Assembly: GCA_945947035.1 (NCBI GenBank)
Contig: CAMEXD010000003.1
Coordinates: forward strand, 19,760 to 83,759
DNA: 64,000 nt
Direction: 5' to 3'
DNA from: an uncultured Mycoplasma sp.
GTDB lineage: Bacteria > Bacillota_I > Bacilli_A > RF39 > UBA660
Part shown: positions 1-64,000 of the stretch, in pieces
Numbering within the stretch: the stretch's first letter is position 1
How the letters are laid out: each line of letters opens with the position of its first letter
The notes under the pieces: generated by a model
The model's input: only the letters and a program-made list of their open reading frames with translations
The model's database searches: none
What the model was told of the DNA's origin: nothing
Translations under genes and position numbers: made by a program

Positions 1-515
1 TACTCTAAAGTTTTTAATATTCTTTTTGGAGATTCATAAAAGATAAAAGTATCAACATCGCTTTTTTTGATGTCATCAATTAATCTTTTTTTATCCCTTG
101 TTTCTCTTGGAAAAAAACCATAAAAGGTAAAGGAATCATTTTTTAGTCCACTTATTGATAAAGCTGTTAAAGATGCACTTATTCCTCCAACTCCTATTAC
201 TTCAATGTTATTTAATCTTGCCTGTTCTACTAAAATATAACCAGGATCAGATACACAAGGAAGTCCAGCATCCGTTATTATTGCTATATTTTTACCATTT
301 TTTAGCATTTCTATTATACTATTTACTTTTTCTTTTTCATTAAACTTATGATAAGCAATAAGTTTATTTTTTATATCATAATGATTAAGCAGTATTAAAC
401 TATGTCTTGTATCTTCACACAAAATGACATCTACACTTTTTAAAGTATCAATTGCCCTTTTGGTAAAATCATCTAAATTTCCAATTGGAGTTGCAACAAC
501 ATATAATATTCCCAT
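1..515 (-). CDS. rsmI: 16S rRNA 2'-O-methyltransferase RsmI, N-terminal ~171 codons (gene continues past window start)
   Basis: Absent from the ORF track because the ORF is open at position 1. My minus-strand translation from the ATG at 515-513 gives MGILYVVATPIGNLDDFTKRAIDTLKSVDVILCEDTRHS...ITDAGLPCVSDPGY, a typical RsmI N-terminus. Confidence 0.85.
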   Translation of the reverse strand, partial: MGILYVVATPIGNLDDFTKRAIDTLKSVDVILCEDTRHSLILLNHYDIKNKLIAYHKFNEKEKVNSIIEMLKNGKNIAIITDAGLPCVSDPGYILVEQARLNNIEVIGVGGISASLTALSISGLKNDSFTFYGFFPRETRDKKRLIDDIKKSDVDTFIFYESPKRILKTLE

Positions 516-523
516 AAAATCAC

Positions 524-3067
524 CTACTCATTTTCCTTTATTTCTTTCTTTAATTCATCTAAAATATTTAAAGCTTCAAGTGGTGTTATTTTTAAGATAT
601 CAACTTCTTTTAATTTTTCTTTTATAACATCATGTTTTTCTTCTGCCATATCAAAATCAAGGCTAGTTTGCTTATAAACTTCTTTCTTATTTTTAGGATT
701 TTCATAAATATCTAAGATTTCAGTTGCTCTATCTATTATTTCTTTTGGAAGACCTACTAAAGAAGCAACATGAATACCATAACTTCTGTCAACTGGGCCC
801 ATTTTTACTTTATGTAAGAATGTTATCGTACCATTTTCTTCTAAGGCAGAAACATGAACATTTTTTAAGTTTCTTAATTCTTGTTCTAAAACAGTTAATT
901 CATGATAATGAGTTGAGAATAAAGTTTTACATTTTACTTTATTGTGAACATATTCTAGAATTGATCTAGCAAGACTCATTCCATCGTATGTTGCAGTTCC
1001 ACGACCTAATTCATCAAATAAAATCAAACTATTTTCTGTTGCATTTGATACTGCATTATTTGCTTCTTTCATCTCAACCATAAATGTTGATTCACCAGAT
1101 ACTAAATCATCACTAGCACCAATTCTTGTAAATATTTTATCAAAAATAGGTATTTTACACTCTTTACAAGGAACAAATGAACCCATCTGAGCCATAATTA
1201 TCGTAAGAGCAAGTGTTCTCATAAAAGTTGATTTACCACTCATATTTGGTCCCGTAATAAGTAGAATATTAGTTTTATTATCCATCATAATATCATTTGG
1301 AACATAAGTAAAATTAGCAACTTTTTCAACTACTGGATGTCTTGCATCTTTTATGTAAATACATCTATCATCAACAATCGTAGGTCTTACATAATTATTT
1401 GATTCTGAAACAACTGCTAAAGATAATAAGACATCAACTTCACTTATAATATTAGAAATATTTTGGATTTTTGGAATATAACCTCTTACAATATCTCTTA
1501 TTTGTATGAATAACTCATACTCAAGTTGAATACTTTTTTCATCACTATTTAAAATTAAATCCTCTTTTTCTTTTAATTTAGGTGTTACATATCTTTCACA
1601 ATTAGAAAGAGTTTGTTTTCTTGTATAGTTATATTCATCTTTTATTAAATCTTTTTGTCCATTAGATATTTCAATATAATAACCAAATACTTTATTAAAT
1701 CCAACTTTTAAGTTTTTTATTCCTGTTCTTTCTCTTTCCTCTTGTTCTAGTTTTAAGATAAAATCTTTACCACCACTTGATAAACTTTTTAATTCATCAA
1801 GTTCTTTGCTATAACCTTTTTTTATTATATTTCCTTCTTTTATAGTAACTGGTGCATCTTCATTTATTGATTTATCAAGTAATTCATATAAATCATCTAA
1901 TACTTCTAAAGTTCTATCATATTCTAATTCTTCAAGTATTCTTTTAATATGAGGAAGTGTACTTAAAGAATTTTTTAATTGAATTAGATCTCTAGCATTT
2001 AAATTACCATAGCTTATTCTTCCTGATAATCTTTCAAGATCATAAACATTATTTAAAAGTTCTCTTAATTCTTCTTTTAAGATAAACTCTGTAAGAAGTT
2101 TAGAAATAAAATCATATCTTCTTTCAATTTGTTTTTTATCTACTAAAGGATTTTCAATCCATCTTTTAAGAAGACGAGAACCCATTGCTGTTTTTGTCTT
2201 ATCTAAAAGCCATAAAAGTGAATAAGTTCTTTCTTTTAGTCTTAATGTTTCAACAAGTTCTAGATTTCTTTTTGAGTGAACGTCTAATTCTAGATATTTG
2301 TTTTTATCTATTATGTTTACTTTTTGAAGATGGGTTAAATTACCTTTTTTAGTATCAGTTAAATAATACAACAAATGTTTTATAGAATTAACTACTCTAA
2401 CATCTGTTATACTATCATATATATAAGAGTATGTATCATCATCAAGTAGTGAAGATGAAATAGTAATTAAAATGCTATAGTTTTCTCTTAATGTATTGAT
2501 TATTTTTCTATCTACTAAATCATTTACAATTAATTCTTTAATGTCTAGTCTTATTATTTCATTTATTAATTTTTCAGTATCATAATTTATTAGTTCTGTA
2601 TTTACTTCTCCCGTTGATATATCAGCATAACTAATAGCATAACAATGAGAAAAGTCATAGATACTTCCTATATAATTGTTGCTTTTTTCATCAAGACTAC
2701 TTGATTCCATTAAAGTACCTTTAGTTACAACTTGAATTACTCCTCTTTCTACCATGCCTTTTTGATTAGGATCAGTTAATTGTTCGCAGATTGCAACTTT
2801 ATATCCTTTTTCTACTAATTTTTCTAAGTATGGCAAATAAGCATGATGAGGAACACCACACATAGGAACACGACTTTCTAAACCACAACTTTTACCAGTT
2901 AGAGTAAGTTCTAGTTCTCTTGATGCAAGTTCTGCATCTTCAAAAAACATTTCATAAAAATCTCCAATTCTAAAAAATAAAATGGCATCTTCATAATTTT
3001 GTTTTATATCAAGATATTGTATCATCATTGGTGATAATTTATTTCTATCTACTTCATTTCTTTTCAT
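524..3067 (-). CDS. mutS: DNA mismatch repair protein MutS
   Basis: 847 aa. N-terminal SPMMIQYLDIKQNYEDAILFFRIGDFYEMFFEDA, Walker A GPNMSGKST and STFMVEM motifs. Confidence 0.97.
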   Translation of the reverse strand: MKRNEVDRNKLSPMMIQYLDIKQNYEDAILFFRIGDFYEMFFEDAELASRELELTLTGKSCGLESRVPMCGVPHHAYLPYLEKLVEKGYKVAICEQLTDPNQKGMVERGVIQVVTKGTLMESSSLDEKSNNYIGSIYDFSHCYAISYADISTGEVNTELINYDTEKLINEIIRLDIKELIVNDLVDRKIINTLRENYSILITISSSLLDDDTYSYIYDSITDVRVVNSIKHLLYYLTDTKKGNLTHLQKVNIIDKNKYLELDVHSKRNLELVETLRLKERTYSLLWLLDKTKTAMGSRLLKRWIENPLVDKKQIERRYDFISKLLTEFILKEELRELLNNVYDLERLSGRISYGNLNARDLIQLKNSLSTLPHIKRILEELEYDRTLEVLDDLYELLDKSINEDAPVTIKEGNIIKKGYSKELDELKSLSSGGKDFILKLEQEERERTGIKNLKVGFNKVFGYYIEISNGQKDLIKDEYNYTRKQTLSNCERYVTPKLKEKEDLILNSDEKSIQLEYELFIQIRDIVRGYIPKIQNISNIISEVDVLLSLAVVSESNNYVRPTIVDDRCIYIKDARHPVVEKVANFTYVPNDIMMDNKTNILLITGPNMSGKSTFMRTLALTIIMAQMGSFVPCKECKIPIFDKIFTRIGASDDLVSGESTFMVEMKEANNAVSNATENSLILFDELGRGTATYDGMSLARSILEYVHNKVKCKTLFSTHYHELTVLEQELRNLKNVHVSALEENGTITFLHKVKMGPVDRSYGIHVASLVGLPKEIIDRATEILDIYENPKNKKEVYKQTSLDFDMAEEKHDVIKEKLKEVDILKITPLEALNILDELKKEIKENE

Positions 3068-3176
3068 ATACTTCTACTTCACTTTCAAAAACGTCTTATT
3101 ATATTCTACCAAATTCTTACATTTTTTTAAAGAGAAAATAACCTTTTTTGAGATTTATTTTATATACAAATTAAAA

Positions 3177-3201
3177 CAAGAAACAATTTAAATGTTTCTT
3201 G
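3177..3201 (-). terminator. Rho-independent terminator downstream of surface-protein gene A
   Basis: CAAGAAACA-N7-TGTTTCTTG hairpin, followed on the minus strand by TTTTAATTT. Confidence 0.6.
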
Positions 3202-3210
3202 AGTTTATAT

Positions 3211-4395
3211 CTAATTTGTATTGCCGCGATAGATTTTTATAAAACCTGCACTGCCAGAACCTGGTGTACCTTTTCCTTGATCACCTTCGCCTGTAAGTTT
3301 TCCATTTTTATGGCCAACCCAGATATATCCTGTTGCACCAGCACCTCCAGTATTACTGCCTCCGCTATAGTCAGTTGTACCTCCAGCACCACCGGTTCCA
3401 GATGCACTCCATCGAGTTCCAGTTGTATCATTCATATAAGTAATTCTATCTACTCCAGCACTACCTGATTTCCCATTTGCATTTATATAGTTTCCACCTG
3501 AATCAATACCACCAGTGCCCCCAGAACCAGAGCTAGAAGCGTAATGGGAAGCATCACTACCAGTATTTGCAGAAGTAACAAGCATTGAAGAATAAGATTC
3601 CACAGAACTATTAATATTTGCAGTTGAAGTAACACCTATTGATCCAAGAGAAAATACAATAGTATCTCCTTTATTTAGCATTACTCTTGAACAGGCACAT
3701 CCTCCACCTCCTCCTCCGCCGCCACCATAGGCGTATAATTTTGTGTCAAGATCCTGATAGTCACCATAACCACCATTACCAGAAGCTCCAAATAATTCTA
3801 TTTGAAAATATCCATCTTCCGGAGCAGTCCATGTTTGTGATGTTGTATATGTGTTTATTAAAATATATTCTGTTGGTTCACTTGGAAAAGTTACAACATT
3901 TATATCACTACTTACATTAGATTCTTTGTTATAATTACCACTTTTATCTTGTATTGTATTAGCTTTTAATTTTATATTACCTGTTGTACTTGTTTCACTT
4001 GAAGTTATAGTAATAATATATTTATAACCATTATCTATTTGTTCTTTTTCTATATTACTTATTGTTATATCTCCTGTTACCGTAAAGTTATCGCTTGTTA
4101 AAGTAGTATCAATTACACCAAAATTATCTGTACAATTCATAGTATAATTTGCATTACTATTTATTCCTATTTCAGAGGCATCTGGTCCATCTATTACACA
4201 TGTTGGTCCTTTTAAATCACTATAAACTATTTTAATATTATTTTCTTGTTCTACTTCATAACTAAATAAAGCATATGAAGTCAGTCCTACACATGATAGT
4301 ATTACAAGTATTATCGTTATTAATAAATATTTATTTATTATTTTTACATCGGTTAAGAGGAAATTCTTTAGTTTTTTAACTTGCCCCCCCCCCAT
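3211..4395 (-). CDS. Family member A: signal-anchored protein with an Ig-like middle domain and a glycine-rich C-terminal domain. The reading frame is disconnected from its RBS-served ATG (4414) by a G10 tract.
   Basis: 394-aa ORF. Hydrophobic anchor LLITIILVILSCVGLTSYALFSYE. C-terminal YFQIELFGASGNGG...GGGGGGGGG...GDTIVFSLG...GFIKIYRGNTN. Paralog of 4563..5723 and of the 5' end of 29977..31437. Confidence 0.8.
   Translation of the reverse strand: MGGGQVKKLKNFLLTDVKIINKYLLITIILVILSCVGLTSYALFSYEVEQENNIKIVYSDLKGPTCVIDGPDASEIGINSNANYTMNCTDNFGVIDTTLTSDNFTVTGDITISNIEKEQIDNGYKYIITITSSETSTTGNIKLKANTIQDKSGNYNKESNVSSDINVVTFPSEPTEYILINTYTTSQTWTAPEDGYFQIELFGASGNGGYGDYQDLDTKLYAYGGGGGGGGGCACSRVMLNKGDTIVFSLGSIGVTSTANINSSVESYSSMLVTSANTGSDASHYASSSGSGGTGGIDSGGNYINANGKSGSAGVDRITYMNDTTGTRWSASGTGGAGGTTDYSGGSNTGGAGATGYIWVGHKNGKLTGEGDQGKGTPGSGSAGFIKIYRGNTN
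4384..4393 (-). repeat. Homopolymeric G10 (C10 on plus strand) tract inside the 5' end of gene A
   Basis: Counted directly: ttg-cccccccccc-atatcg. The upstream frame reads MQTKIRYGGGAS-stop. Confidence 0.95.
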
Positions 4396-4414
4396 ATCGA
4401 ATTTTTGTTTGCAT

Positions 4415-4478
4415 TTTTTTATACCTCCATTTTTTTAACACAAAAAAATGTGTTATTTTCTATGAGATTATCATAACA
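4415..4478 (-). promoter_or_regulatory. Shared 5' cassette of gene A: extended -10 (TGTTATGAT), AACACA-N7-TGTGTT palindrome (4437..4454), GGAGGT RBS
   Basis: Conserved with 5724..5786 and 31438..31501. The promoter call comes from the TGnTAnnAT motif only. Confidence 0.5.
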
Positions 4479-4562
4479 GATTTTTATATTTTTTACTATA
4501 TAAATTTATTTTTTAATAATTATATCAAAAAATAAACCAAAAGAAAGAAAAATATTCTTGTT

Positions 4563-5723
4563 TTAATTTGTATTACCACGATATATCTTTATAAAACCAG
4601 ATTTTCCTGAATCTCCTGCATATTTTTCTATATTTGCCGATGAAGTTCCGTCTTTATTATAAACATCTCCACCTTTTCCTCCAACATTTCCACCAGTATA
4701 TCCTGGAGAACCTCCTGATCCTCCTACTGCTCTCGTTGTCCCTGACCATACTATATTTCGTTGTCCAATTAATCCTTTTTCTCCATTAATATTTTGATAA
4801 TTTCCTCCAGAAGCAACTCCACCTTCACCACAAGTATCCATGTGAGCTGTACTTGTGATATCTCCAGCATCTGTTCCACTTGTTGTTTGCATATTTGCAT
4901 ATGTTTCTTTTGAACTTTTAATTACTACCGAAGAAGTAGCACCAACGCCACCAATTGTAAATGTTATTTTATCCCCTTTATTTAACTTCACACGAGAATT
5001 AGCATAAGCTCCACCACCTCCACCATTTCCTCCATTAAAATAATAATGAAAAGGACTGGAAGAAGTATAAGTATGACCCTTGCCTCCGTTTCCACTTGAA
5101 CCGAATAATTCTATTTGAAAATATCCATTTTCTGGAGCAATAAATGTACCAGAACTTGTATACGTATCCATAAACACATATTCTGTTGGTTCTGGTGGAA
5201 AAGTTACAACATTTATATCACTACTTACATTAGATTCTTTGTTATAATTACCACTTTTATCTTGTATTGTATTAGCTTTTAATTTTATATTACCTGTTGT
5301 ACTTGTTTCACTTGAAGTTATAGTAATAATATATTTATAACCATTATCTATTTGTTCTTTTTCTATATTACTTATTGTTATATCTCCTGTTACCGTAAAG
5401 TTATCGCTTGTTAAAGTAGTATCAATTACACCAAAATTATCTGTACAATTCATAGTATAATTTGCATTACTATTTATTCCTATTTCTGATACATCAGGTC
5501 CATCTATTACACATACTGGTCCTTTTAAATCACTATAAACTATTTTTATACTATTTTCTTGTTCTACTTCATAACTAAATAAGGCATATGAAGTTAGTCC
5601 TACAAATGATAGTATTACAAGTATTATCGTTATTAATAAATATTTATTTATTATTTTCACATCGGTTAAGAGGAATCTTCTTAGTTTTTTAGCATACCCA
5701 CCATAGTTAATTTTTGTTTGCAT
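4563..5723 (-). CDS. Family member B: signal-anchored protein with Ig-like and glycine-rich domains, no homopolymer tract
   Basis: 386 aa, MQTKINYGGYAKKLRRFLLTDVKIINKYLLITIILVILSFVGLTSYALFSYE. The first ~185 aa are nearly identical to A. The Gly-rich domain is divergent, and the end GFIKIYRGNTN is the same. Confidence 0.85.
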   Translation of the reverse strand: MQTKINYGGYAKKLRRFLLTDVKIINKYLLITIILVILSFVGLTSYALFSYEVEQENSIKIVYSDLKGPVCVIDGPDVSEIGINSNANYTMNCTDNFGVIDTTLTSDNFTVTGDITISNIEKEQIDNGYKYIITITSSETSTTGNIKLKANTIQDKSGNYNKESNVSSDINVVTFPPEPTEYVFMDTYTSSGTFIAPENGYFQIELFGSSGNGGKGHTYTSSSPFHYYFNGGNGGGGGAYANSRVKLNKGDKITFTIGGVGATSSVVIKSSKETYANMQTTSGTDAGDITSTAHMDTCGEGGVASGGNYQNINGEKGLIGQRNIVWSGTTRAVGGSGGSPGYTGGNVGGKGGDVYNKDGTSSANIEKYAGDSGKSGFIKIYRGNTN

Positions 5724-5786
5724 ATTTTTTGCCTCCGTTTTTTTAACACAGAAAATGTGTTATATTCTTATGAATTAATTCTAACA
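5724..5786 (-). promoter_or_regulatory. Shared 5' cassette of gene B: TGTTAGAAT extended -10, AACACA-N5-TGTGTT palindrome (5745..5761), GGAGGC RBS
   Basis: Alignment with the A and C upstream regions. Confidence 0.5.
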
Positions 5787-6001
5787 TTTTTTTATATTTT
5801 TTACTATATAATTTTATTTTTTAATAATTATATTGGAAAAATAAACCAAAAGAAAACAAATTATTGACAGAATATTTTATTTATAATAGTATTTAAGACG
5901 TAGAGGAATATTATATTAATTTTTTAATATAATAAAAAAGAGACAACACTAATTTTGTTCGTTAGTACTGTTTCTATTCTATTTAGTGATTATTTATTAA
6001 T

Positions 6002-6038
6002 AAAAAGTACCATTTCAAATGTTTGATTGGTACTTTTT
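6002..6038. terminator. Bidirectional hairpin terminator downstream of the sepM/ylbL-like gene
   Basis: AAAAAGTACCA-loop-TGGTACTTTTT with flanking A/T runs. Confidence 0.65.
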
Positions 6039-6042
6039 ATTA

Positions 6043-7047
6043 TTACAAATTATTTAATACTTCAAGAGCTTCATCGAATGTTGATACTCCATAAATTTTG
6101 ATATCATAATTTTTCTCCTGTTTTATTTTAACTGCTTCATCATAGTTTTCTATAGGACAGATAAAAATATCACATTTTTTACTCACTGCTCCTTTTAATT
6201 TTTCTTTTACTCCTCCGATTTCACCAACATTGCCATCATCATCAATTGTTCCTGTACCACTTACTTTATATCCTTTAGTTATATCATAATCCACTAATTT
6301 ATTATAAATACTTAAAGTCATAATAAGTCCTCCGGATGGTCCAACTTCTTTATCACTAAATGAAAACGTTATATCAGGATCAGTTTTAAAATATTGTTTT
6401 ACTGCAAGATAGATACCAATTTTTTTTACACCATCAATATCAATAAGAGTTCCACTAACCTCTTTTTCTTTACCATTTCTTAAAACCGTTAAATTTATAA
6501 TATCACTTTCACTAACAAAATTATTTAGATCATCCAAGGTGTTTATAGTATTTCCATTAACTTTTGTTATAATATCTCCAACTTCTACTTCTGTTTTAGC
6601 ATTTTTATCAATATAAACAACATATATTTCTTCTTGTTCTATTTCGATTTTCTTACCAAGCTTTGTATATGCAACTTTAGTAGCACTATTTAAAGATGAA
6701 TTAAAATACATTTTTTCTCTGAAATCATATTCATTTTTTTCTTCATTTTCAAGGGTTACTTCTTCTATTTTATTAAGAGTAAAACTAGGTATAATTTTAC
6801 CTAAAATAAAAGTTAAGACATTTCCATTTAATTCTTTAACATAGCAAGAATTAAAGCTACCTTCTTTTTTTATTTCATCTTCCACTTCTATTTTTTTATC
6901 CATATTTATTATACCACCACCAATTGTTAAAGTATAATCTGTTGGAATAATAAGAATTAAAGCAACTAAAATTGGCGCAAAAAAAGATATAACTTCTTTA
7001 GGATTTTTAAAAAAATTTATCAAATTGTTTTCAATTTTTTGTATCAT
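6043..7047 (-). CDS. PDZ-domain Lon-like serine protease (YlbL/SepM family)
   Basis: N-terminal TM, PDZ-like middle and Lon catalytic-type GPSGGL...K region. Start moved to MIQKIEN (AAGGAG RBS); the track's longer N-terminus is probably spurious. Confidence 0.8.
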   Translation of the reverse strand: MIQKIENNLINFFKNPKEVISFFAPILVALILIIPTDYTLTIGGGIINMDKKIEVEDEIKKEGSFNSCYVKELNGNVLTFILGKIIPSFTLNKIEEVTLENEEKNEYDFREKMYFNSSLNSATKVAYTKLGKKIEIEQEEIYVVYIDKNAKTEVEVGDIITKVNGNTINTLDDLNNFVSESDIINLTVLRNGKEKEVSGTLIDIDGVKKIGIYLAVKQYFKTDPDITFSFSDKEVGPSGGLIMTLSIYNKLVDYDITKGYKVSGTGTIDDDGNVGEIGGVKEKLKGAVSKKCDIFICPIENYDEAVKIKQEKNYDIKIYGVSTFDEALEVLNNL

Positions 7048-7090
7048 AATTTTTCTCCTTAATATAATTATAACAGAGGATATTTGGAAT

Positions 7091-8044
7091 ATGAAAAAAA
7101 TATTTATTAAATTTACAACTTTTTTATTTATCATATTTTTAATCTATAGTATTTTTACTAAAACAAAAGTTGTTACAAGCTCTATAGAATTTAGTATGAA
7201 CTTATTTTTAAAAAATATTTTTCCTTCACTATTTCCTATGTTTATTTTAACATCTGTTTTAACAGCAATTGGTTTACCTGATTTTCTAGGTAATATTTTT
7301 AATAAACTATGGCATATTTTATTTAAAACTAAAGGTATATCTTCTTTTGTATTTTTTTCATCTATGTTAAGTGGTTTTCCAAGTAGTGGTAGATTAATAA
7401 ATGATCTATTAGATAAAAAATTAATCAATGAGACTGATGCTTCTAAAATGCTTAATTTTACTTTTTTTGCTAATCCTTTATTTGTTATTAATACAGTTGG
7501 TGTTATGTTTTTAAATAATAGAAAAATTGGTATGTTAATTTTATTATCTCATATTTTAGGTAATATTATCGTTGGTATTTTATTTAGAAATTTATATCAA
7601 GATAATGAAAAAATAGAAACTATTAGTTTTAAAAAATCACTTAAACTTTTCAATCAAAAAATAAATAATACCAATATAATAAAAGAGTTTTTAGGAAGTA
7701 TTTCAAAAACTATTATTACTCTTTTAAATGTCTTTGGTATTATTACTTGTTTTATTATTTTAATAAATTTAATTAATATTGATATAAATCCTTTATTTAA
7801 CTCATTATTTAAAGGCATAATAGAGCAAACAACAGGGCTTAAATATCTATCTATGACAAACATCTCTTATGATATAAAAGTATTTCTTTCAACATTTTTA
7901 ATATCATTTGGTGGTTTAAGTATTCACGCTCAAATCTTTAATATTTTAAATAATTATAAAATTAAATATTATCCTTTTTTACTATCAAGAATAATTCATG
8001 CAGGAATCAGTACTTTTATAATTTATATTATTTTAAGCCTATAG
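7091..8044 (+). CDS. ylbJ: Sporulation integral membrane protein YlbJ (nucleoside-recognition domain family)
   Basis: Multi-TM protein with an FPSLFPMFILTSVL motif. Adjacent to the ylbL-like gene, as in Bacillus. Start at MKKIFIKF after AGAGGA. Confidence 0.75.
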   Translation: MKKIFIKFTTFLFIIFLIYSIFTKTKVVTSSIEFSMNLFLKNIFPSLFPMFILTSVLTAIGLPDFLGNIFNKLWHILFKTKGISSFVFFSSMLSGFPSSGRLINDLLDKKLINETDASKMLNFTFFANPLFVINTVGVMFLNNRKIGMLILLSHILGNIIVGILFRNLYQDNEKIETISFKKSLKLFNQKINNTNIIKEFLGSISKTIITLLNVFGIITCFIILINLINIDINPLFNSLFKGIIEQTTGLKYLSMTNISYDIKVFLSTFLISFGGLSIHAQIFNILNNYKIKYYPFLLSRIIHAGISTFIIYIILSL

Positions 8045-8516
8045 GATGAATAATATTTATTCCATAATTTACATCTTTATCAATTTCATGATAAGGAATA
8101 TTTATAATTAAAAACTTGTTATCATCACTTAGTTTTATAGTTATAATGCCATTAATTTCTAAGTATTCTCTTTTTGGGATAGGATATACTTTATTGTTGT
8201 AAGTTATAACAAAAGTACTATAATCGATACTAAATGTTGATTCACTATTATCTGCAAACTTAAATACTGCAGATATAGTTGTATTTGAAGTATCAGTATT
8301 TTTTAATTCTTTAAATTCTCTTTTTATTAAGTCATCACTTATTACTTTAGTTAGTGTAGTTTTATATTCTAAAAGTTCTTTTTCCATAGTAGTTGTAGTA
8401 TTAGAATTTTTTAAGTTAATTATTACATCCATCATACCAAATACTAATATCATAAGCATTACAAAAACTACAATAAATTCAACAACAGATACACCTTTAT
8501 TATTTAATTTTTTCAT
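8028..8516 (-). CDS. Prepilin-type N-terminal cleavage/methylation domain protein (pseudopilin-like)
   Basis: MKKLNNKG|VSVVEFIVVFVMLMIL: a G-x4-E class III signal followed by a hydrophobic helix. Confidence 0.7.
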   Translation of the reverse strand: MKKLNNKGVSVVEFIVVFVMLMILVFGMMDVIINLKNSNTTTTMEKELLEYKTTLTKVISDDLIKREFKELKNTDTSNTTISAVFKFADNSESTFSIDYSTFVITYNNKVYPIPKREYLEINGIITIKLSDDNKFLIINIPYHEIDKDVNYGINIIHPIGLK

Positions 8517-8527
8517 TATTTACCTCC

Positions 8528-9307
8528 TTAACATGGTGATATTGAAAAATTTTCTTTATCATTTTCTGAGATATATTTACGTCTTGTTCTATATAAATTC
8601 ATTTCATTATTGCAACTATCTGTACATGGATAAGTAACTATATAATAATTATCTCCTTCTTGATAACATAATGGATTAGTATCACAATCGGTTGGCTTTG
8701 CTGTTCCATTATTATATAAATTGACTTTTTTATATGATTTTTCACAAACATTACTATCTCCAGTACAAGATTCTACTTGCCAAGAACTCCAATCACTATA
8801 AGTTACAGTTTGACATATTTTGGAATAAAATTGATCACTTGAATAACCCGTTTTTGTTTTAACTGTTAATCTTAAAAGTTCGCCAGTTTCATTATCTTTT
8901 ATATCAAGATAATTTATATATTTACTTAATGGACCTGTATAATTAGTAGGTTTATATTTAGTTATTACAGCATCTGTTATATCATATTGATCTGCAAGTA
9001 ATTGACAAGAAAAATTGCCATAACTATAATTTACAGAACATAATCCATCTTCTACTATTGTTAAGTAATTATCAGAGTTAAGTGTTAAATTAATTCTACT
9101 ACCACCATTATAGAAGTATCTTAATAACATAACTTTTAAATAATAATTAGCGTATAAACTTTCAACATCGTTATACTCTATTCTTTTTTCATACTCTCCT
9201 TTTGTTGGTACAAAATTTGTAAATAAAACTGTAAAGATAACTAAAACAACAACTGCTACTGCTAAAAGTTCAGCCATCATAAATCCCCTATTATTAAATT
9301 TTTTCAA
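8528..9307 (-). CDS. Prepilin-type N-terminal domain protein with a Cys-rich C-terminal domain
   Basis: MKKFNNRG|FMMAELLAVAVVVLVIF. The C-terminal ~100 aa contain about 10 Cys. Confidence 0.7.
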   Translation of the reverse strand: MKKFNNRGFMMAELLAVAVVVLVIFTVLFTNFVPTKGEYEKRIEYNDVESLYANYYLKVMLLRYFYNGGSRINLTLNSDNYLTIVEDGLCSVNYSYGNFSCQLLADQYDITDAVITKYKPTNYTGPLSKYINYLDIKDNETGELLRLTVKTKTGYSSDQFYSKICQTVTYSDWSSWQVESCTGDSNVCEKSYKKVNLYNNGTAKPTDCDTNPLCYQEGDNYYIVTYPCTDSCNNEMNLYRTRRKYISENDKENFSISPC

Positions 9308-9413
9308 AAATAAACACCCTCTATCTACTTGATTATATTACATTTTTATTATATAATAAAAAATAGATAAATACTAGAATAATTTTAAAAAAAATAAAAA
9401 GGGGCAATTATTT

Positions 9414-11147
9414 ATGAGAGAATTTGATTTTGCAACAGTTCCAATTGTTGACATAGTAAATGATATCATTATTGATGGTGCAACTAAAAATGCCAGTGAT
9501 ATCCATTTTGATCCTGCTGAAAAATATTTAAAAATTAGAATGCGTATTGATGGTGAATTAAGAGATTATGCTATTGTTGAAAATAAATATAAAAGAAATT
9601 TAACTACTAGAGTTAAGCTTTTAGCAGGTATGAATATTACTGAATCTAGACTTCCTCAAGATGGTGCGATAAAAAGTAATATTAATGGCAAAGATTTGGA
9701 TTTGCGTGTTGCTGCTCTTCCTACTAGCTTTGGTGAAAAAATTGTTATTCGTATTTTAGATTATACTATGAGTTTTGAAGGTATTGAAGCTCTTGGATTT
9801 ACTAAAGAAAACTATGAAATAATAAAAGAAATGCTTGCTAATCCTAATGGTATTATTCTAGTAACAGGTGCAACTGGTAGTGGTAAATCAACTACAGTTT
9901 ATTCTATGCTTCAAAGACTTAACAATGAAGGTACTAATATTATAACAGTTGAAGACCCAGTTGAAATGAATATCGAAGGTATTAATCAAGTTCAAGTAAA
10001 TTCTGAAATTGGTCTTGATTTTGCAACTGTTTTAAGATCAATTTTAAGAGAGGACCCTAATGTTATATTAATCGGAGAAATAAGAGATAGCGAAACTGCT
10101 AAAATAGCAATTAGAGCATCTATTACAGGACATCTTGTTTTATCTACAATCCATACTAATAACTCTCTTACAACTATTGAAAGACTTTTGGATATGGATG
10201 TTGAAAGATATTTGCTTTCTACTTCTTTAAAAGGAATAATATCTCAAACTCTTGCTAAAAGATTATGTCCAAATTGTAAAAAGAAACGTGCTACTACTGT
10301 TGCTGAAAAACGTATTTTTAAAAAAGCCTTAGATAAGGATATCGATTATATCTATGAACCTAGTAATGGTTGTCCAAATTGTCGTGGTGGTTATAAAGGA
10401 AGAATTGCTCTTCAAGAAGTTTTGTTAATTAACGATGAAATAAGAGATGCAATTAATGAAAATAAAAGACGTGCTGAACTTCGTAGTATGATTTATAAAA
10501 AAGGCGTTAAAACATTATTCCAAGATGGACTTTTAAAAGTAATTGATGGTATTACTACTATGGAAGAAGTATTTAGATTAGTTGATGTAGATGATGATCT
10601 AGATAATATCTATGGTAAAGATGAATCTATGGAAAACGATGTGAAGGAAATTATTGAAAAACAATTAAAGGAAAAGGGCATAGAAAAAGAAAATAATGAT
10701 AATATAACAAATAATTTAATAGAAAATACTTTAGATAATAACAAAATTGTAAAAATTAATGAACCAAAAGAGAATAATTATGATATTAAATTAGATAATT
10801 TTGATAATTTCTTTGATAATATTGAAAATAAAACAATAAATAATGTTAATAAACAACCTATTTATGAAGAAAAAAAACAAACAGATAATTCTATAAATGA
10901 TTTCATAAATAATATTGATAAAGTTGAAAATGGAAATATTAATAATGATAATTTCGATAAATTCTTTATTGATACCAATAATAATAATTTAAATGAATCA
11001 AATAAAACAAATTATCAAAACAATAATAATTTAAATAATCCAGTTGTTGAAAATAATCAAAATGAAAAAGAAGAACAAAAAGAAAGCACTTCATCTAGTT
11101 ATACTGATGATTTAATCAATTTAATTAATCAAGGATTTTTCGAATAA
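9414..11147 (+). CDS. GspE/PilB/ComGA-family secretion ATPase with a ~190-aa Asn/Asp/Lys-rich C-terminal extension
   Basis: Walker A GATGSGKST, an Asp box, a His box, and tetra-Cys CPNC...CPNC. The tail contains DNFDNFF / DNFDKFF / INDFINN repeats. Confidence 0.9.
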   Translation: MREFDFATVPIVDIVNDIIIDGATKNASDIHFDPAEKYLKIRMRIDGELRDYAIVENKYKRNLTTRVKLLAGMNITESRLPQDGAIKSNINGKDLDLRVAALPTSFGEKIVIRILDYTMSFEGIEALGFTKENYEIIKEMLANPNGIILVTGATGSGKSTTVYSMLQRLNNEGTNIITVEDPVEMNIEGINQVQVNSEIGLDFATVLRSILREDPNVILIGEIRDSETAKIAIRASITGHLVLSTIHTNNSLTTIERLLDMDVERYLLSTSLKGIISQTLAKRLCPNCKKKRATTVAEKRIFKKALDKDIDYIYEPSNGCPNCRGGYKGRIALQEVLLINDEIRDAINENKRRAELRSMIYKKGVKTLFQDGLLKVIDGITTMEEVFRLVDVDDDLDNIYGKDESMENDVKEIIEKQLKEKGIEKENNDNITNNLIENTLDNNKIVKINEPKENNYDIKLDNFDNFFDNIENKTINNVNKQPIYEEKKQTDNSINDFINNIDKVENGNINNDNFDKFFIDTNNNNLNESNKTNYQNNNNLNNPVVENNQNEKEEQKESTSSSYTDDLINLINQGFFE

Positions 11148-11172
11148 AAAGAACACAAATTTGTGTTCTTTT
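11147..11172. terminator. Bidirectional terminator between the ATPase gene and priA
   Basis: AAAAGAACACAA-AT-TTGTGTTCTTTT. Confidence 0.7.
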
Positions 11173-13354
11173 ATAATTTATAAGGATTAAAATCTATTTC
11201 AAGTTTTACATTTTTTTTAGCAAAGTAATGATTTTGTAACTTTGTTAAAACAGGCATAACATTGTCAATTTTTTTATATTTTAGTATTATTTGAAATCTA
11301 TAGTTATTGTTAAGTTTAAATAAATTACATACACTTGGCCCAAGAACTATTTCATCTTTAGTTATATTTTTTCTTATAATATCTGCTATTTTAGAGCTTT
11401 CGTTACTTGCCATGTCATAATCTTTTGATATTATTTTTATAACGCATAAAAAGTAGTAAGGTGGATAATCTAATTTTCTTCTTAAAGACATTTCTTTATT
11501 AAAAAATCCAATGTAATCATGATTAATTGTATATTTTATAGCATAATGATCAGGGTTAAAGGTTTGAATTATTACACTTCCCTCCTTATCACTTCTGCCG
11601 CTTCTACCTAGAACTTGCTCTAAAAGTTCAAAAGTTATCTCACTACTTCTAAAATCTGGATAATTAAGTCCAATATCAGCATTTATTACTCCTACTAAAG
11701 TAACATCTTTAAAATCTAATCCTTTAGAAATCATTTGAGTACCTAGTAAAATATTATATTTTTTATTTGAAAAATCATCTATTATTTTAGCAATTGAATT
11801 TTTTTTAGTTGTAGTATCAACATCCATTCTAATAATTTTAGAATCTGGTATTAATTTTGTTAATTCTTCTTCTACTTTTTCAGTTCCAATGCCAAAGTCT
11901 TTAAAATTTTCGCCACATTTTGGACATGTTTCCATTCTTTTTGTTGCATATCCGCAATAATGACACCTTAACATATTAGATGATTTATGAAAAGTTAAAG
12001 TTATATCACAATTTGGACATTTTATTGTATTTCCACAACCACGACAAGTAAGCATTGATGAGTAACCACGTTTATTTAAAAATAATATTACTTGTTCATC
12101 ACATTCTATCCTTTTTTTTATTTCATCAAGAAGTTTTTTAGAAAAGAAACTATTATTATTTTTAAATTCACTATTCATATCAACTATTTCTACCTTAGGT
12201 AGTGGCTTATTATTATATCTTTTATTTAAAGTTAATAGTTTATAAACACCTTTTACACCTCTTGCATAACTTTCTAAAGATGGAGTTGCACTTCCTAAAA
12301 CTAAAGGACAGCTATGGTATTCTGCTCTTTTTTTAGCTATATCTATACAATTATATCTTGGTGTATTTTCTTGTTTATAAGTACTTGAATGTTCTTCATC
12401 AATTATAATTATACCAATATTTTCTAGTGGTGCGAAAATAGCACTTCTTGCACCAATTACAATATTTACTTTTCCCTCTTTAATTTTTCGCCATTCATCG
12501 TATTTTTCACCATCATAAAGTCCAGAATGAAGTACTGCTATTTTAGAAAATTTAGTAGTAAATCTTTCTATTATCTGTGGAGTTAAAGATATTTCAGGAA
12601 CTAATACAATCGCAGTTTTACCATCATCTATGACATTTTTTATTAATTCCATATAAACATTAGTTTTTCCACTTCCTGTTACACCATGAATTAAATAAGT
12701 ATTAAAGTTATTTTTATTATTTACTATTTCATTATAAACATGTTGTTGTTCTTCATTTAATTTAAAATTTGTCTTATTTTTTTCCTCAATATTATATCTA
12801 TAGTACTCTTCTTCTTTTTCTATTAAAATATTTTTGTTAAGTAATGTTGTTATAGTACTTTTAGAAAAAATATTTAACTCTTCTTTTTTTACGAAGTCTT
12901 TATCTTTTAAGTATTCTATTATTTTTTTAGCATTATCGTTTAATTTTATATTAGTTAGGTTTTTTTCTTTATTTAATGATATATATTTTTTATAAATAAC
13001 ATTAAATTTTACTTTATGTTTAGCTTTTAAAGCTTTAGGTAACATTACTTGATATGATGACATAAGAGATGAAAGTGTTGTTTTACTTATATATTTACCA
13101 AGTAAAATTAGTTCTTCATTTAAAATAGGATAAGGATCTACTAAAGATATTATTTCTTTTAAATTTTGTTCATCTTTTAAACTTCTTATATCCATGACAA
13201 ATCCTTCAAGAGTTTGACTATTAAAAGGAACTACAACTCTCATTCCTATTTGTACTTTATCTTCTAAGGATTTAGGAATTAAGTAAGTAAACGTTTTGTC
13301 AATAAAAACATTAGTTAATTCTACTAAACAATCACATACCATAATTATTTCCAT
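11171..13354 (-). CDS. priA: Primosomal protein N' (PriA helicase)
   Basis: HGVTGSGKT, DEEH, and a zinc-binding Cys cluster CRGCG..CPNC..CHYCG..CPKCG. The start may be the internal Met at 13342. Confidence 0.95.
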   Translation of the reverse strand: MEIIMVCDCLVELTNVFIDKTFTYLIPKSLEDKVQIGMRVVVPFNSQTLEGFVMDIRSLKDEQNLKEIISLVDPYPILNEELILLGKYISKTTLSSLMSSYQVMLPKALKAKHKVKFNVIYKKYISLNKEKNLTNIKLNDNAKKIIEYLKDKDFVKKEELNIFSKSTITTLLNKNILIEKEEEYYRYNIEEKNKTNFKLNEEQQHVYNEIVNNKNNFNTYLIHGVTGSGKTNVYMELIKNVIDDGKTAIVLVPEISLTPQIIERFTTKFSKIAVLHSGLYDGEKYDEWRKIKEGKVNIVIGARSAIFAPLENIGIIIIDEEHSSTYKQENTPRYNCIDIAKKRAEYHSCPLVLGSATPSLESYARGVKGVYKLLTLNKRYNNKPLPKVEIVDMNSEFKNNNSFFSKKLLDEIKKRIECDEQVILFLNKRGYSSMLTCRGCGNTIKCPNCDITLTFHKSSNMLRCHYCGYATKRMETCPKCGENFKDFGIGTEKVEEELTKLIPDSKIIRMDVDTTTKKNSIAKIIDDFSNKKYNILLGTQMISKGLDFKDVTLVGVINADIGLNYPDFRSSEITFELLEQVLGRSGRSDKEGSVIIQTFNPDHYAIKYTINHDYIGFFNKEMSLRRKLDYPPYYFLCVIKIISKDYDMASNESSKIADIIRKNITKDEIVLGPSVCNLFKLNNNYRFQIILKYKKIDNVMPVLTKLQNHYFAKKNVKLEIDFNPYKL

Positions 13355-14250
13355 AAAGGACTTGGATAAATATTTTCATCAGTCATCTTTTTTAGTGCTT
13401 CAACTACTTTTTCTTTGTCTTCTTTATACGTTACTCCAAACCACTTAGCATCAGTTTTTAAAACCTTAACTTTACAATTATTTTGTTTTATATTATCAAA
13501 TACAACATCTGGTATTAAATATTCACAATCTTTTAAATTGCCTTTATTATTTTGATAAAATTTTTCAAAATCATTTTCAATAAATTCAAATATTTTTTTA
13601 GTAAATCCAAACATATTCATTGATACAAGTTGATCTTTTTCTACTGTAAAAGAAGAAGAACCATTTAGTGGAATACAATTTATTATACCAGATTCATCGC
13701 TTACTTTACTTTCTATTAATGATGAAAGGTATCCTTCTTTTTCCTGACATACTCCCCTTTTAACAGTTCCGTTTTCAGTTAGAGTATTAGAAATTTTATA
13801 ACCAACCATACAAAATTCATCAAAATTATCATTATTTTTTAGATAATCTGCCAAAACTTTAAAAGAGTCATATCCATAAAAATCATCAGCATTAATAATG
13901 GCAAAATTTCCTTTTATAAGATTTCTACAACACCAAATGGCATGAGCTGTACCAAGTGGTTTTTCTCTTTCTTCAAATTCCATATTTTTTGGTAAATCAA
14001 AAATATCTTGGAAAGCATAAGAAACATCAACTTTTCCTTCAACTCTTTTTCCTATTGTTTCTTTAAAAACATCATAGTTTTCACGCTTTATTAAAAAAAC
14101 AATTTTATTAAAACCAGCTTTTTTGGCATCATATATTGAATAATCTATTATAAATTCATTATTAGGGCCAACAGGTTCAATTTGCTTTAAACCACCAAAT
14201 CTACTTCCCATACCTGCTGCTAAAATAACAAGTGTTAGTTCTTTTTCCAT
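13345..14250 (-). CDS. Sugar-phosphate nucleotidyltransferase family protein
   Basis: LVILAAGMGSRFGGLKQ N-terminal NTP-transferase signature. Substrate not assignable. Confidence 0.75.
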   Translation of the reverse strand: MEKELTLVILAAGMGSRFGGLKQIEPVGPNNEFIIDYSIYDAKKAGFNKIVFLIKRENYDVFKETIGKRVEGKVDVSYAFQDIFDLPKNMEFEEREKPLGTAHAIWCCRNLIKGNFAIINADDFYGYDSFKVLADYLKNNDNFDEFCMVGYKISNTLTENGTVKRGVCQEKEGYLSSLIESKVSDESGIINCIPLNGSSSFTVEKDQLVSMNMFGFTKKIFEFIENDFEKFYQNNKGNLKDCEYLIPDVVFDNIKQNNCKVKVLKTDAKWFGVTYKEDKEKVVEALKKMTDENIYPSPLWK

Positions 14251-14341
14251 AAAAAAATCCTCCCTTTGTCAATATAATTATATATTAACTTAAGGAGGTT
14301 TAGCAATAAGAAAATTTACTTTGCTTTATTCTTTTATATAT

Positions 14342-15259
14342 TTATAAAATTGCATCTAATTCTTTTTTTGTTAATCCTGTACAAGATAATATTACATTAG
14401 GTTCAATTCCTTGAATAAACATATTTTTTGCTATTTCTAATCTTTGATTTTTTGCTCCTTGTTTTAATCCTCTTTCTTCTCCCCTTTTTTCTCCTCTTTC
14501 TTGTCCTATTTTTTCTGCATATGCTAGTCTTGCCTTTCTTTCATATTCTTCCATATATTCGGCATCATATAATCCTACAATTGTTTCATTTTGCGATAAT
14601 TCTTTTATCTTTTCTTCTGCTTCCATTAGATCTTTATCATCTCCTACTATTTCTCTTATTTTTTTTGGATCATCTTCTACAAGTAGTAATAATTCTTTTT
14701 CAAATTTTGTTAACTCATGGTTATTATAACACTTTTTCTTTACATTGGAAAGGTTTATATGATATTTTTCTATTTGTTTATTTTCTATTATTCCTCTTTC
14801 TACATCTGCCATCATAAATTTTATTACTATTCTATCATCAAACTTATTAAACAAATTAAAATTAATTTGAATTACCTTTTTAACATCAAGATATCCTTCA
14901 CCATTTTTAAATTGTTCTTCTAAAAGTTTACTTTGATAGGCATTATTTTTCTCAAATAATCCATCATAATAATACTTATTCATTTCAATATTTATTCTAT
15001 TATCCAATACATCCATTATTATATCGGTTTTCATTTTCTTTCCATTATAATGCTTTATGGGAAGTTCATTATTTAAGATAATTATGTTTTCTTTTATTAC
15101 TTCTTTTGGTATTTTTATTATATTTGATAATAAATCTGATGAATAATTTAAGCAAGACTTAGAAGTAAATAATGCTTTAAAAATTGGATCAAAACTTGCT
15201 GGAATATATTTTATTCCATTTTTTACTAATATAATCCGTTTACTTGTTAATTCTATCAT
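14342..15259 (-). CDS. Rpn-family recombination-promoting nuclease / PD-(D/E)XK putative transposase
   Basis: Family-typical N-terminus IPASFDPIFKALF and a charged C-terminal repeat region ending NMFIQGIEPNVILSCTGLTKKELDAIL. Start at MIELTS after GGAGGTGA. Confidence 0.7.
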   Translation of the reverse strand: MIELTSKRIILVKNGIKYIPASFDPIFKALFTSKSCLNYSSDLLSNIIKIPKEVIKENIIILNNELPIKHYNGKKMKTDIIMDVLDNRINIEMNKYYYDGLFEKNNAYQSKLLEEQFKNGEGYLDVKKVIQINFNLFNKFDDRIVIKFMMADVERGIIENKQIEKYHINLSNVKKKCYNNHELTKFEKELLLLVEDDPKKIREIVGDDKDLMEAEEKIKELSQNETIVGLYDAEYMEEYERKARLAYAEKIGQERGEKRGEERGLKQGAKNQRLEIAKNMFIQGIEPNVILSCTGLTKKELDAIL

Positions 15260-15530
15260 ATAATCACCTCCATTTCGTTTATAGATAGAAGAAACAAGTG
15301 CTATTAAAACATAATCATTTTTTACTTGCAAATTTATAAAATGTAAAATTTAACTAAAAAATCGCCCCAAAAACTAAAATTTCCCTAGAGCAAAAATTAA
15401 AATTTAAGAAAAAAAGTGCTTCAAATTTTAAAAATTACCCCTTTTTTCATAAAATTTAAGAAATTTCCGACAAATATCGATATTTTAAGACAAAATTTGA
15501 CACATTTTTAGTACTTTTTTTTTAAAAAAT

Positions 15531-15560
15531 AAAAAAAACTGATAAATTAATCAGTTTTTT
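15531..15560. terminator. Bidirectional terminator downstream of ltaS
   Basis: A7-ACTGAT-AAATTA-ATCAGT-T5. Confidence 0.65.
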
Positions 15561-15719
15561 AGACCTTTTTAACCTAACTTAATTATACATAGTCATATTT
15601 TTGTATTGTTCTTTTAAATTATCTTTTCGCATACTTTTATCTCCATTTTTAAACACTAAAAAAATGGGTTATATTTTATAAATTAATTTTAACATTTTAT
15701 TTGTTTTTGTCTACAAAAT

Positions 15720-17669
15720 TTATTCTTCATTCGTTACTTCTTTTACACCTAATTTTTTAAAGTAATTATATTTTAAAGTTAAATCATTTTTTCTAGCTAA
15801 ATTATTTACTAAAATATTATTATTTTCTAGATTTTTTTCATTTATTTTTTTACCATTAACAACTTCTCCGCCTTCAACATAAACATTTCCATCATACCAA
15901 GAATAATCACTAAAAAATACTATTCCTGAATAACTACTATTTAAAGCATCTGTTCCAATATAATAGTTGGAATTATAGGAAAATCCATATAAATTAAGTA
16001 CTGTTGGTAAAATATTAAGTTGTGATGTTACCTTTTTTATCTCTTTTTTTGTTTTACCATTATCATAAATAAAGAATGGTGTTTTGTTTATTAAATTATT
16101 ATCTGTTTTCTTATATTTTTCTAATATAGATTGATCAGTTAAAGTATATAAGTAATGATCTGTAAATACAACTATTACTGTATCATCAAGTAATTTTTGT
16201 TCTTTTAATTTATTTAATAATAATTCAACCATATAGTCTGTTTCTTTTACTTGACGTCTTATGCATTCTTCTTCACTCATTAAAGCAAATTCTATATCTT
16301 CTTTTCCTTCGTTATCAACTTCATAAAGTAATTTACATACTCCTTTTGTATTTGTAAATGGTGTATGTGGTGAATAAGTAATAATATAATCAACAAAAGG
16401 TGTATCTTTATTAAACATAAGGCTAGAATACTCTTCGTTTAAAATAAGTTCTCTATCTAATTGATAACTATTATCATCATATTTATACATATCTATTAAA
16501 CCATAGTAATTATCATATCCCCAACTTTCATAATTAATTCTTCTTGAATAATATTCACTATTATTCATATGAAAAGCGTTAACTGTATAACCTTCATTTT
16601 TAAACATATTAGCCATAGAATATGGAAAACTATTATTACTAAAAGCATAAGCATTTTTATTATAAGAAAAAGGCACTATAAAACCAGTATTTACTGCAAA
16701 CTCTGAGTTAAAAGTTGATCCTCCTCCATTATAAAATGAATAATGATTAGTAAAGTTAATTGAATTTTTCATCATTTTATATAAAGTTGGGGTATCTTTT
16801 TCATTTAAAAGCCAAGAGTCAACACCTTCAAGTTGTAAGAAAATAAAGTTTTTACCCTTAAATTTGCCAGTATAACTATTTTTAGTATCTTCACTTTCAT
16901 AAGAATATACTTCTTCTAAAAAAGCTAATTCTTCTTCATCTGTTTCTTCTTTTCTTAAAAAAGTTACATAAAAGTTTCTAAAAGTATATTCAAATAAACC
17001 ACTTACTCGCATACTTTTATTGCTATCATTATATTGATTATAGACATTTCTTGGATTTTTCCAAGTACTCCATACTAAAGTATCATTAGCTTTTCCTAAA
17101 AATAATGGAGTTATTAAATGAAGTATAATAAAAATAAGACAAACCTTTAACAATCTTTTTTTATCAAAATGATTTACATTAACTATATTTTTATAACCCC
17201 AAAAAATCAAAAATATAATAATAATTAAAAAAATATAGACTAAAATATTGCAATTTACTATAGCATCCATAATATATGGAGCCCCTTCTTTAGAACTTTC
17301 AAGCAAATTAAAACTAAAAAAATTATTAGTAAGTGAATAATAAATATTGTTTACTAAATAAAAAACAATTCCTAAAAAATTAAAAAACAAATATAATACT
17401 TTACCTATTTTTTTCTTAAAAGATAAAGTTATTCCTAAAAATAAAATAACATAAGTTATCGTAAAAAGATTAGGAACTAATCTATATATTCCAAAAAAGT
17501 TAATACTTCTTCCTAGAAATCTTGTCGCCAAGTCCATAAAAATAAATGGAAGAGCCATATATATATATTGTTTATTTTTTATTATAAATTCTTTTATTTT
17601 TATAAAAGTATCTTTAGGATTTTTTAAATAATTTTTCAGTTTATCAAAAAATTCTTTTACTGCTTTCAT
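15720..17669 (-). CDS. ltaS: LTA synthase family protein (polyglycerol-phosphate transferase, sulfatase fold)
   Basis: 649 aa: five N-terminal TM helices plus an extracellular sulfatase-like domain. Confidence 0.85.
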   Translation of the reverse strand: MKAVKEFFDKLKNYLKNPKDTFIKIKEFIIKNKQYIYMALPFIFMDLATRFLGRSINFFGIYRLVPNLFTITYVILFLGITLSFKKKIGKVLYLFFNFLGIVFYLVNNIYYSLTNNFFSFNLLESSKEGAPYIMDAIVNCNILVYIFLIIIIFLIFWGYKNIVNVNHFDKKRLLKVCLIFIILHLITPLFLGKANDTLVWSTWKNPRNVYNQYNDSNKSMRVSGLFEYTFRNFYVTFLRKEETDEEELAFLEEVYSYESEDTKNSYTGKFKGKNFIFLQLEGVDSWLLNEKDTPTLYKMMKNSINFTNHYSFYNGGGSTFNSEFAVNTGFIVPFSYNKNAYAFSNNSFPYSMANMFKNEGYTVNAFHMNNSEYYSRRINYESWGYDNYYGLIDMYKYDDNSYQLDRELILNEEYSSLMFNKDTPFVDYIITYSPHTPFTNTKGVCKLLYEVDNEGKEDIEFALMSEEECIRRQVKETDYMVELLLNKLKEQKLLDDTVIVVFTDHYLYTLTDQSILEKYKKTDNNLINKTPFFIYDNGKTKKEIKKVTSQLNILPTVLNLYGFSYNSNYYIGTDALNSSYSGIVFFSDYSWYDGNVYVEGGEVVNGKKINEKNLENNNILVNNLARKNDLTLKYNYFKKLGVKEVTNEE

Positions 17670-17735
17670 TAAACCACCATAGGTAGATTATATCATTTTT
17701 TGTCGTTTATGTAAACAATATGTCTTTTAGGTTTA

Positions 17736-18458
17736 CTATTCTAAAACTTCAATTGGAAGAGTATCTTTATTTTTTTCGAATACAACTACTTTATTATTCA
17801 CATCAACTGTTGCTAGTATTATATTATCTAAAGTATCATATCCAAGACGTTTTACTTCTTTTGTTATCCATTTTTCATCTTTATTTATAGCTTTTAAATT
17901 ATTTGGCATTATCTTACCATCAATAATTGCATTAACACATAATCCTTGTTTTTCTGCTTTTAATTTCATGTCTTTTATAGTGACATTTTTATATTCTCCT
18001 TTTGGTAAGAAACTAACATCGCCATTTGCTTCCATAATAGCATATGATATTTCACTAACATCAAAATATCCTGCTCCTCTTACAACTTCAAGTAAATCAT
18101 TAATATCAAATTTTACTTTTCTTAGTCCTTTTTCTAAGATTTTACCATTTTGAATTAATACTGTTGGAGTTCCAATAAAAAATCTTCTTAAAGCAATGCT
18201 TTTCATAGTAAGAACTGATACTAAATAAGCAACTATTCCAAATACAAAAACAGGAACAATGCCATGAAGATATCCATTAGTTAGATCAATTGTTGCTTCT
18301 GCCGCAAAATTACCTATTGAAATACCTATTACATAATCAAATAAACTAAGTTGTGATACTTGTTTTTTACCAATCATTTTAGTTACAAAAAATAAAGTAA
18401 CTAAAGAAAGCATACTTCTAAAAATAATATCAAAAATTTCCATAACTTCTTTACTCAT
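17736..18458 (-). CDS. DUF421 (YetF-like) membrane protein
   Basis: LFFVTKMIGKKQVSQLSLFDYVIGISIGNFAAE is the DUF421 signature. Confidence 0.8.
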   Translation of the reverse strand: MSKEVMEIFDIIFRSMLSLVTLFFVTKMIGKKQVSQLSLFDYVIGISIGNFAAEATIDLTNGYLHGIVPVFVFGIVAYLVSVLTMKSIALRRFFIGTPTVLIQNGKILEKGLRKVKFDINDLLEVVRGAGYFDVSEISYAIMEANGDVSFLPKGEYKNVTIKDMKLKAEKQGLCVNAIIDGKIMPNNLKAINKDEKWITKEVKRLGYDTLDNIILATVDVNNKVVVFEKNKDTLPIEVLE

Positions 18459-18513
18459 AAAAATCACCATTATTATTATGAATAAATTTAAAAAAAATAT
18501 AGATAAAATTTAT

Positions 18514-20166
18514 CTATATTTCTGAAACTACAGTAATAATCATTGGAATTGATCCTGTTTCTTCATAGAAATAGTCTCCAAGCTTTTCACGAATTTTATT
18601 TTTAAGTTTAGTAAAATCAACTTTTTTACCTGCACTTATATTTTCTTCGATAACTTGTTTTGATATTTCTTCCATTTTTAAAACCATATCAAGATTGTCT
18701 TTAACATAAATGAATCCTCTAGTTAAAATTTGGGGATTAGCAAGTATTTTTTTAGTTTTTTTATCAAGTGTTGCGCTTACTATTACAATACCATTTTTAC
18801 TTAATAATTCACGATCTTTTAAGACTAAATCTCCAATATCATCTGCATTTTTTCCATCAATTAAAATTTCATCTGTTTTAATGTGAATTTTTTCATTATC
18901 AATTAGTTTTCCATCTTCAAAATAAGCAACATCACCATTTAATTTTAAAATGATATTTTCTTTTGGAATACCAACATATTCTGCTAAAGTAGCATTCATA
19001 TACATAAAACGATATTCACCTTTTATTGGCATATAATATTTTGGATTCATAAGATTCATCATAAGCATTAAATCTTCTTTTGATGCATGATGTAATAAAT
19101 GATCTTTTGGTGATAAGCTTATTACTTCAACATTTTTTCTTGATAAATCATCAAGTATTTTGGCATGTTTTTTTTCATTGCCAGAATATGTTGGTTCAGT
19201 TATTAAAACAGTATCATTATCTTTAAATGTTATATATTTATCATAACCATTTAATATTTTTTCTAAACTGCCATAAGGATTATCTTTATCATCACTTACA
19301 AATATTATAACATCTTTATCATTTATGTTTGATAAATCCCCTATTTTATCTTTATCAAATTCTAAGTATCCTAGTTCTAAACATTTATCAACTGTTTCTT
19401 GTAATTCTTTACCCATTAAAACAACTTTTCTTCTGGTTTTTCTTATTTGTTCAAACATCTCTTGCATACGATAAACATGACATGGAAAAACACTCATTAT
19501 AATTCTATTTTTTGTTTTATTTAAAGTATCCCAAACTACTTTATGAATTCTATTTTTAGGACTAGTATGTCCATCACGATAAGCATACATTGATTCTGCC
19601 ATTAAACATAGTACTCCTTGTTTTCCAACATAAGCTAATTTTCCTATATCAGTTTTATAAGCACCAAGCATAGTAGAATCAAATACAAAGTCAGTTGCAT
19701 AAACAATAGCTCCATCTTCTGTATATAAAACATATAAAACAGTTTCAGGAAGCGAATGAGTTACACAAATTGGAAATATTGAAAAATTATCAATGTCTAT
19801 TTTCGAATGAGGTCTTATCTCTTTTAAATTAGTCGCTTTTATTTTATATCTTGTAAGATCTTCATTTAATAAATTCATTGTATATTTTGTAGCATAAACA
19901 GGTATATCAGGTAATGCTTCAAGTATATCTGCCATAGCTCCCATGTTTCCTTCATGTCCATGTGATAAAAAGATTCCTTTAATGTTATCTTTATTTTCTA
20001 TTAAATAATCTAATTTTGGTATTATATAGTCTATTCCAAGCATATTACTACTTGGATATTTTAATCCAGCATCAAATATAAATATATTGTTATCAACATC
20101 AACAACATACATATTTTTTCCGTTTTCATTTAGTCCTCCAAGACCAAATATTTTAATTTTACTCAT
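18514..20166 (-). CDS. Ribonuclease J family protein with degenerate metallo-beta-lactamase motifs
   Basis: Overall RNase J architecture (MBL, beta-CASP and C-terminal domain). Motif 2 reads HGHEGN instead of HxHxDH, and PIKGEYRF replaces P[IV]HGEYR. Confidence 0.85.
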   Translation of the reverse strand: MSKIKIFGLGGLNENGKNMYVVDVDNNIFIFDAGLKYPSSNMLGIDYIIPKLDYLIENKDNIKGIFLSHGHEGNMGAMADILEALPDIPVYATKYTMNLLNEDLTRYKIKATNLKEIRPHSKIDIDNFSIFPICVTHSLPETVLYVLYTEDGAIVYATDFVFDSTMLGAYKTDIGKLAYVGKQGVLCLMAESMYAYRDGHTSPKNRIHKVVWDTLNKTKNRIIMSVFPCHVYRMQEMFEQIRKTRRKVVLMGKELQETVDKCLELGYLEFDKDKIGDLSNINDKDVIIFVSDDKDNPYGSLEKILNGYDKYITFKDNDTVLITEPTYSGNEKKHAKILDDLSRKNVEVISLSPKDHLLHHASKEDLMLMMNLMNPKYYMPIKGEYRFMYMNATLAEYVGIPKENIILKLNGDVAYFEDGKLIDNEKIHIKTDEILIDGKNADDIGDLVLKDRELLSKNGIVIVSATLDKKTKKILANPQILTRGFIYVKDNLDMVLKMEEISKQVIEENISAGKKVDFTKLKNKIREKLGDYFYEETGSIPMIITVVSEI

Positions 20167-20414
20167 AAATACTCCTTTCATTAATTTTTAAAGTTCAAGC
20201 GACTATATAATTATAACATAAATATTCAATTTAAACAAATTTTAATTTGGTAATTTATGGAAATTTAACGTTTTAACTCTCCTTTTTCATCTCTTATATA
20301 AGATATCGAATTATTTTCCTTATTTAAATTTGTATAATTTTTTAGTAATAAGATACAAAAGAGATGCACACATTTACACCTCTTTATTGTATTATGCTAT
20401 AACCAATATATCAT

Positions 20415-20774
20415 TTAGTACTTTTTATAGAAATCTTTATGAATATCAAGTTTTATTCCATTTATTATGATAGTTTTTTCATCTATCCATTCCATTTCTG
20501 CATCTTTTTCATGATATGCCCAATATATATTAAATTTTTTATTAGTATTATTATTTACAACTTATACCCTTAAACTCCAATCCATTGAAGCTCCTCCACT
20601 ATATCTGTATGAATTAAGAGTATATTCTCCAGTTGGTGAATTTAAGCTTTCAATATATTCACCTTCTGGTAAATTAACCATTCTAAAACGAGAGAAAAAA
20701 ATTATATAGAAAAATAGTATTAAAATTAATAATATAAAAATTTTTTTCCAATGTTTTTTAATTATTTTCATCAT
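20415..20774 (-). pseudogene. DUF5412-family small membrane protein gene interrupted by an in-frame TAA
   Basis: The 70-aa ORF ends ...GGASMDWSLRV-TAA. The same frame continues VVNNNTNKKFNIYWAYHEKDAEMEWIDEKTIIINGIKLDIHKDFYKKY-stop (20415), matching the DUF5412 C-terminal half. Confidence 0.7.
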
Positions 20775-21300
20775 ATGCTAACGCTCCTATTCTTATAGAA
20801 TAACTTTTTCTTGAATCATCACAGGTAGAAAAAGTTAAATAATTCATATAAATATTAGTTTATCCAAATGTTCATATAATTGATAAATAAAAAACTACAA
20901 TATCATGAAATTTAATTACTATCTTTTATACTTAAATTCTTCTAAAACTTCCTTTTCATCTCGGACATAGTATATCACACATTTTCTTTTGCTTCAAAAA
21001 TTACCATATCTTGCCCTGTGTGATTTCTTATTATCTCATTATTAACTATTTTTATTTAATAAATTATAGATATTTAACTCATATTCTTTTTTATTTTTTA
21101 TATTTTCTTCATTATCATACTTATACCTATATCTATCACTGGAAATTTTTACCAATTAAATTTTATTTGAAGTTTTATTACCATTGATATGAATATTCTG
21201 TTTTAAAGTAATACTAAAACTGCTTAATATTCTTGCAAAATCATGATTATATTTAAAACATTATCATAAGTTATATTATATTCGTTTTTCTGTTTTTTCA

Positions 21301-23067
21301 TTAGTCAATTTCACTTAAATATTTTTTTAAATCTATAGCAACATTTTCTGGGATTATTTTAGAAAGTTCTTCAATACTTGCTTCTTTTATTTTAGTTATT
21401 GATTTATATTTTTTTAGTAATTCTTTTTTACGTTTTTCGCCAATACCAGAAACGTTATCTAAAATACTTGATATTAATCCTTTAGTTTTTATATCCCTAT
21501 GGTAACTTATTGCAAAACGATGAACTTCATCTTGCATTCTAGTTAAATATAAAAATAAATTATTATCTTTAGGAAGTGGTATTTCAATATTATTTGAATC
21601 TACAATAACACTTGTTTTATGTTTATCATCTTTTTTTAATCCTATTACTTTTATTGGAAGATTTAAACTATCTAATACTTCTTTAGCAGCATTAACTTGC
21701 AATTCTCCACCATCGACAATAATTAAATCTGGTTTTTCTAAATCTTCTAATAAGACTTTGTAATATCTTCTATAGATTACTTCTTTCATCGCTGATAAAT
21801 CATCTTTTACATCAGTACTTATTTTATATTTACGATACTCCTTTCTTGCTGGTTCCATATTTTTGTATACAACCATGCCACCAACATAGAAAGTTCCAAA
21901 AAGATGCGAATTATCAAAAAGTTCGATACGATCTAGTTTTTCAAGATTTAAAATATGTTTTAATTCTTCAATTATTTTTTCTTTAATATTTTTATCTTTT
22001 TTTAACTCTTCAATTTTATTATTTAAAGTAATACTTGCATTATTATTAGCCATTTCTAATATCTTTTTAATATTTCCTTTTTCTGGTGTTATAACATTTA
22101 TATTTAAATAATTAGAGATAAGTTCTTTATCAAAATCATCATTTACTACAATTTCTTTAGGCAATTCATATTTTTCATAAAAATCTATAACATATCTTGT
22201 TGTAAAATCATCATCAAAATAGTTTTCATTAAATATTTTATGAACTCTCCCAATTATAACACCACGCCTTACAATAAGTGTTTCAATCACTTTAAAGTTA
22301 TCTTTAGAAAAGGTGCCAAAAACATCAAAATCATAAGAAATATTTGAAACTATAATTTGTTTACTTATAGTTTCTTTTATAGCTTCAATTTCATGTTTTA
22401 TAAGATTTGCTTTTTCATAATTTAAGTTTTCACTTTCTTTATACATTTCCTCTTCAAGCTTATTAGTTAATTTTTTATAATCACCATTTAAAATAGTTGT
22501 TATTTCTTTTACCATTTGAGATATTTTTTCTTCACTTATTTCATATTTACAATAACCTAAACATTCATTGATATGATAATATAAACATAAATCTTTTTTT
22601 AAATTATTACATTTTCTTAATGGATAAATTCTATTTATAATATCTACAGTAGTTCTTGCACTTGTAACATTTGGAAAAGGTCCAAAAAGTTTATTTTTAG
22701 TTTTTTTACGTTTTTTACTTCTTATTATTTTTAAAGTGGGATATTTTTCATTTGTCAACATTATATAAGGATAAGTTTTATCATCTTTTAATAAAATATT
22801 ATATTTAGGATCATATTTTTTTATCAAGTTTATTTCTAAAATAAATGATTCCATTTCACTATTAGTTACAATGTATTCAAAATCTGCAATATTATCAACT
22901 AAAGCTTTGGTTTTTCCAGTGTGAATTTTATTAAAGTAGGAACTAACTCTTCTTTTTAAATTTTTTGCTTTTCCTACATATATTATTGTTCCATTTTTAT
23001 CTTTATGTAAATAACATCCTGGTTTTTCAGGTACTAATGCTAATTTTTCTTTTATCATAACAATCAT
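21301..23067 (-). CDS. uvrC: Excinuclease ABC subunit C (UvrC)
   Basis: GIY-YIG N-terminus GCYLHKDKNGTIIYVGKAKNLKRRVSSYF and a C-terminal HhH. An alternative start lies at 23058. Confidence 0.95.
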   Translation of the reverse strand: MIVMIKEKLALVPEKPGCYLHKDKNGTIIYVGKAKNLKRRVSSYFNKIHTGKTKALVDNIADFEYIVTNSEMESFILEINLIKKYDPKYNILLKDDKTYPYIMLTNEKYPTLKIIRSKKRKKTKNKLFGPFPNVTSARTTVDIINRIYPLRKCNNLKKDLCLYYHINECLGYCKYEISEEKISQMVKEITTILNGDYKKLTNKLEEEMYKESENLNYEKANLIKHEIEAIKETISKQIIVSNISYDFDVFGTFSKDNFKVIETLIVRRGVIIGRVHKIFNENYFDDDFTTRYVIDFYEKYELPKEIVVNDDFDKELISNYLNINVITPEKGNIKKILEMANNNASITLNNKIEELKKDKNIKEKIIEELKHILNLEKLDRIELFDNSHLFGTFYVGGMVVYKNMEPARKEYRKYKISTDVKDDLSAMKEVIYRRYYKVLLEDLEKPDLIIVDGGELQVNAAKEVLDSLNLPIKVIGLKKDDKHKTSVIVDSNNIEIPLPKDNNLFLYLTRMQDEVHRFAISYHRDIKTKGLISSILDNVSGIGEKRKKELLKKYKSITKIKEASIEELSKIIPENVAIDLKKYLSEID

Positions 23068-23819
23068 CTCACATTATAATTTGTAGGAAGTTTATAAATT
23101 GGCAAATTACATGTTTTGGAATTTATATAATTTATTACATCGCCCAAGGTTACATTATCTACACCAAATTTCTTGCAGAAACACTTTTGAATTTCAAGTG
23201 AAATATATTCATCCAATTCATATTTAGTATCGTTAAAATCATTTAATAAATCTTTATCATCAGGTTCTTTTTTTATCGCTTCAATAGTTGTATACATTTC
23301 TCTTAAAATATCATTATAATATTCCATATCACAGTTATAACCCTCGAATTTCAAGTATTTAATTATATTATCAGTTGTATGTTTTATGTTAATATAACTT
23401 GTTGATTTAAATGAAATAATTGGCAAATCTTTCATTTCATAATCCATATACTTTTCTGGAACAATTATTCCTTTAATATTTTTCAACTCTACTTTATCTT
23501 TAACAAATACTTCATCAGAATAGTTAAAATATGCATCTTGTGTATTATAGATAAAATCTTGATCTTCAACAATAAAACTAATTCCTTTTAATACATATTT
23601 TTTATAAGCAGAATTTTCATCATCTTTATTTACATACATATATCTTGTCATTGAAATATAATTATCGAAATTGTATCCAAAATAATTTTTAGAATAACTA
23701 ATATTTTCTTTTTCTGCTTCTTGTTTTGATAATATACCATTTGTTAAAATACTATATAATTTATAAACATCAAATCCTATAGAGTGTAATAACGAATTTT
23801 CACTAAATATATAATTTTC
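23064..23819 (-). CDS. Hypothetical protein, stop overlaps the uvrC start
   Basis: 251-aa ORF from MENYIFSEN after a GGTGA RBS. No family recognised. Confidence 0.6.
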   Translation of the reverse strand, partial: ENYIFSENSLLHSIGFDVYKLYSILTNGILSKQEAEKENISYSKNYFGYNFDNYISMTRYMYVNKDDENSAYKKYVLKGISFIVEDQDFIYNTQDAYFNYSDEVFVKDKVELKNIKGIIVPEKYMDYEMKDLPIISFKSTSYINIKHTTDNIIKYLKFEGYNCDMEYYNDILREMYTTIEAIKKEPDDKDLLNDFNDTKYELDEYISLEIQKCFCKKFGVDNVTLGDVINYINSKTCNLPIYKLPTNYNVR

Positions 23820-23960
23820 CATATAAATCACCACTATTATTATACTTTATTTTGCTTATAATTAAAAGTAGTTATATAAGTTAACTTGAAATTATATAAA
23901 AATTGTGATATGTTGAATTCATCAAGAAAACTTGAATAAATTAAGAAAGGAATTAATGTT

Positions 23961-24533
23961 ATGTATACGATTAATGATTCTAAACCCTATATTTTAGAAC
24001 AAAAAAAATCTAAATTTATTGGGCTTTTATATAATGTAAAAGATACCTATTCTGTTAAAGATATATTAGAAAAGTTAAAAACAGAATATAAAGATGCTAC
24101 TCACATTTGTTATGCCTATAAAATAAATGATGCGATAAAATGTTTTGATGATAATGAACCAAATAAAACTGCTGGTTTTAAAATACTTGATGCTATAACA
24201 TCAAGCAATCTAGATTTTGTCTTAGGAGTAGTAATTAGATACTTTGGTGGTGTAAAACTCGGTGTTGGTCCCCTATCAAGATGCTATTATAAAGTAACAA
24301 AAGAAGCAATTAAAAATAGCAAGTTAATAGAAATAGACAATAAAATATCAATTATTTTAGAAACAGCTACCACTAATTTAAAATTATTAAATAACATAAC
24401 AAAAAATTTCCAAATAATAAATAAACAATTTAATGAAACTGTAATTTATGAAATAAAAATTGACGAAGAAAAACTTAATAGTTTTATTAAGAAATTAGAA
24501 AATACCAATATAACATATAAAAAGAAAGACTAA
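23961..24533 (+). CDS. YigZ/IMPACT family protein
   Basis: KSKFIG...DATHICYAY...NEPNKTAG...RYFGGVKLGVGPL. Confidence 0.85.
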   Translation: MYTINDSKPYILEQKKSKFIGLLYNVKDTYSVKDILEKLKTEYKDATHICYAYKINDAIKCFDDNEPNKTAGFKILDAITSSNLDFVLGVVIRYFGGVKLGVGPLSRCYYKVTKEAIKNSKLIEIDNKISIILETATTNLKLLNNITKNFQIINKQFNETVIYEIKIDEEKLNSFIKKLENTNITYKKKD

Positions 24534-24543
24534 ATCTTTCTTT

Positions 24544-24846
24544 TTATATACTTCTAAAATTATTTACGATAATTTCTTTTGGCACAAATCCACTTTCTTT
24601 TTTTATTAATTTTCCATTGTTAAAATACATAAGTGTTGGTACAGACATAATTCCATACATTCTTGCTAAATTAGGATTTAAATCAACATCAACCTTTACA
24701 ATTTTAAAATCAGTTCTATCACTTGATAAATCTTCTAATTCTTGACCTAACATTTTACAAGGACCACACCAAGTTGCAAAAAAATCAACTAAAACCTTTC
24801 CATCTTTTATTAAAAAATCTAAATTATCATCTTTTACATATATCAT
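24544..24846 (-). CDS. trxA: Thioredoxin
   Basis: 100 aa with the WCGPCK active site. Confidence 0.92.
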   Translation of the reverse strand: MIYVKDDNLDFLIKDGKVLVDFFATWCGPCKMLGQELEDLSSDRTDFKIVKVDVDLNPNLARMYGIMSVPTLMYFNNGKLIKKESGFVPKEIIVNNFRSI

Positions 24847-24857
24847 AATATTCCTCC

Positions 24858-25562
24858 TTAATATTTAATTAAAATATCATCTAAATTAACTTTAATTTTA
24901 TTTTTATCTATTAGTTTTTCTATATATTCTTTAGTAATTATTTTATTTTTCAACATTATATCTATTGAATTTCTATTAAATTTATCGGCATCTTTATCTA
25001 CCAAATAATCTTTTCCCAAATCATAAACTTCTATAATTGTATTTTCTGTATCTTCAACTATATTTGATAAAACTGGTGAAGAATTTAAAATAACATTAGT
25101 AAATTTTGAATCTTCAATAAGATTAATCTTTAATGCTGGTTGTGTTATTACAAACAAGAAAACAAAAGCAACAATATATCCTTCTATAAGTCCAAGTAAT
25201 AATCCTAAAATCTTTGATGGTATACCAAGAACTATCGTAAACTTTAATATTTTTTCAAAAATACCAGTTATTTTTATTAAAACTGCAAGTATTGTACCAA
25301 AAAGTGCAAACATAATTAAAAATGCAAGCATTTGATACATTATAATATTAATCGATGAAAGTCCAGCAAATTCTCCAGTAAAATTAAAAAATGGTAAATT
25401 ATAACTGAAAAAGTTGGCTAAGTAATCTTTAAAATGATAAGATAAAACAAACACTAAAACTGTTCCAATTGTAACAACAGTTTGCTTAAATACTCCTCTT
25501 TTAAAACCTACTACTCCACATATTAAAATAAGGATAATTACTATAATATCAATAATACTCAT
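24858..25562 (-). CDS. CvpA family membrane protein
   Basis: MSIIDIIVIILILICGVVGFKRG N-terminus and four TM segments. Confidence 0.75.
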   Translation of the reverse strand: MSIIDIIVIILILICGVVGFKRGVFKQTVVTIGTVLVFVLSYHFKDYLANFFSYNLPFFNFTGEFAGLSSINIIMYQMLAFLIMFALFGTILAVLIKITGIFEKILKFTIVLGIPSKILGLLLGLIEGYIVAFVFLFVITQPALKINLIEDSKFTNVILNSSPVLSNIVEDTENTIIEVYDLGKDYLVDKDADKFNRNSIDIMLKNKIITKEYIEKLIDKNKIKVNLDDILIKY

Positions 25563-25673
25563 AAAAACATCCTTTCATATAATTATTATAACTTATTTAA
25601 ATAATTTATGCACGAAATATTTTATTATTTTACAAAAACAACATTAAATGATAAAATAATTATGGTGATTTAT

Positions 25674-26573
25674 ATGAATGTTGTAATAAAAGTTAGTGAT
25701 GAAACAAAAGAAAAAATGATTGATTATTATAAAGATAAAGTAAGAGAAAAAACTCCTCCTTATGCTGTATTTCAAGCTCAAGAAGAAGATACAATAATTA
25801 CTTTATATACTTCTGGAAAATGCATGTTTCAGGGAGTAACTGCATATGTTGATGCTGATATGTGGAAAGCTGTTGATGGTCAAAGTAAAACACCTAAAAT
25901 TGATTATGAAAAATATTATAATTCTACTGCAGTTGGATCTGATGAAGTTGGAACTGGAGATTATTTCGGACCAATTGTTGTAACTGCTTCTTTAGTAAAA
26001 CGTGAAGACATCAAATTTTTAGAAGAACTTGGTATAAAAGACTCTAAAAAACTAACTGATGAATTCATTTTAAATGTTGTTCCAAAAATAATATCTAAAA
26101 TAAAATATAAAAGTACAATTTTAACTAATGAAGAGTATAATAAAAAATATAGTAAAGAAACTAATATGAACAAGATAAAAGCTATTATGCATAATAAAGT
26201 TTTATATAGTTTATTATCTGAAATTGATATTAAACCTGATTATATAATAATTGATGAATTTGCTAAAGAAGAAAGATATTATTTTTACATAAAAGAAGCA
26301 ACTAATATTGTAAAAGATGTCACTTTTATTACTAAAGCTGAAGATAAAAATTTAGCAGTAGCAGCTAGTTCTATGATAAGTAGATATATATTTTTAAAAG
26401 AATTTGATAAATTATGCGATACTTATAAAATGCCTTTACCTAAAGGAGCTGGTTCTAATGTTGATTCTATTGGTGAAGAACTTGTTGAAAAATATGGTAA
26501 TGATGTTTTAGATAAAGTTGCTAAAAAGAATTTTTCTAATACTAAAAGAATATTAAAAACTATGATTTTTTAA
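25674..26573 (+). CDS. rnhC: Ribonuclease HIII
   Basis: N-terminal DUF3378-like domain plus an RNase HII/HIII core GSDEVGTGDYFGP. Start at MNVVIKV; the track's N-terminal extension is rejected. Confidence 0.88.
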   Translation: MNVVIKVSDETKEKMIDYYKDKVREKTPPYAVFQAQEEDTIITLYTSGKCMFQGVTAYVDADMWKAVDGQSKTPKIDYEKYYNSTAVGSDEVGTGDYFGPIVVTASLVKREDIKFLEELGIKDSKKLTDEFILNVVPKIISKIKYKSTILTNEEYNKKYSKETNMNKIKAIMHNKVLYSLLSEIDIKPDYIIIDEFAKEERYYFYIKEATNIVKDVTFITKAEDKNLAVAASSMISRYIFLKEFDKLCDTYKMPLPKGAGSNVDSIGEELVEKYGNDVLDKVAKKNFSNTKRILKTMIF

Positions 26574-26585
26574 GTCATAGTTTTT
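26556..26585 (+). terminator. rnhC terminator hairpin
   Basis: AAAACTATGA-loop-TCATAGTTTT spanning the stop codon. Confidence 0.55.
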
Positions 26586-26588
26586 ATA

Positions 26589-26851
26589 TTGTCGAATTAT
26601 GTTGTAATTTTTGGTACGATTAGGTATTAACTAAAATTATTAGTTATGCTATTATAACAATCGATTTCTAAATCAAATTAGAAATCAAGTATAATCATTC
26701 ATTTTTAAGCCCATTTAAAAAAACATAAAATTAACTTTCTATCATACACCTTAAACTCATTTTTTATGTAATGTAATTTTTATTTTTATCAATAATTCAC
26801 TTCTTAATAATTTTATGTTTTTTATAGATTCTATTTTGAATCTATTTTTTT
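26589..26851 (+). ncRNA. Non-coding module 1 of a tandem pair (candidate small RNA gene)
   Basis: Begins TTGTCGAATTATGT...TTTTTGGTACGATTA (TGnTACGAT extended -10-like). Internal hairpin GATTTCTAA-N6-TTAGAAATC (26663..26686). Ends in TAGATTC-N6-GAATCTA-T7 (26825..26851). No conserved ORF. Confidence 0.35.
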
Positions 26852-26860
26852 CTTCTTAAA

Positions 26861-27154
26861 TTGTCGAATTATGTCATTATTTTTGGTACGATTATATCTT
26901 ACTAAAATAATAATCTTATGTTAGTATATATAGCGATTTCTAAATTAATTAGAAATCAATAACATCTTTTTTACACATCGAAAGATAAATATAATTATTT
27001 ATCTAAAAAAAATTAATACTATGTTATTTTATCATACAACAAAAATTTTTTATGTTATCTCCTTCTTAAAAACAAAACCTTTAGACACTTCAACAACCTA
27101 TTTTATAGTATTAATTTTTTATAGATTTTAGATTACTCTAAAATCTATTTTTTT
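26861..27154 (+). ncRNA. Non-coding module 2 of the tandem pair (candidate small RNA gene)
   Basis: Same start motif 272 nt downstream of module 1. Hairpin GATTTCTAA-N5-TTAGAAATC (26935..26957). Terminator TAGATTTTA-N8-TAAAATCTA-T7 (27122..27154). Confidence 0.35.
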
Positions 27155-28118
27155 ATATTTTAGTAAGAAACATTTCCATACCTAGTTTTTTATCTATAGA
27201 ACCACTTTTTATACTGATATCAAGTTCACTTAATTCTTTTAAATATTTAAGTAATTTGTTTTTATCATAAGCGTATGCTTCTTCTTTTAATTTCATTAAC
27301 CTGTAAGGTTTTTTGATTTTAAATATAGTCATAAGTTCATTATCTGTTTTTACTTTTACTAATATTTTTAATTTATATAGTAATCTAAAGGTATTAGCTA
27401 GAGTTGCTATTATTTTTAATTCATCTTCTTTATTATCAATTAATTCATAATATATTTCAAATATTTTTTTATAATTTTTTTCATCAATTGCTTTTATAAA
27501 ATCAAAGATATTTTTATCAAATCCTTTTTTTACTATACTTTTAATATCATCTGTTGTTATTTCTTTTTCTTCTTGTTTTAGCATTTTTAATTTATTTATC
27601 TCTTGAACTATTTTATAATAATTATAATTAGTATATTCTTTTAACATATTTAAAGCTCTAAAGTCTATTTTATATCCCTTTAATTCTTCTTTTACAAAAC
27701 TATCAATATTAGTATTTGATGTATCTATTACTTTACCATTTTGTCTTATTAGTTTTACTATTTTTTTTCTTTCATCAACTTTTAAAGCAGTTAAAATAAG
27801 GATATTGTCATCTTTACTTTTTTCTAAGTAATTTATTAATTCTTTATTTTTTTCTGATGTCTTTTCTTTTATTTGTTTTTGTTCTTCTTCATCTAATTCT
27901 TCTTTCTCCTCTTCATCTTTTTCTAGTTTTTCAAAAGAATTAACCACAACTATTTTTTTACTAGAAAATAAATCCACTGTATTTAATTCATCAATTACCT
28001 TAAAAATTGAATCTTCTTCTAAATCATATTTAATCAAAGAATAATCTGTTTCTTGTTTTAATATTTTATCTATTTCTAAATTTATTAAAGATTTTTCTCC
28101 TAAAATAAGATATGTCAT
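27153..28118 (-). CDS. holA: DNA polymerase III delta subunit (HolA)
   Basis: N-terminal YLILGEKSLINLEIDKIL...LFSSKKIVVV pattern and length. Contains an acidic insert EKDEEEKEELDEEEQ. Confidence 0.7.
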   Translation of the reverse strand: MTYLILGEKSLINLEIDKILKQETDYSLIKYDLEEDSIFKVIDELNTVDLFSSKKIVVVNSFEKLEKDEEEKEELDEEEQKQIKEKTSEKNKELINYLEKSKDDNILILTALKVDERKKIVKLIRQNGKVIDTSNTNIDSFVKEELKGYKIDFRALNMLKEYTNYNYYKIVQEINKLKMLKQEEKEITTDDIKSIVKKGFDKNIFDFIKAIDEKNYKKIFEIYYELIDNKEDELKIIATLANTFRLLYKLKILVKVKTDNELMTIFKIKKPYRLMKLKEEAYAYDKNKLLKYLKELSELDISIKSGSIDKKLGMEMFLTKI

Positions 28119-28141
28119 AAAAACCACCTATAAATAGTATA

Positions 28142-28828
28142 CTAAATTTTTATGACATTTTTAAGTTTTTTTATTACTTTTTTTTCTATTCTAGAAATAT
28201 AAGATTGACTTATTTGTAATTTTTCTGCAACATCTTTTTGAGTCATTTCATTAACTCCATTTAAGCCATATCTTAAAACCATTATTTCCTTGTCTCTTTT
28301 GTCTAATTTATCTAATTCTTCTTTCAATATTTTTTTATCTATTTCCATATCTAAATCTTTAGTTACAATATCAGGATCTGTTCCTAAAACATCTTCTAAA
28401 TGTAATTCGTTACCATCTGCATCAAAACTTAAGCTTTCTTCAAAAGATACATCTCCTTTTGTTTTTTTATTTTTTCTTAAAAACATTAATATTTCATTAT
28501 CTATACATCGAGAACAATATGTTGCAAGTTTAATATTTTTTCCTCTTTTATAAGTATTGATACCTTTTATTAAACCAATACTTCCAATACTTACTAAATC
28601 TTCTAAATCAATATTAGTATTTTCATATTTTTTTGCAAGAAATACAACAAGTCTTAAATTATGTTCAATAAGCTTATCTCTTGCTTGTTTGTTCCCTTGT
28701 TCTTTTTCAATTATGTATTTTTCCTCTTCTTCTTTTTCTAAAGGTGGTGGTAAAGCATCAGCACTTCCAACATAATAAATACCATCTTTTGTAAAAAACT
28801 GCTTAATAAATTCTAATAATTTTTTCAT
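28142..28828 (-). CDS. sigE: Sporulation sigma factor SigE (pro-sigma-E)
   Basis: YYVGSADALPPPL...NLRLVVFLAKKYENTNIDLEDLVSIGSIGLIKGINTY...ISQSYISRIEKK. Overlaps spoIIGA by 4 nt. Confidence 0.92.
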   Translation of the reverse strand: MKKLLEFIKQFFTKDGIYYVGSADALPPPLEKEEEEKYIIEKEQGNKQARDKLIEHNLRLVVFLAKKYENTNIDLEDLVSIGSIGLIKGINTYKRGKNIKLATYCSRCIDNEILMFLRKNKKTKGDVSFEESLSFDADGNELHLEDVLGTDPDIVTKDLDMEIDKKILKEELDKLDKRDKEIMVLRYGLNGVNEMTQKDVAEKLQISQSYISRIEKKVIKKLKNVIKI

Positions 28829-29613
28829 ATCTCCTCCATTATTTTTCCATTTAATATAATATCAGTATTTGATAAACTAAATTTGTCGTTTGATATTCCT
28901 ATTAAATAATTATATTTAAATCCAACGTTTTCAATAAATATCTTAGGAATAATAAAACAATCTAATAAACCATCATTATTTAATGATTTATAAGGAACTA
29001 AAACTTTTTTACAACTAGAAAAATCAATATCAATATCTTTATTTAAAATAGAAATAGGTTTATTAAGATAAGGATCACATAAAGTATTACCTGAGTCTAA
29101 AAATCCATTTAAAATATATTCTTTATCATTTAGATAAATTACAACTTTATAATTTGAATTAATGTGTTTTTTTAACTTCTTTATCTGTTTTTCATAAATT
29201 GCAATTACTAAAATAGCAATAAGTATTAAAATAAGCATATTTAAACCATCATTATTTTTTATAAATACCATGCCAATATGTTCATACCCAACTTCAATAT
29301 TTAACATATATAAAAAACCACCAATTAGAATACTAAGAATCATTAAATATAAAAAATTATTTAAAGTATATTTTATATCTTTATAAGAAAATGTCATTAT
29401 TAACATTAAAAGGCCAAATAATATTTTTAAAAAAGTAAATAGTAAATTTGGCATACTTATAAATAAAATAAAAATAGAAAAAGCTCCAAAAATACTACCA
29501 ATTAATATTTTAAAAAACTTTACATTTCTTTTTAAAATAATATTTATTCCAAGTAAAATAATAAAATCAAAGATTAAATTTATAAAAAATATATAATCTA
29601 AATATACCTTCAT
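28825..29613 (-). CDS. spoIIGA: Sigma-E processing peptidase SpoIIGA
   Basis: MKVYLDYIFFINLIFDFIILLG, five TM segments, and the aspartic protease motif FLDSGNTL. Confidence 0.9.
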   Translation of the reverse strand: MKVYLDYIFFINLIFDFIILLGINIILKRNVKFFKILIGSIFGAFSIFILFISMPNLLFTFLKILFGLLMLIMTFSYKDIKYTLNNFLYLMILSILIGGFLYMLNIEVGYEHIGMVFIKNNDGLNMLILILIAILVIAIYEKQIKKLKKHINSNYKVVIYLNDKEYILNGFLDSGNTLCDPYLNKPISILNKDIDIDFSSCKKVLVPYKSLNNDGLLDCFIIPKIFIENVGFKYNYLIGISNDKFSLSNTDIILNGKIMEEI

Positions 29614-29628
29614 GCTATCACCATATTA

Positions 29629-29671
29629 AGTATAATTTATGGAATATAAAAAAAATGTCAAAAGACATTTT
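29629..29671 (-). promoter_or_regulatory. Possible spoIIG-type promoter: TTGACA-N21-TATACT with a TGTC-containing palindrome (hairpin 29652..29671)
   Basis: Minus strand reads AAAATGTCTTTTGACATTTTTTTTATATTCCATAAATTATACTTAATATGGTGATAGCATG. The leader would be very short, so the call is tentative. Confidence 0.3.
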
Positions 29672-29766
29672 ATTACATAGATTTTAATTTATAAACTATG
29701 ATTATTGCTATTTATAAATATATCACACACACATGTCAAGTATTTTTTATTTAGACATCAAAAAAT

Positions 29767-29804
29767 CCCAAATCAAATTGAATATATATTCAATTTGATT
29801 TGGG
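29767..29804 (-). terminator. Strong terminator downstream of family gene C
   Basis: Perfect 38-nt palindrome CCCAAATCAAATTGAATATATATTCAATTTGATTTGGG, followed on the minus strand by ATTTTTTGA. A second hairpin lies at 29836..29875. Confidence 0.8.
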
Positions 29805-29976
29805 TTACTATCTATACTTTATTTTCGTAAACATCTTTTTCGATATTTCAAAATCCTGTTTGAAATATCGAAAAGTTCTTTTCTATATATTTTAATTACA
29901 TTAATTATTGTTTTTATCATCTTCGTTCATTGTGGGACTTTTAGGACTTTAACTAATTGTTAAATAAATTTAACAA

Positions 29977-31437
29977 TTAGTTAATTGTGACTGAAAGACG
30001 AGAACCATAATTCGTAGCGCTGTTGCCATTGCTGCTGCTGAAGTAGAAAACACCCGCACCGCCAGCATTACCACAGTAGCCTCCACGAAGGAACCACGGA
30101 AAGTTAGAAGTAACGAAGGACGCGGAATCGCCATACCATTTTTTCGTCTCCGTTAACGCATGTTGTAATCCTGCATTTGTATAATCACTTTGTGTTGTAT
30201 ATACATTATAATATTTTGTATTTGGTAATGTTGTAAATTGAGAACCACCTGCTGTATTATTGTAATTACCCATTACGTATTCATATGCTCCACCACTCAT
30301 GTCATATACACCATAGATATTTCCTGTTGTTGAGGCATCCATTCCTAAACTTGTATTATATGCTCCATTTGTTACAGTAGATGCACTTCCAGCAGGTGCT
30401 CCATATCCTGTTATATAACTTGAATTATTATTTATTCCTACTTCACTGCAACTTGTTGATGAACTACATCTACCATAGATACTTTGTGTTAGGTATGCTA
30501 CTGCACCCCATTCATTATTTTTTAACATATGGGTATCTAGGGTTGTATCAATTGTTTTATCAAATCCATATTGGTTTCCACTATCAGCCATTTTTTGAAT
30601 ATCACCAAAGAATGTTGATACACTTGCTCCTCTCCAAATTGTTGCATTTGGTAATACTTTTGGTCTTATTGATGTTAGATTGCATCCTGCTCCTACGTCA
30701 GAACTACTTGCTGGTTCACATGATACATTACTTGAATTTTCAAATTTTCCTATCCAAAATCCTGATACTGTTCCTCCAAAATCAAATGCATCATTGGCTG
30801 TTGTATCTTTATTTACAAATGTTATATTAAATGCTCCTGGTGCAGCTTGTGTTCCCCCATTATAATTTGCAGTATCTCCAGTTGCACTAAATCTTGGTAT
30901 CCATACTAACATTGTGTTTATTACTTCCATTGGTATTATTGTGCCTACTTCTGAATTTACATAATCTTCTCTTGTACATGTACCATCACATGATTTTATC
31001 GTTCCATCATTTAAAGTTATTTCTGTTGTTGTATTACTATCACTTACTGTTACTGCATTAGCCCATACTTTATCACTATAGCTATACCATTTATATCCTT
31101 TTTTAGTATTATTTACATCTGCTTTTCGCCATACTTCTCTTTCACTATCATAACATACTGGTATCATATTAGTTGGTAATGAATTTTTAGGATTATTGGC
31201 ATTACTTGTATCTTGGCTAATTGTATCACAATAATATGGTGGATTATATACTATTCTTATACTACCACTTGACTCTGTTTCATAACTAAATAATGCATAT
31301 GAAGTTAGTCCTACACATGATAGTATGACAAGTATTATCGTTATTAATAAATATTTATTAATTGCTTTTACATCGGTTAAGAGGAAGTTCTTTAATTTTT
31401 TAACTTGCCCCCCCCCATATCGAATTTTGGTTTGCAT
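29977..31437 (-). CDS. Family member C: same leader/signal as A and B, fused to a different (FGE-sulfatase/C-type-lectin-fold-like) extracellular domain. The G9 tract is in frame.
   Basis: MQTKIRYGGGQVKKLKNFLLTDVKAINKYLLITIILVILSCVGLTSYALFSYE, then unrelated sequence with GFWIGKFE, NNEWGAVAYL, GVYDMSGGAYEYVMGNY and FLRGGY...GSRLSV. The track's MEVEK extension overlaps the RBS GGAGGT. Confidence 0.8.
   Translation of the reverse strand: MQTKIRYGGGQVKKLKNFLLTDVKAINKYLLITIILVILSCVGLTSYALFSYETESSGSIRIVYNPPYYCDTISQDTSNANNPKNSLPTNMIPVCYDSEREVWRKADVNNTKKGYKWYSYSDKVWANAVTVSDSNTTTEITLNDGTIKSCDGTCTREDYVNSEVGTIIPMEVINTMLVWIPRFSATGDTANYNGGTQAAPGAFNITFVNKDTTANDAFDFGGTVSGFWIGKFENSSNVSCEPASSSDVGAGCNLTSIRPKVLPNATIWRGASVSTFFGDIQKMADSGNQYGFDKTIDTTLDTHMLKNNEWGAVAYLTQSIYGRCSSSTSCSEVGINNNSSYITGYGAPAGSASTVTNGAYNTSLGMDASTTGNIYGVYDMSGGAYEYVMGNYNNTAGGSQFTTLPNTKYYNVYTTQSDYTNAGLQHALTETKKWYGDSASFVTSNFPWFLRGGYCGNAGGAGVFYFSSSNGNSATNYGSRLSVTIN
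31408..31416 (-). repeat. Homopolymeric G9 (C9 on plus strand) tract in the 5' end of gene C
   Basis: Counted directly: cttg-ccccccccc-atatcg. Confidence 0.95.
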
Positions 31438-31501
31438 TTTTTCTACCTCCATTTTTTTAACACAAAAAAATGTGTTATATTCTTATGAATTAATTCTAAC
31501 A
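31438..31501 (-). promoter_or_regulatory. Shared 5' cassette of gene C: TGTTAGAAT extended -10 (31493..31501), AACACA-N6-TGTGTT palindrome (31459..31476), GGAGGT RBS
   Basis: About 90% identical to the A and B upstream leaders. Similarity stops at about 31500. Confidence 0.5.
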
Positions 31502-31559
31502 CATTTTTATTATTTGTGTCTATCATTTATCTTTAATTTTGGTGATTTTAAGTTTATTT

Positions 31560-32900
31560 TTAAATTTCATTTACTAATTTTTTAAATTCATCGCCACGTT
31601 CTTCACATCTATTATATTGATCCCATGAAGCACTCGCAGGACTAAGTAAGACTACATCATTTTTTTTCATTATTTCTTTTATTTTAGGAAAACTTTCTTT
31701 TAATGTTTCAAAAATATAAGTATCAATTTTATTATTTTTTCCAAATTCTTCTACTCTTTTTCTAGTTTCACCAATACCTATTATAGCTTTAACATTTTTC
31801 ATAAATGGTTTTAGTTCTTCAAAATCTTGACCTCTTTCATATCCACCAAGTATTATAATTGTAGGTTCGTTAAATGCATTTAAAGCAATCTGAGTACATT
31901 TTATATTAGTTGCTTCTGTATCATTGTAAAACAAAACACCATCTTTTTCTCTTACAAATTCTAATCTATGTTCAACTCCATTAAAGTTTTCTAAAACATC
32001 TATTATACTTTTTGTACTACAATCAAAACATTTTACTGCAGTAATTGCTGCCATTATATTTTCATAATTATGTATTCCTCTAAGTTTTACATCTTTAACA
32101 TCAATTATTTTTTCATCTTCATAAAATATAGCATCATTTTCTAAATAACAATTAGCTTTTTCTTTACTAGAAAACCATTTTTTTATTGATTTTGCATTTT
32201 CACTAAATTTAACTATTTCAGGATCATTTAAATTTAAAATACAAATATCATTATTTTGTTGATTAATTAATATTTTGCTTTTTAAATACTTATAGTAATC
32301 ATAGGTTTTAAAAAACTCTAAATGAGCTTCACTTATATTAGTGATAACTGCAACATCAGGATTAAATTTATGTAAATTTTCTAATTGTTGACTTGATACT
32401 TCCATGACAATAATATCATTTTCTTTTAGCTTTTCTAAAATACTGCATAAAGGATATCCGATATTACCTGCTAAAAGAACAGGTTTTTGATTTTTTTTTA
32501 GCATTTGATAAATTAAGGTTGTTGTTGTTGTTTTACCATTTGTTCCAGTTATTCCAATAATTTTAATATTCTTATCTTTAGGAATAAGTGAATATGCAAG
32601 TTCAACTTCATTAATAACATCAATATTAAGTTCTTTTGCTTTTAAAACATATTTATGATCAATTGGAACACCTGGATTTTTTATAAGATGAGAAAAACTA
32701 TTATCTAATAAATCATCTGGATGACTTCCTAAAACAAACTCTACTCCTAAAGCTTTTAATTCATCATATTTTTCATTATCAATTTTATCAATTGTTTTAC
32801 TATCATTTATTATTACTTCGCAATTTCTTTTTATTAAAACTTTAGCAGCCTCATAACCACTTTTTGCAAATCCTAAAATTAATACTTTTTTATAATCCAT
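31560..32900 (-). CDS. murD: UDP-N-acetylmuramoyl-L-alanine--D-glutamate ligase
   Basis: ILGFAKSGYEAAKVL and GITGTNGKTTTTTL; Mur ligase domains. Confidence 0.93.
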   Translation of the reverse strand: MDYKKVLILGFAKSGYEAAKVLIKRNCEVIINDSKTIDKIDNEKYDELKALGVEFVLGSHPDDLLDNSFSHLIKNPGVPIDHKYVLKAKELNIDVINEVELAYSLIPKDKNIKIIGITGTNGKTTTTTLIYQMLKKNQKPVLLAGNIGYPLCSILEKLKENDIIVMEVSSQQLENLHKFNPDVAVITNISEAHLEFFKTYDYYKYLKSKILINQQNNDICILNLNDPEIVKFSENAKSIKKWFSSKEKANCYLENDAIFYEDEKIIDVKDVKLRGIHNYENIMAAITAVKCFDCSTKSIIDVLENFNGVEHRLEFVREKDGVLFYNDTEATNIKCTQIALNAFNEPTIIILGGYERGQDFEELKPFMKNVKAIIGIGETRKRVEEFGKNNKIDTYIFETLKESFPKIKEIMKKNDVVLLSPASASWDQYNRCEERGDEFKKLVNEI

Positions 32901-32939
32901 AAAAATCCCTCTTTCAAAATTATTTTATCACGTTATTTA

Positions 32940-33650
32940 TCAAGTATCAATATTAGCCTTTCTTGCTTGATTTAACTGATACTTTCTTTCAACATTATAA
33001 ATCTTACCATTTTTTTTGAAGTTTGCTCCAGTTTGCTTAAAATGAAACTTAACATTATATTTTATGCAACAAGATCTAATATTTAAAACCCAATTATAAT
33101 CACAAATTCTAGCATTTGGTCCACTTTCTCCTCCCACAGTTACTTTTTCTATTGTAGAATCTAAATATTTTGATAAATCAATAGATGATAAAAGTGGTTC
33201 ACAAATTATTTCTTTGTGTTTTATGTTAAGATTTTTAAAAATTGGAAGTCTATATTCTGCCATTTTTTGATTTTCTGTTGTACAGCATATTATTACATTA
33301 GAAAAATTTATAAAATCATCAGGCAAATTAACATTAAATCTATCAATTCTTTTTGTTATTATATAAAATGTACAATCATTTCTTGTTCTAATAATATCCC
33401 AAGCTTTAATTCTAAATAAATCAGCATCAGGAAGAAAAAAATCAGAGGTTAAACAGGTATAGATAAAAGAACCACTTGGTATTTTGTAATCACCTTTTTT
33501 GTTTTTTCTTATTGGTAAATCAAAATCTTTATTTATAGTAACAACACTACTATCTTTTAAAAAAGATGAATCTCTTCTATAAACATAACAATTTAAACAT
33601 CCTGCACTTATTTTATGACAACCATGCCAAGGATTCCAAATATATTCCAT
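32940..33650 (-). CDS. DUF5131 / phage Gp37-Gp68 family protein
   Basis: N-terminal WNPWHGCHKISAGCLNCY three-Cys signature. Confidence 0.75.
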   Translation of the reverse strand: MEYIWNPWHGCHKISAGCLNCYVYRRDSSFLKDSSVVTINKDFDLPIRKNKKGDYKIPSGSFIYTCLTSDFFLPDADLFRIKAWDIIRTRNDCTFYIITKRIDRFNVNLPDDFINFSNVIICCTTENQKMAEYRLPIFKNLNIKHKEIICEPLLSSIDLSKYLDSTIEKVTVGGESGPNARICDYNWVLNIRSCCIKYNVKFHFKQTGANFKKNGKIYNVERKYQLNQARKANIDT

Positions 33651-33662
33651 ATTTTACCTCTT

Positions 33663-34346
33663 TTATAATTTATTTATTACTATTTCTATATTTTTACTAT
33701 TATCATTTGCTTTATTTAATGAATAATTTTCATATAATTTATAATTTAATTTATTTTTTTCTAGAATTTGTTTTATTTTTTCTATTTCATAAATAATAAA
33801 TTCATGTGTATCGTTATATTCATTATTATCTATTATATATTTAATGTCTGTGTGTTCCTTAAATTGTTTTTCATCAAAAGTCCATTTCATAATTCTTTTA
33901 TAATCCTTAAATGAAATAGTCTTTTCACCATCGCATCTACCATTATGTAAATCAATGATAAGAATACCATTATCATTAAGATTTTTATACCATTTTATTA
34001 TTCCCTTTTCAAACTCTTCATAATTATTTAAATGATTGAAAACTGCAAACATAGATATAATAACACCATATTTTTTATCTATTTCATAGTTAAGCAAATC
34101 ACCTTGAAAAAGTTTTCCTTTAGTTCTAGTTTTTGCTATATCAAGCATATTATCACTTAAATCTAAACCATCAACTTGATAACCTCTTTCTTCAAGTAAG
34201 TGCATATGAATTCCAGTTCCACATCCAACATCTATTATTGTTTTTCTATCTTTAATTAAATTGATTAAAAAATCTATTTCTTGTTCATAAGACTTATTAC
34301 TATAGAATAAATCATAATATTTTGCCATATCTTTATATTCATACAT
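33663..34346 (-). CDS. Class I SAM-dependent methyltransferase
   Basis: YYDLFY...IIDVGCGTGIHMHLL...GLDLSDNML. Resembles small-molecule (TylM1-like) methyltransferases. Confidence 0.8.
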   Translation of the reverse strand: MYEYKDMAKYYDLFYSNKSYEQEIDFLINLIKDRKTIIDVGCGTGIHMHLLEERGYQVDGLDLSDNMLDIAKTRTKGKLFQGDLLNYEIDKKYGVIISMFAVFNHLNNYEEFEKGIIKWYKNLNDNGILIIDLHNGRCDGEKTISFKDYKRIMKWTFDEKQFKEHTDIKYIIDNNEYNDTHEFIIYEIEKIKQILEKNKLNYKLYENYSLNKANDNSKNIEIVINKL

Positions 34347-34642
34347 ATTATCTTTTCTCCTTATATATATTTATTAATTATTTTATATCTATGTATTTTT
34401 TTTTATAATAAAAAATATCTTTCCCCAAAAATAAACAATACCATGCTAGTATCTATTACAAAACCTTAGTTAAATCTTTATCAAGTGCATCTTCTTCAAA
34501 TATATTCTTTAAATGTAAGCTTATATTATAAGAACTACAATCAAACACTTTTTACATACTCTTTTATGTTAGCTATATCATTTTATCTTTTAAGATAATA
34601 TCAACATCAATTATATCTTCATTTGCTTTCATTCATAAATTT

Positions 34643-35848
34643 TTATTTTTCAAGGTTTTTTCGATATAATAATGAAACACATTCAACATCATTTGTTCTT
34701 GGAAACATATTAAATGGTGTTATTTCAATAATTTTGTACTTATCTTCTAAAGATAATAAATCTTTTTTTAATGTTTTTGGATTACACGATACGTAAATTA
34801 ATTTTTCTGTTTTAATATTCTTTAAATTATCAATAACATCTTTACTTAAACCACTTCTTGGTGGATCAACTATTACACAAGAAAAACTTTTATTTTTTAT
34901 GATTTTAGCGTCACCACAAATAAATTCAATATTTTCTATGTTGTTTATCTTTTTATTTTCATTGGCATTAGAAATTGCTTCTTTTACAACTTCTACTCCT
35001 AAAACATTTTTAAAATTGTCTTTTAAAAACATACCAATTGTACCAGTACCACAATATAAATCAAGCAGTTTATCTCCACTTCCTGCATATTCTTTTATTT
35101 TTTCGTATAATTTTTCCATACATAATGTATTTACTTGAAAAAATGAATTATTACCAATTATATATTCTAAATTATCTATTTTTTCTTTGATGTTTTTATT
35201 ATATTTTATAAGTTTATCATTTAAATAAATTGATTTTATATTATAATTATTTAATTTTTCTAAATCAGAATTATTAATATCACCATAAAATGAAATAAGA
35301 ATTTCTTTTGTATAAAAAGTTTCTCTTATCATTATTTTAGTTATTTTTTCCAAATCAAATTTTTTTAGCGTATTAATTAAGTTATTCATTGTATCACTTA
35401 TAAGTAAACATTTATCTATTTCTACTAAAGAATTTGTATCATTTAAATAAAAACCAAGTTTTTTGTTTTCTACATGAACTACAACTTTATTTCTATAATT
35501 ATAACAATTTACAGATTCTATTTTATTAACTTTATAGCTATTAAATAAGCTATTTAAATAATCTTGTTTTTTATCAAGTTCCTCTTTTTCTTCTAAATGC
35601 AAATAATTGCAACCACCACAATCATAAAAATAAGGACATTTTATTTTTTTTCTTTTTGGACTTGAATTTTCTACTGAAACAAGTTTTCCAATTGCAAAAT
35701 GTTTTTCTTTTTTTATTATTTTTATCTTACCTTTTTCATTTAAAAATGCCCCTTTAATAAAAATAACAAAATTATCTATTTTAGCTATTCCATTACCATA
35801 ATTATCTTCATCTATTATTAGGCAATCTAAATAATCATTCATGTTCAT
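34643..35848 (-). CDS. 23S rRNA (uracil-C5)-methyltransferase, RlmD/RumA family
   Basis: TRAM-like N-terminus, Fe-S Cys cluster CPYFYDCGGCNYLH, LDLYCGTGTIG, and C-terminal VSCNP. Start at MNMNDY after GGAGGA. Confidence 0.85.
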   Translation of the reverse strand: MNMNDYLDCLIIDEDNYGNGIAKIDNFVIFIKGAFLNEKGKIKIIKKEKHFAIGKLVSVENSSPKRKKIKCPYFYDCGGCNYLHLEEKEELDKKQDYLNSLFNSYKVNKIESVNCYNYRNKVVVHVENKKLGFYLNDTNSLVEIDKCLLISDTMNNLINTLKKFDLEKITKIMIRETFYTKEILISFYGDINNSDLEKLNNYNIKSIYLNDKLIKYNKNIKEKIDNLEYIIGNNSFFQVNTLCMEKLYEKIKEYAGSGDKLLDLYCGTGTIGMFLKDNFKNVLGVEVVKEAISNANENKKINNIENIEFICGDAKIIKNKSFSCVIVDPPRSGLSKDVIDNLKNIKTEKLIYVSCNPKTLKKDLLSLEDKYKIIEITPFNMFPRTNDVECVSLLYRKNLEK

Positions 35849-35919
35849 AAATATTCCTCCGAAAAATAGCAATAATATTATATAACCAAATATCTGTTTA
35901 TTCAAAAAAAGAAGGTCAA

Positions 35920-36192
35920 CTAACCTTCAATACCCTCTTTTTCAATTTGTTCTCTCAATCTTTTTTCAAATCTAGGAAGTAATTCCTGTAATATATTAGG
36001 ATCAATTACCTTTTGTAATGTTCCATCACTATAATCCACCATCATTACTTTATAAGTTTCTGTTGGTTCTAAATCATCACCTTGAACTACGTTCACAAAT
36101 ACATATTCATTATTTCTATGTTCTATAGCATCAAGTACCATTACTTTTTCATTATCTTCAAATTCAATTAAATCATTTTGTCTAAATGTCAC
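35920..36192 (-). CDS. DUF1292 domain protein
   Basis: 90 aa, acidic, with the pattern FEDNEKVMVLDAIEHRNNEYVFV. Confidence 0.7.
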   Translation of the reverse strand: MTFRQNDLIEFEDNEKVMVLDAIEHRNNEYVFVNVVQGDDLEPTETYKVMMVDYSDGTLQKVIDPNILQELLPRFEKRLREQIEKEGIEG

Positions 36193-36221
36193 ACTAAAGA
36201 CTCCTTTCTTTTATCCTTTTA

Positions 36222-37193
36222 TTATTTACCTTTTCCTAAAGTTGATTTATAAGCAACATATGCACTTGCCGCTTCTCCTGCTGTTGCTGCAAGTGCTGCA
36301 ACAGCTCCTCCTGCCATCAATGATATTGCTATTGCTCCTGCTGCAAGTGCTATAGCAGTTGGATGACTTTTAACCCAACCAGCAATATTTTTTATTAGTT
36401 TAGGTCTTTTTTTCATTAAATTTTCGGCTTCATTTTTTACATCAATTGCACCATTTTTAATTGCATTAGCAGCATTTTCAAGTTTATTATTACTTTTAGT
36501 AGGTTCTGAATCTTTAATTTCTTCTTTTTTTTCTTCTACTTCTGGTTCTTCTTTTTTTTCTTTATTTTCTATTGAAACAACCTGTTCATTAGGATCAACA
36601 ACTGGAGCCAAATCATCAAATTGTTTGTAAACATTTTCACGTTGTTCTTCACTTATTTCATCTTTATTTTCTGCTTCTTCTTTTCTTCTTTTAGACTTAT
36701 CAAAAATTATTTCTTTTTGATAGTTAAATTCTTCTATTTCAGCAAGTTTTTCAGCTTTATCTTTTTGAAGAGTTTCTTTTTCTTTATTAAGTGCAGCTAC
36801 TGCTTCTTGACTAACCCCTAACACTATTAATCTATTAATTTCTTCATCTAAAGTAGTAATCCTGCCATCAATAACTGAAATTTCACTATTAACATTATTT
36901 ATATTAGTAATAATTTCAAAATTTTTATTAACTAAAGCATCTCTTTCTTTTACAAGTTCAAGTTGTCTATCAAAAATCAAATCATACTTAGCTTGCTCTT
37001 TTTTTGCTAATCTGATTTTTTTATTAACTTCCTTCATAGCTTTTTCTCTTGATTCTAAATCAAGAAAAACATCATTGTTTTCTTTCAAACTTGTATTGTC
37101 AATTTCAGCCATAAGATTATTAATATTTTTTAATATTGCCTGTCTTTCATTTTCCAATTCATTAAGTCTTCCTAATACATCATTTAAATCCAT
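36222..37193 (-). CDS. Hypothetical coiled-coil protein with a C-terminal Ala/Gly-rich membrane anchor
   Basis: Long heptad-like Glu/Lys/Asn-rich region. C-terminus HPTAIALAAGAIAISLMAGGAVAALAATAG. Confidence 0.6.
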   Translation of the reverse strand: MDLNDVLGRLNELENERQAILKNINNLMAEIDNTSLKENNDVFLDLESREKAMKEVNKKIRLAKKEQAKYDLIFDRQLELVKERDALVNKNFEIITNINNVNSEISVIDGRITTLDEEINRLIVLGVSQEAVAALNKEKETLQKDKAEKLAEIEEFNYQKEIIFDKSKRRKEEAENKDEISEEQRENVYKQFDDLAPVVDPNEQVVSIENKEKKEEPEVEEKKEEIKDSEPTKSNNKLENAANAIKNGAIDVKNEAENLMKKRPKLIKNIAGWVKSHPTAIALAAGAIAISLMAGGAVAALAATAGEAASAYVAYKSTLGKGK

Positions 37194-37388
37194 TTCTACA
37201 TCCACTTGGAATCACTCCTTTTTCGCTTTTTATTATAAATCATAGAAAGTATAATGTCAAACACATTCAAACTATCAATATAATGATACCATAAAAATTA
37301 ATATTTGTAAAAGTAAAATACATTTTTTTTAATATTTTTATGACATTTATAAAAAATATGGTAAAATGTAGTTAAGGAGATGTAGTTT

Positions 37389-37766
37389 ATGAAAGAAGAA
37401 TTTAAAAAATTTATTGCTCGTGGTAATGTAATGGATTTAGCTGTTGGTGTTATTATGGGTGGTGCCTTTGGCAAAATTGTTTCATCTTTAGTTGAAGATA
37501 TTCTAATGCCTTTAATTGGAATAGTAAGTGGTGGTATTGACTTTTCTAATCTTAGTTTGACTCTTGGAGATGCAAACATAAAATATGGTTTATTTATCCA
37601 AAATATAATTGATTTTTTAATTATTTCATTTTGTATCTTTATTATGATTAAATTTATAAATAAAATTACTCATAAAAAAGAAGAAAAACCTGTTCCACCA
37701 AAGAAAAGTGATGAAGTTTTATTACTTGAAGAAATTAGAGATTTATTAAAAAAAGATGAAAAATAA
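37389..37766 (+). CDS. mscL: Large-conductance mechanosensitive channel MscL
   Basis: [40 protein letters not shown]. Confidence 0.95.
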
Positions 37767-37857
37767 CAAAAAATTATTTTTATATGAAAGGAGGACAAAG
37801 TCTAATTTTTAATAATTCGTTAATAAATTATATATTAACAAATTTTACCACAGGATA

Positions 37858-37886
37858 TTGACAAAAACTACCAATTAATATATGAT
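37858..37886 (+). promoter_or_regulatory. Near-consensus sigma-A promoter for the abi gene
   Basis: TTGACA (37858-63), a 17-nt spacer, then TATGAT (37881-86). Confidence 0.6.
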
Positions 37887-37897
37887 TGATTTATATG

Positions 37898-37928
37898 TGA
37901 TCTTCGGTATCCCGTGTGGACCGAAGAC
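37898..37928 (+). repeat. Left copy of a 31-bp structured inverted repeat (hairpin in the abi 5' UTR)
   Basis: TGATCTTCGGTATCCCGTGTGGACCGAAGAC. A 7-bp stem TCTTCGG/CCGAAGA with a 13-nt loop, followed by CTTTTTAATTT and then the ATG. Confidence 0.9.
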
Positions 37929-37938
37929 TTTTTAATTT

Positions 37939-38895
37939 ATGAAAGAATTTAAAACAATTGATGATCAAGTTAATTTATTAAAATCAAGAAATATCATATT
38001 TAATGATGAACAAAATAATAAACAACTATTATTACATAATAACTATTATAATATTATAAATGGATATAAAGATTTATTTTTAGATAATAATAACCTACCA
38101 AATTATAAAAATGGAACTAATTTTGAAGAAATATATTCTCTTTATGAATTTGATAGACAATTAAGAAATATATTTTTGGAATATATTTTAAAAATTGAAA
38201 ATTCATTAAGAGCTTTGGTTGCCTATTATTTTTCTAAAGAACACGGAAATGATAATTATTTAAAATTAGATAATTTTGAAACATATAAAAATACTTTTGC
38301 AAGTAAAGATACAAAGCAAAAGCAAATTAAACACATTCAAATTCTTATTGGAAATATTAATAAAAATATTGCTCAAAACATTGAAACTAAATATATTAAT
38401 CATTATATGACATATCACGGTTTTTTACCTTTATGGGTATTAGTTAATATATTGTCATTTGGAGATATATGTAATTTCTATAAATTAATGCAGCAAAAAG
38501 AAAGAATTGAAGTATCAAAAGCATTTAATATTAGTGAAAATGATTTATATAGTTTATTAAATATTTTATGTAAAGCAAGAAATTTATGTGCTCATGATGA
38601 AAGATTGTATAATTATAAATTTCAAACATCTACAAGTATAAATGATACTAAGTATCATTCTATGTTAAATTTATCAAAAATAAACAATAGATATAGTATT
38701 GGTAAAAATGATTTATTTGCTGTTGTTATAGCATTAAAACTATTATTAAATAAAGAAGATTATGATAAATTTCACCATAAATTATTCAGTAGAATTATGA
38801 GTATTAAATCTAAATTAAAAACTATAACTTTAGATGATATCTTAAAGTCAATGAACTTTCCTAAAAATTGGCACGATATATCAAAAATGTCCTAA
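37939..38895 (+). CDS. Abi family (Abi_2, AbiD/AbiF-like) abortive-infection protein
   Basis: 318 aa with the typical Abi_2 features NNYYNIINGYKDLF...YFS...LPLWVLVNILSFGD...ARNLCAHDERLYN. Confidence 0.85.
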   Translation: MKEFKTIDDQVNLLKSRNIIFNDEQNNKQLLLHNNYYNIINGYKDLFLDNNNLPNYKNGTNFEEIYSLYEFDRQLRNIFLEYILKIENSLRALVAYYFSKEHGNDNYLKLDNFETYKNTFASKDTKQKQIKHIQILIGNINKNIAQNIETKYINHYMTYHGFLPLWVLVNILSFGDICNFYKLMQQKERIEVSKAFNISENDLYSLLNILCKARNLCAHDERLYNYKFQTSTSINDTKYHSMLNLSKINNRYSIGKNDLFAVVIALKLLLNKEDYDKFHHKLFSRIMSIKSKLKTITLDDILKSMNFPKNWHDISKMS

Positions 38896-38919
38896 GTCCA
38901 CACGGGATACTTAGGATCA
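38889..38919 (+). repeat. Right copy (reverse complement) of the 31-bp structured inverted repeat; contains the abi stop codon
   Basis: GTCCTAAGTCCACACGGGATACTTAGGATCA with stem TCCTAAG/CTTAGGA. The 15-mer GTCCACACGGGATAC is the exact complement of 37907..37921. Confidence 0.9.
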
Positions 38920-39017
38920 ATATTATTATATGTAATAAATATAAATTTATCAAAAAATAATACATTGCTTGTTTTTTGATATTTTTTTGGACCAAGGAGG
39001 TTTTTTATAATAAAAAA

Positions 39018-39035
39018 ACTCTTCATTTCAAGAGT
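39018..39035 (-). terminator. Terminator downstream of the tRNA pair
   Basis: ACTCTTGAAATGAAGAGT on the minus strand, followed by T7. Confidence 0.7.
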
Positions 39036-39047
39036 AATTTTAAATAA

Positions 39048-39124
39048 TGGTCGGGAAGACAGGATTTGAACCTGCAACCCCTTGGTCCCAAACCAAGTGC
39101 TCTGCCAAGTTGAGCCACTTCCCG
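39048..39124 (-). tRNA. tRNA-Pro (anticodon UGG), CCA encoded
   Basis: Folded by hand: acceptor CGGGAAG/CTTCCCG, anticodon arm CTTGG-TTTGGGA-CCAAG, T-loop TTCAAAT. Confidence 0.9.
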
Positions 39125-39129
39125 ATAAA

Positions 39130-39206
39130 TGGTGTCCTGGGAGGGAATCGAACCCCCAACCGATGCCTTAGAAGGGCATTGCTCTATCCAATTGAGCTAC
39201 CAGGAC
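39130..39206 (-). tRNA. tRNA-Arg (anticodon UCU), CCA encoded
   Basis: Acceptor GTCCTGG/CCAGGAC, anticodon arm ATGCC-CTTCTAA-GGCAT, T-loop TTCGATT. Confidence 0.9.
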
Positions 39207-39240
39207 ACAATTTTTTTTGCATTAACTTGAATGCTCTTTG

Positions 39241-39269
39241 ATTATACAACATATTTTACAATTATTCAA
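39241..39269 (-). promoter_or_regulatory. Promoter of the tRNA-Arg/tRNA-Pro operon
   Basis: Minus strand TTGAAT-N17-TATAAT, about 35 nt upstream of tRNA-Arg. Confidence 0.55.
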
Positions 39270-40203
39270 GATTTTTTCGCAATTTTTCTGAAATTTTGTT
39301 ATTATTTTCCATAAAAACCACTTTAGAAACATCATAATTATCAAAAACAGAATATGAAATAATATCAATTAAATCCTCATTTACTGTTTTTTCTTCCAAA
39401 TTATCATATATAAAATCATTAAATTTTAAAGTTAAAGTATCATTATCCATTTCATAATCTTCAAGCTTTAAATTATATGATAAAACAGAGATTAAATTAT
39501 CATAGAAAATATAATTATTTGATAGACTCTCAACAATAATTTCAATTTTTTCTCTATCATCATTAACATATTTAGTTATAGGAATTAAATTATCTTCTTC
39601 TCCTAAAAAGTATAAAACAATTTTACTAATATTATTATTGCTTGTTATTTCATACTTTTTATTAATACCAATATCTCTTGTAAGTATAGTAGGAATATTT
39701 TTCATATTAGAAACATATTTTAAAAGCTCACCTTCAACATATATTTCAACTCCATTTATATCATCTATTTCAGTTAAAGTATAAGTTATTGCTTCGATCA
39801 TTTTTTCAAGTTGTGAATCACTTACATTTAAAAACTCACTAGAAAAATTTATTTTTATAATTTTATTTTCAAGTTCTACACTTAATACTTTAGTATTTTG
39901 AGGAAGTATTGGTTTAAAATAACTAGGAAGAAGTGCATTTTTATTATTTTTTTCAATCATAACATCAAGTAAAGTTTTTACTTTTTCTAAACTTGTCATT
40001 TCTTTTGAAACATAAATATATCCTTTACTAACATAATTATCTTCATTAAGAGTATATATTACTTCTTTTTTAGCATTAGTGTAATCTTCTATTTTATATA
40101 TATTTTTATCTTCTTTTATTAAATTCAAACTGACAAATGTAAATACAATAAAAATGGCTATACTTGATATAAAAATTCTATTTAAAGCTTTTTTCTTAAT
40201 CAT
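39262..40203 (-). CDS. GerMN-domain (GerM-like) sporulation/germination lipoprotein-like protein
   Basis: N-terminal anchor and two repeats of the GerMN-type pattern (LLPSYFKPILPQNTKVLSVELENKIIKINFSSEF). Confidence 0.6.
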   Translation of the reverse strand: MIKKKALNRIFISSIAIFIVFTFVSLNLIKEDKNIYKIEDYTNAKKEVIYTLNEDNYVSKGYIYVSKEMTSLEKVKTLLDVMIEKNNKNALLPSYFKPILPQNTKVLSVELENKIIKINFSSEFLNVSDSQLEKMIEAITYTLTEIDDINGVEIYVEGELLKYVSNMKNIPTILTRDIGINKKYEITSNNNISKIVLYFLGEEDNLIPITKYVNDDREKIEIIVESLSNNYIFYDNLISVLSYNLKLEDYEMDNDTLTLKFNDFIYDNLEEKTVNEDLIDIISYSVFDNYDVSKVVFMENNNKISEKLRKNLE

Positions 40204-40252
40204 TACCTTCACCTTTTAAATATTATGAAAAAACATGTGACTTTATCACATG

Positions 40253-40459
40253 TTATAGAGATATTTCCTTTAATTTTAAAAGTTCAACTACTGCTCCAGC
40301 ACGACCTTTTACTCCTAATTTTTGCATAGCATTTGAAATATGATTTCTAACAGTTTTTTCACTAATATCTAATTCTTGTGCAATTTCTTTAGTAGTTTTA
40401 TTTAAAATTAATAATTCAAAAACTTCTTTTTCTCTTCTTGTAAGAATTGATTTACTCAA
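40253..40459 (-). CDS. gerE: LuxR/GerE-family small transcriptional regulator
   Basis: 68 aa consisting of HTH only: LTRREKEVFELL...KTTKEIAQELDISEKTVRNHISNAMQKLGV. Confidence 0.8.
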   Translation of the reverse strand: MSKSILTRREKEVFELLILNKTTKEIAQELDISEKTVRNHISNAMQKLGVKGRAGAVVELLKLKEISL

Positions 40460-40550
40460 AATTTATTCCCTCACTTTCAAATTCGGGTGGCTTTATATTA
40501 TTCATAATATAATATGAAATTTTTATTTATTTGTGAGAGAATATTGCCTA

Positions 40551-41039
40551 TTAGCTTTTAAATTCTACGGATATTGTTTTTTTAGTATCATAATTTTCTT
40601 GAATAAATCTCATAATTTTATTTGCTAAAGAGGCATCATGACTATCTTTTATTATGACAACTTTTATATCATCTTGTTTTATCTTTACAAAAGAATCAAG
40701 CTTAAATTCTTTTTTGATATTATTTTGTAGCAATTCTTCTTCACTAGTTAATTCTGTTAAATTCTTTATTTGTAAATAAGCATTATTTTTTTCTTCACTT
40801 GTAGTTGTACTACTATTTAATATTTGTTCATATTCTTTTTTTAATGTTGTTCTTTCTTCTTGTTTTTCTTGTTTTAATGCTGTTAGATATTCATTTTCTA
40901 ATACTTCAATTGTTGCTTGTACTTCATCATTTTCTTCTTTATTTACAATTACATCACTTGGCATAGTAACATAATATACTCCAAGTACTAAAACTAAACT
41001 AAAAAGTGTTAAAAACCATAGATTTTGCTTTTTAATCAT
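40551..41039 (-). CDS. spoIIIAH: SpoIIIAH-like stage III sporulation protein
   Basis: N-terminus MIKKQNLWFLTLFSLVLVLGVYYV matches the SpoIIIAH signature. Size and position next to efp agree. Confidence 0.65.
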   Translation of the reverse strand: MIKKQNLWFLTLFSLVLVLGVYYVTMPSDVIVNKEENDEVQATIEVLENEYLTALKQEKQEERTTLKKEYEQILNSSTTTSEEKNNAYLQIKNLTELTSEEELLQNNIKKEFKLDSFVKIKQDDIKVVIIKDSHDASLANKIMRFIQENYDTKKTISVEFKS

Positions 41040-41102
41040 AAAAGATTCCTCCCCTTTAACTATATTTTAAAAAATAGTTTTTTATTACAAAAAAAATAGA
41101 GC

Positions 41103-41660
41103 TTATGCTCTACTTACATATTTACCATCTTTAGTTGAAACAATAACCTTTTCTCCTTCATTAACAAATAAAGGAATACGGATTTGCATACCAGTTTCAA
41201 GTGTTGCATCCTTTGTTGCTGTACTTGTTGTATTTCCTTTAACTCCAGGTTCTGTTTTAACAACTTCCATTTCAATTTTATCTGGAAGATTAAGTCCTAA
41301 CATTTCGCCTTCAAAGAAAACGATTTCAACATCAAGATTTTCTTTTAAGAATTTAGTATCTGATCCAATCTTTGAACTATTGATTTCAACTTGTGAATAA
41401 TCAGTCATATTCATGAATACATAATCTTCTCCAGATTTGTATAAAAATTGCATTGGTTTTTTTTCAATTCTTGCAAGTTCAACTTTGGTAGCAGAATTAA
41501 ATGTGTGTTCAATTGTAGAACCACTTCTTAAATCTTTCATTTTAGTTCTAACAAAAGCAGCACCTTTACCAGGTTTTACGTGTTGAAATTCTATTATTGT
41601 ATATAGATTTCCTTCAAATCTAATTGTCATGCCTGTTTTAAAATCATTTACGTTTATCAT
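41103..41660 (-). CDS. efp: Elongation factor P
   Basis: 185 aa, MINVNDFKTGMTIRFEGNLYTIIEFQHVKPGKGAAFVRTKMKDL. Confidence 0.97.
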   Translation of the reverse strand: MINVNDFKTGMTIRFEGNLYTIIEFQHVKPGKGAAFVRTKMKDLRSGSTIEHTFNSATKVELARIEKKPMQFLYKSGEDYVFMNMTDYSQVEINSSKIGSDTKFLKENLDVEIVFFEGEMLGLNLPDKIEMEVVKTEPGVKGNTTSTATKDATLETGMQIRIPLFVNEGEKVIVSTKDGKYVSRA

Positions 41661-41681
41661 AATATCACCACTTTACTATTA

Positions 41682-41846
41682 TTATTTTTCTTCTTTATGT
41701 ACTGTATGTTTATTGCATCTAGGACAATGTTTTTTAATTTCTAAACGTTCTGTTGTAGTTTTAACGTTTTTTTCAGTACGATAATTTTGTTCTTTACAAA
41801 CTGTACAAGTAAGTGTTTTTCCTTGTCTATGCTCTAATTTTGCCAT
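41682..41846 (-). CDS. rpmG: 50S ribosomal protein L33
   Basis: Not in the ORF track (54 aa). My translation is [54 protein letters not shown], preceded by AAGGAGGG. Confidence 0.9.
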
Positions 41847-41954
41847 AATTTGCCCTCCTTCTTAAATAAACATTATAAATTTACCACAAAAAACGTTATA
41901 AGTCAAACATTTTAGTGATTTTAACCATATTATTAGTATTATTTATAGTATTTT

Positions 41955-43325
41955 TTAGTTTGCAACATTATGATGAATTACTTTTGTATCATAAGTTATT
42001 CGATCAAATGAATAACCATTATCCAAACCATACTTTATAATACATTCTAAAGCTTCAATATTAGATGTTTTAGAACTATAATCATGCATTAATACAACAT
42101 TAGTTCCTCTTCCCAATCTTTTTTTAACATTATCACAAGTTTTTTTAGCAGAATTTGTTGAAGTATCACTAGATCCTACATTCCAATCAAAATAAGTGTA
42201 TCCAAGTTTTTCTACTTCAGTTGTTAAGTAGCTCATAATACCTTCCTTATAATTTTTAGAAACAGTATTACTACTTCCCCCAGGAAATCTAATTATCATA
42301 CTTCTTTGTCCTGTTATATTATATACTTTATCAGATATTTTTTGTAAATCATTAAAATATGTATCAGCACTTTTATAAATACTATATTTATGAGTATAAG
42401 AATGAAGTCCTATAGTATGTCCTTCATCAAACTCTCTTTTTATTAAAGAATCATTATTAGTAGTTCCAATAACAAAAAAGGTTGCTTTAATATTATATTT
42501 TTTTAAAATATCTAAGATATAAGGTGTAACATCACTACTTGGTCCATCATCAAAAGTTAGATAAATAACAGAATCGGTATATAATTTTTTTTCTTTTACT
42601 GTTACTTTTCTTTTAGCAGTTGTTTTATTACCAGATGTATCAGTTACTTCATATGTCAAATTATAAACTCCTACATTTTTTGTATCGACACTACCCATTA
42701 CTTTAACCTCTTTAGTTAAATCTTCATCACAATTATCAAAAGCACTATATTTATCATCAAAACTATTTCCTTTATAAATTGTAACATCAGATCCTCCCGT
42801 TAAAGTTATTATAGGATTTTCTGTATCTTTTTTTATTAATTTTCGCTCCACTACTTTCTTATTACCTGATGTATCTAATACTTCATATATTTTAGTATCA
42901 TTATTAGTATAAGTTATAACCTTTAAATCACTTACTGCATCATAATTATCAGATACTTCATACCCTTCTTCAACATAAGTATCATAACTACATACATAAC
43001 TTGGATTATTACCTTTTAAAGTTATTTCTGGACTTGTTGTATCAACAACTACTACATTTCTTTTTTTTGTTTTATTTTTATATTTATAAGTTACTTCATA
43101 AGTACCAAGTTTTTTATTATCTATATTATTATTAATAATTACATCTGATTTTTTTAAACCAATAAAATTATATCCATATTCTTTATAATTATCATTAACT
43201 TCTAGATAAATAGTTTTTTTATTTTTCAAAGTAAAAAAAGGATTAACAAAAAGATTTATTACTCCCAATAATACAATAACTAAAAAAACAAATAAAACTA
43301 TAAATAATACTTTTTTCTTTTTCAT
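41955..43325 (-). CDS. Polysaccharide deacetylase (NodB domain) with N-terminal Ig-like/DUF5011-type repeats
   Basis: Signal anchor, three repeats ending GNK..xxRKV.V, and a NodB motif LTFDDGPS...HSYTH. Confidence 0.8.
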   Translation of the reverse strand: MKKKKVLFIVLFVFLVIVLLGVINLFVNPFFTLKNKKTIYLEVNDNYKEYGYNFIGLKKSDVIINNNIDNKKLGTYEVTYKYKNKTKKRNVVVVDTTSPEITLKGNNPSYVCSYDTYVEEGYEVSDNYDAVSDLKVITYTNNDTKIYEVLDTSGNKKVVERKLIKKDTENPIITLTGGSDVTIYKGNSFDDKYSAFDNCDEDLTKEVKVMGSVDTKNVGVYNLTYEVTDTSGNKTTAKRKVTVKEKKLYTDSVIYLTFDDGPSSDVTPYILDILKKYNIKATFFVIGTTNNDSLIKREFDEGHTIGLHSYTHKYSIYKSADTYFNDLQKISDKVYNITGQRSMIIRFPGGSSNTVSKNYKEGIMSYLTTEVEKLGYTYFDWNVGSSDTSTNSAKKTCDNVKKRLGRGTNVVLMHDYSSKTSNIEALECIIKYGLDNGYSFDRITYDTKVIHHNVAN

Positions 43326-43360
43326 AACAACTACCACCACATACTAATTGTACCACTTAT

Positions 43361-44005
43361 TTATTTATGTTCATAAGATAACTTAATAATATTATATAAA
43401 TTGACATGTTTTTTATTAAAATCATTGTTTAAACTATCAATTAATCTTTTATAACATAGTTCTTTATTGTTATTTATTTTATTAAAATATTCAAAATAAA
43501 AGTAATTTAACTTATCAACTAAATTATTATCATATAATGTTTTAAATTCTTTTTCTAAGCTTGTTTTTATTAAAAATTCACTTCTTGTTAAACTATTATT
43601 ATTATTTTTTTTAGAATTTATAACTTCATAATTTATATTTGTTAAAGTAAGTCTATTACCTAATAAAAGAATTTCATCTTCTTCATCTAGTAATAATCTA
43701 GATATTAATTTATTTTTTCCATCTTTAGTAAATGAAACCCCAAGTACTAAATTTTCATCAGTAAATAAAGCTAAATATTTATATTCATCATTGTAATTAT
43801 CCTCTAATTTTGCTTTATCATACAATTTTTCTATGAATTCTTCTTCTACTTTTACATTATTTTTAATAAAATCATTCATTGTTTTACTACTTATTTTATA
43901 AAAAGGAATTTTTCTTATATATTTAATATTATCCTTTTCTTCCCATTCAAAAAATTCAACCAAAGTATCATTTAAATTTAAAACAACATCATAAACATAA
44001 ATCAT
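43361..44005 (-). CDS. Hypothetical protein
   Basis: ORF with a GAGGAGA RBS before MIYVYDVVLNLND. No family recognised. Confidence 0.55.
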   Translation of the reverse strand: MIYVYDVVLNLNDTLVEFFEWEEKDNIKYIRKIPFYKISSKTMNDFIKNNVKVEEEFIEKLYDKAKLEDNYNDEYKYLALFTDENLVLGVSFTKDGKNKLISRLLLDEEDEILLLGNRLTLTNINYEVINSKKNNNNSLTRSEFLIKTSLEKEFKTLYDNNLVDKLNYFYFEYFNKINNNKELCYKRLIDSLNNDFNKKHVNLYNIIKLSYEHK

Positions 44006-44159
44006 AATTTTTCTCCTCAAAACTAGTATATACAAAAAAATAATTTTTATATACTTTTATAATTTATTTGTTAAATTTATTTACATATGAATAAGATTTA
44101 ATAATTAAACTTGTTTTTATTTATTTGTTCTTATATAATTAAAAAGGAGGAAATTTTTT

Positions 44160-44981
44160 ATGGATTTTATTGAAATTTTAAAAGTTATTTTTTTGGGGTT
44201 AGTTGAAGGTATTACGGAATGGCTTCCTATTAGTAGTACTGGACATATGATTTTGGTTGATGAATTTTTAAAGTTAAATGTTAGTGAAAGTTTTATGGAA
44301 ATGTTTTTATATGTAATTCAATTAGGTGCTATTTTAGCAGTTGTTGTTTTATATTTTAATAGACTAAATCCATTATCACTAAAAAAATCAAAAGAGGAAA
44401 AGAAAGATACTTGGTCTTTATGGTTTAAAATTATAGTTGCTTGTATTCCTGCGGCTGTATTTGGTCTTTTACTTGATGATTTAGTTGATAAATATTTTTA
44501 TAATTATGTAGTAGTTGCTATTATGTTAATTGTTTATGGTATATTATTTATTGTTATTGAAAATAAATCAAAAAATAAAAGTTATAAGATAAATAGTTTA
44601 AATGAATTAACTTATAAAACTGCCTTTTCAATTGGACTTTTTCAAGTTTTATCAATAATACCAGGAACATCAAGAAGTGGTGCAACTATTCTTGGAGCAA
44701 GACTTATTGGTACTAAAAGAGATGTAGCAGCAGAATTTACTTTCTTTTTAGCTATTCCTGTTATGTTTGGGGTAAGTTTACTTAAGATATTAAAATTTGG
44801 TTTTGTCTTTACAAGTAATGAACTTATTATTTTATTAGTAGGTATGTTTGTTGCTTTTATTACATCAATATTTGCAATTAAATTTTTAGTAAGTTATGTT
44901 AAAAAACATGATTTTAAAGTATTTGGATATTATAGAATTGTACTTGGAATTATTGTTTTATTATACTTTTTAATTTTTTAG
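44160..44981 (+). CDS. uppP: Undecaprenyl-diphosphate phosphatase
   Basis: [17 protein letters not shown] and [10 protein letters not shown] motifs. Confidence 0.95.
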
Positions 44982-44991
44982 GGAGGATTTT

Positions 44992-45711
44992 ATGAATGAA
45001 GATTTAAAAATACCAAACCATGTAGGAATAATTTTAGATGGTAATGGCAGATGGGCAAAAATGCGTGGAAAGCCTAGAACCTATGGACATACAAAAGGTT
45101 TTACTAATCTTAAAAAACTTGCAAAACACGTATTCGATCGTGGTGTTAACGTATTAAGTGTTTATGCTTTTTCTACTGAAAACTTTAAAAGAAGTAAAGA
45201 AGAAGTTGATTTTTTAATGAATTTATTTGTTGATAAATTTCATGAATTAGAAAAAATAAATAATAAAAATGATATAAAAATCATTTTTTCTGGAATTAAA
45301 GATAAACCTTTACCAGATGATGTTTTAAAAGTTATTAAAGATATTGAAGAAAAAACTAAAAATAATAAACCATTTATCTTTAATATTTGTGTAAATTATG
45401 GTGGTAATTATGAAATAGTTGACGCTACCAAAAAGATTGCTAAAGAAGTTTTAGATAATAAATTAAGTATTAATGATATTAATGTTAATATGTTTAGTAA
45501 ATATTTATATAATGATTTACCTCCAGTTGATTTTTTAATTAGAACAAGTGGTGAACAAAGAGTAAGTAATTTTATGTTATATCAAATTGCTTATAGTGAA
45601 TTTTATTTTCCTGATACTTATTTTCCAGACTTTGATGAAAAAGAATTTGATAAAGCTCTTCTTGTTTATAATAAAAGAGATCGTAGGTTTGGAGAAATTA
45701 AAAATAATTAA
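44992..45711 (+). CDS. uppS: Isoprenyl transferase (undecaprenyl diphosphate synthase)
   Basis: HVGIILDGNGRWA...RTSGEQRVSNFMLYQIAYSEFYF. Confidence 0.95.
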   Translation: MNEDLKIPNHVGIILDGNGRWAKMRGKPRTYGHTKGFTNLKKLAKHVFDRGVNVLSVYAFSTENFKRSKEEVDFLMNLFVDKFHELEKINNKNDIKIIFSGIKDKPLPDDVLKVIKDIEEKTKNNKPFIFNICVNYGGNYEIVDATKKIAKEVLDNKLSINDINVNMFSKYLYNDLPPVDFLIRTSGEQRVSNFMLYQIAYSEFYFPDTYFPDFDEKEFDKALLVYNKRDRRFGEIKNN

Positions 45712-45791
45712 AAAGATTTTCAAAAACGAAAATCTTTTTTTAATAATCATAAATAAGTTATGTTATGAATTTTTTATTATATTAAATAAAT

Positions 45792-46904
45792 TTAATACAT
45801 TTCTTCCTTACTATATATCCTAAATAAATATTTTTTTATTTCATTGCTATTATTTCTTACTTTATTTTCTACTAAATCCCTTTCTAATCTATCAAAAATC
45901 TTTTTTAAAAAAGGACCTGGTTTTCTATTTAAAAGTTCACATATTTCTTCACTAGTTATTTTTATTTCACATCTTTCTTTTATTTGTAAACTTTCATACA
46001 TTTTTAAATGCTTTTTTTTATTTAATTTTTTTAAGTCACAAACTATACTTAAAATATAAGGACCATACTTATACATTATCATTGGATCTTTTATATTTTC
46101 ATTTAATAGTTCATTAACACCTTGCATTAGCTCTTTTTCAAGTTTTGTAAAAGGATAAGTATTTTTATTAGAAATAGTAGCCCACATACCTATAGTATCT
46201 TTAGTTAATAAAACATTAGAAATATCATGAAGTTCTAAAACATCTTCTAAACCCAATTCTTTTAAAAGTCTTACTCCATATTTTTTATTATCACTTGTAA
46301 ATATCTTATTTAATTCTTCTTTTTTTCTCTCATATGATAAATTTCTTAACAATTCTTTATTTTCTATAATGGCATTTTTTAGCTCATTATCTAACTTAAA
46401 ATTAAGGGTACATGAAAATCTTACTGCTCTTAACATTCTTAATGAATCTTCTTTCATTTTGAAATATGGGTCTCCTACACTTCTTATTATTTTTTTATGT
46501 ATATCCTTTCTACCATTTAACAAATCAATTATATTACCATCTTTATCCATACAGATAGTATTAATTGTAAAATCCCTTCTTACAATATCTTCTTCATAAG
46601 TATTAACATATTCAATAGATACTACTTTCCTATTATTTTTGTAACTTAATTCTTTTCTAAATGTTGTTATTTCAAATTTTAAATTATCTATATTTAAAAT
46701 AATATTACCATAATCAAGTAATGTTACTTTATAATCTTTAAAAATATCTAATAAATCCTTAGGAGTTGCATTTGTACAAATATCAATATCGATATTATTA
46801 TTTACTTGCTTTCTTAAATAATCTCTTACATAACCTCCAACTAGATAAGCTTTGAAATTATGTTCTTCTATTTTTTGTAAGATATTATATACTACCTTTT
46901 CCAT
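45792..46904 (-). CDS. cca: CCA tRNA nucleotidyltransferase / poly(A) polymerase family
   Basis: YLVGGYVRDYL...DIDICT...RRDFTIN. Confidence 0.85.
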   Translation of the reverse strand: MEKVVYNILQKIEEHNFKAYLVGGYVRDYLRKQVNNNIDIDICTNATPKDLLDIFKDYKVTLLDYGNIILNIDNLKFEITTFRKELSYKNNRKVVSIEYVNTYEEDIVRRDFTINTICMDKDGNIIDLLNGRKDIHKKIIRSVGDPYFKMKEDSLRMLRAVRFSCTLNFKLDNELKNAIIENKELLRNLSYERKKEELNKIFTSDNKKYGVRLLKELGLEDVLELHDISNVLLTKDTIGMWATISNKNTYPFTKLEKELMQGVNELLNENIKDPMIMYKYGPYILSIVCDLKKLNKKKHLKMYESLQIKERCEIKITSEEICELLNRKPGPFLKKIFDRLERDLVENKVRNNSNEIKKYLFRIYSKEEMY

Positions 46905-46941
46905 ATCTTAACCTCCATTAATAATTATAGCAGAAAAAGAA

Positions 46942-46960
46942 AAAAAGCCAAAGGCTTTTT
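46942..46960 (-). terminator. hup terminator
   Basis: AAAAAGCC-TTT-GGCTTTTT followed by a T-run on the minus strand. Confidence 0.75.
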
Positions 46961-47234
46961 ATCTGTTAACTGCTTCTTTTAATGCGTTTCCTGCTTTAAA
47001 TGTAACAGCATTTCTAGCAGCAATTTTAACTTCTGCTCCTGTTTGTGGATTTCTACCAGTTCTAGCTTCTCTTCTAGATACTGCGAAAGTTCCGAATCCA
47101 ACAAGTGGAATTCTATCTCCTTTTGCTAATGCATCAGTTAATACTTCAACTGTTGCATCAAGAGCTCTTAAAGCATCTGCTTTTGTAAGATTTGCTTTAT
47201 TTGCTACAGCTTCAACTAATTCTACTTTTTTCAT
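46959..47234 (-). CDS. hup: HU family DNA-binding protein
   Basis: 91 aa, GFGTFAVSRREARTGRNPQTG. Confidence 0.95.
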   Translation of the reverse strand: MKKVELVEAVANKANLTKADALRALDATVEVLTDALAKGDRIPLVGFGTFAVSRREARTGRNPQTGAEVKIAARNAVTFKAGNALKEAVNR

Positions 47235-47450
47235 TAAATATACCTCCCATAGAATTTATAACTAGTATAAACATCTTTTCTTAAAACATTTATGATGCTT
47301 ACATATATAAAGTATCACAAAATATATAATAAAATCAAGGGATTTTACTAATTTTTATAAAAATTAGACAGTATTTTTTTAAAAAAACACAATAAGTTTC
47401 GCTTTTTTTTAAAATTTATGTTATCCTTATATTATAAGGATGTGAATTAT

Positions 47451-48116
47451 ATGAAAAATAGTAAAAACTTATTGTATGTTATTATAACTATTTTATGTGT
47501 ATTATTAATTGTTGCAGTATCTTATGCTCTTTATATTTATAGTGCTACAGGTGAAGAAAATAAAATAAACACTGGTACAATTAACTTTAACTATATCGAA
47601 GATGACACAGCACTAAATATTGTAAATCCAAATCCTATTAGTGAAGATGATGCCAAAACTTCTTCAGATTACTTTGAATTTACAGTTTCATCAAGTGCTA
47701 CTGGTATAATAGATGTTGGATATTATATTTATTTAACAACAAATAGTTCTAACTCTACTTCACTAAATGATTATGTTAAAATATATTTAACTAAAGTAAA
47801 TAATGATGTTGAAGAAAGTGTTTTAGAACCAACTCTTGTTTCAAATTTAACTCCATTTAATGTTGATACTTTAGTTTATAATGCAGCTTCTTTTGATAAA
47901 TTAATCTATAGTAGTTACTATGCATTTAATAATGATAGTACTTTACAAAGTACAATATATCGTTTTAGAATGTGGGTTGATAGTTCTTATTTTGATAGTT
48001 CCTATAATATAACAGAAAACGATGGTCTACATGAAATTACTACAACTCAAGCATCATTTAAAATAACAATAAATGTAAAAGGTGTAAACGGAAGACCTAT
48101 TACAATAACACAATAA
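47451..48116 (+). CDS. Secreted hypothetical protein with a SipW-type (TasA/camelysin-like) signal region
   Basis: MKNSKNLLYVIITILCVLLIVAVSYALYIYSATGEENKINTGTINFNY resembles the xTxAyF-S/T...E...GT(L/I)(D/N) pattern of TasA/CalY precursors. Confidence 0.5.
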   Translation: MKNSKNLLYVIITILCVLLIVAVSYALYIYSATGEENKINTGTINFNYIEDDTALNIVNPNPISEDDAKTSSDYFEFTVSSSATGIIDVGYYIYLTTNSSNSTSLNDYVKIYLTKVNNDVEESVLEPTLVSNLTPFNVDTLVYNAASFDKLIYSSYYAFNNDSTLQSTIYRFRMWVDSSYFDSSYNITENDGLHEITTTQASFKITINVKGVNGRPITITQ

Positions 48117-48122
48117 TAAAAG

Positions 48123-48147
48123 AAAACTTCATTTTGAAGTTTTTTTT
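48123..48147. terminator. Bidirectional terminator between the 47451 gene and spoIVA
   Basis: AAAACTTCA-TTT-TGAAGTTTT followed by a T-run. Confidence 0.65.
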
Positions 48148-49621
48148 ATATTACAATAGCAATTAAATTGTTGGATCCTTTATTAACTATTTTTGCCATT
48201 GTCTGTTGTAATTTATATCGTATATTTTCTGGCATCATAGCTATTTTTGATTGAATGCCTTCTTGAACAATAACATCTAAACTTCTACCAAATATTTCAC
48301 TGCTCCAAATATTTGATGGATTAGTTTCACTATCTTTCATAAGATAATCAATTAACTCTTTACTTTGCATTTCACTACCTATTATTGGTTCAAAAGTACT
48401 TTCAACATCAACTCTTATCATGTGAATTGATGGTGCTGTTGCTTTTAGTTTGATACCATATCTACTTCCTTGTTTAGTTATTTCAGGAGTATCTAATTTC
48501 ATATCTTTTAAGGTAGGATTAGCAACACCATACCCTGTTGTTTTAACCATTTTTAAAGCTGTTTTAACTTGTTCATATTCTAATTTAGATTCATTGTAAT
48601 CCTGAAACATTGCAAGTAAATTAGCCTTTGATGTTATATCAACACCAATCATTTCATTTAAAACTTTAGAGAATAAATCATCAGGTGCATCTAAAGTAAT
48701 TGTTGCTGTTCCACTTGATGGATCAACTTTTGACATATAAGCTTTAGAAATATATTCACAATTATCAAAATAACTAGTTAAAGTATCGACATCTCTTAAT
48801 TTATCAACCTCATAAACTGCAGTTTTAATTTTTTCAATATACTCTTTTTTTACATAGTGATCTTTATTTAAAACACCAATCCAATCGGGTATTTCAAATT
48901 TAACTTCCATAATAGGAAATTCATATAAAGCTTCACGTAAAATATCAAAAGTATCTCTTTCATTCATAGATAAAACATCAATTGGAAGAACAGGTACACC
49001 ATATAATTCTTTTAAGTTACTTGCAAGATTTCTAGTTTCAACACTACTTGGATTTTTAGTATTTAAAACAACGATAAATGGTTTGTGGTATTCTTTTAAT
49101 TCTTTTACAACTCTTTCTTCTGCTTCAACATAATCATCTCTTGTAAACTCTCCAATAGAGCCATCTGTAGTCATAATTATTCCTATTGTTGAATGATCTT
49201 TAATAACTTTTTCTGTTCCAACTTCTGCTGCTTCAACAAATGGTATTTCATCATTAAACCATGGTGTTTTAACCATTCTTGGACCATTTTCATCTTCATA
49301 TCCTTTAGCGTTTTTAATAACGTATCCAACACAATCGACAAGTCTCATGTTGCATTCTAAATCATCAATCTTTACTTTAGCAACGTTATTAGGAACAAAC
49401 TTAGGCTCAATTGTCATAATTGTTTTACCACCTGATGATTGTGGCGTTTCATCTAATGCTCTTTTTCTTTCAAATTCATCATCTATATTAGGTATAATTA
49501 AATTTTCTAATACTTTTTTGATAAAAGTTGACTTACCAGTTCTAACGGCACCTACTACTCCTAAATAAATGTCTCCACCAGTTCTTAGAGCAATGTCTTT
49601 TATTATTTCTTGTTTTTCCAT
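48146..49621 (-). CDS. spoIVA: Stage IV sporulation protein A
   Basis: 491 aa, IALRTGGDIYLGVVGAVRTGKSTFIKK Walker A, with full-length family resemblance. Confidence 0.95.
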   Translation of the reverse strand: MEKQEIIKDIALRTGGDIYLGVVGAVRTGKSTFIKKVLENLIIPNIDDEFERKRALDETPQSSGGKTIMTIEPKFVPNNVAKVKIDDLECNMRLVDCVGYVIKNAKGYEDENGPRMVKTPWFNDEIPFVEAAEVGTEKVIKDHSTIGIIMTTDGSIGEFTRDDYVEAEERVVKELKEYHKPFIVVLNTKNPSSVETRNLASNLKELYGVPVLPIDVLSMNERDTFDILREALYEFPIMEVKFEIPDWIGVLNKDHYVKKEYIEKIKTAVYEVDKLRDVDTLTSYFDNCEYISKAYMSKVDPSSGTATITLDAPDDLFSKVLNEMIGVDITSKANLLAMFQDYNESKLEYEQVKTALKMVKTTGYGVANPTLKDMKLDTPEITKQGSRYGIKLKATAPSIHMIRVDVESTFEPIIGSEMQSKELIDYLMKDSETNPSNIWSSEIFGRSLDVIVQEGIQSKIAMMPENIRYKLQQTMAKIVNKGSNNLIAIVI

Positions 49622-49643
49622 ATTATCACTCTCTTTCTATTTA

Positions 49644-49671
49644 AATTTATGAATATTAAAAATTAATATGA
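49644..49671 (-). promoter_or_regulatory. Possible sigma-E-type promoter of spoIVA
   Basis: Minus strand TCATATT-N13-CATAAATT, close to my recollection of the sigma-E consensus (ATATT ... CATACA-T). Confidence 0.35.
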
Positions 49672-49696
49672 AAAAAAAGATAACTTTTTATTAAAA

Positions 49697-49906
49697 TTAT
49701 CTTCCTTTTTTACAAGTTCTACACATTTCTATATCACTATCATAACAATCGCATCTAAAATCGTCACAATCATAAGCACTAATTGGTTTATGTGGCTTTT
49801 CTTTTACAGAACAAACATATATCCTTTCACCAAATTTATTATATTTAACAAGAGTTGCTTTTTCACATAAAGTACAATTTGCTTTTAAGCATGATATTTT
49901 GCCCAT
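49697..49906 (-). CDS. Small Cys-rich hypothetical protein
   Basis: 69 aa from MGKISCLKANCTLCEK with 11 Cys. The track's N-terminal extension is unlikely to be real. Confidence 0.5.
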   Translation of the reverse strand: MGKISCLKANCTLCEKATLVKYNKFGERIYVCSVKEKPHKPISAYDCDDFRCDCYDSDIEMCRTCKKGR

Positions 49907-49971
49907 AAATTTCACCTTCTTTTGGTACTTTATTTTATAATATAAAGTTAAATAAATCAAGAAAAAAGAAT

Positions 49972-50271
49972 CTAATTATCTTTTAATGAATTAAATTCTT
50001 TTTTTAAATCTTCATCTGTTATTTTTTCAATTAAACTTTCTAATTTTTTATCTTTTTGATATAGATGTAAATGTTCTTCATAAAACTCTAATTTTTCAGA
50101 TATAAATTTTAATTCTTTATGAATTGCGTTTCTTGATACATTTAAATTTTCACTAATTTCTGCTAAAGATAAGTTATCAAAGTAATAATTTTTAAAGTAA
50201 GTTTGTTGTTTATCTGTTAAAAGTTCTCCATAATAATCAAAAAGTATTGTCAAATAAATCTCTTTTTCCAT
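49972..50271 (-). CDS. ylxM: YlxM-type putative DNA-binding protein (UPF0122)
   Basis: LFDYYGELLTDKQQTYFKNYYFDNLSLAEISENLNVSRNAIH. Immediately downstream of ftsY. Confidence 0.85.
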   Translation of the reverse strand: MEKEIYLTILFDYYGELLTDKQQTYFKNYYFDNLSLAEISENLNVSRNAIHKELKFISEKLEFYEEHLHLYQKDKKLESLIEKITDEDLKKEFNSLKDN

Positions 50272-51267
50272 TTAAATCATATCCTTAAATAAACCATATA
50301 TATATTTATCTATGTCAAATGTTTCTAAATCTGTTTTTAATTCTCCTAAACCTACAAATTTAACCGGTATATTTAATTCTTCTTTTATAGCAAGAACAAT
50401 ACCACCTTTTGCAGTTCCATCTAGTTTTGTTAAAACTATTCCTGTTATATTAGTTAGTTTTTTAAATTCTTTAGCTTGACTAATACCATTTTGTCCTGTT
50501 GTTGCATCTATTACCAAAAGTGTTTCATGAGGAGCATTGGGTATTAAATTTCCAATTACCTTATTTATTTTAGCAAGTTCATTCATTAAATTAACTTTAT
50601 TTTGAAGACGTCCTGCTGTATCTATTAAGATAACATCTGACTTTTCTTCTAAAGATTTTTTTATACCATCATAAATTACACTTGAAGGATCAGATTTTTC
50701 ATCTTTACCATAAAAAGATGTTCCTATTTTTTCTGACCAAGACATAAGTTGTTCATAAGCACCTGCTCTAAATGTATCTCCTGCTATTAACATAATCTTT
50801 TTTCCTTCCTGTTTTAATTTATAGGCAAGTTTAGCAATAGTTGTTGTTTTTCCAACACCATTTACTCCAACAAATAAAATAACTGTAGGTCCTTCATTAT
50901 TATAATTTATTTTATTTACAATAATTTCATCATTTACATATATTATAAATAATTCATCTACAATAATTTCTTTTAAATCTTTTGGACTTTCTATTTTTTC
51001 TTGTTTTACCCTATTTCTTAATCTATCCATAAATGACATAACTGTTGGAACACCAATATCAGCCATAATTAAAACTTCTTCTAATTCTAGAAAAAAATCT
51101 TCTGTTATTTTATTATATTTATTAGTTAAGTTAATAAGTTTAGATACAAAGTCTGTTCTTGTTTTTGTTAATCCTTTTTCATATTTTTTTATATTATTAT
51201 CTTCTTGTTTTTCTTTTTGTTCTTTATTAAAAATATCTTTTATTTTGTTAAATAATCCCATAAACAT
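50272..51267 (-). CDS. ftsY: Signal recognition particle receptor FtsY
   Basis: GVNGVGKTTTIAKLA, DTAGR, TKLDG. Confidence 0.95.
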   Translation of the reverse strand: MFMGLFNKIKDIFNKEQKEKQEDNNIKKYEKGLTKTRTDFVSKLINLTNKYNKITEDFFLELEEVLIMADIGVPTVMSFMDRLRNRVKQEKIESPKDLKEIIVDELFIIYVNDEIIVNKINYNNEGPTVILFVGVNGVGKTTTIAKLAYKLKQEGKKIMLIAGDTFRAGAYEQLMSWSEKIGTSFYGKDEKSDPSSVIYDGIKKSLEEKSDVILIDTAGRLQNKVNLMNELAKINKVIGNLIPNAPHETLLVIDATTGQNGISQAKEFKKLTNITGIVLTKLDGTAKGGIVLAIKEELNIPVKFVGLGELKTDLETFDIDKYIYGLFKDMI

Positions 51268-51300
51268 TTCTCCTTTTTAACCCATTATATCATATTTTGT

Positions 51301-51329
51301 TTGACTTTTTAATAATTTTTATATATAAT
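51301..51329 (+). promoter_or_regulatory. Consensus sigma-A promoter of rpsD, followed by a ~150-nt leader
   Basis: TTGACT-N17-TATAAT. The long leader is consistent with S4 autoregulation, but its structure was not verified. Confidence 0.6.
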
Positions 51330-51489
51330 TATATCGCATATACATTGAAACAGCCGTATTTTTACTATTTATAACGTGTTTTTAATAAAATAAAGTAGCT
51401 TTAGCTGTTAAAGTGAAATAAAAAAACTCCCTATGAATAGAAAAATATATCAGTGTTTATGAAATATAAATATTGAAAGGAGATATATT

Positions 51490-52092
51490 ATGGCAAGATA
51501 TACTGGATCTAGTTACAAACAAGCTCGTCGTGTTGGTGCTTCTTTACTTGAAAATGGTAAAGAATTAGCTCGTCGTCCATACGGACCAGGACAACATGGA
51601 AATGATCGTAAAAGAAGACCATCTACTTACGGAGAACAATTAAAAGAAAAACAAAAAGTAAGATTTATGTATGGTTTAAATGAAAGACAATTCCATAAGA
51701 CATTTGTTGAAGCTGGTAAATTAAGTGGTATTCATGGTGAAAATTTATTAATTTTACTTGAATCAAGACTTGATAATTTAGTTTATCGTTTAGGTTTTGC
51801 TACAACAAGACGTGGTGCAAGACAACTTGTAAATCATGGACATATTACTGTTAATGGTAAAAAAGTTGATATTCCTTCATTTAGAGTTAAAGTAGGTTCT
51901 ACAATTGCTTTAAAAGAAGAAAGTAAAGACTTAAAAGTTGTTAAAGAATCACTTGAAAAAGTAGGAAAAAGAGCAGAATTTGTTAAATTCAATGAAAAAG
52001 ATAACTCAGGTGTTTTTGTTAGACTTCCTGAAAGAAGTGAATTAAATCCTGAATTTAATGAAGCATTAATAGTTGAATTCTATAACAGATAA
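51490..52092 (+). CDS. rpsD: 30S ribosomal protein S4
   Basis: [16 protein letters not shown]... Confidence 0.97.
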
Positions 52093-52096
52093 TGTT

Positions 52097-52124
52097 AAAA
52101 AAACATCAAATTTGATGTTTTTTT
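52097..52124. terminator. Bidirectional terminator between rpsD and the topoisomerase gene
   Basis: AAAAAAACATCAAATTTGATGTTTTTTT. Confidence 0.75.
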
Positions 52125-52135
52125 TGTTTTATTAT

Positions 52136-54040
52136 CTACTTAATTGTATAACTATCTTCCAAAGAAAACTCTACATTTTCTTCAATCCATTCTTTTCTTG
52201 GTTCTACTTTATCACCCATTAAAACAGTAACTCTTTTTTCTGCTAAAGAAGCATCATCTATATTTACTTTAATTAAAGTTCTTGTTTTAGGATCCATTGT
52301 AGTTTCCCAAAGTTGATCAGCATTCATCTCACCAAGTCCTTTATATCTTTGGATTTCATACTTTGTTATATCTTTAGTCATATCTCTTAATTCATCATTA
52401 GTATAGGCATACTTTACTTCTTTACCAATAGTTACTTTAAATAATGGTGGCATTGCAATATAAAGATGTCCTTTTTCTACTAAAGGTCTCATGTATCTAT
52501 AAAAGAAAGTTAAAAGTAAACACTGAATATGAGCACCATCATCATCGGCATCGGTCATGATTATTATTTTATCATAAGCCATTTCACTTTCATCAAAACT
52601 ACTACCAGATCCTGCTCCTATAGTATGAATCATAGTAGCTATTTCTTCATTTTTTATTATATCTTCAAATTTTGCTTTTTCAGTATTAAGAACTTTTCCT
52701 TTTAAAGGAAGAATAGCTTGGAATGTTTTATCTCTTCCTTGTTTTGCACTACCACCGGCAGAATCACCTTCGACTAAGAAAAGTTCATTTTTACTTTTAT
52801 CCTTACCACTAGCAGGTGTTAATTTATCAGATAAAAGCATATCTTTTTTATTTTTTTTGCCTTTTCTAATCTCTTCTCTTGCTTTTCTTGCTGCTTCTCT
52901 TGCCATCTTACTTTTTAAAGATTTATTGATAATATCTGTTGCTACTTTTGAATTTTCTTCCAAAAAGAATGAAACTTTTTCAGATACAATAGATTCAACT
53001 ACAGTTCTTGCAATAGGACTTCCTAATTTTGATTTTGTTTGTCCTTCAAATTGTAATAAATTTTCAGGTATTTTTAATGATATAATTGCCGTTAATCCTT
53101 CTCTTACATCACTTCCATCAAATGATGTATCTTTGCCCTTTAAAAAATTATTCTTTTTAGCATATTCATTAAATACTTTAGTTAAAGCAGTTCTAAAACC
53201 AACTTCATGAGTTCCACCATCACCTGTTTTAACATTATTAACAAAAGATATAATATTTTCATTATATGTATCAGTATATTGGAAAGCAATATCTACTTCA
53301 ATTCCTTGTTTTGAGCCACTAAAATTACAAATTTTATGTAACACATTTTTATTTTCATTAATCATAGAAACAAATGATACAAGACCATCATCATAATGAA
53401 ATGAAACATTTTTATTATCCTCTTTATCTTCTACTTCAATTGTAAGATTTTTAATTAAAAAAGCACTTTCTTGCATTCTTTCAACAATTGTTGTGTACGA
53501 AAAATTAGTTGTAGAAAAAATTTCAGGATCAGGTAAAAATCTAACTGTTGTTCCTGTTTTATTAGTATTACCAATTTTCTTTAATGGAACTTCTACTCTT
53601 CCACCATTAGAAAACTTTATGTAATATTCTCCACCATCTCTTTTAATTACAACTTCCATCCACTTTGACAAAGCATTAACAACACTTGCTCCAACACCAT
53701 GAAGTCCACCAGACACCTTATAACCATCAGTTTCAAATTTACCACCAGCATGAAGTACTGTATAAATAACTTCAGGAGTTGATTTTCCAGATTGATGAAG
53801 TCCTACTGGAACACCACGACCATGATCTTCAACTGAAATTGATTTATCTTCATGTATCGTAATTTTAATATAATCTCCAAATCCATTTATTACTTCATCT
53901 ATTGCATTGTCAACAATTTCCCATACTAAATGATGTAATCCTCTTTTATCAGTAGAACCTATATACATACCAGGTCTTTTTCTTACTGCATCAAGACCTT
54001 CAAGAATTTTTATACTATTTTCATCATATTTAAGTGCCAT
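52136..54040 (-). CDS. parE: Type IIA topoisomerase ATPase subunit (ParE/GyrB family; probably topoisomerase IV subunit B)
   Basis: LEGLDAVRKRPGMYIGST, GLHHLVWEIVDNAIDE and a TOPRIM EGDSAGG. Not in the dnaA-gyrB context, hence ParE is preferred, but no parC/gyrA lies adjacent. Confidence 0.85.
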   Translation of the reverse strand: MALKYDENSIKILEGLDAVRKRPGMYIGSTDKRGLHHLVWEIVDNAIDEVINGFGDYIKITIHEDKSISVEDHGRGVPVGLHQSGKSTPEVIYTVLHAGGKFETDGYKVSGGLHGVGASVVNALSKWMEVVIKRDGGEYYIKFSNGGRVEVPLKKIGNTNKTGTTVRFLPDPEIFSTTNFSYTTIVERMQESAFLIKNLTIEVEDKEDNKNVSFHYDDGLVSFVSMINENKNVLHKICNFSGSKQGIEVDIAFQYTDTYNENIISFVNNVKTGDGGTHEVGFRTALTKVFNEYAKKNNFLKGKDTSFDGSDVREGLTAIISLKIPENLLQFEGQTKSKLGSPIARTVVESIVSEKVSFFLEENSKVATDIINKSLKSKMAREAARKAREEIRKGKKNKKDMLLSDKLTPASGKDKSKNELFLVEGDSAGGSAKQGRDKTFQAILPLKGKVLNTEKAKFEDIIKNEEIATMIHTIGAGSGSSFDESEMAYDKIIIMTDADDDGAHIQCLLLTFFYRYMRPLVEKGHLYIAMPPLFKVTIGKEVKYAYTNDELRDMTKDITKYEIQRYKGLGEMNADQLWETTMDPKTRTLIKVNIDDASLAEKRVTVLMGDKVEPRKEWIEENVEFSLEDSYTIK

Positions 54041-54137
54041 AACTACCATCTCCATTTTTTATTTTATCATATTTTTTATTATTTTCCAAATCAACTTTAC
54101 ATTTTTATTTATTATAAATATATTATTTTTTTATCTA

Positions 54138-54226
54138 ATCACGTTTTTGATACGAATTTTTGCAACAATTATCACGTTTTTGACACGACTTTTGAATTTT
54201 TTTCACACATTTTTGATAAATTATTA
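54138..54226. repeat. 33-bp tandem repeat array, left set (2 full copies plus 1 degenerate copy)
   Basis: ATCACGTTTTTGAYACGAMTTTTTGCAACAATT units begin at 54138 and 54171, with a degenerate unit at about 54203. Confidence 0.85.
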
Positions 54227-54254
54227 CAAAAAAAGAAGAAATTAATCTTCTTTA
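54162..54254. repeat. Direct repeat, left copy (93 bp), includes the stop and last 3 codons of the AAA gene
   Basis: Matches 55668..55761 with 3 differences that I can see. Confidence 0.9.
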
Positions 54255-55555
54255 ATTAAAAATGTTGCATATAAAGGAATTGACTTTATCTTATTTTTAG
54301 GATCATATCCAAAATCTTTAGTACTAATTCTAATTGAATATTTTGGATTATATTTTTCATTATAAATTTTTAAACTTTTTGATTGAGTACTATCTCCTGA
54401 TTTTACTTCTACTGGTATAATACCATCTTTAGTATATAGCAAAAAATCAATCTCAGCTTTATTATTATTTTTCCAATAATACAAATCAAAACCATTACAT
54501 ATTAATTGATTAGCAACATAATTTTCTGCAATTATTCCTTTATATAAAGAAATATTATCTGTTAAAATATCCTCAATATTAAGTTTTAAAATATTATTAA
54601 GAATTCCAACATCACTTAAATATAACTTATAAGTATCATAATCAACAAAGCCTTCAAGTGGAATTTCAGGAATTTTAACACATTTAGATCTAAGAACCAT
54701 ATTACTTGCTTCTAACCAATCAAGTGAAGTTTCATATTCCCTTTTTCTTGCATCTTTTGAAACATTAGAATATTGAAATTTATTAGAAAGATTAGATAAC
54801 TGTGACGGTAATGAATTGTATAACCTATTTATTTTTAATGATTCGGCATCAGATGTAACATACTTATCCATATCTTTAAAATATGAACTTAAAATATCTT
54901 TTAATATAGTTTTATCATATTTTATATAATCTCCATTTGTGTTTACCATATTATTTATACTTTCAGGCATGCCACCAGTAATTAGATAAGTTCTATAAAA
55001 TCCAATTGCTTTTTCATGAACACTATTAGATATTTGAGTATTTTTTTTATAACAATCTTTTATAAGTTCAATAAGACTATTTTGATTCATTGCCCATAAA
55101 AATTCTTCAAAATCCATTGGATACATATTAATCATTTTTACTTTACCGACGGGAAAAGAAAATTTACTTCTTTTTAATTTAACGCCTAAAAGTGAACCAG
55201 CACATATAATTCTTATGTTATTATGTTTTTCACAAAAATATTTAAGTTCAGAAATAAGTTTTTCTGACTCTTGAATTTCATCTATAAATAAAATTGTATT
55301 TTCTTCATCCAAATCAAAATTTAATAAAACTTTTAATTGAGCATATTTTTCATCAGATGTTAAAGTCGAATTATATAATTCAACGATATTATATTGTTCA
55401 AATAAATTTACATAAATATAATTCTTATATTCATTTTTACAAAATTTATCAATAATATAAGTTTTCCCACATTGTCTTACACCTAAAATCATTAATGGTT
55501 TTATAGTGTCATTATTCTTCCAAGCTAATAAATCATCATATATCTTTCTTTTCAC
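54242..55555 (-). CDS. AAA+ ATPase with a C-terminal PD-(D/E)XK-like domain (AAA_14/DUF4143 type)
   Basis: Walker A GVRQCGKT, Walker B ILFIDEIQ, and C-terminal AEIDFLL...IIPVEVKSGD. Confidence 0.8.
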   Translation of the reverse strand: MKRKIYDDLLAWKNNDTIKPLMILGVRQCGKTYIIDKFCKNEYKNYIYVNLFEQYNIVELYNSTLTSDEKYAQLKVLLNFDLDEENTILFIDEIQESEKLISELKYFCEKHNNIRIICAGSLLGVKLKRSKFSFPVGKVKMINMYPMDFEEFLWAMNQNSLIELIKDCYKKNTQISNSVHEKAIGFYRTYLITGGMPESINNMVNTNGDYIKYDKTILKDILSSYFKDMDKYVTSDAESLKINRLYNSLPSQLSNLSNKFQYSNVSKDARKREYETSLDWLEASNMVLRSKCVKIPEIPLEGFVDYDTYKLYLSDVGILNNILKLNIEDILTDNISLYKGIIAENYVANQLICNGFDLYYWKNNNKAEIDFLLYTKDGIIPVEVKSGDSTQSKSLKIYNEKYNPKYSIRISTKDFGYDPKNKIKSIPLYATFLIKED

Positions 55556-55610
55556 AAGTTACCACCTCATTTAAATGATATCATCTTTTTTCTGTTTTTT
55601 CAAGTCGTTC

Positions 55611-55733
55611 ATCACGTTTTTGATATGACTTTTCACAACAATCATCACATTTTTGACACGACTTTTTGCAACAATTATCACGTTTTTGACACGACTTTTT
55701 AATTTTTTTTCACACATTTTTGATAAATTATTA
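55611..55733. repeat. 33-bp tandem repeat array, right set (3 full copies plus 1 degenerate copy)
   Basis: Units begin at 55611, 55644 and 55677, with a degenerate unit at 55710. Confidence 0.85.
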
Positions 55734-55761
55734 TAAAAAAAGAAGAAATTAATCTTCTTTA
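55668..55761. repeat. Direct repeat, right copy (94 bp), includes the stop and last 3 codons of rmuC plus its terminator hairpin
   Basis: Shares GCAACAATTATCACGTTTTTGACACGAC...AAGAAGAAATTAATCTTCTTTA with 54162..54254. Confidence 0.9.
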
Positions 55762-56807
55762 TGTTCAATTAAATTAATATCTACTTTATTAATTGATTCA
55801 AATCTTTTGGTAATTTTATTAGTTGTTGTATGAATATCTTGAACATCTTTTGATACACTATCAATACTTTTTGATAATTTATCCCAACGTTCTTTATATC
55901 TTGAAAATTCTATTCCTAGTTTATTTAATTCTTCATGAATAATTGTTGTATACTTATCTCTTTCAATATTTTTAATAATCATTTCAATTACTGTAAGAGT
56001 TGAAATGAGTGTTGTAGGACTAGTTATCCAAACATGTTTTTTATATGAATAATCAATTATATCTGAGTGATATGCATTAATTTCTGCAAATATAGCTTCT
56101 GCTGGTAAAAACATAATTGCTTGATCTGTTGTAACACCATTTATTATATATTTATCATGGATAGCATCAATATGTTTTTTAACATCCATTTTAAACATTT
56201 TTTCATATTTTTCTCTTTCAATAACACTTAAATTTTTATCTACCATAAGACGATAATTTTCCAAAGGAAACTTACTATCTATAGCAATAGTTCCAAGAGG
56301 TTCTGGTGCAAAAAGAATTGAATCTGCAATATAACCATTAGGAAGTGTATATTGAAGTTTATAAATAAGATCATTTTCTGGACCAAATACTGATTCTAAA
56401 ATATGTTTTAAATTAACTTCCCCAAAAATACCTCTTGTTTTTTTATCAGTTAATATTCCTTGAAGAGAAACAATATCGTTAGATAAACTATCAATCTTTT
56501 TCTGTGCTTCATCTATTTTTGATAGTCTTTCTAAGACATTTATAAATGTTTTATTAGTTTTTTCAAAATTTTGATCAAGCCTTTCATTGACTCTTTCATT
56601 TATTTCTAAAAGTTTTTGTTCATTCTTTAATGAAAGATCTGAAAAATCTTTATTTAAAGAAATCTTAAGTTCTGATAATTCTTTAGTTAAATTAACTTCT
56701 AATTTACCAAGACGTTCTGTTATATTTGCCTCATTAATATTTTTTGTTAATGATATTATTGTAAGTATAAGTATTACAACCAAAATTCCTATTATTACAT
56801 ATTCCAT
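55749..56807 (-). CDS. rmuC: DNA recombination protein RmuC
   Basis: N-terminal TM, coiled coil, and an RmuC nuclease-like C-terminal domain (FAPEPLGTIAIDSKFPLENY). Confidence 0.88.
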   Translation of the reverse strand: MEYVIIGILVVILILTIISLTKNINEANITERLGKLEVNLTKELSELKISLNKDFSDLSLKNEQKLLEINERVNERLDQNFEKTNKTFINVLERLSKIDEAQKKIDSLSNDIVSLQGILTDKKTRGIFGEVNLKHILESVFGPENDLIYKLQYTLPNGYIADSILFAPEPLGTIAIDSKFPLENYRLMVDKNLSVIEREKYEKMFKMDVKKHIDAIHDKYIINGVTTDQAIMFLPAEAIFAEINAYHSDIIDYSYKKHVWITSPTTLISTLTVIEMIIKNIERDKYTTIIHEELNKLGIEFSRYKERWDKLSKSIDSVSKDVQDIHTTTNKITKRFESINKVDINLIEHKED

Positions 56808-56813
56808 AAAATA

Positions 56814-57395
56814 CTACTCCTCTACTTTAATTATTTTTTCTATTACTTTACTAATTAGATAAGCTAATACAATTAACACAAACATTTTAATTAAAACAGT
56901 TGGTTCTTTAATCGATGATAATAAATTGCTTCCAACATATCCCCAAAAATATATTATAGATATCTTTCCTATTAAAAGGGAAATAAAATATTTTTTAGAG
57001 TTCATGCCAGATAATCCTGCGGCTATATTTATTAAAAACGATGGTGTAAATGGCATAGCATGAATGATTACTAAAGCATTAAAATCAATATTTTTTATTT
57101 TTAACATAAGTTTATTGACCTTTGTTTTTGTTTTTTCATTTAAAAATCTATAAGCAAATTTATTAAGAGCAAATTTAAATAGGTAAAATGATGCCATACA
57201 ACCAGTAATAGTTGCTACATAACTAACAATAAATCCAACAACTTTGCCAAATGCCAAAATGTTCATTCCAATAAAAACTGCCAAAGGAAGAATTGGAAAA
57301 ATTGCTTCTAAAATTACTAGAAAAAATCCTCCGATAACTCCAATAGATTCTAAATAACTAATTACATTGTTTATTATTATGTTTATTGTATCCAT
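56814..57395 (-). CDS. TVP38/TMEM64 (DedA-related) family membrane protein
   Basis: 193 aa, multi-TM, typical VTT-domain pattern. Confidence 0.7.
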   Translation of the reverse strand: MDTINIIINNVISYLESIGVIGGFFLVILEAIFPILPLAVFIGMNILAFGKVVGFIVSYVATITGCMASFYLFKFALNKFAYRFLNEKTKTKVNKLMLKIKNIDFNALVIIHAMPFTPSFLINIAAGLSGMNSKKYFISLLIGKISIIYFWGYVGSNLLSSIKEPTVLIKMFVLIVLAYLISKVIEKIIKVEE

Positions 57396-57445
57396 AAATA
57401 TCTCCTATAGTTATTATAATACAAAACTTTGTTTTTTAAAACATA

Positions 57446-57733
57446 TTAAATTCCATAATAACTATTATATCCACCAAGAATATTTACTACTTTATACCCC
57501 ATAGCACTTAATTTATTGCATACTGGAGCACTAGTATACCCTACTGAACAATATATATAATAAGTTTCATCTTTATTTAAATATTTACTTGGATTTGACA
57601 TTAAATAATTACTTGGTATATTTTTTGAAGTAGGAATATTACTTAAATTATATAAATAATTATCTCGTATATCAATTATATTTACTGAACCAAGAAGATT
57701 TTTTAAATCTTTTGCATCTATACTAGAATACAT
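57446..57733 (-). CDS. Rhodanese-like domain protein
   Basis: 95 aa, IIDIRD...YYIYCSVGYTS...ILGGY. Confidence 0.8.
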   Translation of the reverse strand: MYSSIDAKDLKNLLGSVNIIDIRDNYLYNLSNIPTSKNIPSNYLMSNPSKYLNKDETYYIYCSVGYTSAPVCNKLSAMGYKVVNILGGYNSYYGI

Positions 57734-57920
57734 AAAAATTCCTCCTCTTTATTATTATATGTTTTAGAAATTAAAAGAAATAGTTAGTTTAAACCCTTAT
57801 TTAATGATATTTTATATATCTTATTTTATTGGTATTAATAAAATAAGTTACTTAAAAAAAGTAAAATTACTTAAAACTATTTATAATATTTGTAAAAACA
57901 TTTATAATATTTATAAGGAG

Positions 57921-58295
57921 ATGATTATTTTGGAAAATTGTGTATTTTGTAAAATTATGAAACAGGAAATACCTTCATATACTATATATGAAGATGATAT
58001 TGTAAAAGTCTTTTTAAGTATTGAACCAATTGCTAATGGACATACTTTGATTGTACCTAAAATGCATTATAAAGATATAACTGATATTCCAATTGATGCT
58101 TTAAATCATATTAATAAAATTAGTAAAGAAATCTATGATTTATTAAAAGAAAAATTAAATTTTGATGGTTTAAAATTTGTTCAAAATAATGGTTTTTTTC
58201 AAGATATACCACATTATCATTTACATCTAATACCTCATTATAATAATGAAGAAAAAAAATCATTAGAAGAAATTTACGATATTTTAAAAAAATAA
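57921..58295 (+). CDS. HIT family protein
   Basis: CVFCKI...GHTLIVPK...HYHLHLIP histidine triad. The start is the ATG at 57921 or the TTG at 57930 after AAGGAG; the track's 39-aa extension is rejected. Confidence 0.88.
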   Translation: MIILENCVFCKIMKQEIPSYTIYEDDIVKVFLSIEPIANGHTLIVPKMHYKDITDIPIDALNHINKISKEIYDLLKEKLNFDGLKFVQNNGFFQDIPHYHLHLIPHYNNEEKKSLEEIYDILKK

Positions 58296-58323
58296 AAGGC
58301 AAAAAACCTTTTATTTTTATATG

Positions 58324-58446
58324 CTAATAATAATTAAATGAGCTTAAAATTATAGCAAGTAAAATATATAAAACAACTATTATTACTAATCCAAATCCGC
58401 AATTGTTTCTATCTCTTCTATCATTGTCACAATCTACATTATGCAT
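58324..58446 (-). CDS. YjcZ-like tiny sporulation membrane protein (40 aa)
   Basis: Not in the track. AGGAGGTGAAGTTT-ATG; MHNVDCDNDRRDRNNCGFGLVIIVVLYILLAIILSSFNYY. Confidence 0.6.
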   Translation of the reverse strand: MHNVDCDNDRRDRNNCGFGLVIIVVLYILLAIILSSFNYY

Positions 58447-58463
58447 AAACTTCACCTCCTAAA

Positions 58464-58541
58464 CTAGATCCAAGCTCCAAGTATAATAATTAGTAAAATA
58501 AATAAAACTAAAATAATTGCAGATGATGAAACACAGTTCAT
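58464..58541 (-). CDS. YjcZ-like tiny sporulation membrane protein (25 aa)
   Basis: Not in the track. AGGAGGAATGAATT-ATG; MNCVSSSAIILVLFILLIIILGAWI. Confidence 0.6.
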   Translation of the reverse strand: MNCVSSSAIILVLFILLIIILGAWI

Positions 58542-58683
58542 AATTCATTCCTCCTTTTTTTTATTCTAAAATATTTTATGGCAGACCTTGAATTTTGTGT
58601 ATATAATTGTCTAATTTGTTGATTTTTTAAGATGCTTTTGTTATGATAATATTATAGTTTTTTGAAAGGAGAAAAATATTGTA

Positions 58684-59664
58684 ATGAAAAAACTAACAAA
58701 ATTATTAATCATACCTGTTATAGCATTTTCTCTTGTTGGCTGTGGAAAAGTACCTGTACTTGAAAATGGTCAAGAAGCAGTTGCTACAACAAATAAAGGA
58801 AATATTTCTGCAGAAGATTTATATGAAGAATTAAAAACAACTTATGGTAATAACGTACTTATTGATTTAATTGACAAACTTATTTTAAATGAAAAATATG
58901 AAGAAACTGATGAAGAAAAATCTTATATTAAAGAACAAATTGAAAAGCTTGAAGATGTTGCAACAAGTAATAATATGACATTTTTATCTTATATCAATTA
59001 TTATGGATTTGAAAATAAAGATGATTTAGAAGATTACCTTGTATTAAATTACAGAAGACAATTAGCAGCAAAAGATTATATCAAATCTACTATTAAAGAC
59101 AAGGAAGTTGAAAAATATTATGAAGAAAATATCTATGGTGATATTAAAGTTAAACATATTCTAATTGAGCCAAAAACTTTAACAGGAATGACTTCTGAAG
59201 AAATAGATAAAGCTACAAAAGAAGCATTAAAAACAGCAAAAGAAATTATTCAAAAATTAAAAGATGGTGAAGATTTTGATAAACTAGCTGAAAAATATTC
59301 AGATGATAAAGCAAATAATAAAAAAGGTGGAGATTTAGGTTGGTTTAATACTGGAGAAATGGAAGAAGAATTTGAAAAAGCAGCTTTTGATCTAAAAAAA
59401 GGAAAATACACAACAACTCCAGTAAAAACAAAATACGGATACCATATTATTTACAAAACAGATGAAAAAGCAAAACCAAAACTTGAGGATATAAAAGATG
59501 AAATTCTTGATAATTTAGTTGATGAAAAATTAAATGAAGATTCTACTTTATATTATAAATCTTTGGAAGAAGTAAGAAAAGAAGCAGATTTAAAAATTGA
59601 AGATTCATTTTTAAATGATGCTTATAATGATTATATGAAAAAATTAAAATCTAGTAATAATTAA
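58684..59664 (+). CDS. prsA: Foldase PrsA-like peptidylprolyl isomerase lipoprotein
   Basis: Lipobox LVGCG and a parvulin domain VKHILI...GGDLGWF...GYHIIYK. Confidence 0.88.
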   Translation: MKKLTKLLIIPVIAFSLVGCGKVPVLENGQEAVATTNKGNISAEDLYEELKTTYGNNVLIDLIDKLILNEKYEETDEEKSYIKEQIEKLEDVATSNNMTFLSYINYYGFENKDDLEDYLVLNYRRQLAAKDYIKSTIKDKEVEKYYEENIYGDIKVKHILIEPKTLTGMTSEEIDKATKEALKTAKEIIQKLKDGEDFDKLAEKYSDDKANNKKGGDLGWFNTGEMEEEFEKAAFDLKKGKYTTTPVKTKYGYHIIYKTDEKAKPKLEDIKDEILDNLVDEKLNEDSTLYYKSLEEVRKEADLKIEDSFLNDAYNDYMKKLKSSNN

Positions 59665-59684
59665 AAAAAGCCATAAGGCTTTTT

Positions 59685-59686
<2 letters not shown>
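59663..59686. terminator. Bidirectional terminator between prsA and the pilin-like gene
   Basis: AAAAAAAGCC-ATAA-GGCTTTTTTT. Confidence 0.75.
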
Positions 59687-62070
<2,384 letters not shown>

Positions 62071-62120
62071 TTATCTCCTATAAATATATTATAGGATAAA
62101 ATTATATTAGAAACAAGAAA

Positions 62121-62147
62121 AAGATAGAAATTTTTACTTTCTATCTT
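62121..62147 (-). terminator. Terminator of the IS-disrupted gene
   Basis: AAGATAGAAA-N7-TTTCTATCTT, followed by a T-run on the minus strand. Confidence 0.6.
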
Positions 62148-62153
62148 TCTTAT

Positions 62154-62237
62154 TTATCTTCCTAAATATTCTATAATTATTGTAATAGGTGCATTAGTAA
62201 AATAAGAACCAGAATTAATATTTTCAAGTTTAGGTGA
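62154..62237 (-). pseudogene. 3' fragment of a gene split by the IS110 element
   Basis: Open frame SPKLENINSGSYFTNAPITIIIEYLGR-stop with its own terminator and no start. Confidence 0.45.
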
Positions 62238-62239
62238 CT

Positions 62240-63830
62240 AACTATAAGAAGTCAAGTAATTTTAAACAAAAATCTTAAAAAGATTTTTGTTCCACGTCAA
62301 AAAGATTTTAAAAATAACCATTTTTAAAACTTTATGCCGCGGTATATGAAGATATAAAATAGTACACCAATTATTTTATATCAGATTTAAAAGTGATATT
62401 TTCAGATTCTAACTTATAAATAATTCTAACAAGTTTTTTTGCAACATGAGATAAAGCAACTCTATGAGTCTTACCTTCGTTACGCTTTTTATAATAGAAT
62501 TCTGTGAATATAGATTCATGTAAAAAAACATAATCGGCAGCATTTAAAAGATGATATCTCAAATGGCCAGAACCATGCTTAACCATTTTACCATCATGTT
62601 GTTCTGTTCCAGATTCGGAAATACTAGGTTCAATGCCAGCAAAAGCAACCATGGCATCAGCAGATTTAAATCTAGAAATATCACCGAATTCAGAAATAAT
62701 AGCTGCACATGAAATAGGACCAATTCCTTTAATAGAAAGAGTTGGTGGATTAAGTTCTTTGATAATTACTTCAATTTTATCATCATATTGTTTGATTATA
62801 GAATTAATATTATCGTAAAGATTAAGCATATTTTCAAGATCAAATTCTAAATAATCATCAGATTGTCCAATAGTATTTTTAGCAGCTTCTTTGATTTTTA
62901 AAAATTTAGCATAAGAAAATTTGCCTCTAGCAACTTTGTTAATAGAATCAAAGTCTTTCATATTTTTGATTTTATCAGGAGTTTTATATTTACTTAAAAT
63001 ATAAAGAGAAGTAATAGAAAATTCATTATCAAATAAAGGTTTAAATTCTGGAAAAATCAAATCTAAAATATTAGTTATTTGATTTAAATAGTATGATCGT
63101 TGAGTAACTAATTTATCTCTTTTTCTAGATAGAGATTTTAAAGAAAATTTGTGATAAAATTGTTTTGGATGGGGTTTGTAATCCACAGAAATAAGATACT
63201 TAGTAATTTGGAATGCATCTTTCTTGTCTGTTTTAGTTCTTCTAAGGGTTTGACCTTTGATGAATTGCTTAACCAAAGCAGGATTAAATTCCATAAAAGA
63301 ATAGTTGTTCTTTTCAAGGAATAGCTTAAGGTTTATGCCATAATGACCAGTAGCTTCAAATCCTATCCTAATTTCATGATTATTATCTAAAGAATTTAAT
63401 AAATTAAGTAATTGAGTAAATCCTTCATTGGTGTTTTGGAAGAAAAAATTTTCTTCAATTACTTCGCCTGTTTCAGAACAAATGAAACAGTCATGTTTGT
63501 ATTTTGAAATATCAATACCAACAAAATATATAAAAACACCTCCTAATTAGTATTAATGCACTGCATGTTTTTGACACAGGTACTTCTATTTATGGATTCA
63601 CGTAGGATATAAAACGTCAATGCGTTAACTAACTAATTACCAATAAAAATAAAAGCCTGTGGTAGTTGTCACCTCAAACCAGTCAAAGCCGGAGAATTAT
63701 AGATACAAATCCACAGTGCTTAAATATTATAACCCTAAAAAGTTATATAAAAAATATAAATAGAAAGGGATCTAATATAGGTCATTTAGACCATAATTAG
63801 ATTATACGTGAATTTAGATAAATAGATCTA
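62240..63830 (-). mobile_element. IS110-family insertion sequence (ends approximate)
   Basis: Single DEDD-type transposase gene, a ~270-nt structured upstream non-coding region, and a downstream terminator CAAAAATCTT-N4-AGATTTTTG. Flanked by the two halves of an interrupted ORF. No terminal inverted repeats, as expected for IS110. Confidence 0.6.
62371..63531 (-). CDS. IS110 family transposase (386 codons, probable non-ATG start)
   Basis: The track ORF starts at an internal Met (63294). The frame is open 79 codons further upstream and encodes IYFVGIDISKYKHDCF... (the GIDxxK DEDD N-terminus). GGAGG lies 7 nt upstream of ATA at 63531. C-terminal transposase_20-like region GIGPISCAAIISEFGDISRF. 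Confidence 0.8.
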   Translation of the reverse strand: MYFVGIDISKYKHDCFICSETGEVIEENFFFQNTNEGFTQLLNLLNSLDNNHEIRIGFEATGHYGINLKLFLEKNNYSFMEFNPALVKQFIKGQTLRRTKTDKKDAFQITKYLISVDYKPHPKQFYHKFSLKSLSRKRDKLVTQRSYYLNQITNILDLIFPEFKPLFDNEFSITSLYILSKYKTPDKIKNMKDFDSINKVARGKFSYAKFLKIKEAAKNTIGQSDDYLEFDLENMLNLYDNINSIIKQYDDKIEVIIKELNPPTLSIKGIGPISCAAIISEFGDISRFKSADAMVAFAGIEPSISESGTEQHDGKMVKHGSGHLRYHLLNAADYVFLHESIFTEFYYKKRNEGKTHRVALSHVAKKLVRIIYKLESENITFKSDIK

Positions 63831-64000
63831 TTTGTTAAATTAACAAGTTCATATGCATTTGATATATTATTTACTGTAATAATACCTTGTGAAGTTAATT
63901 TTAAAGGTGATTCATCATAAATCCATTGACTAGAACCAATAAATACATCATCTGTTCCAACTAATCTAAAACCAATTGTTACAAAATCAATTTTTGGATC
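63797..64000 (-). pseudogene. 5' part of the gene split by the IS110 element (continues beyond window end)
   Basis: Open frame DPKIDFVTIGFRLVGTDDVFIGSSQWIYDESPLKLTSQGIITVNNISNAYELVNLTN..., then runs into IS sequence and stops at 63797. Confidence 0.45.

Follow-up and report, generated by a model that had tools for sequence, protein, structure and literature searches.

A poly-G tract near the start of a predicted surface-protein gene as a probable slipped-strand contingency locus in an uncultured low-G+C bacterium

Results

Reading frame of gene A

The window, which denotes the whole 64 kb stretch of DNA that was analyzed, carried gene A on the minus strand. The start region, the tract and the body of the gene were arranged as follows.

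4412..4428, minus strand: Shine-Dalgarno (SD) sequence GGAGGT (4428-4423), 8-nt spacer ATAAAAAA and canonical ATG (4414-4412) of gene A
4384..4393, minus strand: poly-G tract of gene A (G10) at codons 8-10, the proposed slipped-strand switch, out of frame with the SD-served start
4376..4414, minus strand: dead-end frame from the canonical start in the G10 state, 12 codons, MQTKIRYGGGAS followed by a stop
4393..4395, minus strand: ATG made of TAT and G, ending in the tract's first G, without SD; possible weak alternative start
3211..4395, minus strand: intact body of gene A, 394 codons, with predicted TM/signal anchor, Ig-like and glycine-rich domains

On the coding strand, the canonical ATG was followed by CAA ACA AAA ATT CGA TAT, ten G residues (4393-4384) and CAAGTTAAAAAACTA. 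Translation from position 4414 yielded MQTKIRYGGGAS and terminated at the stop codon at 4378-4376. The ORF of 394 amino acids opened only at the ATG at 4395, which was formed by TAT and the first G of the tract, and no purine-rich SD sequence was found in the 27 nt upstream of this ATG. The ATG at 4395 shared the frame of the long ORF only if the tract length left a remainder of 1 on division by 3. Bases AT stood directly before the tract in all three leader types that were compared (TAT-G, AAT-G and CAT-ATG). The effect of tract length was determined by translation: a tract of G9 gave the full-length product, as in paralog C, whereas G8 or G11 led to a stop after 15 codons. The sequence-only reading had described a start served by an SD sequence, a G10 run seven codons into the gene, an early stop from 4414 and a long ORF open only from an ATG lacking an SD sequence, and had pointed to an in-frame G9 in the equivalent codons of paralog C; every one of these details was confirmed.

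Paralogs B and C and the shared 5' cassette

Two paralogs of gene A were present in the window. The paralogs, together with the conserved elements upstream of gene A, are listed below.

4563..5723, minus strand: paralog B, in tandem with gene A, with an A-type 5' cassette and an interrupted tract
29977..31437, minus strand: paralog C, with the same 5' cassette and leader and a different extracellular domain (predicted FGE / C-type-lectin-like fold)
31408..31416, minus strand: poly-G tract of paralog C (G9), in frame (ON)
4436..4498, minus strand: promoter-like region and 5'UTR hairpin of gene A, kept across the paralogs; function putative
4498-4493, minus strand: -35-like element TAGTAA of gene A, read from the conserved sequence
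4478-4470, minus strand: extended -10 element TGTTATGAT of gene A, read from the conserved sequence
4455-4436, minus strand: inverted repeat TAACACA-T6-TGTGTTA of gene A, read from the conserved sequence

Approximately 300 bp were common to A, B and C at 84-88% nucleotide identity. The order of elements in this cassette was a -35-like element (TAGACA/TAGTAA), 17 nt, an extended -10 element (TGnTAGAAT or TGnTATGAT), the inverted repeat, the SD sequence and a leader of seven codons that runs into the tract; the tract was followed by a basic stretch and then by a hydrophobic helix. The SD sequence, the spacer and the start ATG were conserved in A, B, C and the loci from other metagenome-assembled genomes (MAGs). 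The promoter was probably of the sigma-A type with an extended -10, as judged from the conserved motifs; a consensus promoter scan did not list the cassette promoter. In the window, the Rfam search returned two tRNAs only and no leader RNA family. A search with the 64-residue leader alone returned 2 proteins.

The N-terminus of paralog C read MQTKIRYGGGQVKKLKNFLL in frame. The tract site of paralog B was TAT GGT GGG TAT (GGTGGGTAT). This interruption meant that paralog B was in frame and not prone to slippage.

Rarity of the run and selection on it

The G+C content of the window was 24.3%. In the 64 kb, G/C runs exceeding 5 were confined to the G10 of gene A and the G9 of paralog C, and the next-longest runs were a C run of 5 and a G run of 4. 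According to dinucleotide-preserving shuffles, 0.02 G/C runs of at least 9 were expected per shuffle, and the observed count was reached in 0 of the 100 shuffles. From base composition, 2e-4 C runs of at least 10 were expected. The view that a 10-nt G/C run is very unlikely to arise by chance in DNA this AT-rich, which was part of the sequence-only reading, was thus upheld by both shuffles and composition.

The coding content of the tract was also considered. Across the other long ORFs of the window, of which there were 40, GGG accounted for 2.8% of the Gly codons, and at this usage the probability of three consecutive GGG codons was about 2e-5. The internal stretch of nine glycines in gene A (GGTGGCGGCGGAGGAGGAGGTGGAGGA) used a mixture of GGT, GGC and GGA and contained no long G run. 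Moreover, the pure-G tract was retained where the flanking leader had diverged (the A/C type versus the L008/L010 type). The three glycines sat in a non-conserved N-terminal tail and were absent from most members of the family. The retention of pure G in diverged leaders, despite the rarity of GGG, therefore points to selection on the nucleotide run and not on glycine. A requirement for three glycines would account poorly for this retention, and selection for a mutable run would account for it easily.

Predicted products of the family

Gene A comprised a predicted TM/signal anchor (~4279-4341), an Ig-like domain (~3889-4206) and a glycine-rich domain (~3214-3888), and its C-terminus was ...FIKIYRGNTN. 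In both A and B, the Ig-like domain gave a weak match to Big_12 and the glycine-rich domain a weak match to Gly_rich_2; the matches of the glycine-rich domain to PHROG tail-fibre families were also weak. No NCBIfam family was found for A, B, C or two pilin-like ORFs.

The AlphaFold model of frame-corrected gene A had a mean pLDDT of 81 and an N-terminal helix at residues 25-45. The glycine-rich domain was modeled with pLDDT values mostly above 90 (10-residue block means of 81-98). The only significant PDB match of this model was the tail tip of mycobacteriophage Bxb1 (9d93_Qa, E 2.5e-5), and the weaker structural matches included the glycine-rich domain of ALK. The model of paralog C, with a pLDDT of 70, was poorer than that of A and resembled FGE / C-type-lectin-fold proteins, e.g., the variable protein TaqVP of a diversity-generating retroelement (DGR), with a weak score (E 3e-3). 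According to these models, A, B and C are plausibly membrane-anchored or secreted binding proteins, and the label of surface protein is a reasonable one, applied as a prediction.

The fold of paralog C raised the question of whether it was a DGR target. This candidate was rejected: the 524 nt at the 3' end of C occurred only once in the window, and no template repeat was found there.

Genomic context

Gene A lay in a chromosomal context, with mutS immediately downstream. A SepM/Lon-like protease, ylbJ, pilin-like genes and a PilB-type ATPase were found on the upstream side, and sigE and spoIIGA adjoined paralog C. The presence of sigE, spoIIGA and ylbJ indicated that the organism carries sporulation genes.

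Comparison with a second assembly

A second assembly of the same organism, GCA_019973115.1, was compared with the window over 5,453 bp and 4,911 bp, i.e., 10,364 bp. The first contig differed from window positions 1-5452 by one gap and 14 substitutions, and the second differed from positions 30990-35900 by three substitutions and no gap. The sole indel in the 10,364 bp lay in the tract of gene A, which was G11 in GCA_019973115.1 (locus L001) and G10 in the window. Many A/T runs of 7-9 occurred in the compared region, and none of them differed in length. The orientation of the gene was the same in both assemblies, and the 394-codon ORF behind the tract was otherwise intact in both. Gene A was hence out of frame in each of them (G10 and G11). 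Paralog C was G9 in both, such that strain-level variation was not seen at every tract. Protein searches returned a truncated form of A in GCA_019973115.1 (P0001, 97% identical), and placed A called from a wrong start (P0121), B (P0002) and C (P0113) on one 86-kb NCBI/ENA contig.

The substitutions in the first contig were confined to one patch.

3941..4113, minus strand: mosaic patch in the Ig-like domain of gene A, into which all 14 substitutions relative to the second assembly fall

The window version of this block matched B without a difference over about 290 nt, whereas the flanks of A and B differed; gene conversion between the paralogs was therefore indicated. A mosaic N-terminus was likewise observed between P0006 and P0122.

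Tract lengths in related genomes

All sequences that were compared were metagenome assemblies, in which long G runs are error-prone on Illumina (PMC9187656), and the tract lengths given here are to be read accordingly. In the MAG SUG1322 (JAQXMG01; the GTDB representative), locus L004 had the same leader with G8 and was out of frame; this MAG also contained a B-type interrupted leader and a distant paralog without a tract. Loci L008 and L009, from two JGI metagenomes (3300031555 and 3300029305) with different upstream DNA, were G9 and in frame. Their leader was ATG ACA AAC AAA CAT TCG TGT AAT, and in the aligned stretch the protein had 55% identity with C. Both loci were reached via protein search only, and their leader is diverged. 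Locus L010 (ENA ERZ27302875) was G10 and encoded a 72%-identical protein that had been called from the AAT+G ATG. For P0129, a C-type protein in a third genome, the called N-terminus (...ENICKQKFDMGGGQVKK) corresponded to the 5'UTR and leader in the G10 frame; the length of G10 was deduced from this read-through N-terminus (...CKQKFDMGGGQVKK), i.e., from protein sequence. The C-type gene was thus G9 in two genomes and G10, by this deduction, in a third. In L011, a C-like relative, the tract had decayed to G5AG and an in-frame stop occurred at codon 54, which indicated that members of the family do die.

Nine tracts were tallied in total: G9 was the most frequent length with four cases, G10 followed with three (one deduced as above), and G8 and G11 occurred once each. 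Five of the nine did not share the frame of the SD-served ATG. The flanks of the tract were conserved in the alignment of the loci, and the tracts were the only G/C runs of at least 6 in the 56 kb of fetched loci. Comparison of tract length across related strains and assemblies had been set by the sequence-only reading as a test, and the outcome was positive: G11 against G10 in the two assemblies, with G8 to G10 in the relatives. Exact-pattern scans of JGI metagenome contigs with the tract plus A/C-type flanks and with a 26-nt conserved anchor-coding stretch returned no match, and neither did two scans of viral contigs.

Discussion

A slipped-strand contingency locus as the preferred explanation

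Gene A is probably a simple-sequence-repeat contingency locus operated by slipped-strand mispairing, and is OFF or nearly OFF in this genome. This explanation, which the sequence-only reading had advanced, is supported by the observed anatomy of the locus, by the consequences of tract length for the frame, by the polymorphism of the tract between genomes and by the intactness of the ORF; the reversibility of the switch is inferred by analogy with the pilus G-tracts of Bifidobacterium breve and with swrA of Bacillus subtilis. In the proposed mechanism, a small family (A, B and C, plus further members in other parts of the genome and in MAGs of relatives) would share one 5' cassette fused to differing extracellular domains of the receptor-binding type. 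Translation would begin at the SD-served ATG at 4414. With a tract length that is a multiple of 3 (G9), ribosomes would read through into the anchor and the ectodomain, and the product would be displayed at the surface; with G10 the frame would close after 12 codons, and with G8 or G11 after 15. Slipped-strand mispairing during replication is expected to add or remove a G far faster than base substitution would, and it is proposed that the tract-bearing paralogs therefore flip ON and OFF independently within a lineage. A high and reversible rate of switching would thus be expected within populations. In this genome, A would be OFF, or expressed at most weakly from the SD-less ATG at 4395, C would be ON and B would be fixed ON. 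Gene conversion among paralogs would contribute extra sequence variation. There may also be a selective benefit, e.g., evasion of phage or of host immunity.

The OFF state itself may be graded. The ATG at 4395 is in frame at G10, and AT precedes the tract in all lineages, so expression at G10 is possibly low and not null; since this ATG lacks an SD sequence, any expression from it would be weak. Hence, G10 may represent a low-expression state rather than a fully OFF state.

A broader model may be drawn from the same features, although it is put forward as a speculative and, taken as a whole, rather doubtful extension. A portable 5' switch cassette (promoter, hairpin, SD sequence, leader, G-tract and signal anchor) might have been moved by recombination before different receptor-binding ectodomains in a multigene family of uncultured spore-forming gut Bacillota. 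The switch might have three states: full expression at G9, a weak N-terminally shortened precursor from the overlapping ATG at G10, and no product at G8 or G11.

Alternative explanations

The unstable run may be an unused neutral hot spot; gene A would then be a duplicate in tandem with B, redundant and disabled by a frameshift, that is decaying into a pseudogene. The out-of-frame state of A in both assemblies of the organism (G10 and G11) fits a drift toward loss, an intact tract-free paralog B adjoins A in tandem, and the relative L011 combines a decayed tract with a premature stop. However, the ORF of 394 codons is otherwise intact in both assemblies, and since approximately 10% of random codons would be stops, its intactness argues against an old pseudogene. 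A pure-G run has also been kept at the same codon in diverged lineages despite a strong codon and AT bias, and in-frame G9 alleles of the same cassette exist, the C-type gene being G9 in two genomes and G10 in the third. A plain pseudogene is accordingly disfavored and considered unlikely, though less so for gene A itself, which is OFF in both assemblies. The least probable of the explanations is that the true tract is G9 everywhere and that lengths of 8, 10 and 11 are homopolymer miscalls of sequencing or assembly. Every source is a MAG or a metagenome contig, and Illumina reads degrade on G-tracts, such that database lengths can differ from those in the real population (PMC9187656); exact G-run counts from Illumina deserve caution. 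Nevertheless, a consensus assembly normally gives the majority length, non-G9 tracts occur in five independent assemblies and G9 in four, and the two assemblies of the organism differ by no other indel over 10.4 kb. Counts that were off by one would, moreover, not call into question that the tract exists, where it lies or that it is conserved.

A third possibility, which is assigned a very low probability, is that the tract is decoded and not switched, with RNA-polymerase slippage, ribosomal frameshifting or, at G10, initiation at the overlapping ATG tuning the amount or the N-terminus of the product. The ATG at 4395 shares its frame with the whole ORF at G10, the AT before the tract recurs in all three leader types, and multi-level expression through alternative start codons in different frames occurs at the lic loci of Haemophilus influenzae. 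By contrast, the internal ATG has no SD sequence within 27 nt, and low-GC Gram-positive bacteria depend strongly on the SD sequence. The G8 and G11 alleles are without any in-frame start codon, and transcriptional slippage is best documented at A/T runs, not at G runs. Decoding by transcriptional or translational slippage is therefore possible but unsupported.

Inversion of DNA at the locus was considered as well and was rejected, as the inverted repeats around the promoters were all short or else AT-rich and imperfect, unlike repeats flanking an invertible segment of roughly 100-700 bp, and the orientation was the same in both assemblies. A 19-nt inverted repeat bracketing gene A was explained by a palindromic terminator and by the homology of the 3' ends of A and B.

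Significance of the proposed switch

Homopolymer contingency loci are textbook knowledge for a handful of pathogens. Among the AT-rich spore formers of the Bacillota that live uncultured in animal guts, such loci have received little attention. The maintenance of a G9-G11 run in DNA of 24% G+C, at the same codon of several predicted surface-protein genes and across species, suggests that these commensals also diversify their surfaces stochastically through domains resembling phage tail-tip proteins and lectins. Pressure from phage or from the host would be a plausible driver. The out-of-frame copies on record were truncated or called from a wrong start (P0001, P0121, P0125, P0129 and P0145). 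Automatic annotation thus mis-calls out-of-frame copies, and such families are under-counted in MAG catalogues.

Comparison with known systems

The sequence-only reading was not aware of this architecture in any endospore-forming Firmicute. As a statement about homopolymer switches in such bacteria this was overstated, since a 5' poly-A switch (nt 20-27) has been published for swrA of Bacillus subtilis, with a switching rate of 1e-4 to 1e-5 (PMC2831843), and an A8 switch near the start has been published for flgG of Paenibacillus glucanolyticus (PMC9941203). Literature searches returned no poly-G switch of a surface-protein family for this lineage or for Clostridia-like or uncultured low-GC spore formers, and no simple-sequence-repeat switch of a surface protein for Clostridia; for C. 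difficile, only inversion-based switches were found. As in gene A, the homopolymers of swrA and flgG lie within the first ~10 codons in an endospore-forming Firmicute, and reversible frameshifts of +/-1 switch expression, as is proposed for gene A (PMC2831843, PMC9941203). Unlike gene A, swrA and flgG are single motility genes with no paralogous surface family, and their runs are poly-A, as can be expected in AT-rich DNA.

The sortase-dependent pili of Bifidobacterium breve UCC2003 (bbr_0113 and bbr_1889; PMC9187656) share with gene A an intragenic poly-G tract early in a surface-structure gene (predicted as such for gene A) of a Gram-positive gut commensal. The pilus tract, of 10-12 nt, comes after the export signal and before the remainder of the protein, and a G11/G12 mixture was reported within one culture (PMC9187656). 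In both systems, tract length gates translation from the real start, and lengths vary among the database assemblies of strains. The two differ in several respects. The tract of gene A precedes a membrane anchor, whereas that of B. breve follows a signal peptide; the host is a spore former of 24% G+C, whereas B. breve is a high-G+C actinobacterium; and the tract belongs here to a cassette common to paralogs with different ectodomains. The LPXTG motif was absent from A, B and C, and no pilin or sortase match was obtained in Pfam or NCBIfam. Without an LPXTG motif, a sortase or a pilus operon, gene A falls outside the Bifidobacterium system.

Loci of Campylobacter, Neisseria, Helicobacter and Haemophilus also carry a G/C run of at least 8 near the 5' end of the coding sequence of surface-related genes (PMC8355987, PMC3786947, PMC6321876). 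These loci resemble the present family, as interpreted here, in their ON/OFF control by frameshift, in the presence of several independently switching loci per genome and in allele lengths that differ between strains. They come from Gram-negative pathogens, with switching established by experimental measurement, whereas the evidence here is comparative and the protein family is unrelated.

The variable surface lipoproteins of Mycoplasma (e.g., vaa with poly-A; cited in PMC2831843) are similar to the A family, as interpreted here, in the low G+C content of the organisms, in forming a multigene surface family with conserved 5' regions, in homopolymer-controlled expression and in recombination between paralogs. 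The Mycoplasma families are lipoproteins of wall-less bacteria, and their control relies on repeats of poly-A or of the promoter spacer. Their sequences showed no relationship to those of the A family. On the evidence of the sequences compared, gene A and its relatives would thus represent a well-known type of switch in a new gene family and a new lineage.

Clustered Substitutions in Gene A

The substitutions between the two assemblies, which were otherwise identical, were all located in 173 bp of surface-protein gene A (14 of 14). The cluster occupied the following positions:

Window 3941-4113, L001 (the gene A locus of the second assembly, GCA_019973115.1) 1341-1513: substitution cluster in the Ig-like domain of gene A

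The tandem paralog B was 100% identical to the window's substituted block of A and to approximately 290 nt around it. Because the substitutions in A were clustered and the block was identical to B, the sequences indicate recent gene conversion within the A/B/C family. Separately, the N-terminus was also a mosaic when P0006 was compared with P0122.

ATG Overlapping the G Tract and Recorded Products

The G tract was preceded by AT in every case (codons TAT, AAT or CAT-ATG), namely, in the window and in four loci from other sources. Therefore, an ATG in the +1 frame always overlapped the first G of the tract, at the positions below:

Window 4393-4395: gene A, minus strand
L004 2997-2999: locus of MAG SUG1322
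L008 632-634: locus of a JGI metagenome
L010 3001-3003: locus of ENA ERZ27302875
L011 2518-2520: C-like locus of ENA ERZ28573656

Hence, G10 alleles were open from a start lacking a Shine-Dalgarno (SD) sequence, and this ATG could give them a third, weak expression state. The recorded products of out-of-frame family members were truncated, began at a wrong ATG or ran into the 5'UTR, and public protein sets thus misrepresent the family size and N-termini. The affected products were as follows:

Window 3211-4395, minus strand: product of gene A
Database entries P0001 (A product of the second assembly), P0121 (the window's A from the wrong start), P0125, P0129 (C-type protein of a third genome) and P0145

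Inverted Repeats

In all three paralogs, a small conserved inverted repeat, TAACACA-T6-TGTGTTA, was located downstream of the promoter-like element and upstream of the SD; it may act as an operator or form a hairpin in the 5'UTR. In paralog C, the -10 region was bracketed by an additional 12-nt perfect inverted copy. Moreover, gene A and its promoter lay entirely between the arms of a perfect inverted repeat (19-nt arms, 1,372 nt apart). The repeats were positioned as follows:

Window 4436-4455, 5749-5767 and 31466-31508: TAACACA-T6-TGTGTTA repeat regions of the paralogs
Window 3164-3182 and 4555-4573: arms of the 19-nt repeat

The 19-nt repeat was probably a by-product of the long palindromic terminator of A and the A/B 3'-end homology; the enclosed segment had the same orientation in both assemblies. 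An intergenic tandem repeat (33-nt unit, 2.8 copies, 86% match) was also observed at window 55609-55701.

Pilin-Like Cluster and Paralog C Ectodomain

Window 8028-11147 holds a putative gene cluster for a type IV pilus or pseudopilus, near the A/B locus. Two ORFs there had N-termini of the classical prepilin kind (G|VSVVE and G|FMMAE), and a PilB/GspE-type ATPase of divergent orientation was adjacent to them. Only a vague resemblance to the prepilin motif was seen in the A/B/C family, whose N-termini read KN-FLLTD...

In the C-like ortholog from another metagenome (L011 2501-2665), the tract had decayed to G5AG, and an in-frame TAA occurred at codon 54, beyond which the C-type sequence continued. 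This ortholog was apparently a dead family member. The ectodomain family of paralog C (29977-31437) was very large: of the 8,000 candidates that were scored, 6,291 matched at E <= 0.001, and members came mostly from 'Bacilli bacterium' gut MAGs. No DGR template repeat for paralog C was found within the 64-kb window. The predicted model of the C ectodomain had an FGE/C-type-lectin-like fold, similar to the DGR variable proteins TaqVP and Mtd.

What the first reader, a model, noticed from the sequence alone, without database searches (positions are those of the whole stretch)
31408..31437. The same leader with a G9 tract is in frame at a distant locus (phase-ON paralog C)
Gene C, about 26 kb away between murD and spoIIGA, has the identical start MQTKIRY-GGG-QVKKLKNFLLTDVK, with 9 G keeping the RBS-served ATG (31437) in frame. 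The window therefore holds two independently switchable copies in opposite states, plus one copy (B) whose tract is broken up. This is the combinatorial ON/OFF pattern expected for a phase-variable surface repertoire. The cargo domain of C is entirely different from that of A and B, so the switch is attached to the leader and not to a particular protein.
Basis: partly seen in the sequence, partly recalled or inferred. Interest (0 to 1): 0.7.

Follow-up and report, generated by a model that had tools for sequence, protein, structure and literature searches.

The report
Poly-G frameshift switch in secretion leader
A run of nine G's sits seven codons into a secreted-protein gene of a very AT-rich gut bacterium and keeps it in frame, while sister copies here and in relatives carry 8, 9 or 10 G's, the classic signature of a slip-prone on/off switch, so this is a real but familiar kind of phase-variable gene.

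Summary
On the minus strand, ATG 31437-31435 (GGAGG 8 nt upstream) is followed by six codons and a G9 run (31416-31408), and it opens a 486-aa ORF ending at 29977, between murD and spoIIGA. The window is 24.3% G+C. Its only G/C runs longer than 5 nt are this G9 and the G10 in the same leader at 4384-4393 (locus A). GGG makes up 3.5% of Gly codons.

A cassette of about 260 bp is shared by loci A, B and C. It holds a promoter-like site, a small hairpin, the RBS, the leader and a hydrophobic signal/anchor. Cargo homology between C and A/B stops after residue 64.

Relatives carry the tract at the same leader position with different lengths:
- G8 in MAG SUG1322.
- G10 in the gene for P0005.
- G9 or G10 in a more distant clade (51-55% cargo identity).
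- Decayed forms: G5AG in L026, and GGTGGG in B and L009.

Two caveats remain. No read-level data were available. In every G10 copy, an ATG overlapping the tract restores the frame, so "OFF" may be leaky.

It is a new member of a known kind, comparable to Neisseria opa, Gardnerella nanH3 and Listeria inlA.

The parts
31493..31522 (-). Promoter-like site TAGACA-18 nt-TAGAAT with a TG extension, at the start of the shared cassette
   Evidence: best match in the region, 10 of 12 with TG. The -10 region through the RBS is 77-88% identical among A, B and C, while sequence further upstream is only 39-55% identical.
31458..31477 (-). Small 5'-UTR hairpin, core AACACA-T7-GTGTT (the predicted 7-bp stem also takes the flanking U and A)
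   Evidence: One search shows a 7-bp stem. The whole 87-nt fold is not significant (z = -0.99). The hairpin is present in A, B, C, L002, L009 and L026. Hairpins of different sequence sit at the same place in L014, L015 and L018. Function unknown.
31446..31450 (-). Shine-Dalgarno GGAGG, 8 nt before the ATG
   Evidence: Read directly from the sequence.
31435..31437 (-). Start codon ATG1 of gene C
31408..31416 (-). G9 homopolymer (codons 8-10, GGG GGG GGG), the proposed slipped-strand switch, here in the in-frame (ON) length
   Evidence: It is one of only two G/C runs longer than 5 nt in the 64 kb window. GGG is 3.5% of Gly codons.
31288..31356 (-). Hydrophobic core of the leader (KYLLITIILVILSCVGLTSYALF), either a signal peptide or an N-terminal anchor
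   Evidence: The post-tract leader is 88-93% identical in DNA among A, B and C. The (V/I)G(L/Y)(T/S)SYALFS motif is conserved in many homologues. Cleavage was not tested.
29977..31437 (-). Gene C, 486 aa: leader plus a roughly 420-aa cargo domain of unknown function
   Evidence: One search gives the ORF. One search finds 6291 homologues. Pfam FGE-sulfatase scores E=0.016, below the cutoff. The AF2 model has pLDDT 60, and the best PDB fold hit is the DGR variable protein TaqVP at E=0.15, not significant.
4384..4393 (-). G10 tract in the same leader at locus A. It is out of frame from ATG1 (4414-4412), giving MQTKIRYGGGAS-stop, and in frame from the overlapping ATG2 (4395-4393).
3211..4414 (-). 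Locus A gene: leader plus Ig-like domain plus glycine-rich domain
   Evidence: 67% identical to B. The 9-residue poly-Gly inside the cargo is encoded ggtggcggcggaggaggaggtggagga, with no long G run.
4563..5723 (-). Locus B gene, same cassette with the tract interrupted (TAT GGT GGG TAT GCT), a fixed in-frame copy
   Evidence: The identical interrupted leader is present in MAG SUG1322 (L009) and in P0239.
15626..15713 (-). Degenerate fourth copy of the promoter and 5'-UTR part of the cassette. It drives only a 17-codon ORF and is followed by a PD-(D/E)XK transposase-family gene.
   Evidence: (81% over 93 nt).

Best explanation
Gene C is one member of a small family of contingency (phase-variable) genes. 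A shared cassette of about 260 bp supplies a promoter, a 5' UTR, a strong RBS, a 7-codon N-terminus, a poly-G tract and a hydrophobic secretion leader. This cassette is fused to different extracytoplasmic cargo domains at dispersed chromosomal sites.

During replication the G run gains or loses a G by slipped-strand mispairing. With 3n G's (here 9), ribosomes starting at the RBS-served ATG read through into the leader and cargo, which is the ON state. With 3n+1 or 3n+2 G's they stop after 12-14 codons, which is the OFF state or much reduced expression. Each copy switches independently, so a clonal population carries mixed combinations of these exported proteins. In this assembly C is ON, A (G10) is off-frame, and B is a locked-ON copy whose tract has been broken by substitutions.

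Shown directly: the tract, the frames, the cassette, the codon and composition anomaly, and the conservation and length differences among assemblies.

Inferred: the slippage itself, its rate and reversibility, export or surface location, and what selective agent (host immunity, phage or niche) drives it.
For: - In-frame G9 and a 486-aa ORF with GGAGG 8 nt upstream.
- The only two G/C runs of 6 nt or longer in 64 kb at 24.3% G+C are this G9 and the G10 at the same codon position of paralog A. 6.6e-4 runs of 9 or more are expected from base composition.
- GGG is 3.5% of Gly codons, yet three GGG codons stand in a row. A 9-Gly stretch inside A's cargo avoids any long G run.
- The cassette is shared by A, B and C, with a sharp loss of similarity on both sides.
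- Close relatives at the same leader position: L002 (MAG SUG1322) has G8 and is out of frame. The P0005 gene call reads ...CKQKFDMGGGQVKK, which is the G10 frame. L026 has G5AG and L009 has GGTGGG.
- A more distant clade (cargo 51-55% identical, leader DNA well diverged) keeps a perfect tract at the same place: L014 G10 is out of frame, L015 and L016 G9 are in frame.
- P0260 (leader 44% identical) again has GGG at residues 8-10.
- All three frame classes are therefore seen among 7 tract-bearing copies.
- Experimental precedents for 5' coding homopolymer switches in Gram-positives: Gardnerella nanH3, poly-C of 8-14 next to the signal peptide (10.1101/2020.09.16.300947), and Listeria inlA, 5' poly-A (PMC2831843).
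Against: - No reads were available, so length heterogeneity within one population is unproven. Differences among assemblies could partly be homopolymer miscalls or fixed differences.
- L015 and L016 may be the same strain.
- A complete five-domain MutS is encoded next to locus A, so mismatch repair is probably active and would damp slippage rates. It does not abolish them in Neisseria or Haemophilus (own knowledge).
- In every G10 copy an ATG overlapping the tract restores the frame, so 3n+1 may not be fully OFF.
- In the sister clade with a promoter G tract, 7 of 8 loci have the same length, G8, so not every G tract in this family is visibly variable.
- Surface location rests on the leader alone. 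No sortase, lipobox or wall-anchor motif was found.
Confidence: 0.75

Rival explanations
1. The tract is real but static. The differences (G10 in A, G8 or G10 in relatives) are homopolymer miscalls in MAG or long-read assemblies, or fixed pseudogenising frameshifts. C is simply an ordinary intact gene with a Gly-Gly-Gly in its N-terminus.
For: All data are consensus assemblies and no reads were seen. The L025 G9 promoter variant lies at a contig end. L026 shows that family members do decay, with a nonsense codon after the leader.
Against: Off-frame lengths occur in four independent assemblies and two divergent clades. A perfect G run is preserved where the flanking codons have diverged. Three GGG codons in a row have a chance of about 4e-5 given 3.5% GGG usage, and this recurs in separate lineages. 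The MEGAHIT-style (k141) contig names of L014 and SUG1322 suggest short-read assemblies, which have low homopolymer error at 8-10 nt (own knowledge).
Confidence: 0.1
2. Expression is set at the RNA or translation level rather than by heritable DNA slippage. RNA polymerase stutters on the G9/G10 template, or ribosomes shift on GGG GGG GGG, so every allele yields a fixed mix of in-frame and out-of-frame products. The overlapping ATG rescues 3n+1 alleles.
For: Runs of 9 or more identical bases are known sites of transcriptional slippage (own knowledge). An ATG overlapping the first G is conserved in both clades (TATG-Gn and AATG-Gn) and is in frame in every G10 copy.
Against: It does not explain why DNA lengths differ among assemblies. 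ATG2 has no Shine-Dalgarno sequence at a usable distance, since GGAGG lies about 27 nt upstream. This reading is not exclusive of DNA-level phase variation.
Confidence: 0.1
3. The G run is selected for a role unrelated to switching, for example a flexible Gly3 hinge in the signal-peptide n-region, or a G-rich protein- or RNA-binding site.
For: GGG at residues 8-10 recurs at protein level in divergent leaders (P0001, P0020, P0260). The sister clade keeps a mostly constant G8 in its promoter.
Against: B, L009, L026 and P0240, and most homologues, do without Gly3. A peptide requirement would use the preferred GGA or GGT codons. Four of the 7 tract-bearing copies are frameshifted relative to ATG1.
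Confidence: 0.05

Closest known systems
Neisseria opa genes (about 11 dispersed paralogs in N. gonorrhoeae, each phase-variable; PMC11868660. That the repeat is a CTCTT pentamer in the signal-peptide coding region is from my own knowledge.)
   Same: There are several dispersed paralogs. Each carries a slippage-prone repeat inside the leader-peptide coding region downstream of a constitutive promoter and RBS. ON/OFF switching is translational and independent for each copy, giving combinatorial expression of exported proteins.
   Different: The repeat here is a homopolymer G tract, not a pentamer. The host is a low-GC Bacillota gut organism. The cargo domains are unrelated to the Opa beta-barrel and unrelated to each other (C versus A/B). 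No sequence homology exists.
Gardnerella nanH3 poly-C tract (10.1101/2020.09.16.300947)
   Same: The host is Gram-positive. A G/C homopolymer of 8-14 nt lies in the 5' coding region next to the signal peptide of an exported protein. Lengths 9 and 12 are ON and other lengths truncate the product.
   Different: In nanH3 the tract follows the signal peptide, about 100 nt into the gene. Here it precedes the hydrophobic core, at codons 8-10.
Listeria monocytogenes inlA 5' poly(A) tract (PMC2831843)
   Same: The host is a Bacillota species. A homopolymer within the first codons of a surface-protein gene gives an 8-aa truncated product when out of frame. Reversion was measured at about 1000 times the point-mutation rate.
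   Different: The Listeria tract is poly-A in an AT-rich genome, and so much less of a compositional outlier. It is a single locus.
Campylobacter jejuni poly-G phasome (PMC6321876, PMC8437040)
   Same: The genome is low in G+C. Poly-G/C tracts of about 8-13 nt are rare compositional outliers, confined to a set of contingency genes that mostly affect the cell surface.
   Different: Campylobacter lacks MutS/MutL mismatch repair (own knowledge), whereas this window encodes a complete MutS. Its tracts are usually internal to enzyme genes rather than part of a shared leader cassette.
Mycoplasma variable lipoprotein families (Vlp, Vsp, Vpma; PMC2268961 for Vpma. The Vlp promoter poly-A is from my own knowledge.)
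   Same: A conserved 5' region (promoter, UTR, signal peptide) is reused in front of divergent mature regions. The sister clade's G tract in the promoter spacer (L017 and others) resembles the Vlp poly-A spacer switch.
   Different: These leaders are not lipoprotein signals. The Cys in LSCVGL is Phe in B and Ser, Ile or Val in relatives. No recombinase or inversion system is involved.

Membership tests
Simple-sequence-repeat (homopolymer) translational phase-variable / contingency locus | A mononucleotide G/C tract of about 7 nt or more inside the ORF, near its 5' end | tested here: met
   G9 occupies codons 8-10 at 31408-31416.
Simple-sequence-repeat (homopolymer) translational phase-variable / contingency locus | A change of +/-1 repeat unit toggles between the full-length and a truncated product | tested here: met
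   In silico, G9 gives 486 aa, G10 (as in A) gives MQTKIRYGGGAS-stop, and G8 (as in L002) gives MQTKIQYGGGKLKN-stop. Caveat: ATG2 restores the frame in the G10 state.
Simple-sequence-repeat (homopolymer) translational phase-variable / contingency locus | The tract is over-represented relative to genome composition and codon usage | tested here: met
   Runs of 6-8 nt: none. Runs of 9 and 10 nt: one each. Expected number of runs of 9 or more: 6.6e-4. GGG is 3.5% of Gly codons.
Simple-sequence-repeat (homopolymer) translational phase-variable / contingency locus | Tract length is polymorphic among strains or relatives at the homologous position | tested here: met
   Seven tract-bearing copies from two clades show G8 (L002), G9 (C, L015, L016) and G10 (A, P0005, L014). 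Decayed alleles occur in B, L009 and L026.
Simple-sequence-repeat (homopolymer) translational phase-variable / contingency locus | Length heterogeneity within a clonal population, with high-frequency reversible switching | not testable with these tools
   No reads or cultures were available. The window's own contig is not in the contig index.
Neisseria Opa family | Homologous Opa beta-barrel cargo with a CTCTT pentamer repeat in the leader | tested here: not met
   The repeat is a homopolymer. The cargo has no Opa domain in Pfam. The comparison is an analogy of logic only.
Bacterial lipoprotein signal (as in Mycoplasma variable lipoproteins) | A conserved lipobox Cys at the end of the hydrophobic region | tested here: not met
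   The Cys in LSCVGL (A, C) is Phe in B and Ser, Ile or Val in many homologues.
SipW-cognate (TasA-type) signal peptide, NCBIfam TIGR04088 | A match to the curated signal-peptide model | tested here: not met
   The ncbifam scan at E<=1 gave no such hit for A, B, C or three homologues. The resemblance of ...TSYALFSY... to that class rests only on my recollection.
FGE-sulfatase / C-type-lectin-like fold (cargo of C) | A Pfam PF03781 match above the gathering score, or a significant structural match | tested here: inconclusive
   Pfam scores 15.3 bits against a cutoff of 23.3 (E=0.016), covering only residues 368-408. The AF2 model has pLDDT 60. Foldseek's best hit is TaqVP at E=0.15, probability 0.25. 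The PDB profile search found nothing.
Promoter-spacer homopolymer switch (Bordetella fim, Mycoplasma vlp type), considered for the sister clade only | A tract between the -35 and -10 boxes whose length varies among strains | tested here: inconclusive
   TTGACA-ACCT-G8-TGTTTTA-TATAAT is found in L017, L022-L024 and L027-L029. G9 appears only in L025, at a contig end, although L025 encodes the identical protein (P0089) as L024.

The most novel reading that the evidence does not exclude
The cassette is a portable, three-state expression module. The ATG that overlaps the first G (TATG-Gn or AATG-Gn, conserved in both tract-bearing clades) makes 3n+1 tracts encode a shortened but complete leader (MGGGQVKK...). 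This would be translated weakly, by re-initiation after the 12-codon upstream ORF. 3n would then be high, 3n+1 low and 3n+2 off. The whole promoter-leader-signal unit has been recombined onto unrelated cargo domains at conserved chromosomal slots (upstream of mutS, downstream of spoIIR, downstream of murD) in a lineage of uncultured gut Bacilli. A sister clade has moved the G tract into the promoter spacer.
Probability: 0.2. Interest if true: 0.6.

Novelty: new member of a known kind. Interest (0 to 1): 0.45.

Why it matters
Homopolymer contingency loci are textbook biology in Neisseria, Haemophilus, Campylobacter and Helicobacter. They are poorly documented in commensal, uncultured low-GC Bacillota of the gut, where known phase variation is dominated by invertible promoters.

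This family offers a compact, recognisable marker: a leader with a Gn tract on swappable cargo. That marker could be counted directly in metagenomic reads to follow ON/OFF states of exported proteins in vivo.

It also warns annotators. Several of these genes are called with wrong or truncated starts, for example P0005, P0122 and locus A.

Tried and rejected
- Exact-protein contig look-ups for the window's gene C and for P0005 failed because they are not indexed. Neither the source genome nor P0005's DNA could be read.
- The metagenome-contig scan with the leader pattern returned only two chance hits in an unrelated GC-richer contig.
- The genome-contig scan gave 2 true hits (SUG1322) among 11.
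- A 65-aa leader-only query in the search for homologous proteins collected just 2 candidates. The exhaustive representative search did better.
- Rfam found nothing near the site.
- The 5'-UTR fold is not significant.
- NCBIfam gave no signal-peptide class and only a sub-threshold MAG1140_fam hit.
- The structure prediction of C was mediocre (pLDDT 60). Foldseek and the PDB profile search gave no significant match, so cargo function stays unknown.
- I considered and rejected a lipoprotein signal, because the Cys is not conserved.
- I rejected a type IV pilin signal for these leaders, because there is no G-F/V-T/S-x-x-E motif. True pilin-like genes lie at 8028-9307.
- I considered the promoter-spacer G8 of the sister clade as independent proof of hypervariability. 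It is nearly constant (7 of 8), so I do not count it as such.

Full report
**Observation**

On the minus strand the sequence reads GGAGG (31450-31446), 8 nt, then ATG (31437-31435) CAA ACC AAA ATT CGA TAT, then GGG GGG GGG (31416-31408), then CAA GTT AAA AAA TTA AAG AAC TTC CTC TTA ACC GAT GTA AAA. The frame from this ATG stays open for 486 codons to the stop at 29977. The mechanical ORF list extends it five codons further, to an ATG at 31452 that lies within the RBS.

Pfam confirms the neighbours: murD (31560-32900) upstream, then spoIIGA (28825-29613), a sigma factor (28142-28828) and holA (27153-28127) downstream. The stated coordinates and the in-frame claim are correct.

**Is it more than chance?**

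The window is 24.3% G+C. G/C runs of length 4, 5, 6-8, 9 and 10 occur 28, 5, 0, 1 and 1 times. The two long runs are this tract and the G10 at 4384-4393 in the same leader of locus A.

Base composition predicts 6.6e-4 runs of 9 or more. Window shuffles give 0.04 matches to G8, against 5 overlapping matches observed.

Among 930 Gly codons in 49 long ORFs, GGG accounts for 3.5%. A nine-glycine stretch inside A's cargo is written ggtggcggcggaggaggaggtggagga. The genome therefore avoids long G runs even where it needs poly-Gly. The leader tract is not a by-product of coding for glycine.

**The cassette**

Aligning the three loci shows a shared block. It begins at an extended -10 (TGT-TAGAAT, with TAGACA 18 nt upstream in C). 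It runs through a small hairpin (core AACACA-T7-GTGTT), the RBS, MQTKI(R/N)Y, the tract, and the hydrophobic leader ...KYLLITIILVILSCVGLTSYALFSYE.

- Identity is 77-88% from promoter to RBS.
- Identity is 88-93% in the post-tract leader.
- Identity is only 39-55% further upstream, and 40-65% after about codon 64.

At protein level, C and B align only over residues 1-64 (80% identity). A and B are 67% identical throughout: an Ig-like domain followed by a glycine-rich domain.

A fourth, degenerate copy of the promoter/UTR part lies at 15626-15713. It drives only a 17-codon ORF and sits next to a PD-(D/E)XK transposase-family gene.

**States within the window**

| Locus | Tract | Reading from ATG1 | Note |
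|---|---|---|---|
| C | G9 | MQTKIRYGGGQVKK... (ON) | 486 aa |
| A | G10 | MQTKIRYGGGAS-stop | ATG at 4395-4393, whose G is the first G of the tract, is in frame and gives MGGGQVKK... plus the complete leader and cargo (394 aa) |
| B | TAT GGT GGG TAT GCT | in frame | no slippery run |

**Relatives**

This lineage is rare in the databases. The window's own contig and P0005's contig were not retrievable, and the JGI metagenome scan gave only chance hits. The informative loci were these.

| Source | Tract at the leader position | Frame and cargo |
|---|---|---|
| L002 (MAG "bacterium SUG1322") | G8 | Stop after 14 codons; A/B-type cargo; NCBI annotated only a partial protein from a downstream start (P0122) |
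| L009 (same MAG) | B-type interrupted leader, base-for-base | In frame |
| P0005 (700 aa, C-type cargo, another assembly) | G10 state | Called through ...CKQKFDMGGGQVKKIRNFLLTDVK |
| L026 | ATG AAA ACA AAA ATT CAT ATG GGG GAG CAA (G5AG) | In frame; C-type cargo broken by a TAA after ...SYEV |
| L014 (cargo 51-55% identical, leader DNA clearly diverged) | ATGGCAAACAAATATTCGCGTAAT-G10-T7 | Out of frame from the RBS-served ATG; in frame from the overlapping ATG |
| L015 and L016 (same clade as L014) | ATGACAAACAAACATTCGTGTAAT-G9 | In frame |
| P0260 (from the exhaustive search of 1.84 billion representatives) | MQTNIRQGGGPLNKLK... (GGG at residues 8-10, DNA not seen) | Leader 44% identical |
| P0240 (same search) | ...HEGGQ... 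(no Gly3) | Not determined |

Many leaders lack the N-terminal extension and the tract altogether.

Among seven tract-bearing copies in two clades, the lengths are G8 once, G9 three times and G10 three times. All three frame classes are represented. Several independent decayed or locked alleles also exist.

**Mechanism**

The best-supported reading is slipped-strand mispairing at the G tract. This gives translational ON/OFF phase variation of an exported protein, with independent switching at each paralog. Experimentally established equivalents exist.

- Gardnerella nanH3 has a poly-C of 8-14 adjoining the signal-peptide region, with 9 and 12 ON. Its heterogeneity was shown within single-colony clone libraries (10.1101/2020.09.16.300947).
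- Listeria inlA has a 5' poly-A whose slippage was measured at about 1000 times the point-mutation rate (PMC2831843).
- The multi-paralog logic matches Neisseria opa, with 11 phase-variable copies in one gonococcal strain (PMC11868660). That the opa repeat lies in the leader is from my own knowledge.

The steps not shown here are slippage within a population, its rate and reversibility, and export. A complete MutS lies beside locus A, so rates are probably moderated by mismatch repair.

An ATG overlapping the first G is present in all tract-bearing leaders (TATG-Gn or AATG-Gn). It restores the frame in every G10 copy: A, P0005 and L014. It has no Shine-Dalgarno sequence at a usable distance, so I treat 3n+1 as OFF or low. 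Re-initiation after the short upstream ORF, whose stop lies 17 nt downstream of ATG2 in A, could give a third, weak state. This is inference only.

**Cargo function**

Cargo function remains unknown.

- C's family is large, with 6291 hits, and has no Pfam domain above threshold.
- A sub-threshold FGE-sulfatase match and a non-significant Foldseek hit to a DGR variable protein both hint at a C-type-lectin-like ligand-binding fold. Neither is evidence on its own.
- The PDB profile search was empty.
- The leader is not a lipoprotein signal, because the Cys is not conserved. It did not match the curated SipW-type signal model.

**Side observation on the family**

An abundant sister clade in gut metagenomes has leaders of the form MKNFIKFLKTD(V/I)K..., without the extension. 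It carries TTGACA-ACCT-G8-TGTTTTA-TATAAT about 60 nt upstream of the start, at two conserved slots: after spoIIR and before mutS.

Seven of eight loci have G8. One has G9, at a contig end, although it encodes the identical protein. This suggests a promoter-spacer version of the same idea, but variability there is not established.

The slots themselves recur. The window's A/B pair sits just upstream of mutS, as do L022-L025. L002, L017 and L027-L029 sit after spoIIR.

**Verdict**

It is a new member of a well-known kind, and of moderate interest. The most useful follow-up is a read-level tract census.

Noticed in passing
window 4393-4395 and 31416-31418; L014 3001-3003: An ATG overlapping the first G of the tract (TATG-Gn or AATG-Gn) is conserved in both tract-bearing clades. 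It is in frame with the cargo in every G10 copy (A, P0005, L014), so the 3n+1 state may be a weak alternative start rather than a null.
   Followed up: partly
L017 1925-1965; L022-L024 near 544; L025 1-40; L027-L029 near 544: A sister clade of the same protein family has a G8 run between a perfect TTGACA and TATAAT (19-nt spacer), about 60 nt upstream of the start, at two different chromosomal slots. Seven of 8 loci have G8. One has G9, at a contig end, although it encodes the identical protein. This may be a promoter-spacer switch, but it is not shown to vary.
   Followed up: partly
window 15626-15713 (-) and 14342-15331 (-): A degenerate fourth copy of the cassette's promoter, hairpin and RBS drives only a 17-codon ORF (MRKDNLKEQYKNMTMYN). 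It is followed by a terminator-like hairpin and a PD-(D/E)XK (PDDEXK_2) transposase-family gene. It may be a slot whose cargo was lost or replaced.
   Followed up: partly
L026 6001-6724: A close relative has the leader with a decayed tract (ATG GGG GAG) on C-type cargo. A TAA replaces the GAA codon right after ...SYEV, so the gene is split. It may be a pseudogene or a sequencing error.
   Followed up: no
window 31458-31477, 4437-4456, about 5745-5765; L014, L015 and L018 upstream regions: A short hairpin sits between the -10 box and the RBS in all cassette copies. More distant relatives have hairpins of different sequence at the same place (CACAT/ATGTG and GCAC/GTGC). It may be an mRNA 5' stabiliser or an operator. 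The fold is not statistically significant on its own.
   Followed up: partly
L002 (contig end 330 nt after the ATG) and L009 (contig end 349 nt after the ATG): Both SUG1322 contigs break shortly after the leader. This is consistent with the cassette plus Ig-domain being a multi-copy repeat that fragments short-read assemblies, so copy number in such MAGs is likely under-counted.
   Followed up: no
window 3211-5723 with mutS 524-3067; L022-L025; L002, L017, L027-L029: Family members occupy recurrent chromosomal slots across species: immediately upstream of mutS and immediately downstream of spoIIR. The cargo type differs between species at the same slot. In L022-L025 the downstream MutS call is only a 53-aa MutS_I fragment.
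   Followed up: partly
window 8028-11147: A type IV pilus or competence-like cluster lies next to the A/B locus. It comprises two genes with pilin-type N-termini (one a weak TadE-like Pfam hit) and a T2SSE/PilB-type ATPase (E=4e-123).
   Followed up: partly
window 3211-3760 and 4563-5110 (Gly-rich halves of A and B): The glycine-rich C-terminal domain of A and B (weak PF21722 Gly_rich_2 match) has many homologues of 220-520 aa that lack the leader. Their N-termini (MANISTITYNG..., MIIGKAITAGGSG...) look like those of phage structural proteins to me. The cargo may have a phage tail-fibre-like origin.
   Followed up: no
window 32491-32499: A T9 run on the plus strand (A9 in the coding strand) lies inside murD. 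In a genome this AT-rich it is probably chance. It would serve as a control tract in a read-level slippage census.
   Followed up: no

Follow-up and report, generated by a model that had tools for sequence, protein, structure and literature searches.

What does an inverted repeat do when it encloses a single abortive-infection gene? The window considered here is the whole 64,000-nt stretch of DNA that was analysed. In it two 31-mers can be read directly from the sequence, one at 37898-37928 on the plus strand (hairpin U) and one, as a reverse complement, at 38889-38919 on the minus strand (hairpin D); between them lies an abi gene (37939-38895, plus strand). An earlier sequence-only reading of this DNA offered four explanations: (a) a 5' structure throttling a toxic protein, (b) a short RNA acting like an antitoxin or by pairing of its loop with the 3' hairpin loop, (c) an invertible switch and (d) terminal inverted repeats of a mobile cassette. 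The follow-up points to a type III-like toxin-antitoxin or abortive-infection module of the AbiD/AbiF family, in which a hairpin RNA antitoxin of ~30 nt would be encoded twice, with both copies converging on the toxin gene. By analogy with known systems, we consider this explanation reasonably probable.

The gene product (318 aa) matches Abi_2 (PF07751; E 2e-47, 162 bits, profile positions 2-184 of 184) and PADLOC AbiD (E 4.7e-63), which bears out the original assignment of an Abi_2 gene between the repeats. The HEPN motif R-x4-6-H is present as R214-NLCA-H219; R214, N215 and H219 are invariant in 17 homologues, and R214/H219 align with the catalytic R210/H215 of PbAbiF (PDB 8VZ6, E 6.7e-15). 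The product is, judged by sequence, an Abi_2 HEPN protein homologous to PbAbiF that keeps the catalytic R-x4-H, and it is predicted to be of the RNase type.

The two repeat copies are identical at 25 of 31 positions, and all six differences represent three compensated stem pairs, so that both stems are intact (TCTTCGG/CCGAAGA in U, TCCTAAG/CTTAGGA in D). Coordinates, identity and paired swaps are those of the earlier account. Why do the stems differ? Hairpin D overlaps the final sense codon of abi and its TAA stop (38893-38895, rightly placed in the right hairpin before), and the D stem must therefore also encode Ser-stop (TCC TAA). A repeat search gives a longer repeat of 36 nt (37898-37933 versus 38884-38919, 81% complementarity), since each copy has a T-run after it on its own strand. 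Hairpin U folds at -12.4 kcal/mol and scores 64.6 bits with a covariance model of the hairpin. Its lower stem pairs 37901-37907 with 37921-37927, it has a 5' bulge UAU and a 3' bulge A, and its upper stem consists of two C-G pairs inside 37911-37919 (37912-37913 with 37918-37919 in the model used). Hairpin D scores 65.8 bits and reads, on the minus strand, GAUCCUAAG-UAU-CC-CGUGU-GG-A-CUUAGGAC. The hairpins are indeed GC-rich, with 45-55% G+C versus 24.3% in the window. Folding energies of the single sequences (transcribed strands) are just 1.7-2.0 sd under those of shuffles.

Is the repeat a dispersed REP-like element, an outcome that the sequence-only reading had allowed for? Such an element would have many copies unrelated to one gene family. 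With up to three mismatches, the 15-mer GTATCCCGTGTGGAC has just two sites in the 64-kb window, both of them repeat copies (chance expectation 0.06; none of 100 shuffles gave two matches), and the covariance model found no third hairpin there. Across 80 genome loci, every match at E <=0.01 sits at an end of an abi gene, apart from one extra copy in L033. The REP-like interpretation is not borne out.

Covariance searches of 41 related loci, whose proteins are 43-100% identical, found the upstream copy on the gene strand in 40, the downstream copy, which covers the stop codon on the strand opposite to the gene, in 37 and both in 36. The downstream copies lie within -2 to +13 nt of the end of the protein match (37/41). 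Three complete loci (L013, L028 and L032) and one metagenomic subclade carry the upstream copy alone; the second copy is therefore dispensable. Flanking inverted repeats beyond chance were not found in 40 distant Abi_2 loci, L033 and the phiC2 locus, except for a palindrome in L080 (the flank of L041 was too short for this comparison), and the hairpin layout is thus specific to this clade.

Comparison of these copies speaks to RNA structure. All seven lower-stem pairs have changed on both sides, which upholds the earlier proposal of selection on the hairpin, and 92% of stem cells are paired among 77 distinct copies. The covariation score is 0.462 versus 0.212 in shuffles (0/500 reach 0.462) and is far over that of every slid register. 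In a model-fitted alignment (A3), RNAalifold predicts the lower stem independently, with compensatory changes in five of five predicted pairs; in an ungapped alignment (A2) it predicts the upper stem alone, since 13 sequences there are out of register by one base. The 5' UAU bulge and the CC/GG upper stem are kept across loci, the sequence of the lower stem varies freely and left and right stems consistently differ. As sequences differ and pairing is kept, it is apparently RNA structure that is selected, and not a DNA end shared for the binding of a protein. From these comparisons, the hairpin is under selection as a structure.

A coding sequence that lacks a promoter of its own and is bracketed by inverted repeats invites the thought of an invertible switch, whereby recombination between the repeats would flip the CDS relative to a fixed promoter. 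Could the locus work in this way? In all 40 loci with an upstream copy, that copy has a promoter-like element on one side and the start codon on the other; the flipped arrangement was seen in none of them. A crossover in the shared loop would leave hybrid stems mismatched at three pairs, yet the stems are paired as described. No recombinase gene was noticed adjoining the cassette, and with promoter-like elements on both sides, flipping would not silence the gene. Inversion, reading (c), is extremely improbable.

What transcripts might the hairpins belong to? A sigma-70-type promoter for hairpin U and abi, TTGACA-17-TATGAT, is located at 37858-37886 on the plus strand (11/12 match), as the sequence-only reading had it, and the terminator-like hairpin U, followed by a T-run at 37929-37933, stands between this promoter and the ATG, ahead of the toxin ORF. 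On the minus strand, a promoter-like site of hairpin D, TTGATA-17-TATAAT (38925-38953, 11/12 match), points into the right copy with its -10 ending 5 nt ahead of the repeat, and a T-run follows at 38883-38887, where the plus strand reads AAAAA in a Lys codon region of abi. The earlier reading missed this minus-strand unit and the promoter-like site and T-run that go with it. The two sites tie as the best promoter matches in 37700-39300. Among related loci, a -35 (at least 5/6) and a -10 occur at a fixed position on the U side in 28/40, versus at most 1/40 in control windows; on the D side, a -10-like hexamer (at least 5/6) ends 3-12 nt before the stem in 34/37 copies, versus 5-16/37 in control windows, and a canonical -35 is rare. 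The T-run on the copy's own strand is kept after upstream and downstream copies alike. A terminator scan called neither hairpin, as it accepts loops of up to 8 nt and theirs are longer. Each copy looks, in its sequence, like a separate small transcription unit consisting of promoter-like elements, hairpin and T-run, and both units converge on the toxin gene.

Related units are also found alone. Prophage-like contigs (L098, L100, L158, L168 and L186) carry, between integrase and repressor, orphan units with no abi gene, in which an extended -10 (TGTTATAAT) is followed by the hairpin and then by a T7 run; loop and bulge are conserved in these as well. A scan of IMG/VR with the bare 15-mer gave 71 matches, 67 of which are chance matches to the loop alone. 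The hairpin may thus behave as a portable, trans-acting RNA gene, and the orphans in lysogeny modules may act as antitoxin mimics.

Might the hairpins be purely cis-acting punctuation, with U an attenuator and D either terminating transcription in both directions or stabilising the 3' end of the abi mRNA, and with no trans-acting RNA? Both copies are a stem-loop with a T-run adjoining the gene, the upstream one is placed between promoter and start codon and premature termination is also caused by the Clostridioides difficile RNA RCd22 (PMC12373285). A terminator, however, needs a stem and a U-run only, yet here it is the bulge and upper stem that are conserved across the whole range of protein identity while the lower stem is variable. 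The downstream hairpin has its T-run on the other strand and none on the abi strand, its -10 box is conserved at a fixed distance and orphan copies have their own promoter far from any abi gene. Punctuation as the sole role is rather unlikely. The upstream hairpin probably does attenuate toxin transcription, and reading (a) was right in that part. The ATG follows the T-run of hairpin U by 5 nt and has no Shine-Dalgarno; this absence, also pointed out before, is real but is weak evidence, as an SD-like 4-mer is missing from 18 of 49 long ORFs in the window too.

Alternatively, the RNAs might act by pairing with RNA in a type I-like manner, the D RNA as a cis-antisense to the 3' end of the abi mRNA and the U loop with the 3' hairpin loop, leading to mRNA degradation or circularisation. 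By geometry, the D RNA is perfectly complementary to the final ~36 nt of the abi mRNA, and in the window the two 15-nt loops are identical, so that the U loop is complementary to the mRNA 3' loop. The complementarity of the central 15-mers noted earlier is therefore correct for the window, but it is no general rule: loops are identical in 7 of the 35 loci with both copies compared, being limited to the window and a few relatives, and differ in 28. Moreover, loop and bulge are conserved between loci, which pairing within a locus would not need, and for the prophage orphans there is no abi mRNA in cis that could serve as a partner. Pairing as the main mechanism is improbable; it could occur as a secondary effect of the convergent layout. 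Of reading (b), the antitoxin-like short RNA is sensible, the pairing of 5' and 3' loops improbable.

Does the cassette move, and are the hairpins its ends? The conserved cassette, as defined by blastn with 16 relatives in other contexts, comprises promoter, hairpin U, abi, hairpin D and promoter, and spans 37853-38955. Similarity starts at 37840-37853 in 14 of the 16 relatives and at 37891 in L005, with L034 interrupted by an insertion, and ends at 38925-38962. This ~1.1-kb cassette is found in many different genomic contexts. A tRNA gene is at most 700 nt away in 17/41 loci, with its 3' end facing the cassette in 16 of these 17; in the window it is tRNA-Pro (39048-39124, minus strand), 128 nt from the right repeat, in agreement with the ~130 nt first given. 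Relative to tRNA-Arg/tRNA-Pro, the cassettes of the window and L012 are oriented opposite to those of L016-L019. All this would suit a one-gene mobile cassette with the hairpins as terminal inverted repeats, or as DNA hairpins on which a trans-acting recombinase works. But the hairpins are not terminal: the conserved unit goes ~45 and ~36 nt further, taking in both promoters up to the -35 boxes. The consistent difference between left and right stems also argues against it, as do the solo copies and phage orphans, which are promoter-hairpin-terminator units. There is no transposase in the cassette, and no transposase or recombinase was noticed among the immediate neighbour ORFs of the window cassette (of these, MscL and GerM were scanned with Pfam). 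Hairpins as cassette ends, reading (d) as originally worded, are thus very improbable.

If the hairpins specify an antitoxin RNA, as we favour, how does it compare with RNAs already known? The Rfam family RF03085 is likewise a hairpin of ~35 nt tied to Abi_2 genes (Weinberg et al. 2017, whose main text leaves abiF unmentioned). It did not match the window hairpins at E up to 10, nor did any Rfam family match either hairpin (searches of 2.6 kb and of 66 nt); phage phiC2, as a positive control, gave 37.6 bits. RF03085 was not found at the gathering score in 27 distant Abi_2 loci. Its consensus, CCCGCC-A-AGC...GCU-CAAAUC-GGCGGG, has an internal loop on the 3' side, whereas in the window hairpin it is the 5' side that is interrupted, by the bulge UAU, and the upper stem is CC/GG. 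The antitoxin hairpin would thus be a new motif, distinct from RF03085. With the motif mismatched and the bulge on the other side, the analogy with AbiFr therefore rests on context.

That context is close in several respects. The HEPN toxin AbiF is neutralised by an ncRNA encoded beside it, its dimer binds two RNAs and a single-stranded bulge of AbiFr is proposed to block the active site (Zilberzwige-Tal et al. 2025, as summarised in PMC12737573 and PMC13064643). As in the Prevotellaceae PbAbiF-AbiFr system, an Abi_2 HEPN toxin with an aligned R-x4-H is here adjoined by a conserved structured RNA (the upstream hairpin in 40/41 loci) with a conserved bulge, and two RNA genes would suit a dimeric toxin that binds two RNAs. 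Unlike AbiFr, which is upstream only, the RNA has another motif and comes in two separate convergent units, one of which runs over the stop codon of the toxin. The protein is ~25% identical to PbAbiF, and its RNA binding is putative; a locus close to PbAbiF was not found among the loci compared, the best being 30% identical. The hairpin RNA is most likely, by this analogy, an antitoxin that acts through protein binding, as in AbiF/AbiFr.

The AbiFCd system of C. difficile offers a second comparison. [quoted passage not shown] The predicted order of a SigA-type promoter, hairpin RNA, terminator and toxin ORF reached by read-through is alike, there are two hairpin motifs per system and the natural covariation agrees with the importance there of stem structure over stem sequence. 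RCd22, however, consists of two tandem RF03085 motifs in one ~100-nt upstream RNA followed by a separate terminator, whereas here single-hairpin units lie on opposite strands and sides, and each hairpin would be its own terminator. AbiF of phage phiC2, a homologue of AbiFCd (PMC12373285), is 27.8% identical to the abi product. Lactococcal AbiD1, of the same protein family, also has low expression set through its 5' region and is activated translationally by a phage protein (Bidnenko et al. 2009, PMC2661086, as summarised in PMC13064643); the hairpin here stops 11 nt ahead of the ATG and excludes the start site, unlike the AbiD1 case. No lactococcal AbiD/F was present among the 25 plasmid records listed.

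In type III toxin-antitoxin systems, which include ToxIN, the RNA antitoxin exceeds the toxin by means of a terminator between them, as would be the case here. In ToxI, 36-nt repeats stand in a tandem array that the toxin processes, and the fold of ToxN differs from HEPN. The pseudo-ToxI of phage phiTE is reportedly a phage-borne antitoxin-like RNA that provides an escape route. The prophage orphans would parallel it if they have an anti-defence role.

How might the module work? Transcription of unit U would start at a strong promoter and mostly end at the hairpin and U-run, yielding a short RNA of ~35-45 nt; read-through past hairpin U would give the toxin mRNA, without a Shine-Dalgarno in this clade, and the RNA would greatly exceed the toxin. 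Unit D would be transcribed from the opposite strand, stopping at its own U-run inside the final abi codons, and would be a second source of the same RNA, independent of the toxin promoter. Each monomer of the Abi dimer would bind one RNA, as happens in PbAbiF-AbiFr, and the RNA would block the HEPN site, probably through the conserved bulge. Phage infection would then lower or displace the RNA and free the RNase.

It was not until 2025 that AbiF-family toxins with an RNA antitoxin were characterised; these toxins are proposed ancestors of Cas13. Two inward-facing hairpin copies around the toxin gene represent a layout undescribed for the AbiD/AbiF family. More tentatively, and with a smaller chance of being right, the locus may define a new class of AbiF-family antitoxin RNA, a split bidirectional pair in which D would do three jobs at once: encode the antitoxin, give a cis-antisense RNA and form the 3' end of the toxin gene (a type III/type I hybrid). 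In the same vein, temperate gut phages may have captured this promoter-hairpin-terminator unit and use it as an RNA decoy to disarm the Abi system; their lysogeny modules would hold one copy or two, with possibly another close to a terminase gene. An RNA partner that can differ strongly from the Rfam hairpin means that surveys relying on RF03085 will overlook systems of this kind. The cassette, self-contained within ~1.1 kb, is easy to test. If the orphan copies are antitoxin mimics, they would offer a testable case of RNA-based anti-defence in phages from the same gut community. An RNA that comes from two independent convergent genes, not from one upstream leader, would also bear on how repeat number and arrangement evolved toward CRISPR-like arrays.

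The 31-nt inverted repeat that the sequence-only reading placed around the Abi_2 gene holds up on re-reading: one copy lies upstream at 37898-37928 (+) and the other, its reverse complement, downstream at 38889-38919. The two are identical at 25 of 31 positions, and the six that differ make up three stem pairs, still paired in both copies. These compensated differences are present because the downstream stem also encodes TCC-TAA, the end of the gene; in other subclades TAG replaces this stop. A repeat search extends the inverted repeat to 36 nt (81% complementary), as a same-strand T-run follows both copies. The central 15-mer, with up to three mismatches, has two sites only in the 64 kb (0.06 expected by chance), an outcome seen in 0/100 shuffles; the window G+C is 24.3%. 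A dispersed REP-like element, the contrary outcome foreseen earlier, is excluded, since the 64 kb hold two copies and clear matches in the genome loci sit at abi gene ends, except for one extra copy at the related locus L033.

Between the hairpins is a 318-aa abi open reading frame (37939-38895, +) that matches Abi_2 (PF07751, E 2e-47) and is assigned to AbiD by PADLOC (E 4.7e-63). PbAbiF (8VZ6, E 6.7e-15) is its only solved relative; R214 and H219 align to PbAbiF R210 and H215 and are invariant in 17 homologues. By sequence, the 318-aa product belongs to the Abi_2/AbiD-F family. The frame starts 11 nt past the upstream stem and ends within the downstream stem. mscL adjoins the cassette (promoter, hairpin, abi, hairpin, downstream promoter) on the left, and tRNA-Pro and tRNA-Arg, both on the reverse strand, adjoin it on the right. 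Between cassette and tRNA-Pro, at 39007-39036, a stem-loop flanked on either side by A/T runs (AAAAAAACTCTTCATTTCAAGAGTAATTTT) probably terminates transcription of the tRNA operon, and may do so in both directions.

The feature is real and conserved. The abi protein has more than 1500 relatives, and a one-genome-per-species scan gave 80 loci; counts refer to the 41 loci whose protein shares 43% identity or more with the query. A covariance model trained on 53 distinct hairpins was run on all loci and the window; it places an upstream copy, on the same strand as the gene, in 40 of the 41, with the stem ending 10-37 nt before the start codon except at L029 (98 nt) and at L034, whose copy has been displaced by an insertion. 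The downstream copy is on the opposite strand in 37/41, starting -2 to +13 nt relative to the end of the protein match, and 36/41 loci have both. At L033 the upstream copy is undetected, the downstream copy is weak (E 0.55) and the extra, same-strand copy lies about 180 nt past the gene; copies there are at 3416-3460 (-) and 3607-3651 (+). The 1.3-kb insertion at L034 (1250-2554) breaks abi about 55 nt into the frame; its 355-aa product, zinc-ribbon-like at the N-terminus, is probably an IS transposase.

At more distant Abi_2 loci (at most 36% identity) no flanking inverted repeat was found, one palindrome apart, and Rfam RF03085, the abiF RNA motif, has no match at gathering score. The palindrome, at the Streptococcus mitis Abi_2 locus L080, is a 27-nt hairpin, CAACTGTTTCCAAAATGGAAATAGTTG, on both sides of the gene (1495-2511), about 80-110 nt upstream of the frame and repeated downstream (score 44; 0/100 shuffles as high). 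In mitis-group Streptococcus, the Rfam sRNA Srn266 (RF02822, 115 bits) is encoded 6 nt past the stop of a distant Abi_2 gene, on the opposite strand (L075 and L078, both 3457-3567 (-); L077, 3457-3533 (-)), another convergent small RNA beside abi.

What has been conserved in the hairpin? In the model-fitted alignment 92% of stem cells are paired and all seven lower-stem pairs have changes on both sides; the three positions with most variation show, among others, C-G/U-A, A-U/C-G/U-A and G-C/A-U pairs. The covariation score, 0.462 vs 0.212 in shuffles (0/500 as high), far exceeds all slid registers, and RNAalifold, on the same alignment, independently predicts five lower-stem pairs, with compensatory changes in each. 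Also conserved are a 5' bulge, UAU (UUA, AU or AAA in subclades), and a 2-3 bp upper stem, mostly CC/GG, whose variants CCU/AGG, GCG/CGC and UUC/GAA resemble, by eye, added covariation. A 3' A is frequent. The apical loop, of 3-5 nt, varies, and the loops of the two copies are unlike in 28/35 loci; loop-loop pairing between copies, as proposed from sequence, is thus not the conserved constraint.

Two sigma-70-type sites, each matching at 11/12 positions, are the best such matches in 37700-39300: TTGACA-17-TATGAT (37858-37886, +) points toward the upstream hairpin and TTGATA-17-TATAAT (38953-38925, -), overlooked by the sequence-only reading, toward the downstream one. With a promoter-like site toward each hairpin and same-strand T-runs, the locus looks like two small convergent promoter-hairpin-T-run units with the toxin frame between them. 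In related loci, T-runs follow upstream copies solely on the gene strand and downstream copies solely on the opposite strand. A -35 (at least 5/6) and a -10 stand at a fixed position before the upstream copy in 28/40 loci (control windows, at most 1/40). Before downstream copies, a -10-like hexamer (at least 5/6, mostly CATAAT) ends 3-12 nt ahead of the stem in 34/37 loci (controls, 5-16/37); a canonical -35 is rare there, and a TGTAT element recurs by eye about 18 nt upstream. Conservation of the -10-like box supports independent transcription of the downstream copy. An invertible switch, flipping the coding sequence through the inverted repeats, is contradicted: the arrangement is flipped in 0/40 loci, and the stems remain self-complementary.

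Similarity between contexts spans ~37853-38955, beyond the hairpins, and hence the hairpins do not fit the role of terminal inverted repeats once suggested for them. Judged from sequence context, the cassette does move. Its neighbours vary from locus to locus. A tRNA gene lies within 700 nt in 17/41 loci (the window, 39048-39206, and 16 related), with its 3' end toward the cassette in 16 of the 17; its identity varies (Pro, Arg, Glu, Gln, Lys, Gly, Ser, His), and orientation relative to tRNA-Arg/tRNA-Pro in the window and L012 is opposite to that in L016-L019.

An adjacent ncRNA keeps the HEPN RNase toxin AbiF inactive; two RNAs bind per PbAbiF dimer, with the active site blocked by bulged nucleotides (PMC12737573). 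[quoted passage not shown] By analogy, the cassette is probably an AbiF-AbiFr-like toxin-antitoxin system built on another hairpin that is encoded in two copies, and its mechanism we infer as follows. The upstream hairpin would also serve as attenuator, toxin mRNA being produced by read-through, without a Shine-Dalgarno in this clade (18/49 long open reading frames in the window likewise lack one). The downstream copy would supply extra RNA from a promoter independent of toxin transcription; antisense by geometry to the toxin 3' end, it may add a second control layer. The window hairpin is outside RF03085: it has no match to that model at E up to 10 (the phage phiC2 control scores 37.6 bits), and the RF03085 bulge is on the opposite side of the stem.

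Hairpins also occur alone. Scanning IMG/VR for the exact loop returned 71 matches, four with the entire hairpin; a more specific metagenome scan gave 38 loci, where the covariance model finds full-length hairpins in 33, plus two truncated low-scoring matches. By tblastn the contexts are canonical cassettes, upstream-copy-only subclades and orphans without an abi gene. The principal type of orphan has the sequence TGTTATAAT, 6 nt, GGCTTCGG-TATCCCG[T/C]GTGGA-CCGAGGTC, T7, i.e. extended -10, hairpin and terminator. Such units, all on the plus strand with no abi in the surrounding DNA examined, are at L098 7831-7875, L100 1335-1379, L158 7406-7450, L168 3716-3760 and, twice, L186 (8807-8851, 9612-9656). 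Integrase and CI-like repressor genes flank them on prophage-like human-gut contigs (at L098, serine integrase phrog_95 and repressor phrog_4; at L186, both between integrase fragments and repressor). At L152 (413-457, +) a full hairpin, CCTGGG-TATCCCGTGTGGA-CCCAGG, without T-run, is about 270 nt upstream of frames leading to a large terminase gene, reminiscent of the sk1 cos hairpin, for which inhibition of AbiF has been reported (PMC13064643). Solo hairpins without an abi homologue (L159 5638-5682, L161 795-839, L172 4004-4048, L178 192-236; TTGACA-type -35 upstream at L159 and L172) may be what is left of lost cassettes, or loci with an antitoxin only.

The convergent two-gene layout, stop-codon overlap and prophage orphans were not found in the literature searched, a scope outside which the primary Cell 2025 paper fell. 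The orphans identify the RNA unit itself as the functional entity, and their setting suggests that phages use it. The simplest such use, by analogy with pseudo-ToxI and the sk1 cos hairpin, is that the prophage orphans may be phage-borne antitoxin mimics.

Follow-up and report, generated by a model that had tools for sequence, protein, structure and literature searches.

A PDC-S01 ATPase-nuclease cassette between rmuC and parE of an uncultured Mycoplasma: a presence/absence polymorphism in a repeat bracket that includes the cassette's operator-like array

Restriction-modification genes are reportedly inserted into genomes with long target duplications, a mode of insertion that Nobusato et al. 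are said to have described in 2000. The cis-mobilizable elements (CIMEs) of streptococci, which likewise have no integrase, sit between direct repeats where a conserved gene has its 3' end. Insertion with long target duplication has been defined by an insert shorter than 20 kb, direct repeats longer than 30 bp and the absence of a mobility gene (Furuta, Abe and Kobayashi 2010, PMC2853133), and in examples from H. influenzae the repeat overlaps the 3' end of a host gene (PMC2853133). Few of the defence systems predicted in bacteria and archaea are as common as PDC-S01, for which validation is pending (PMC12988326, PMC13356809), and DUF4143 has been placed in the PD-(D/E)XK superfamily (PMC3424549). 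The literature on PDC-S01 that we found treats its prevalence only, with nothing on mechanism, regulation, an operator array, mode of movement or validation.

The window, the whole stretch of 64,000 nucleotides analysed here, comes from an uncultured Mycoplasma sp. (genome G000) and carries, all on the minus strand, genes for a DedA/VTT protein, RmuC, an AAA_14 + DUF4143 ATPase and ParE, in that order. The conserved host gene rmuC (55749..56807, minus strand; 352 aa, Pfam RmuC E 1e-56) was found in 33 of 41 relatives, in a survey of about 40. A hairpin, AAGAAGA-(TTAATT)-TCTTCTT, followed by a T-run (55740..55759, minus strand; fold -7.5 kcal/mol, z -1.95) is the likely intrinsic terminator of rmuC, and the rmuC stop codon sits in its loop. 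It is too AT-rich for the consensus terminator scanner to be suitable. The host gene on the other side of the insert is parE, encoding topoisomerase IV subunit B (52136..54055, minus strand), assigned by Pfam and by NCBIfam TIGR01058 at 1005.8 bits, above the cut-off; we rejected gyrB, whose equivalog model scored under its own cut-off. No functional link between the ATPase and RmuC was found beyond their adjacency, and a weak RTasRmuC match was dismissed as reflecting the shared RmuC domain only.

The ATPase-nuclease gene (54242..55555, minus strand; 437 aa) is preceded by a promoter, TTGAAA-17-TATCAT with a TG extension (55575..55603, minus strand; 10/12 matches), then by the ribosome binding site GAGGTGG and a GTG start. 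The assignment of the product to the PDC-S01 family draws on Pfam, PADLOC, catalytic residues, an AlphaFold model and fold matches. Pfam finds AAA_14 (91.5 bits) and then DUF4143 (119.3 bits), both over the gathering score, and the PADLOC PDC-S01 model PDLC04786 matches over its full length (residues 1-435, E 1.3e-146). The motifs named in an earlier reading of the DNA from the sequence only are all present, namely Walker A GVRQCGKT, Walker B DE at 92-93, EIDFLL at 368-373 and PVEVK at 381-385. In a 44-sequence alignment G25-K31, D92, E93, D370, E383 and K385 are invariant, and the window ATPase has all of them. That reading had called the product a predicted ATP-dependent nuclease of unknown role; it is indeed an ATPase with an intact PD-(D/E)XK motif, but one that already has a name, as the PADLOC candidate PDC-S01. 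We treat the gene as a candidate for anti-phage defence.

Solved structures include no homologue detectable by sequence. The AlphaFold model (pLDDT 92, pTM 0.92) has its best fold matches in the archaeal AAA+ ATPase SSO1545 and in Orc1/Cdc6/ORC subunits (including 2fna, 2qby and 1fnn). These matches fit a predicted architecture of an AAA+ domain, a lid and a winged helix (approximately residues 236-313), followed by a C-terminal PD-(D/E)XK domain.

The gene lies between two copies of a direct repeat. Copy B, on the rmuC side (55644..55761, 118 nt), contains the rmuC tail, the hairpin, the T-run, a degenerate unit (U0) and two full units (U1 and U2); copy A, on the parE side (54138..54254, 117 nt), contains the KED codons, a stop, the hairpin (54233-54252), the T-run and units U0 (54203-54220), U1 (54171-54194) and U2' (54138-54161). 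Aligned, 54138-54254 and 55644-55761 have 112 identities in 118 columns (94.9%). The repeat of about 93 bp that had been noticed from the sequence is thus real and survives alignment, although it is longer than was claimed. The shorter intervals given for it, 54162-54254 and 55668-55761, are as stated the same except for three small differences (one G/T, one of 1 nt in the length of the T-run, and one C/T). Over their full length the copies differ at six positions, and one side has one unit more, an extra 33-bp unit at 55611-55643, beyond copy B. Elsewhere in the surrounding 6-kb region direct repeats are no longer than 31 nt at 70-80% identity, which excludes a chance origin for a repeat of 117 nt.

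Both genes end inside the repeat, rmuC as ...IEHKED* (K-E-D codons 55752-55760 and stop 55749-55751, in copy B) and the ATPase as ...FLIKED*. They thereby have in common the T-run and a hairpin of about -7.5 kcal/mol, AAGAAGA-AATTAA-TCTTCTT as it was first reported. The final KED residues and stop of the ATPase are supplied by copy A; its homologues end not in KED but in ...FML*, ...FCL* or ...FCINK*. In rmuC the HKED tail is native, the genes of two other relatives (G001 and G006) ending HKEDLRK and HKEDLHK. The left arm of the hairpin is therefore native rmuC coding sequence, and the direction of copying was from the rmuC end to the ATPase end. The region between the copies holds the ATPase ORF alone, and no recombinase is found within or adjoining the insert, both as first described. 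We rejected an origin as an IS or transposon, because there is no transposase and there are no terminal inverted repeats among 39 weak inverted pairs. The insert shows no foreign base composition, at 22-24% GC like its flanks, there are no matches to RNA families in 53800-56000, and a 65-aa ORF over the repeat is without a family match.

Most of the repeat, however, is not host sequence. The sequence-only reading had seen in it the 3' end and terminator of rmuC duplicated, which holds for some 27 nt (three codons, stop, hairpin and T-run); the remaining 90 nt or so are an array that belongs to the cassette. Upstream of the ATPase this array (55611..55727, minus strand) consists of the degenerate U0 (55710-55727) and three units with a 33-bp period, whose cores at 55677-55700, 55644-55667 and 55611-55634 (minus strand) have the consensus AAAAGTCGTGTCAAAAACGTGAT. 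The last unit is followed, after 7 nt, by the ATPase promoter. The assembly, of 1.17 Mb, is a metagenome bin of 71% completeness, and within it the rmuC-parE locus is the sole site of the 22-nt unit core. A scan of public genome contigs gave no match to the unit, and one of public metagenome contigs gave six chance matches, none with related genes.

Units of the same kind accompany the ATPase elsewhere. Homologues with 72-83% identity have two or three copies of a unit (AAAAGTC.T..CAAAAAYGTGAT) at a spacing of 32-33 bp in unrelated contexts. Nucleotide homology between the window and these homologues starts inside the unit array and stops exactly 9 nt before the stop codon, where the rmuC-type KED-stop begins. 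A survey of the surroundings of homologous ATPases for the same repeat had been proposed; the 33-bp units are found there only on the upstream side of the ATPase and on the sense strand. Among 78 family members, which have 31-80% identity and come from Bacilli, Clostridia, Bacteroidales, Verrucomicrobia and one archaeon, a period of 32-33 bp gave the best tandem repeat within 260 bp upstream of the gene at 49 loci, strongly so at 39. The corresponding counts in controls were 8/74 downstream, 6/80 far upstream and 4/78 in shuffled sequence (none of the last strong). The unit sequence changes with the protein, and similarity between units decays with protein identity. Since the array is family-wide, lies upstream and changes in sequence with the protein, it is part of the cassette.

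An autoregulated initiator-like protein is expected to have phased direct repeats near its own promoter that vary with the protein, and this is the arrangement found here. Judging from the predicted fold, the array is most likely the ATPase's own operator, a site for docking and autoregulation that the protein would bind through its winged-helix domain. Because the repeat spans the junction between host and cassette sequence, it is not a plain target duplication and reads instead as a head-to-tail joint.

The flanks of rmuC in the relatives were screened with the proteins of the window, and three states of the site were found in the genus. In two species (G003 and G007) the site is naive; rmuC is followed by parE across approximately 60 bp that contain a different hairpin and no unit. 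The site is occupied in the genome of the window. In the closest species (G005) there is no ATPase at the site, and between rmuC and parE the repeat is present exactly once. The solo copy (locus L039, 209-398) consists of a KGD-stop, the same hairpin, a degenerate unit and one full unit, and continues into parE upstream sequence of the copy-A type. The parE promoter, TTGATT-17-TATGAT (54066..54094, minus strand), which is 42 nt downstream of the copy-A array, is common to G005, G003 and G007. G005 has 95.4% nucleotide identity with the genome of the window over 5.3 kb and 98.9% amino-acid identity in ParE.

The junction at which a unit is followed by AGATAAAA... is common to copy A and G005 and therefore predates their split. 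As the G005 copy both shares this junction and spans the boundary between host and cassette, it is a scar of an occupied allele and not a virgin site. An empty site with one repeat copy between rmuC and parE had been predicted, and G005 has precisely that; what had not been foreseen is that this site is the product of loss and that the naive sites have no units at all. One feature does not fit the simplest timeline. Over the first 85 nt, the stretch that G005 also has, identity is 96.5% between the two copies in the window and approximately 87% between each of them and the G005 copy. If the bracket predated the split, the closer resemblance of the copies to each other would call for gene conversion, allelic exchange with another strain, or fast change in G005.

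The gene itself is distributed patchily. G005 has no close homologue of the ATPase anywhere in its genome, only a paralogue at approximately 32% identity; the best match in the genus has 50% identity and is at another site. The best matches among the relatives have 72% (in another genus, with an in-frame stop) and 58% identity. A large protein collection contains hundreds of homologues at 79-83% identity from rumen and gut metagenomes, and these are found after rplQ (in rumen and gut bins), beside ISL3/IS91 transposase genes and at contig ends. Plasmids and phages have only distant homologues, at no more than 42% identity. These observations uphold the reading of the locus as an insertion footprint, with the ATPase as a lineage-specific, horizontally acquired single-gene insert. 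A general insertion hotspot downstream of rmuC in the genus was considered and rejected; the neighbours in two further species (G002 and G004) are ordinary core genes (SufBD and competence-type pilins), so that synteny there simply differs.

Flanking direct repeats of 17-75 nt, scoring above the maximum of a reversed-sequence control (26 bits), were found at 5-6 of 73 homologue loci (approximately 7-8%). At the family level none of 25 loci of close relatives had them, and we therefore rejected the idea that they are general there; they are recurrent but confined to a minority. At one such locus, in a Bacteroidales bin (L162), the bracket is the last 75 nt of an upstream co-oriented GGGtGRT gene. 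Some relatives have a single copy at this site without cargo, one has the same cassette, and another has a Gp49/HigB-like and HTH toxin-antitoxin pair in a 115-nt bracket made of the same gene end. Brackets of pure host sequence occur, for example, at L162 and L146. At L150 a duplicated copy of the array region forms a bracket around an MNT-HEPN pair, and at L136 the array and promoter occur on both sides of the ATPase in direct orientation. The cases at L162, L150 and L136 agree with the insertion with long target duplication known from restriction-modification genes (PMC2853133). The occurrence of cargo without the ATPase in the same kind of bracket argues for host-mediated recombination and against catalysis by the ATPase.

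On balance we think it probable that a one-gene PDC-S01 cassette was gained horizontally and stands in a joint bracket that allows it to be lost and regained by homologous recombination, without a dedicated recombinase. The cassette would be self-contained, comprising the operator-like array of 33-bp period, its own promoter and the PDC-S01 ORF, and would have entered immediately after the rmuC stop, in the lineage from which the genome of the window and its sister species descend. The bracket could then be the head-to-tail joint of a 1507-bp segment (rmuC KED-stop, hairpin, array, promoter and ATPase), of which the locus would hold 1.08 tandem copies. Such a joint might be made if a tandem duplication were followed by partial deletion, or if a circularised copy re-integrated by homologous recombination of the Campbell type; in every version that we drafted, the route to one full unit plus 117 nt would take two steps. 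The second copy would supply the last three codons of the ATPase, its stop and its terminator, and would set a copy of the array upstream of parE. RecA can use repeats of 117 nt at 95% identity, though they are poor substrates. Homologous recombination or slippage between the copies would delete the ATPase and leave one copy, which is the state of the sister species, and homologous exchange, in the flanking genes rmuC and parE or in the repeat, could bring the occupied allele back.

The arrangement could also be the result of a classical insertion with long target duplication, in which a single-copy site like that of G005 is ancestral and one entry in the lineage of the window genome duplicated approximately 117 nt. 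The cargo apart, what Furuta et al. (2010) look for is present, since the repeat exceeds 30 bp, is single in a relative and is accompanied by no mobility gene; moreover, copies A and B resemble each other more closely than they do the G005 copy, as expected for a duplication after the split, and the pure host-sequence brackets at L162 and L146 are what this process would leave. The target would, however, have had to carry in advance units that are otherwise seen only upstream of such ATPases and that the naive sites of G003 and G007 do not have. The target would therefore itself be a relic of an earlier occupancy, and the account folds into the one preferred above. As a separate explanation we consider it unlikely, if still deserving of attention. 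An assembly artefact, in which a metagenomic contig was misjoined through a short repeat, is so improbable that we give it hardly any weight. The genome of the window and that of G005 are both metagenome bins, and a collapsed or strain-mixed assembly is conceivable, but the copies are set apart by six differing positions and one unit, and the repeat is shorter than typical reads. Furthermore, the ATPase ORF continues into copy A without a break, its length being what its homologues would predict, and over 9.3 kb the sequence agrees at 100% with another public assembly (GCA_019973115.1), which might itself have been built from the same reads.

Two other accounts would give the locus specific recombination chemistry. 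If it were the remnant of a site-specific element of the CIME kind, the repeats would be attL and attR at the rmuC 3' end and a tyrosine integrase would act in trans. Att sites typically show themselves by a direct repeat that restores a conserved gene's 3' end, and of the four PF00589 genes on other contigs of the genome two are Xer-sized and two are of the phage type (one with a stop). Nevertheless, none of the 30 relative loci examined has an integrase-bearing element downstream of rmuC, no DNA is left over between the gene and the repeats that could represent decayed parts of an element, and the 117-nt identity block is 5% diverged and variable in unit number, with brackets elsewhere varying from 17 to 115 nt. 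This makes an att-type origin very improbable. The ATPase-nuclease could instead mobilise itself, binding the flanking arrays, bringing them into synapsis and promoting its own excision and re-insertion. A putative binding array stands in direct orientation on both sides of the gene here and at L136, an Orc/Cdc6-like AAA+ winged-helix module and an intact nuclease motif are combined in one protein, and brackets recur in the family. PDC-S01 genes would then be autonomous one-gene mobile elements, with the side effect that host neighbours such as parE are put behind a copy of the operator. We find this quite doubtful, given that two-sided arrays are rare (approximately 2 of 75 loci), that most brackets lie outside the array, that PD-(D/E)XK nucleases have no ligating chemistry, and that a toxin-antitoxin pair without the ATPase occupies a bracket of this kind at a site where a PDC-S01 cassette is also found.

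The locus is a real and well-delimited presence/absence polymorphism of a PDC-S01 cassette, in a bracket that includes the cassette's putative operator array. Naive, scarred and occupied alleles of a single site are displayed within one genus, which makes a compact natural experiment. The cassette appears to travel as array, promoter and ORF together, and the repeat bracket would permit its loss, and possibly its regain, without an integrase. An apparent empty site can thus be a scar that still bears the operator of the cassette. The long-target-duplication mode known for restriction-modification genes may extend to another nuclease-encoding defence candidate, and the 33-bp units offer concrete DNA sites for work on binding and regulation in PDC-S01.

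Among described systems, PDC-S01 itself (AAA_14 + DUF4143, COG1373) is matched over its full length by a single gene for an ATPase with a PD-(D/E)XK domain, and as a protein the product shows no difference from it. The phased direct repeats beside an AAA+/winged-helix protein, changing as the protein changes, resemble the origin recognition boxes of Orc1/Cdc6 and the iterons of plasmid Rep proteins; here, by contrast, there is an additional C-terminal nuclease domain, binding to the array is an expectation from the predicted fold, and there is no sign of replication. Like a CIME, the insert is an integrated unit that has no integrase and sits between direct repeats at a conserved gene's 3' end. 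Unlike CIMEs, it has no related integrase-bearing element at its site, and its repeat is long, diverged and in part the regulatory array of the cargo. The sister-species allele recalls solo-LTR formation and other repeat-mediated deletions, in which recombination between flanking repeats removes the interior and leaves one hybrid copy, although here the interior is a bacterial cassette of one gene, and the repeat does not form the terminus of an element.

The nearest likeness in the form of the insert is to insertion with long target duplication. In both, a small defence-type unit without a mobility gene is flanked by repeats of variable length above 30 bp that include a host gene 3' end and occur in one copy in a relative. 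The insert measured here is 1.39 kb with one ORF and a 117-nt repeat, within the size, repeat and mobility limits of that class, and the repeat is found once, in the same place, in G005. It departs from the class in that the repeat is not a pre-existing target sequence, approximately 90 of the 117 nt being cassette-type units absent from G003 and G007, and in that R and M genes are missing from the cargo, which is one ATPase-nuclease gene. A single PDC-S01 gene thus stands where the described cases have an R and M pair, about two-thirds of the repeat is an operator-like array, and the relative with the single copy carries a scar.

Downstream of the window's ATPase gene, a member of the candidate defence family PDC-S01, lies a topoisomerase B-subunit gene (52136-54055) that an NCBIfam equivalog identifies as parE and not gyrB; neither parC nor gyrA adjoins it, and the next gene downstream of it, rpsD, is convergent with it. 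The array of 33-bp-period units in copy A, the parE-side copy of the direct repeat bracketing the ATPase gene, occupies 54138-54220, which places it 42 nt ahead of the predicted -35 box of parE. Through this array the ATPase could affect parE transcription, provided that it binds its own units.

The genome contains two further PDC-S01 paralogues, at G000:C2:58972-60243 (L007) and G000:C13:5352-6614 (L008), with 40% and 31% identity to the window ATPase, respectively. Both have a private upstream repeat, differing in sequence and with a period of 32-33 bp, and the 31% paralogue is kept across the genus. The closest homologue within the family-level genome set (L043, G010:C5:16155-17462) is 72% identical and has an in-frame TAA, and so is probably a pseudogene; three perfect units still stand upstream of it despite this stop. 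A clade of homologues with 80-83% identity (L165-L174, L079, L080 and L164) occupies a constant position behind rplQ, where the rpoA-rplQ operon ends; it is seen on many metagenome contigs from rumen and gut, the majority of which are short.

In the sister species G006, the rmuC stop region is part of a 34-nt direct repeat (L013 784-817 and 1125-1158, 94% identity) that flanks a 307-bp non-coding insert, for which a comparison with Rfam gave no match. Elsewhere, a block of about 55 nt, consisting of a palindrome-bearing array and promoter, occurs on both sides of a 41%-identical ATPase gene (L136 2933-2967 and 4322-4356, plus flanks), which is a second instance of an array flanking the ATPase gene on both sides. 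A Clostridia bin has duplicated copies of the PDC-S01 array region around a nucleotidyltransferase (MNT) and HEPN toxin-antitoxin pair immediately upstream of the ATPase gene (L150 1745-2865).

In one Bacteroidales bin, the duplicated 3' end of a GGGtGRT-family gene brackets a PDC-S01 cassette (L162 2657-2731 and 4492-4566), and in a bin of another Bacteroidales species it brackets a Gp49/HigB-like and HTH_3 pair (L198 178-292 and 1528-1642); other species have one copy of this end. This one gene end is thus a host to alternative small cassettes in repeat brackets.
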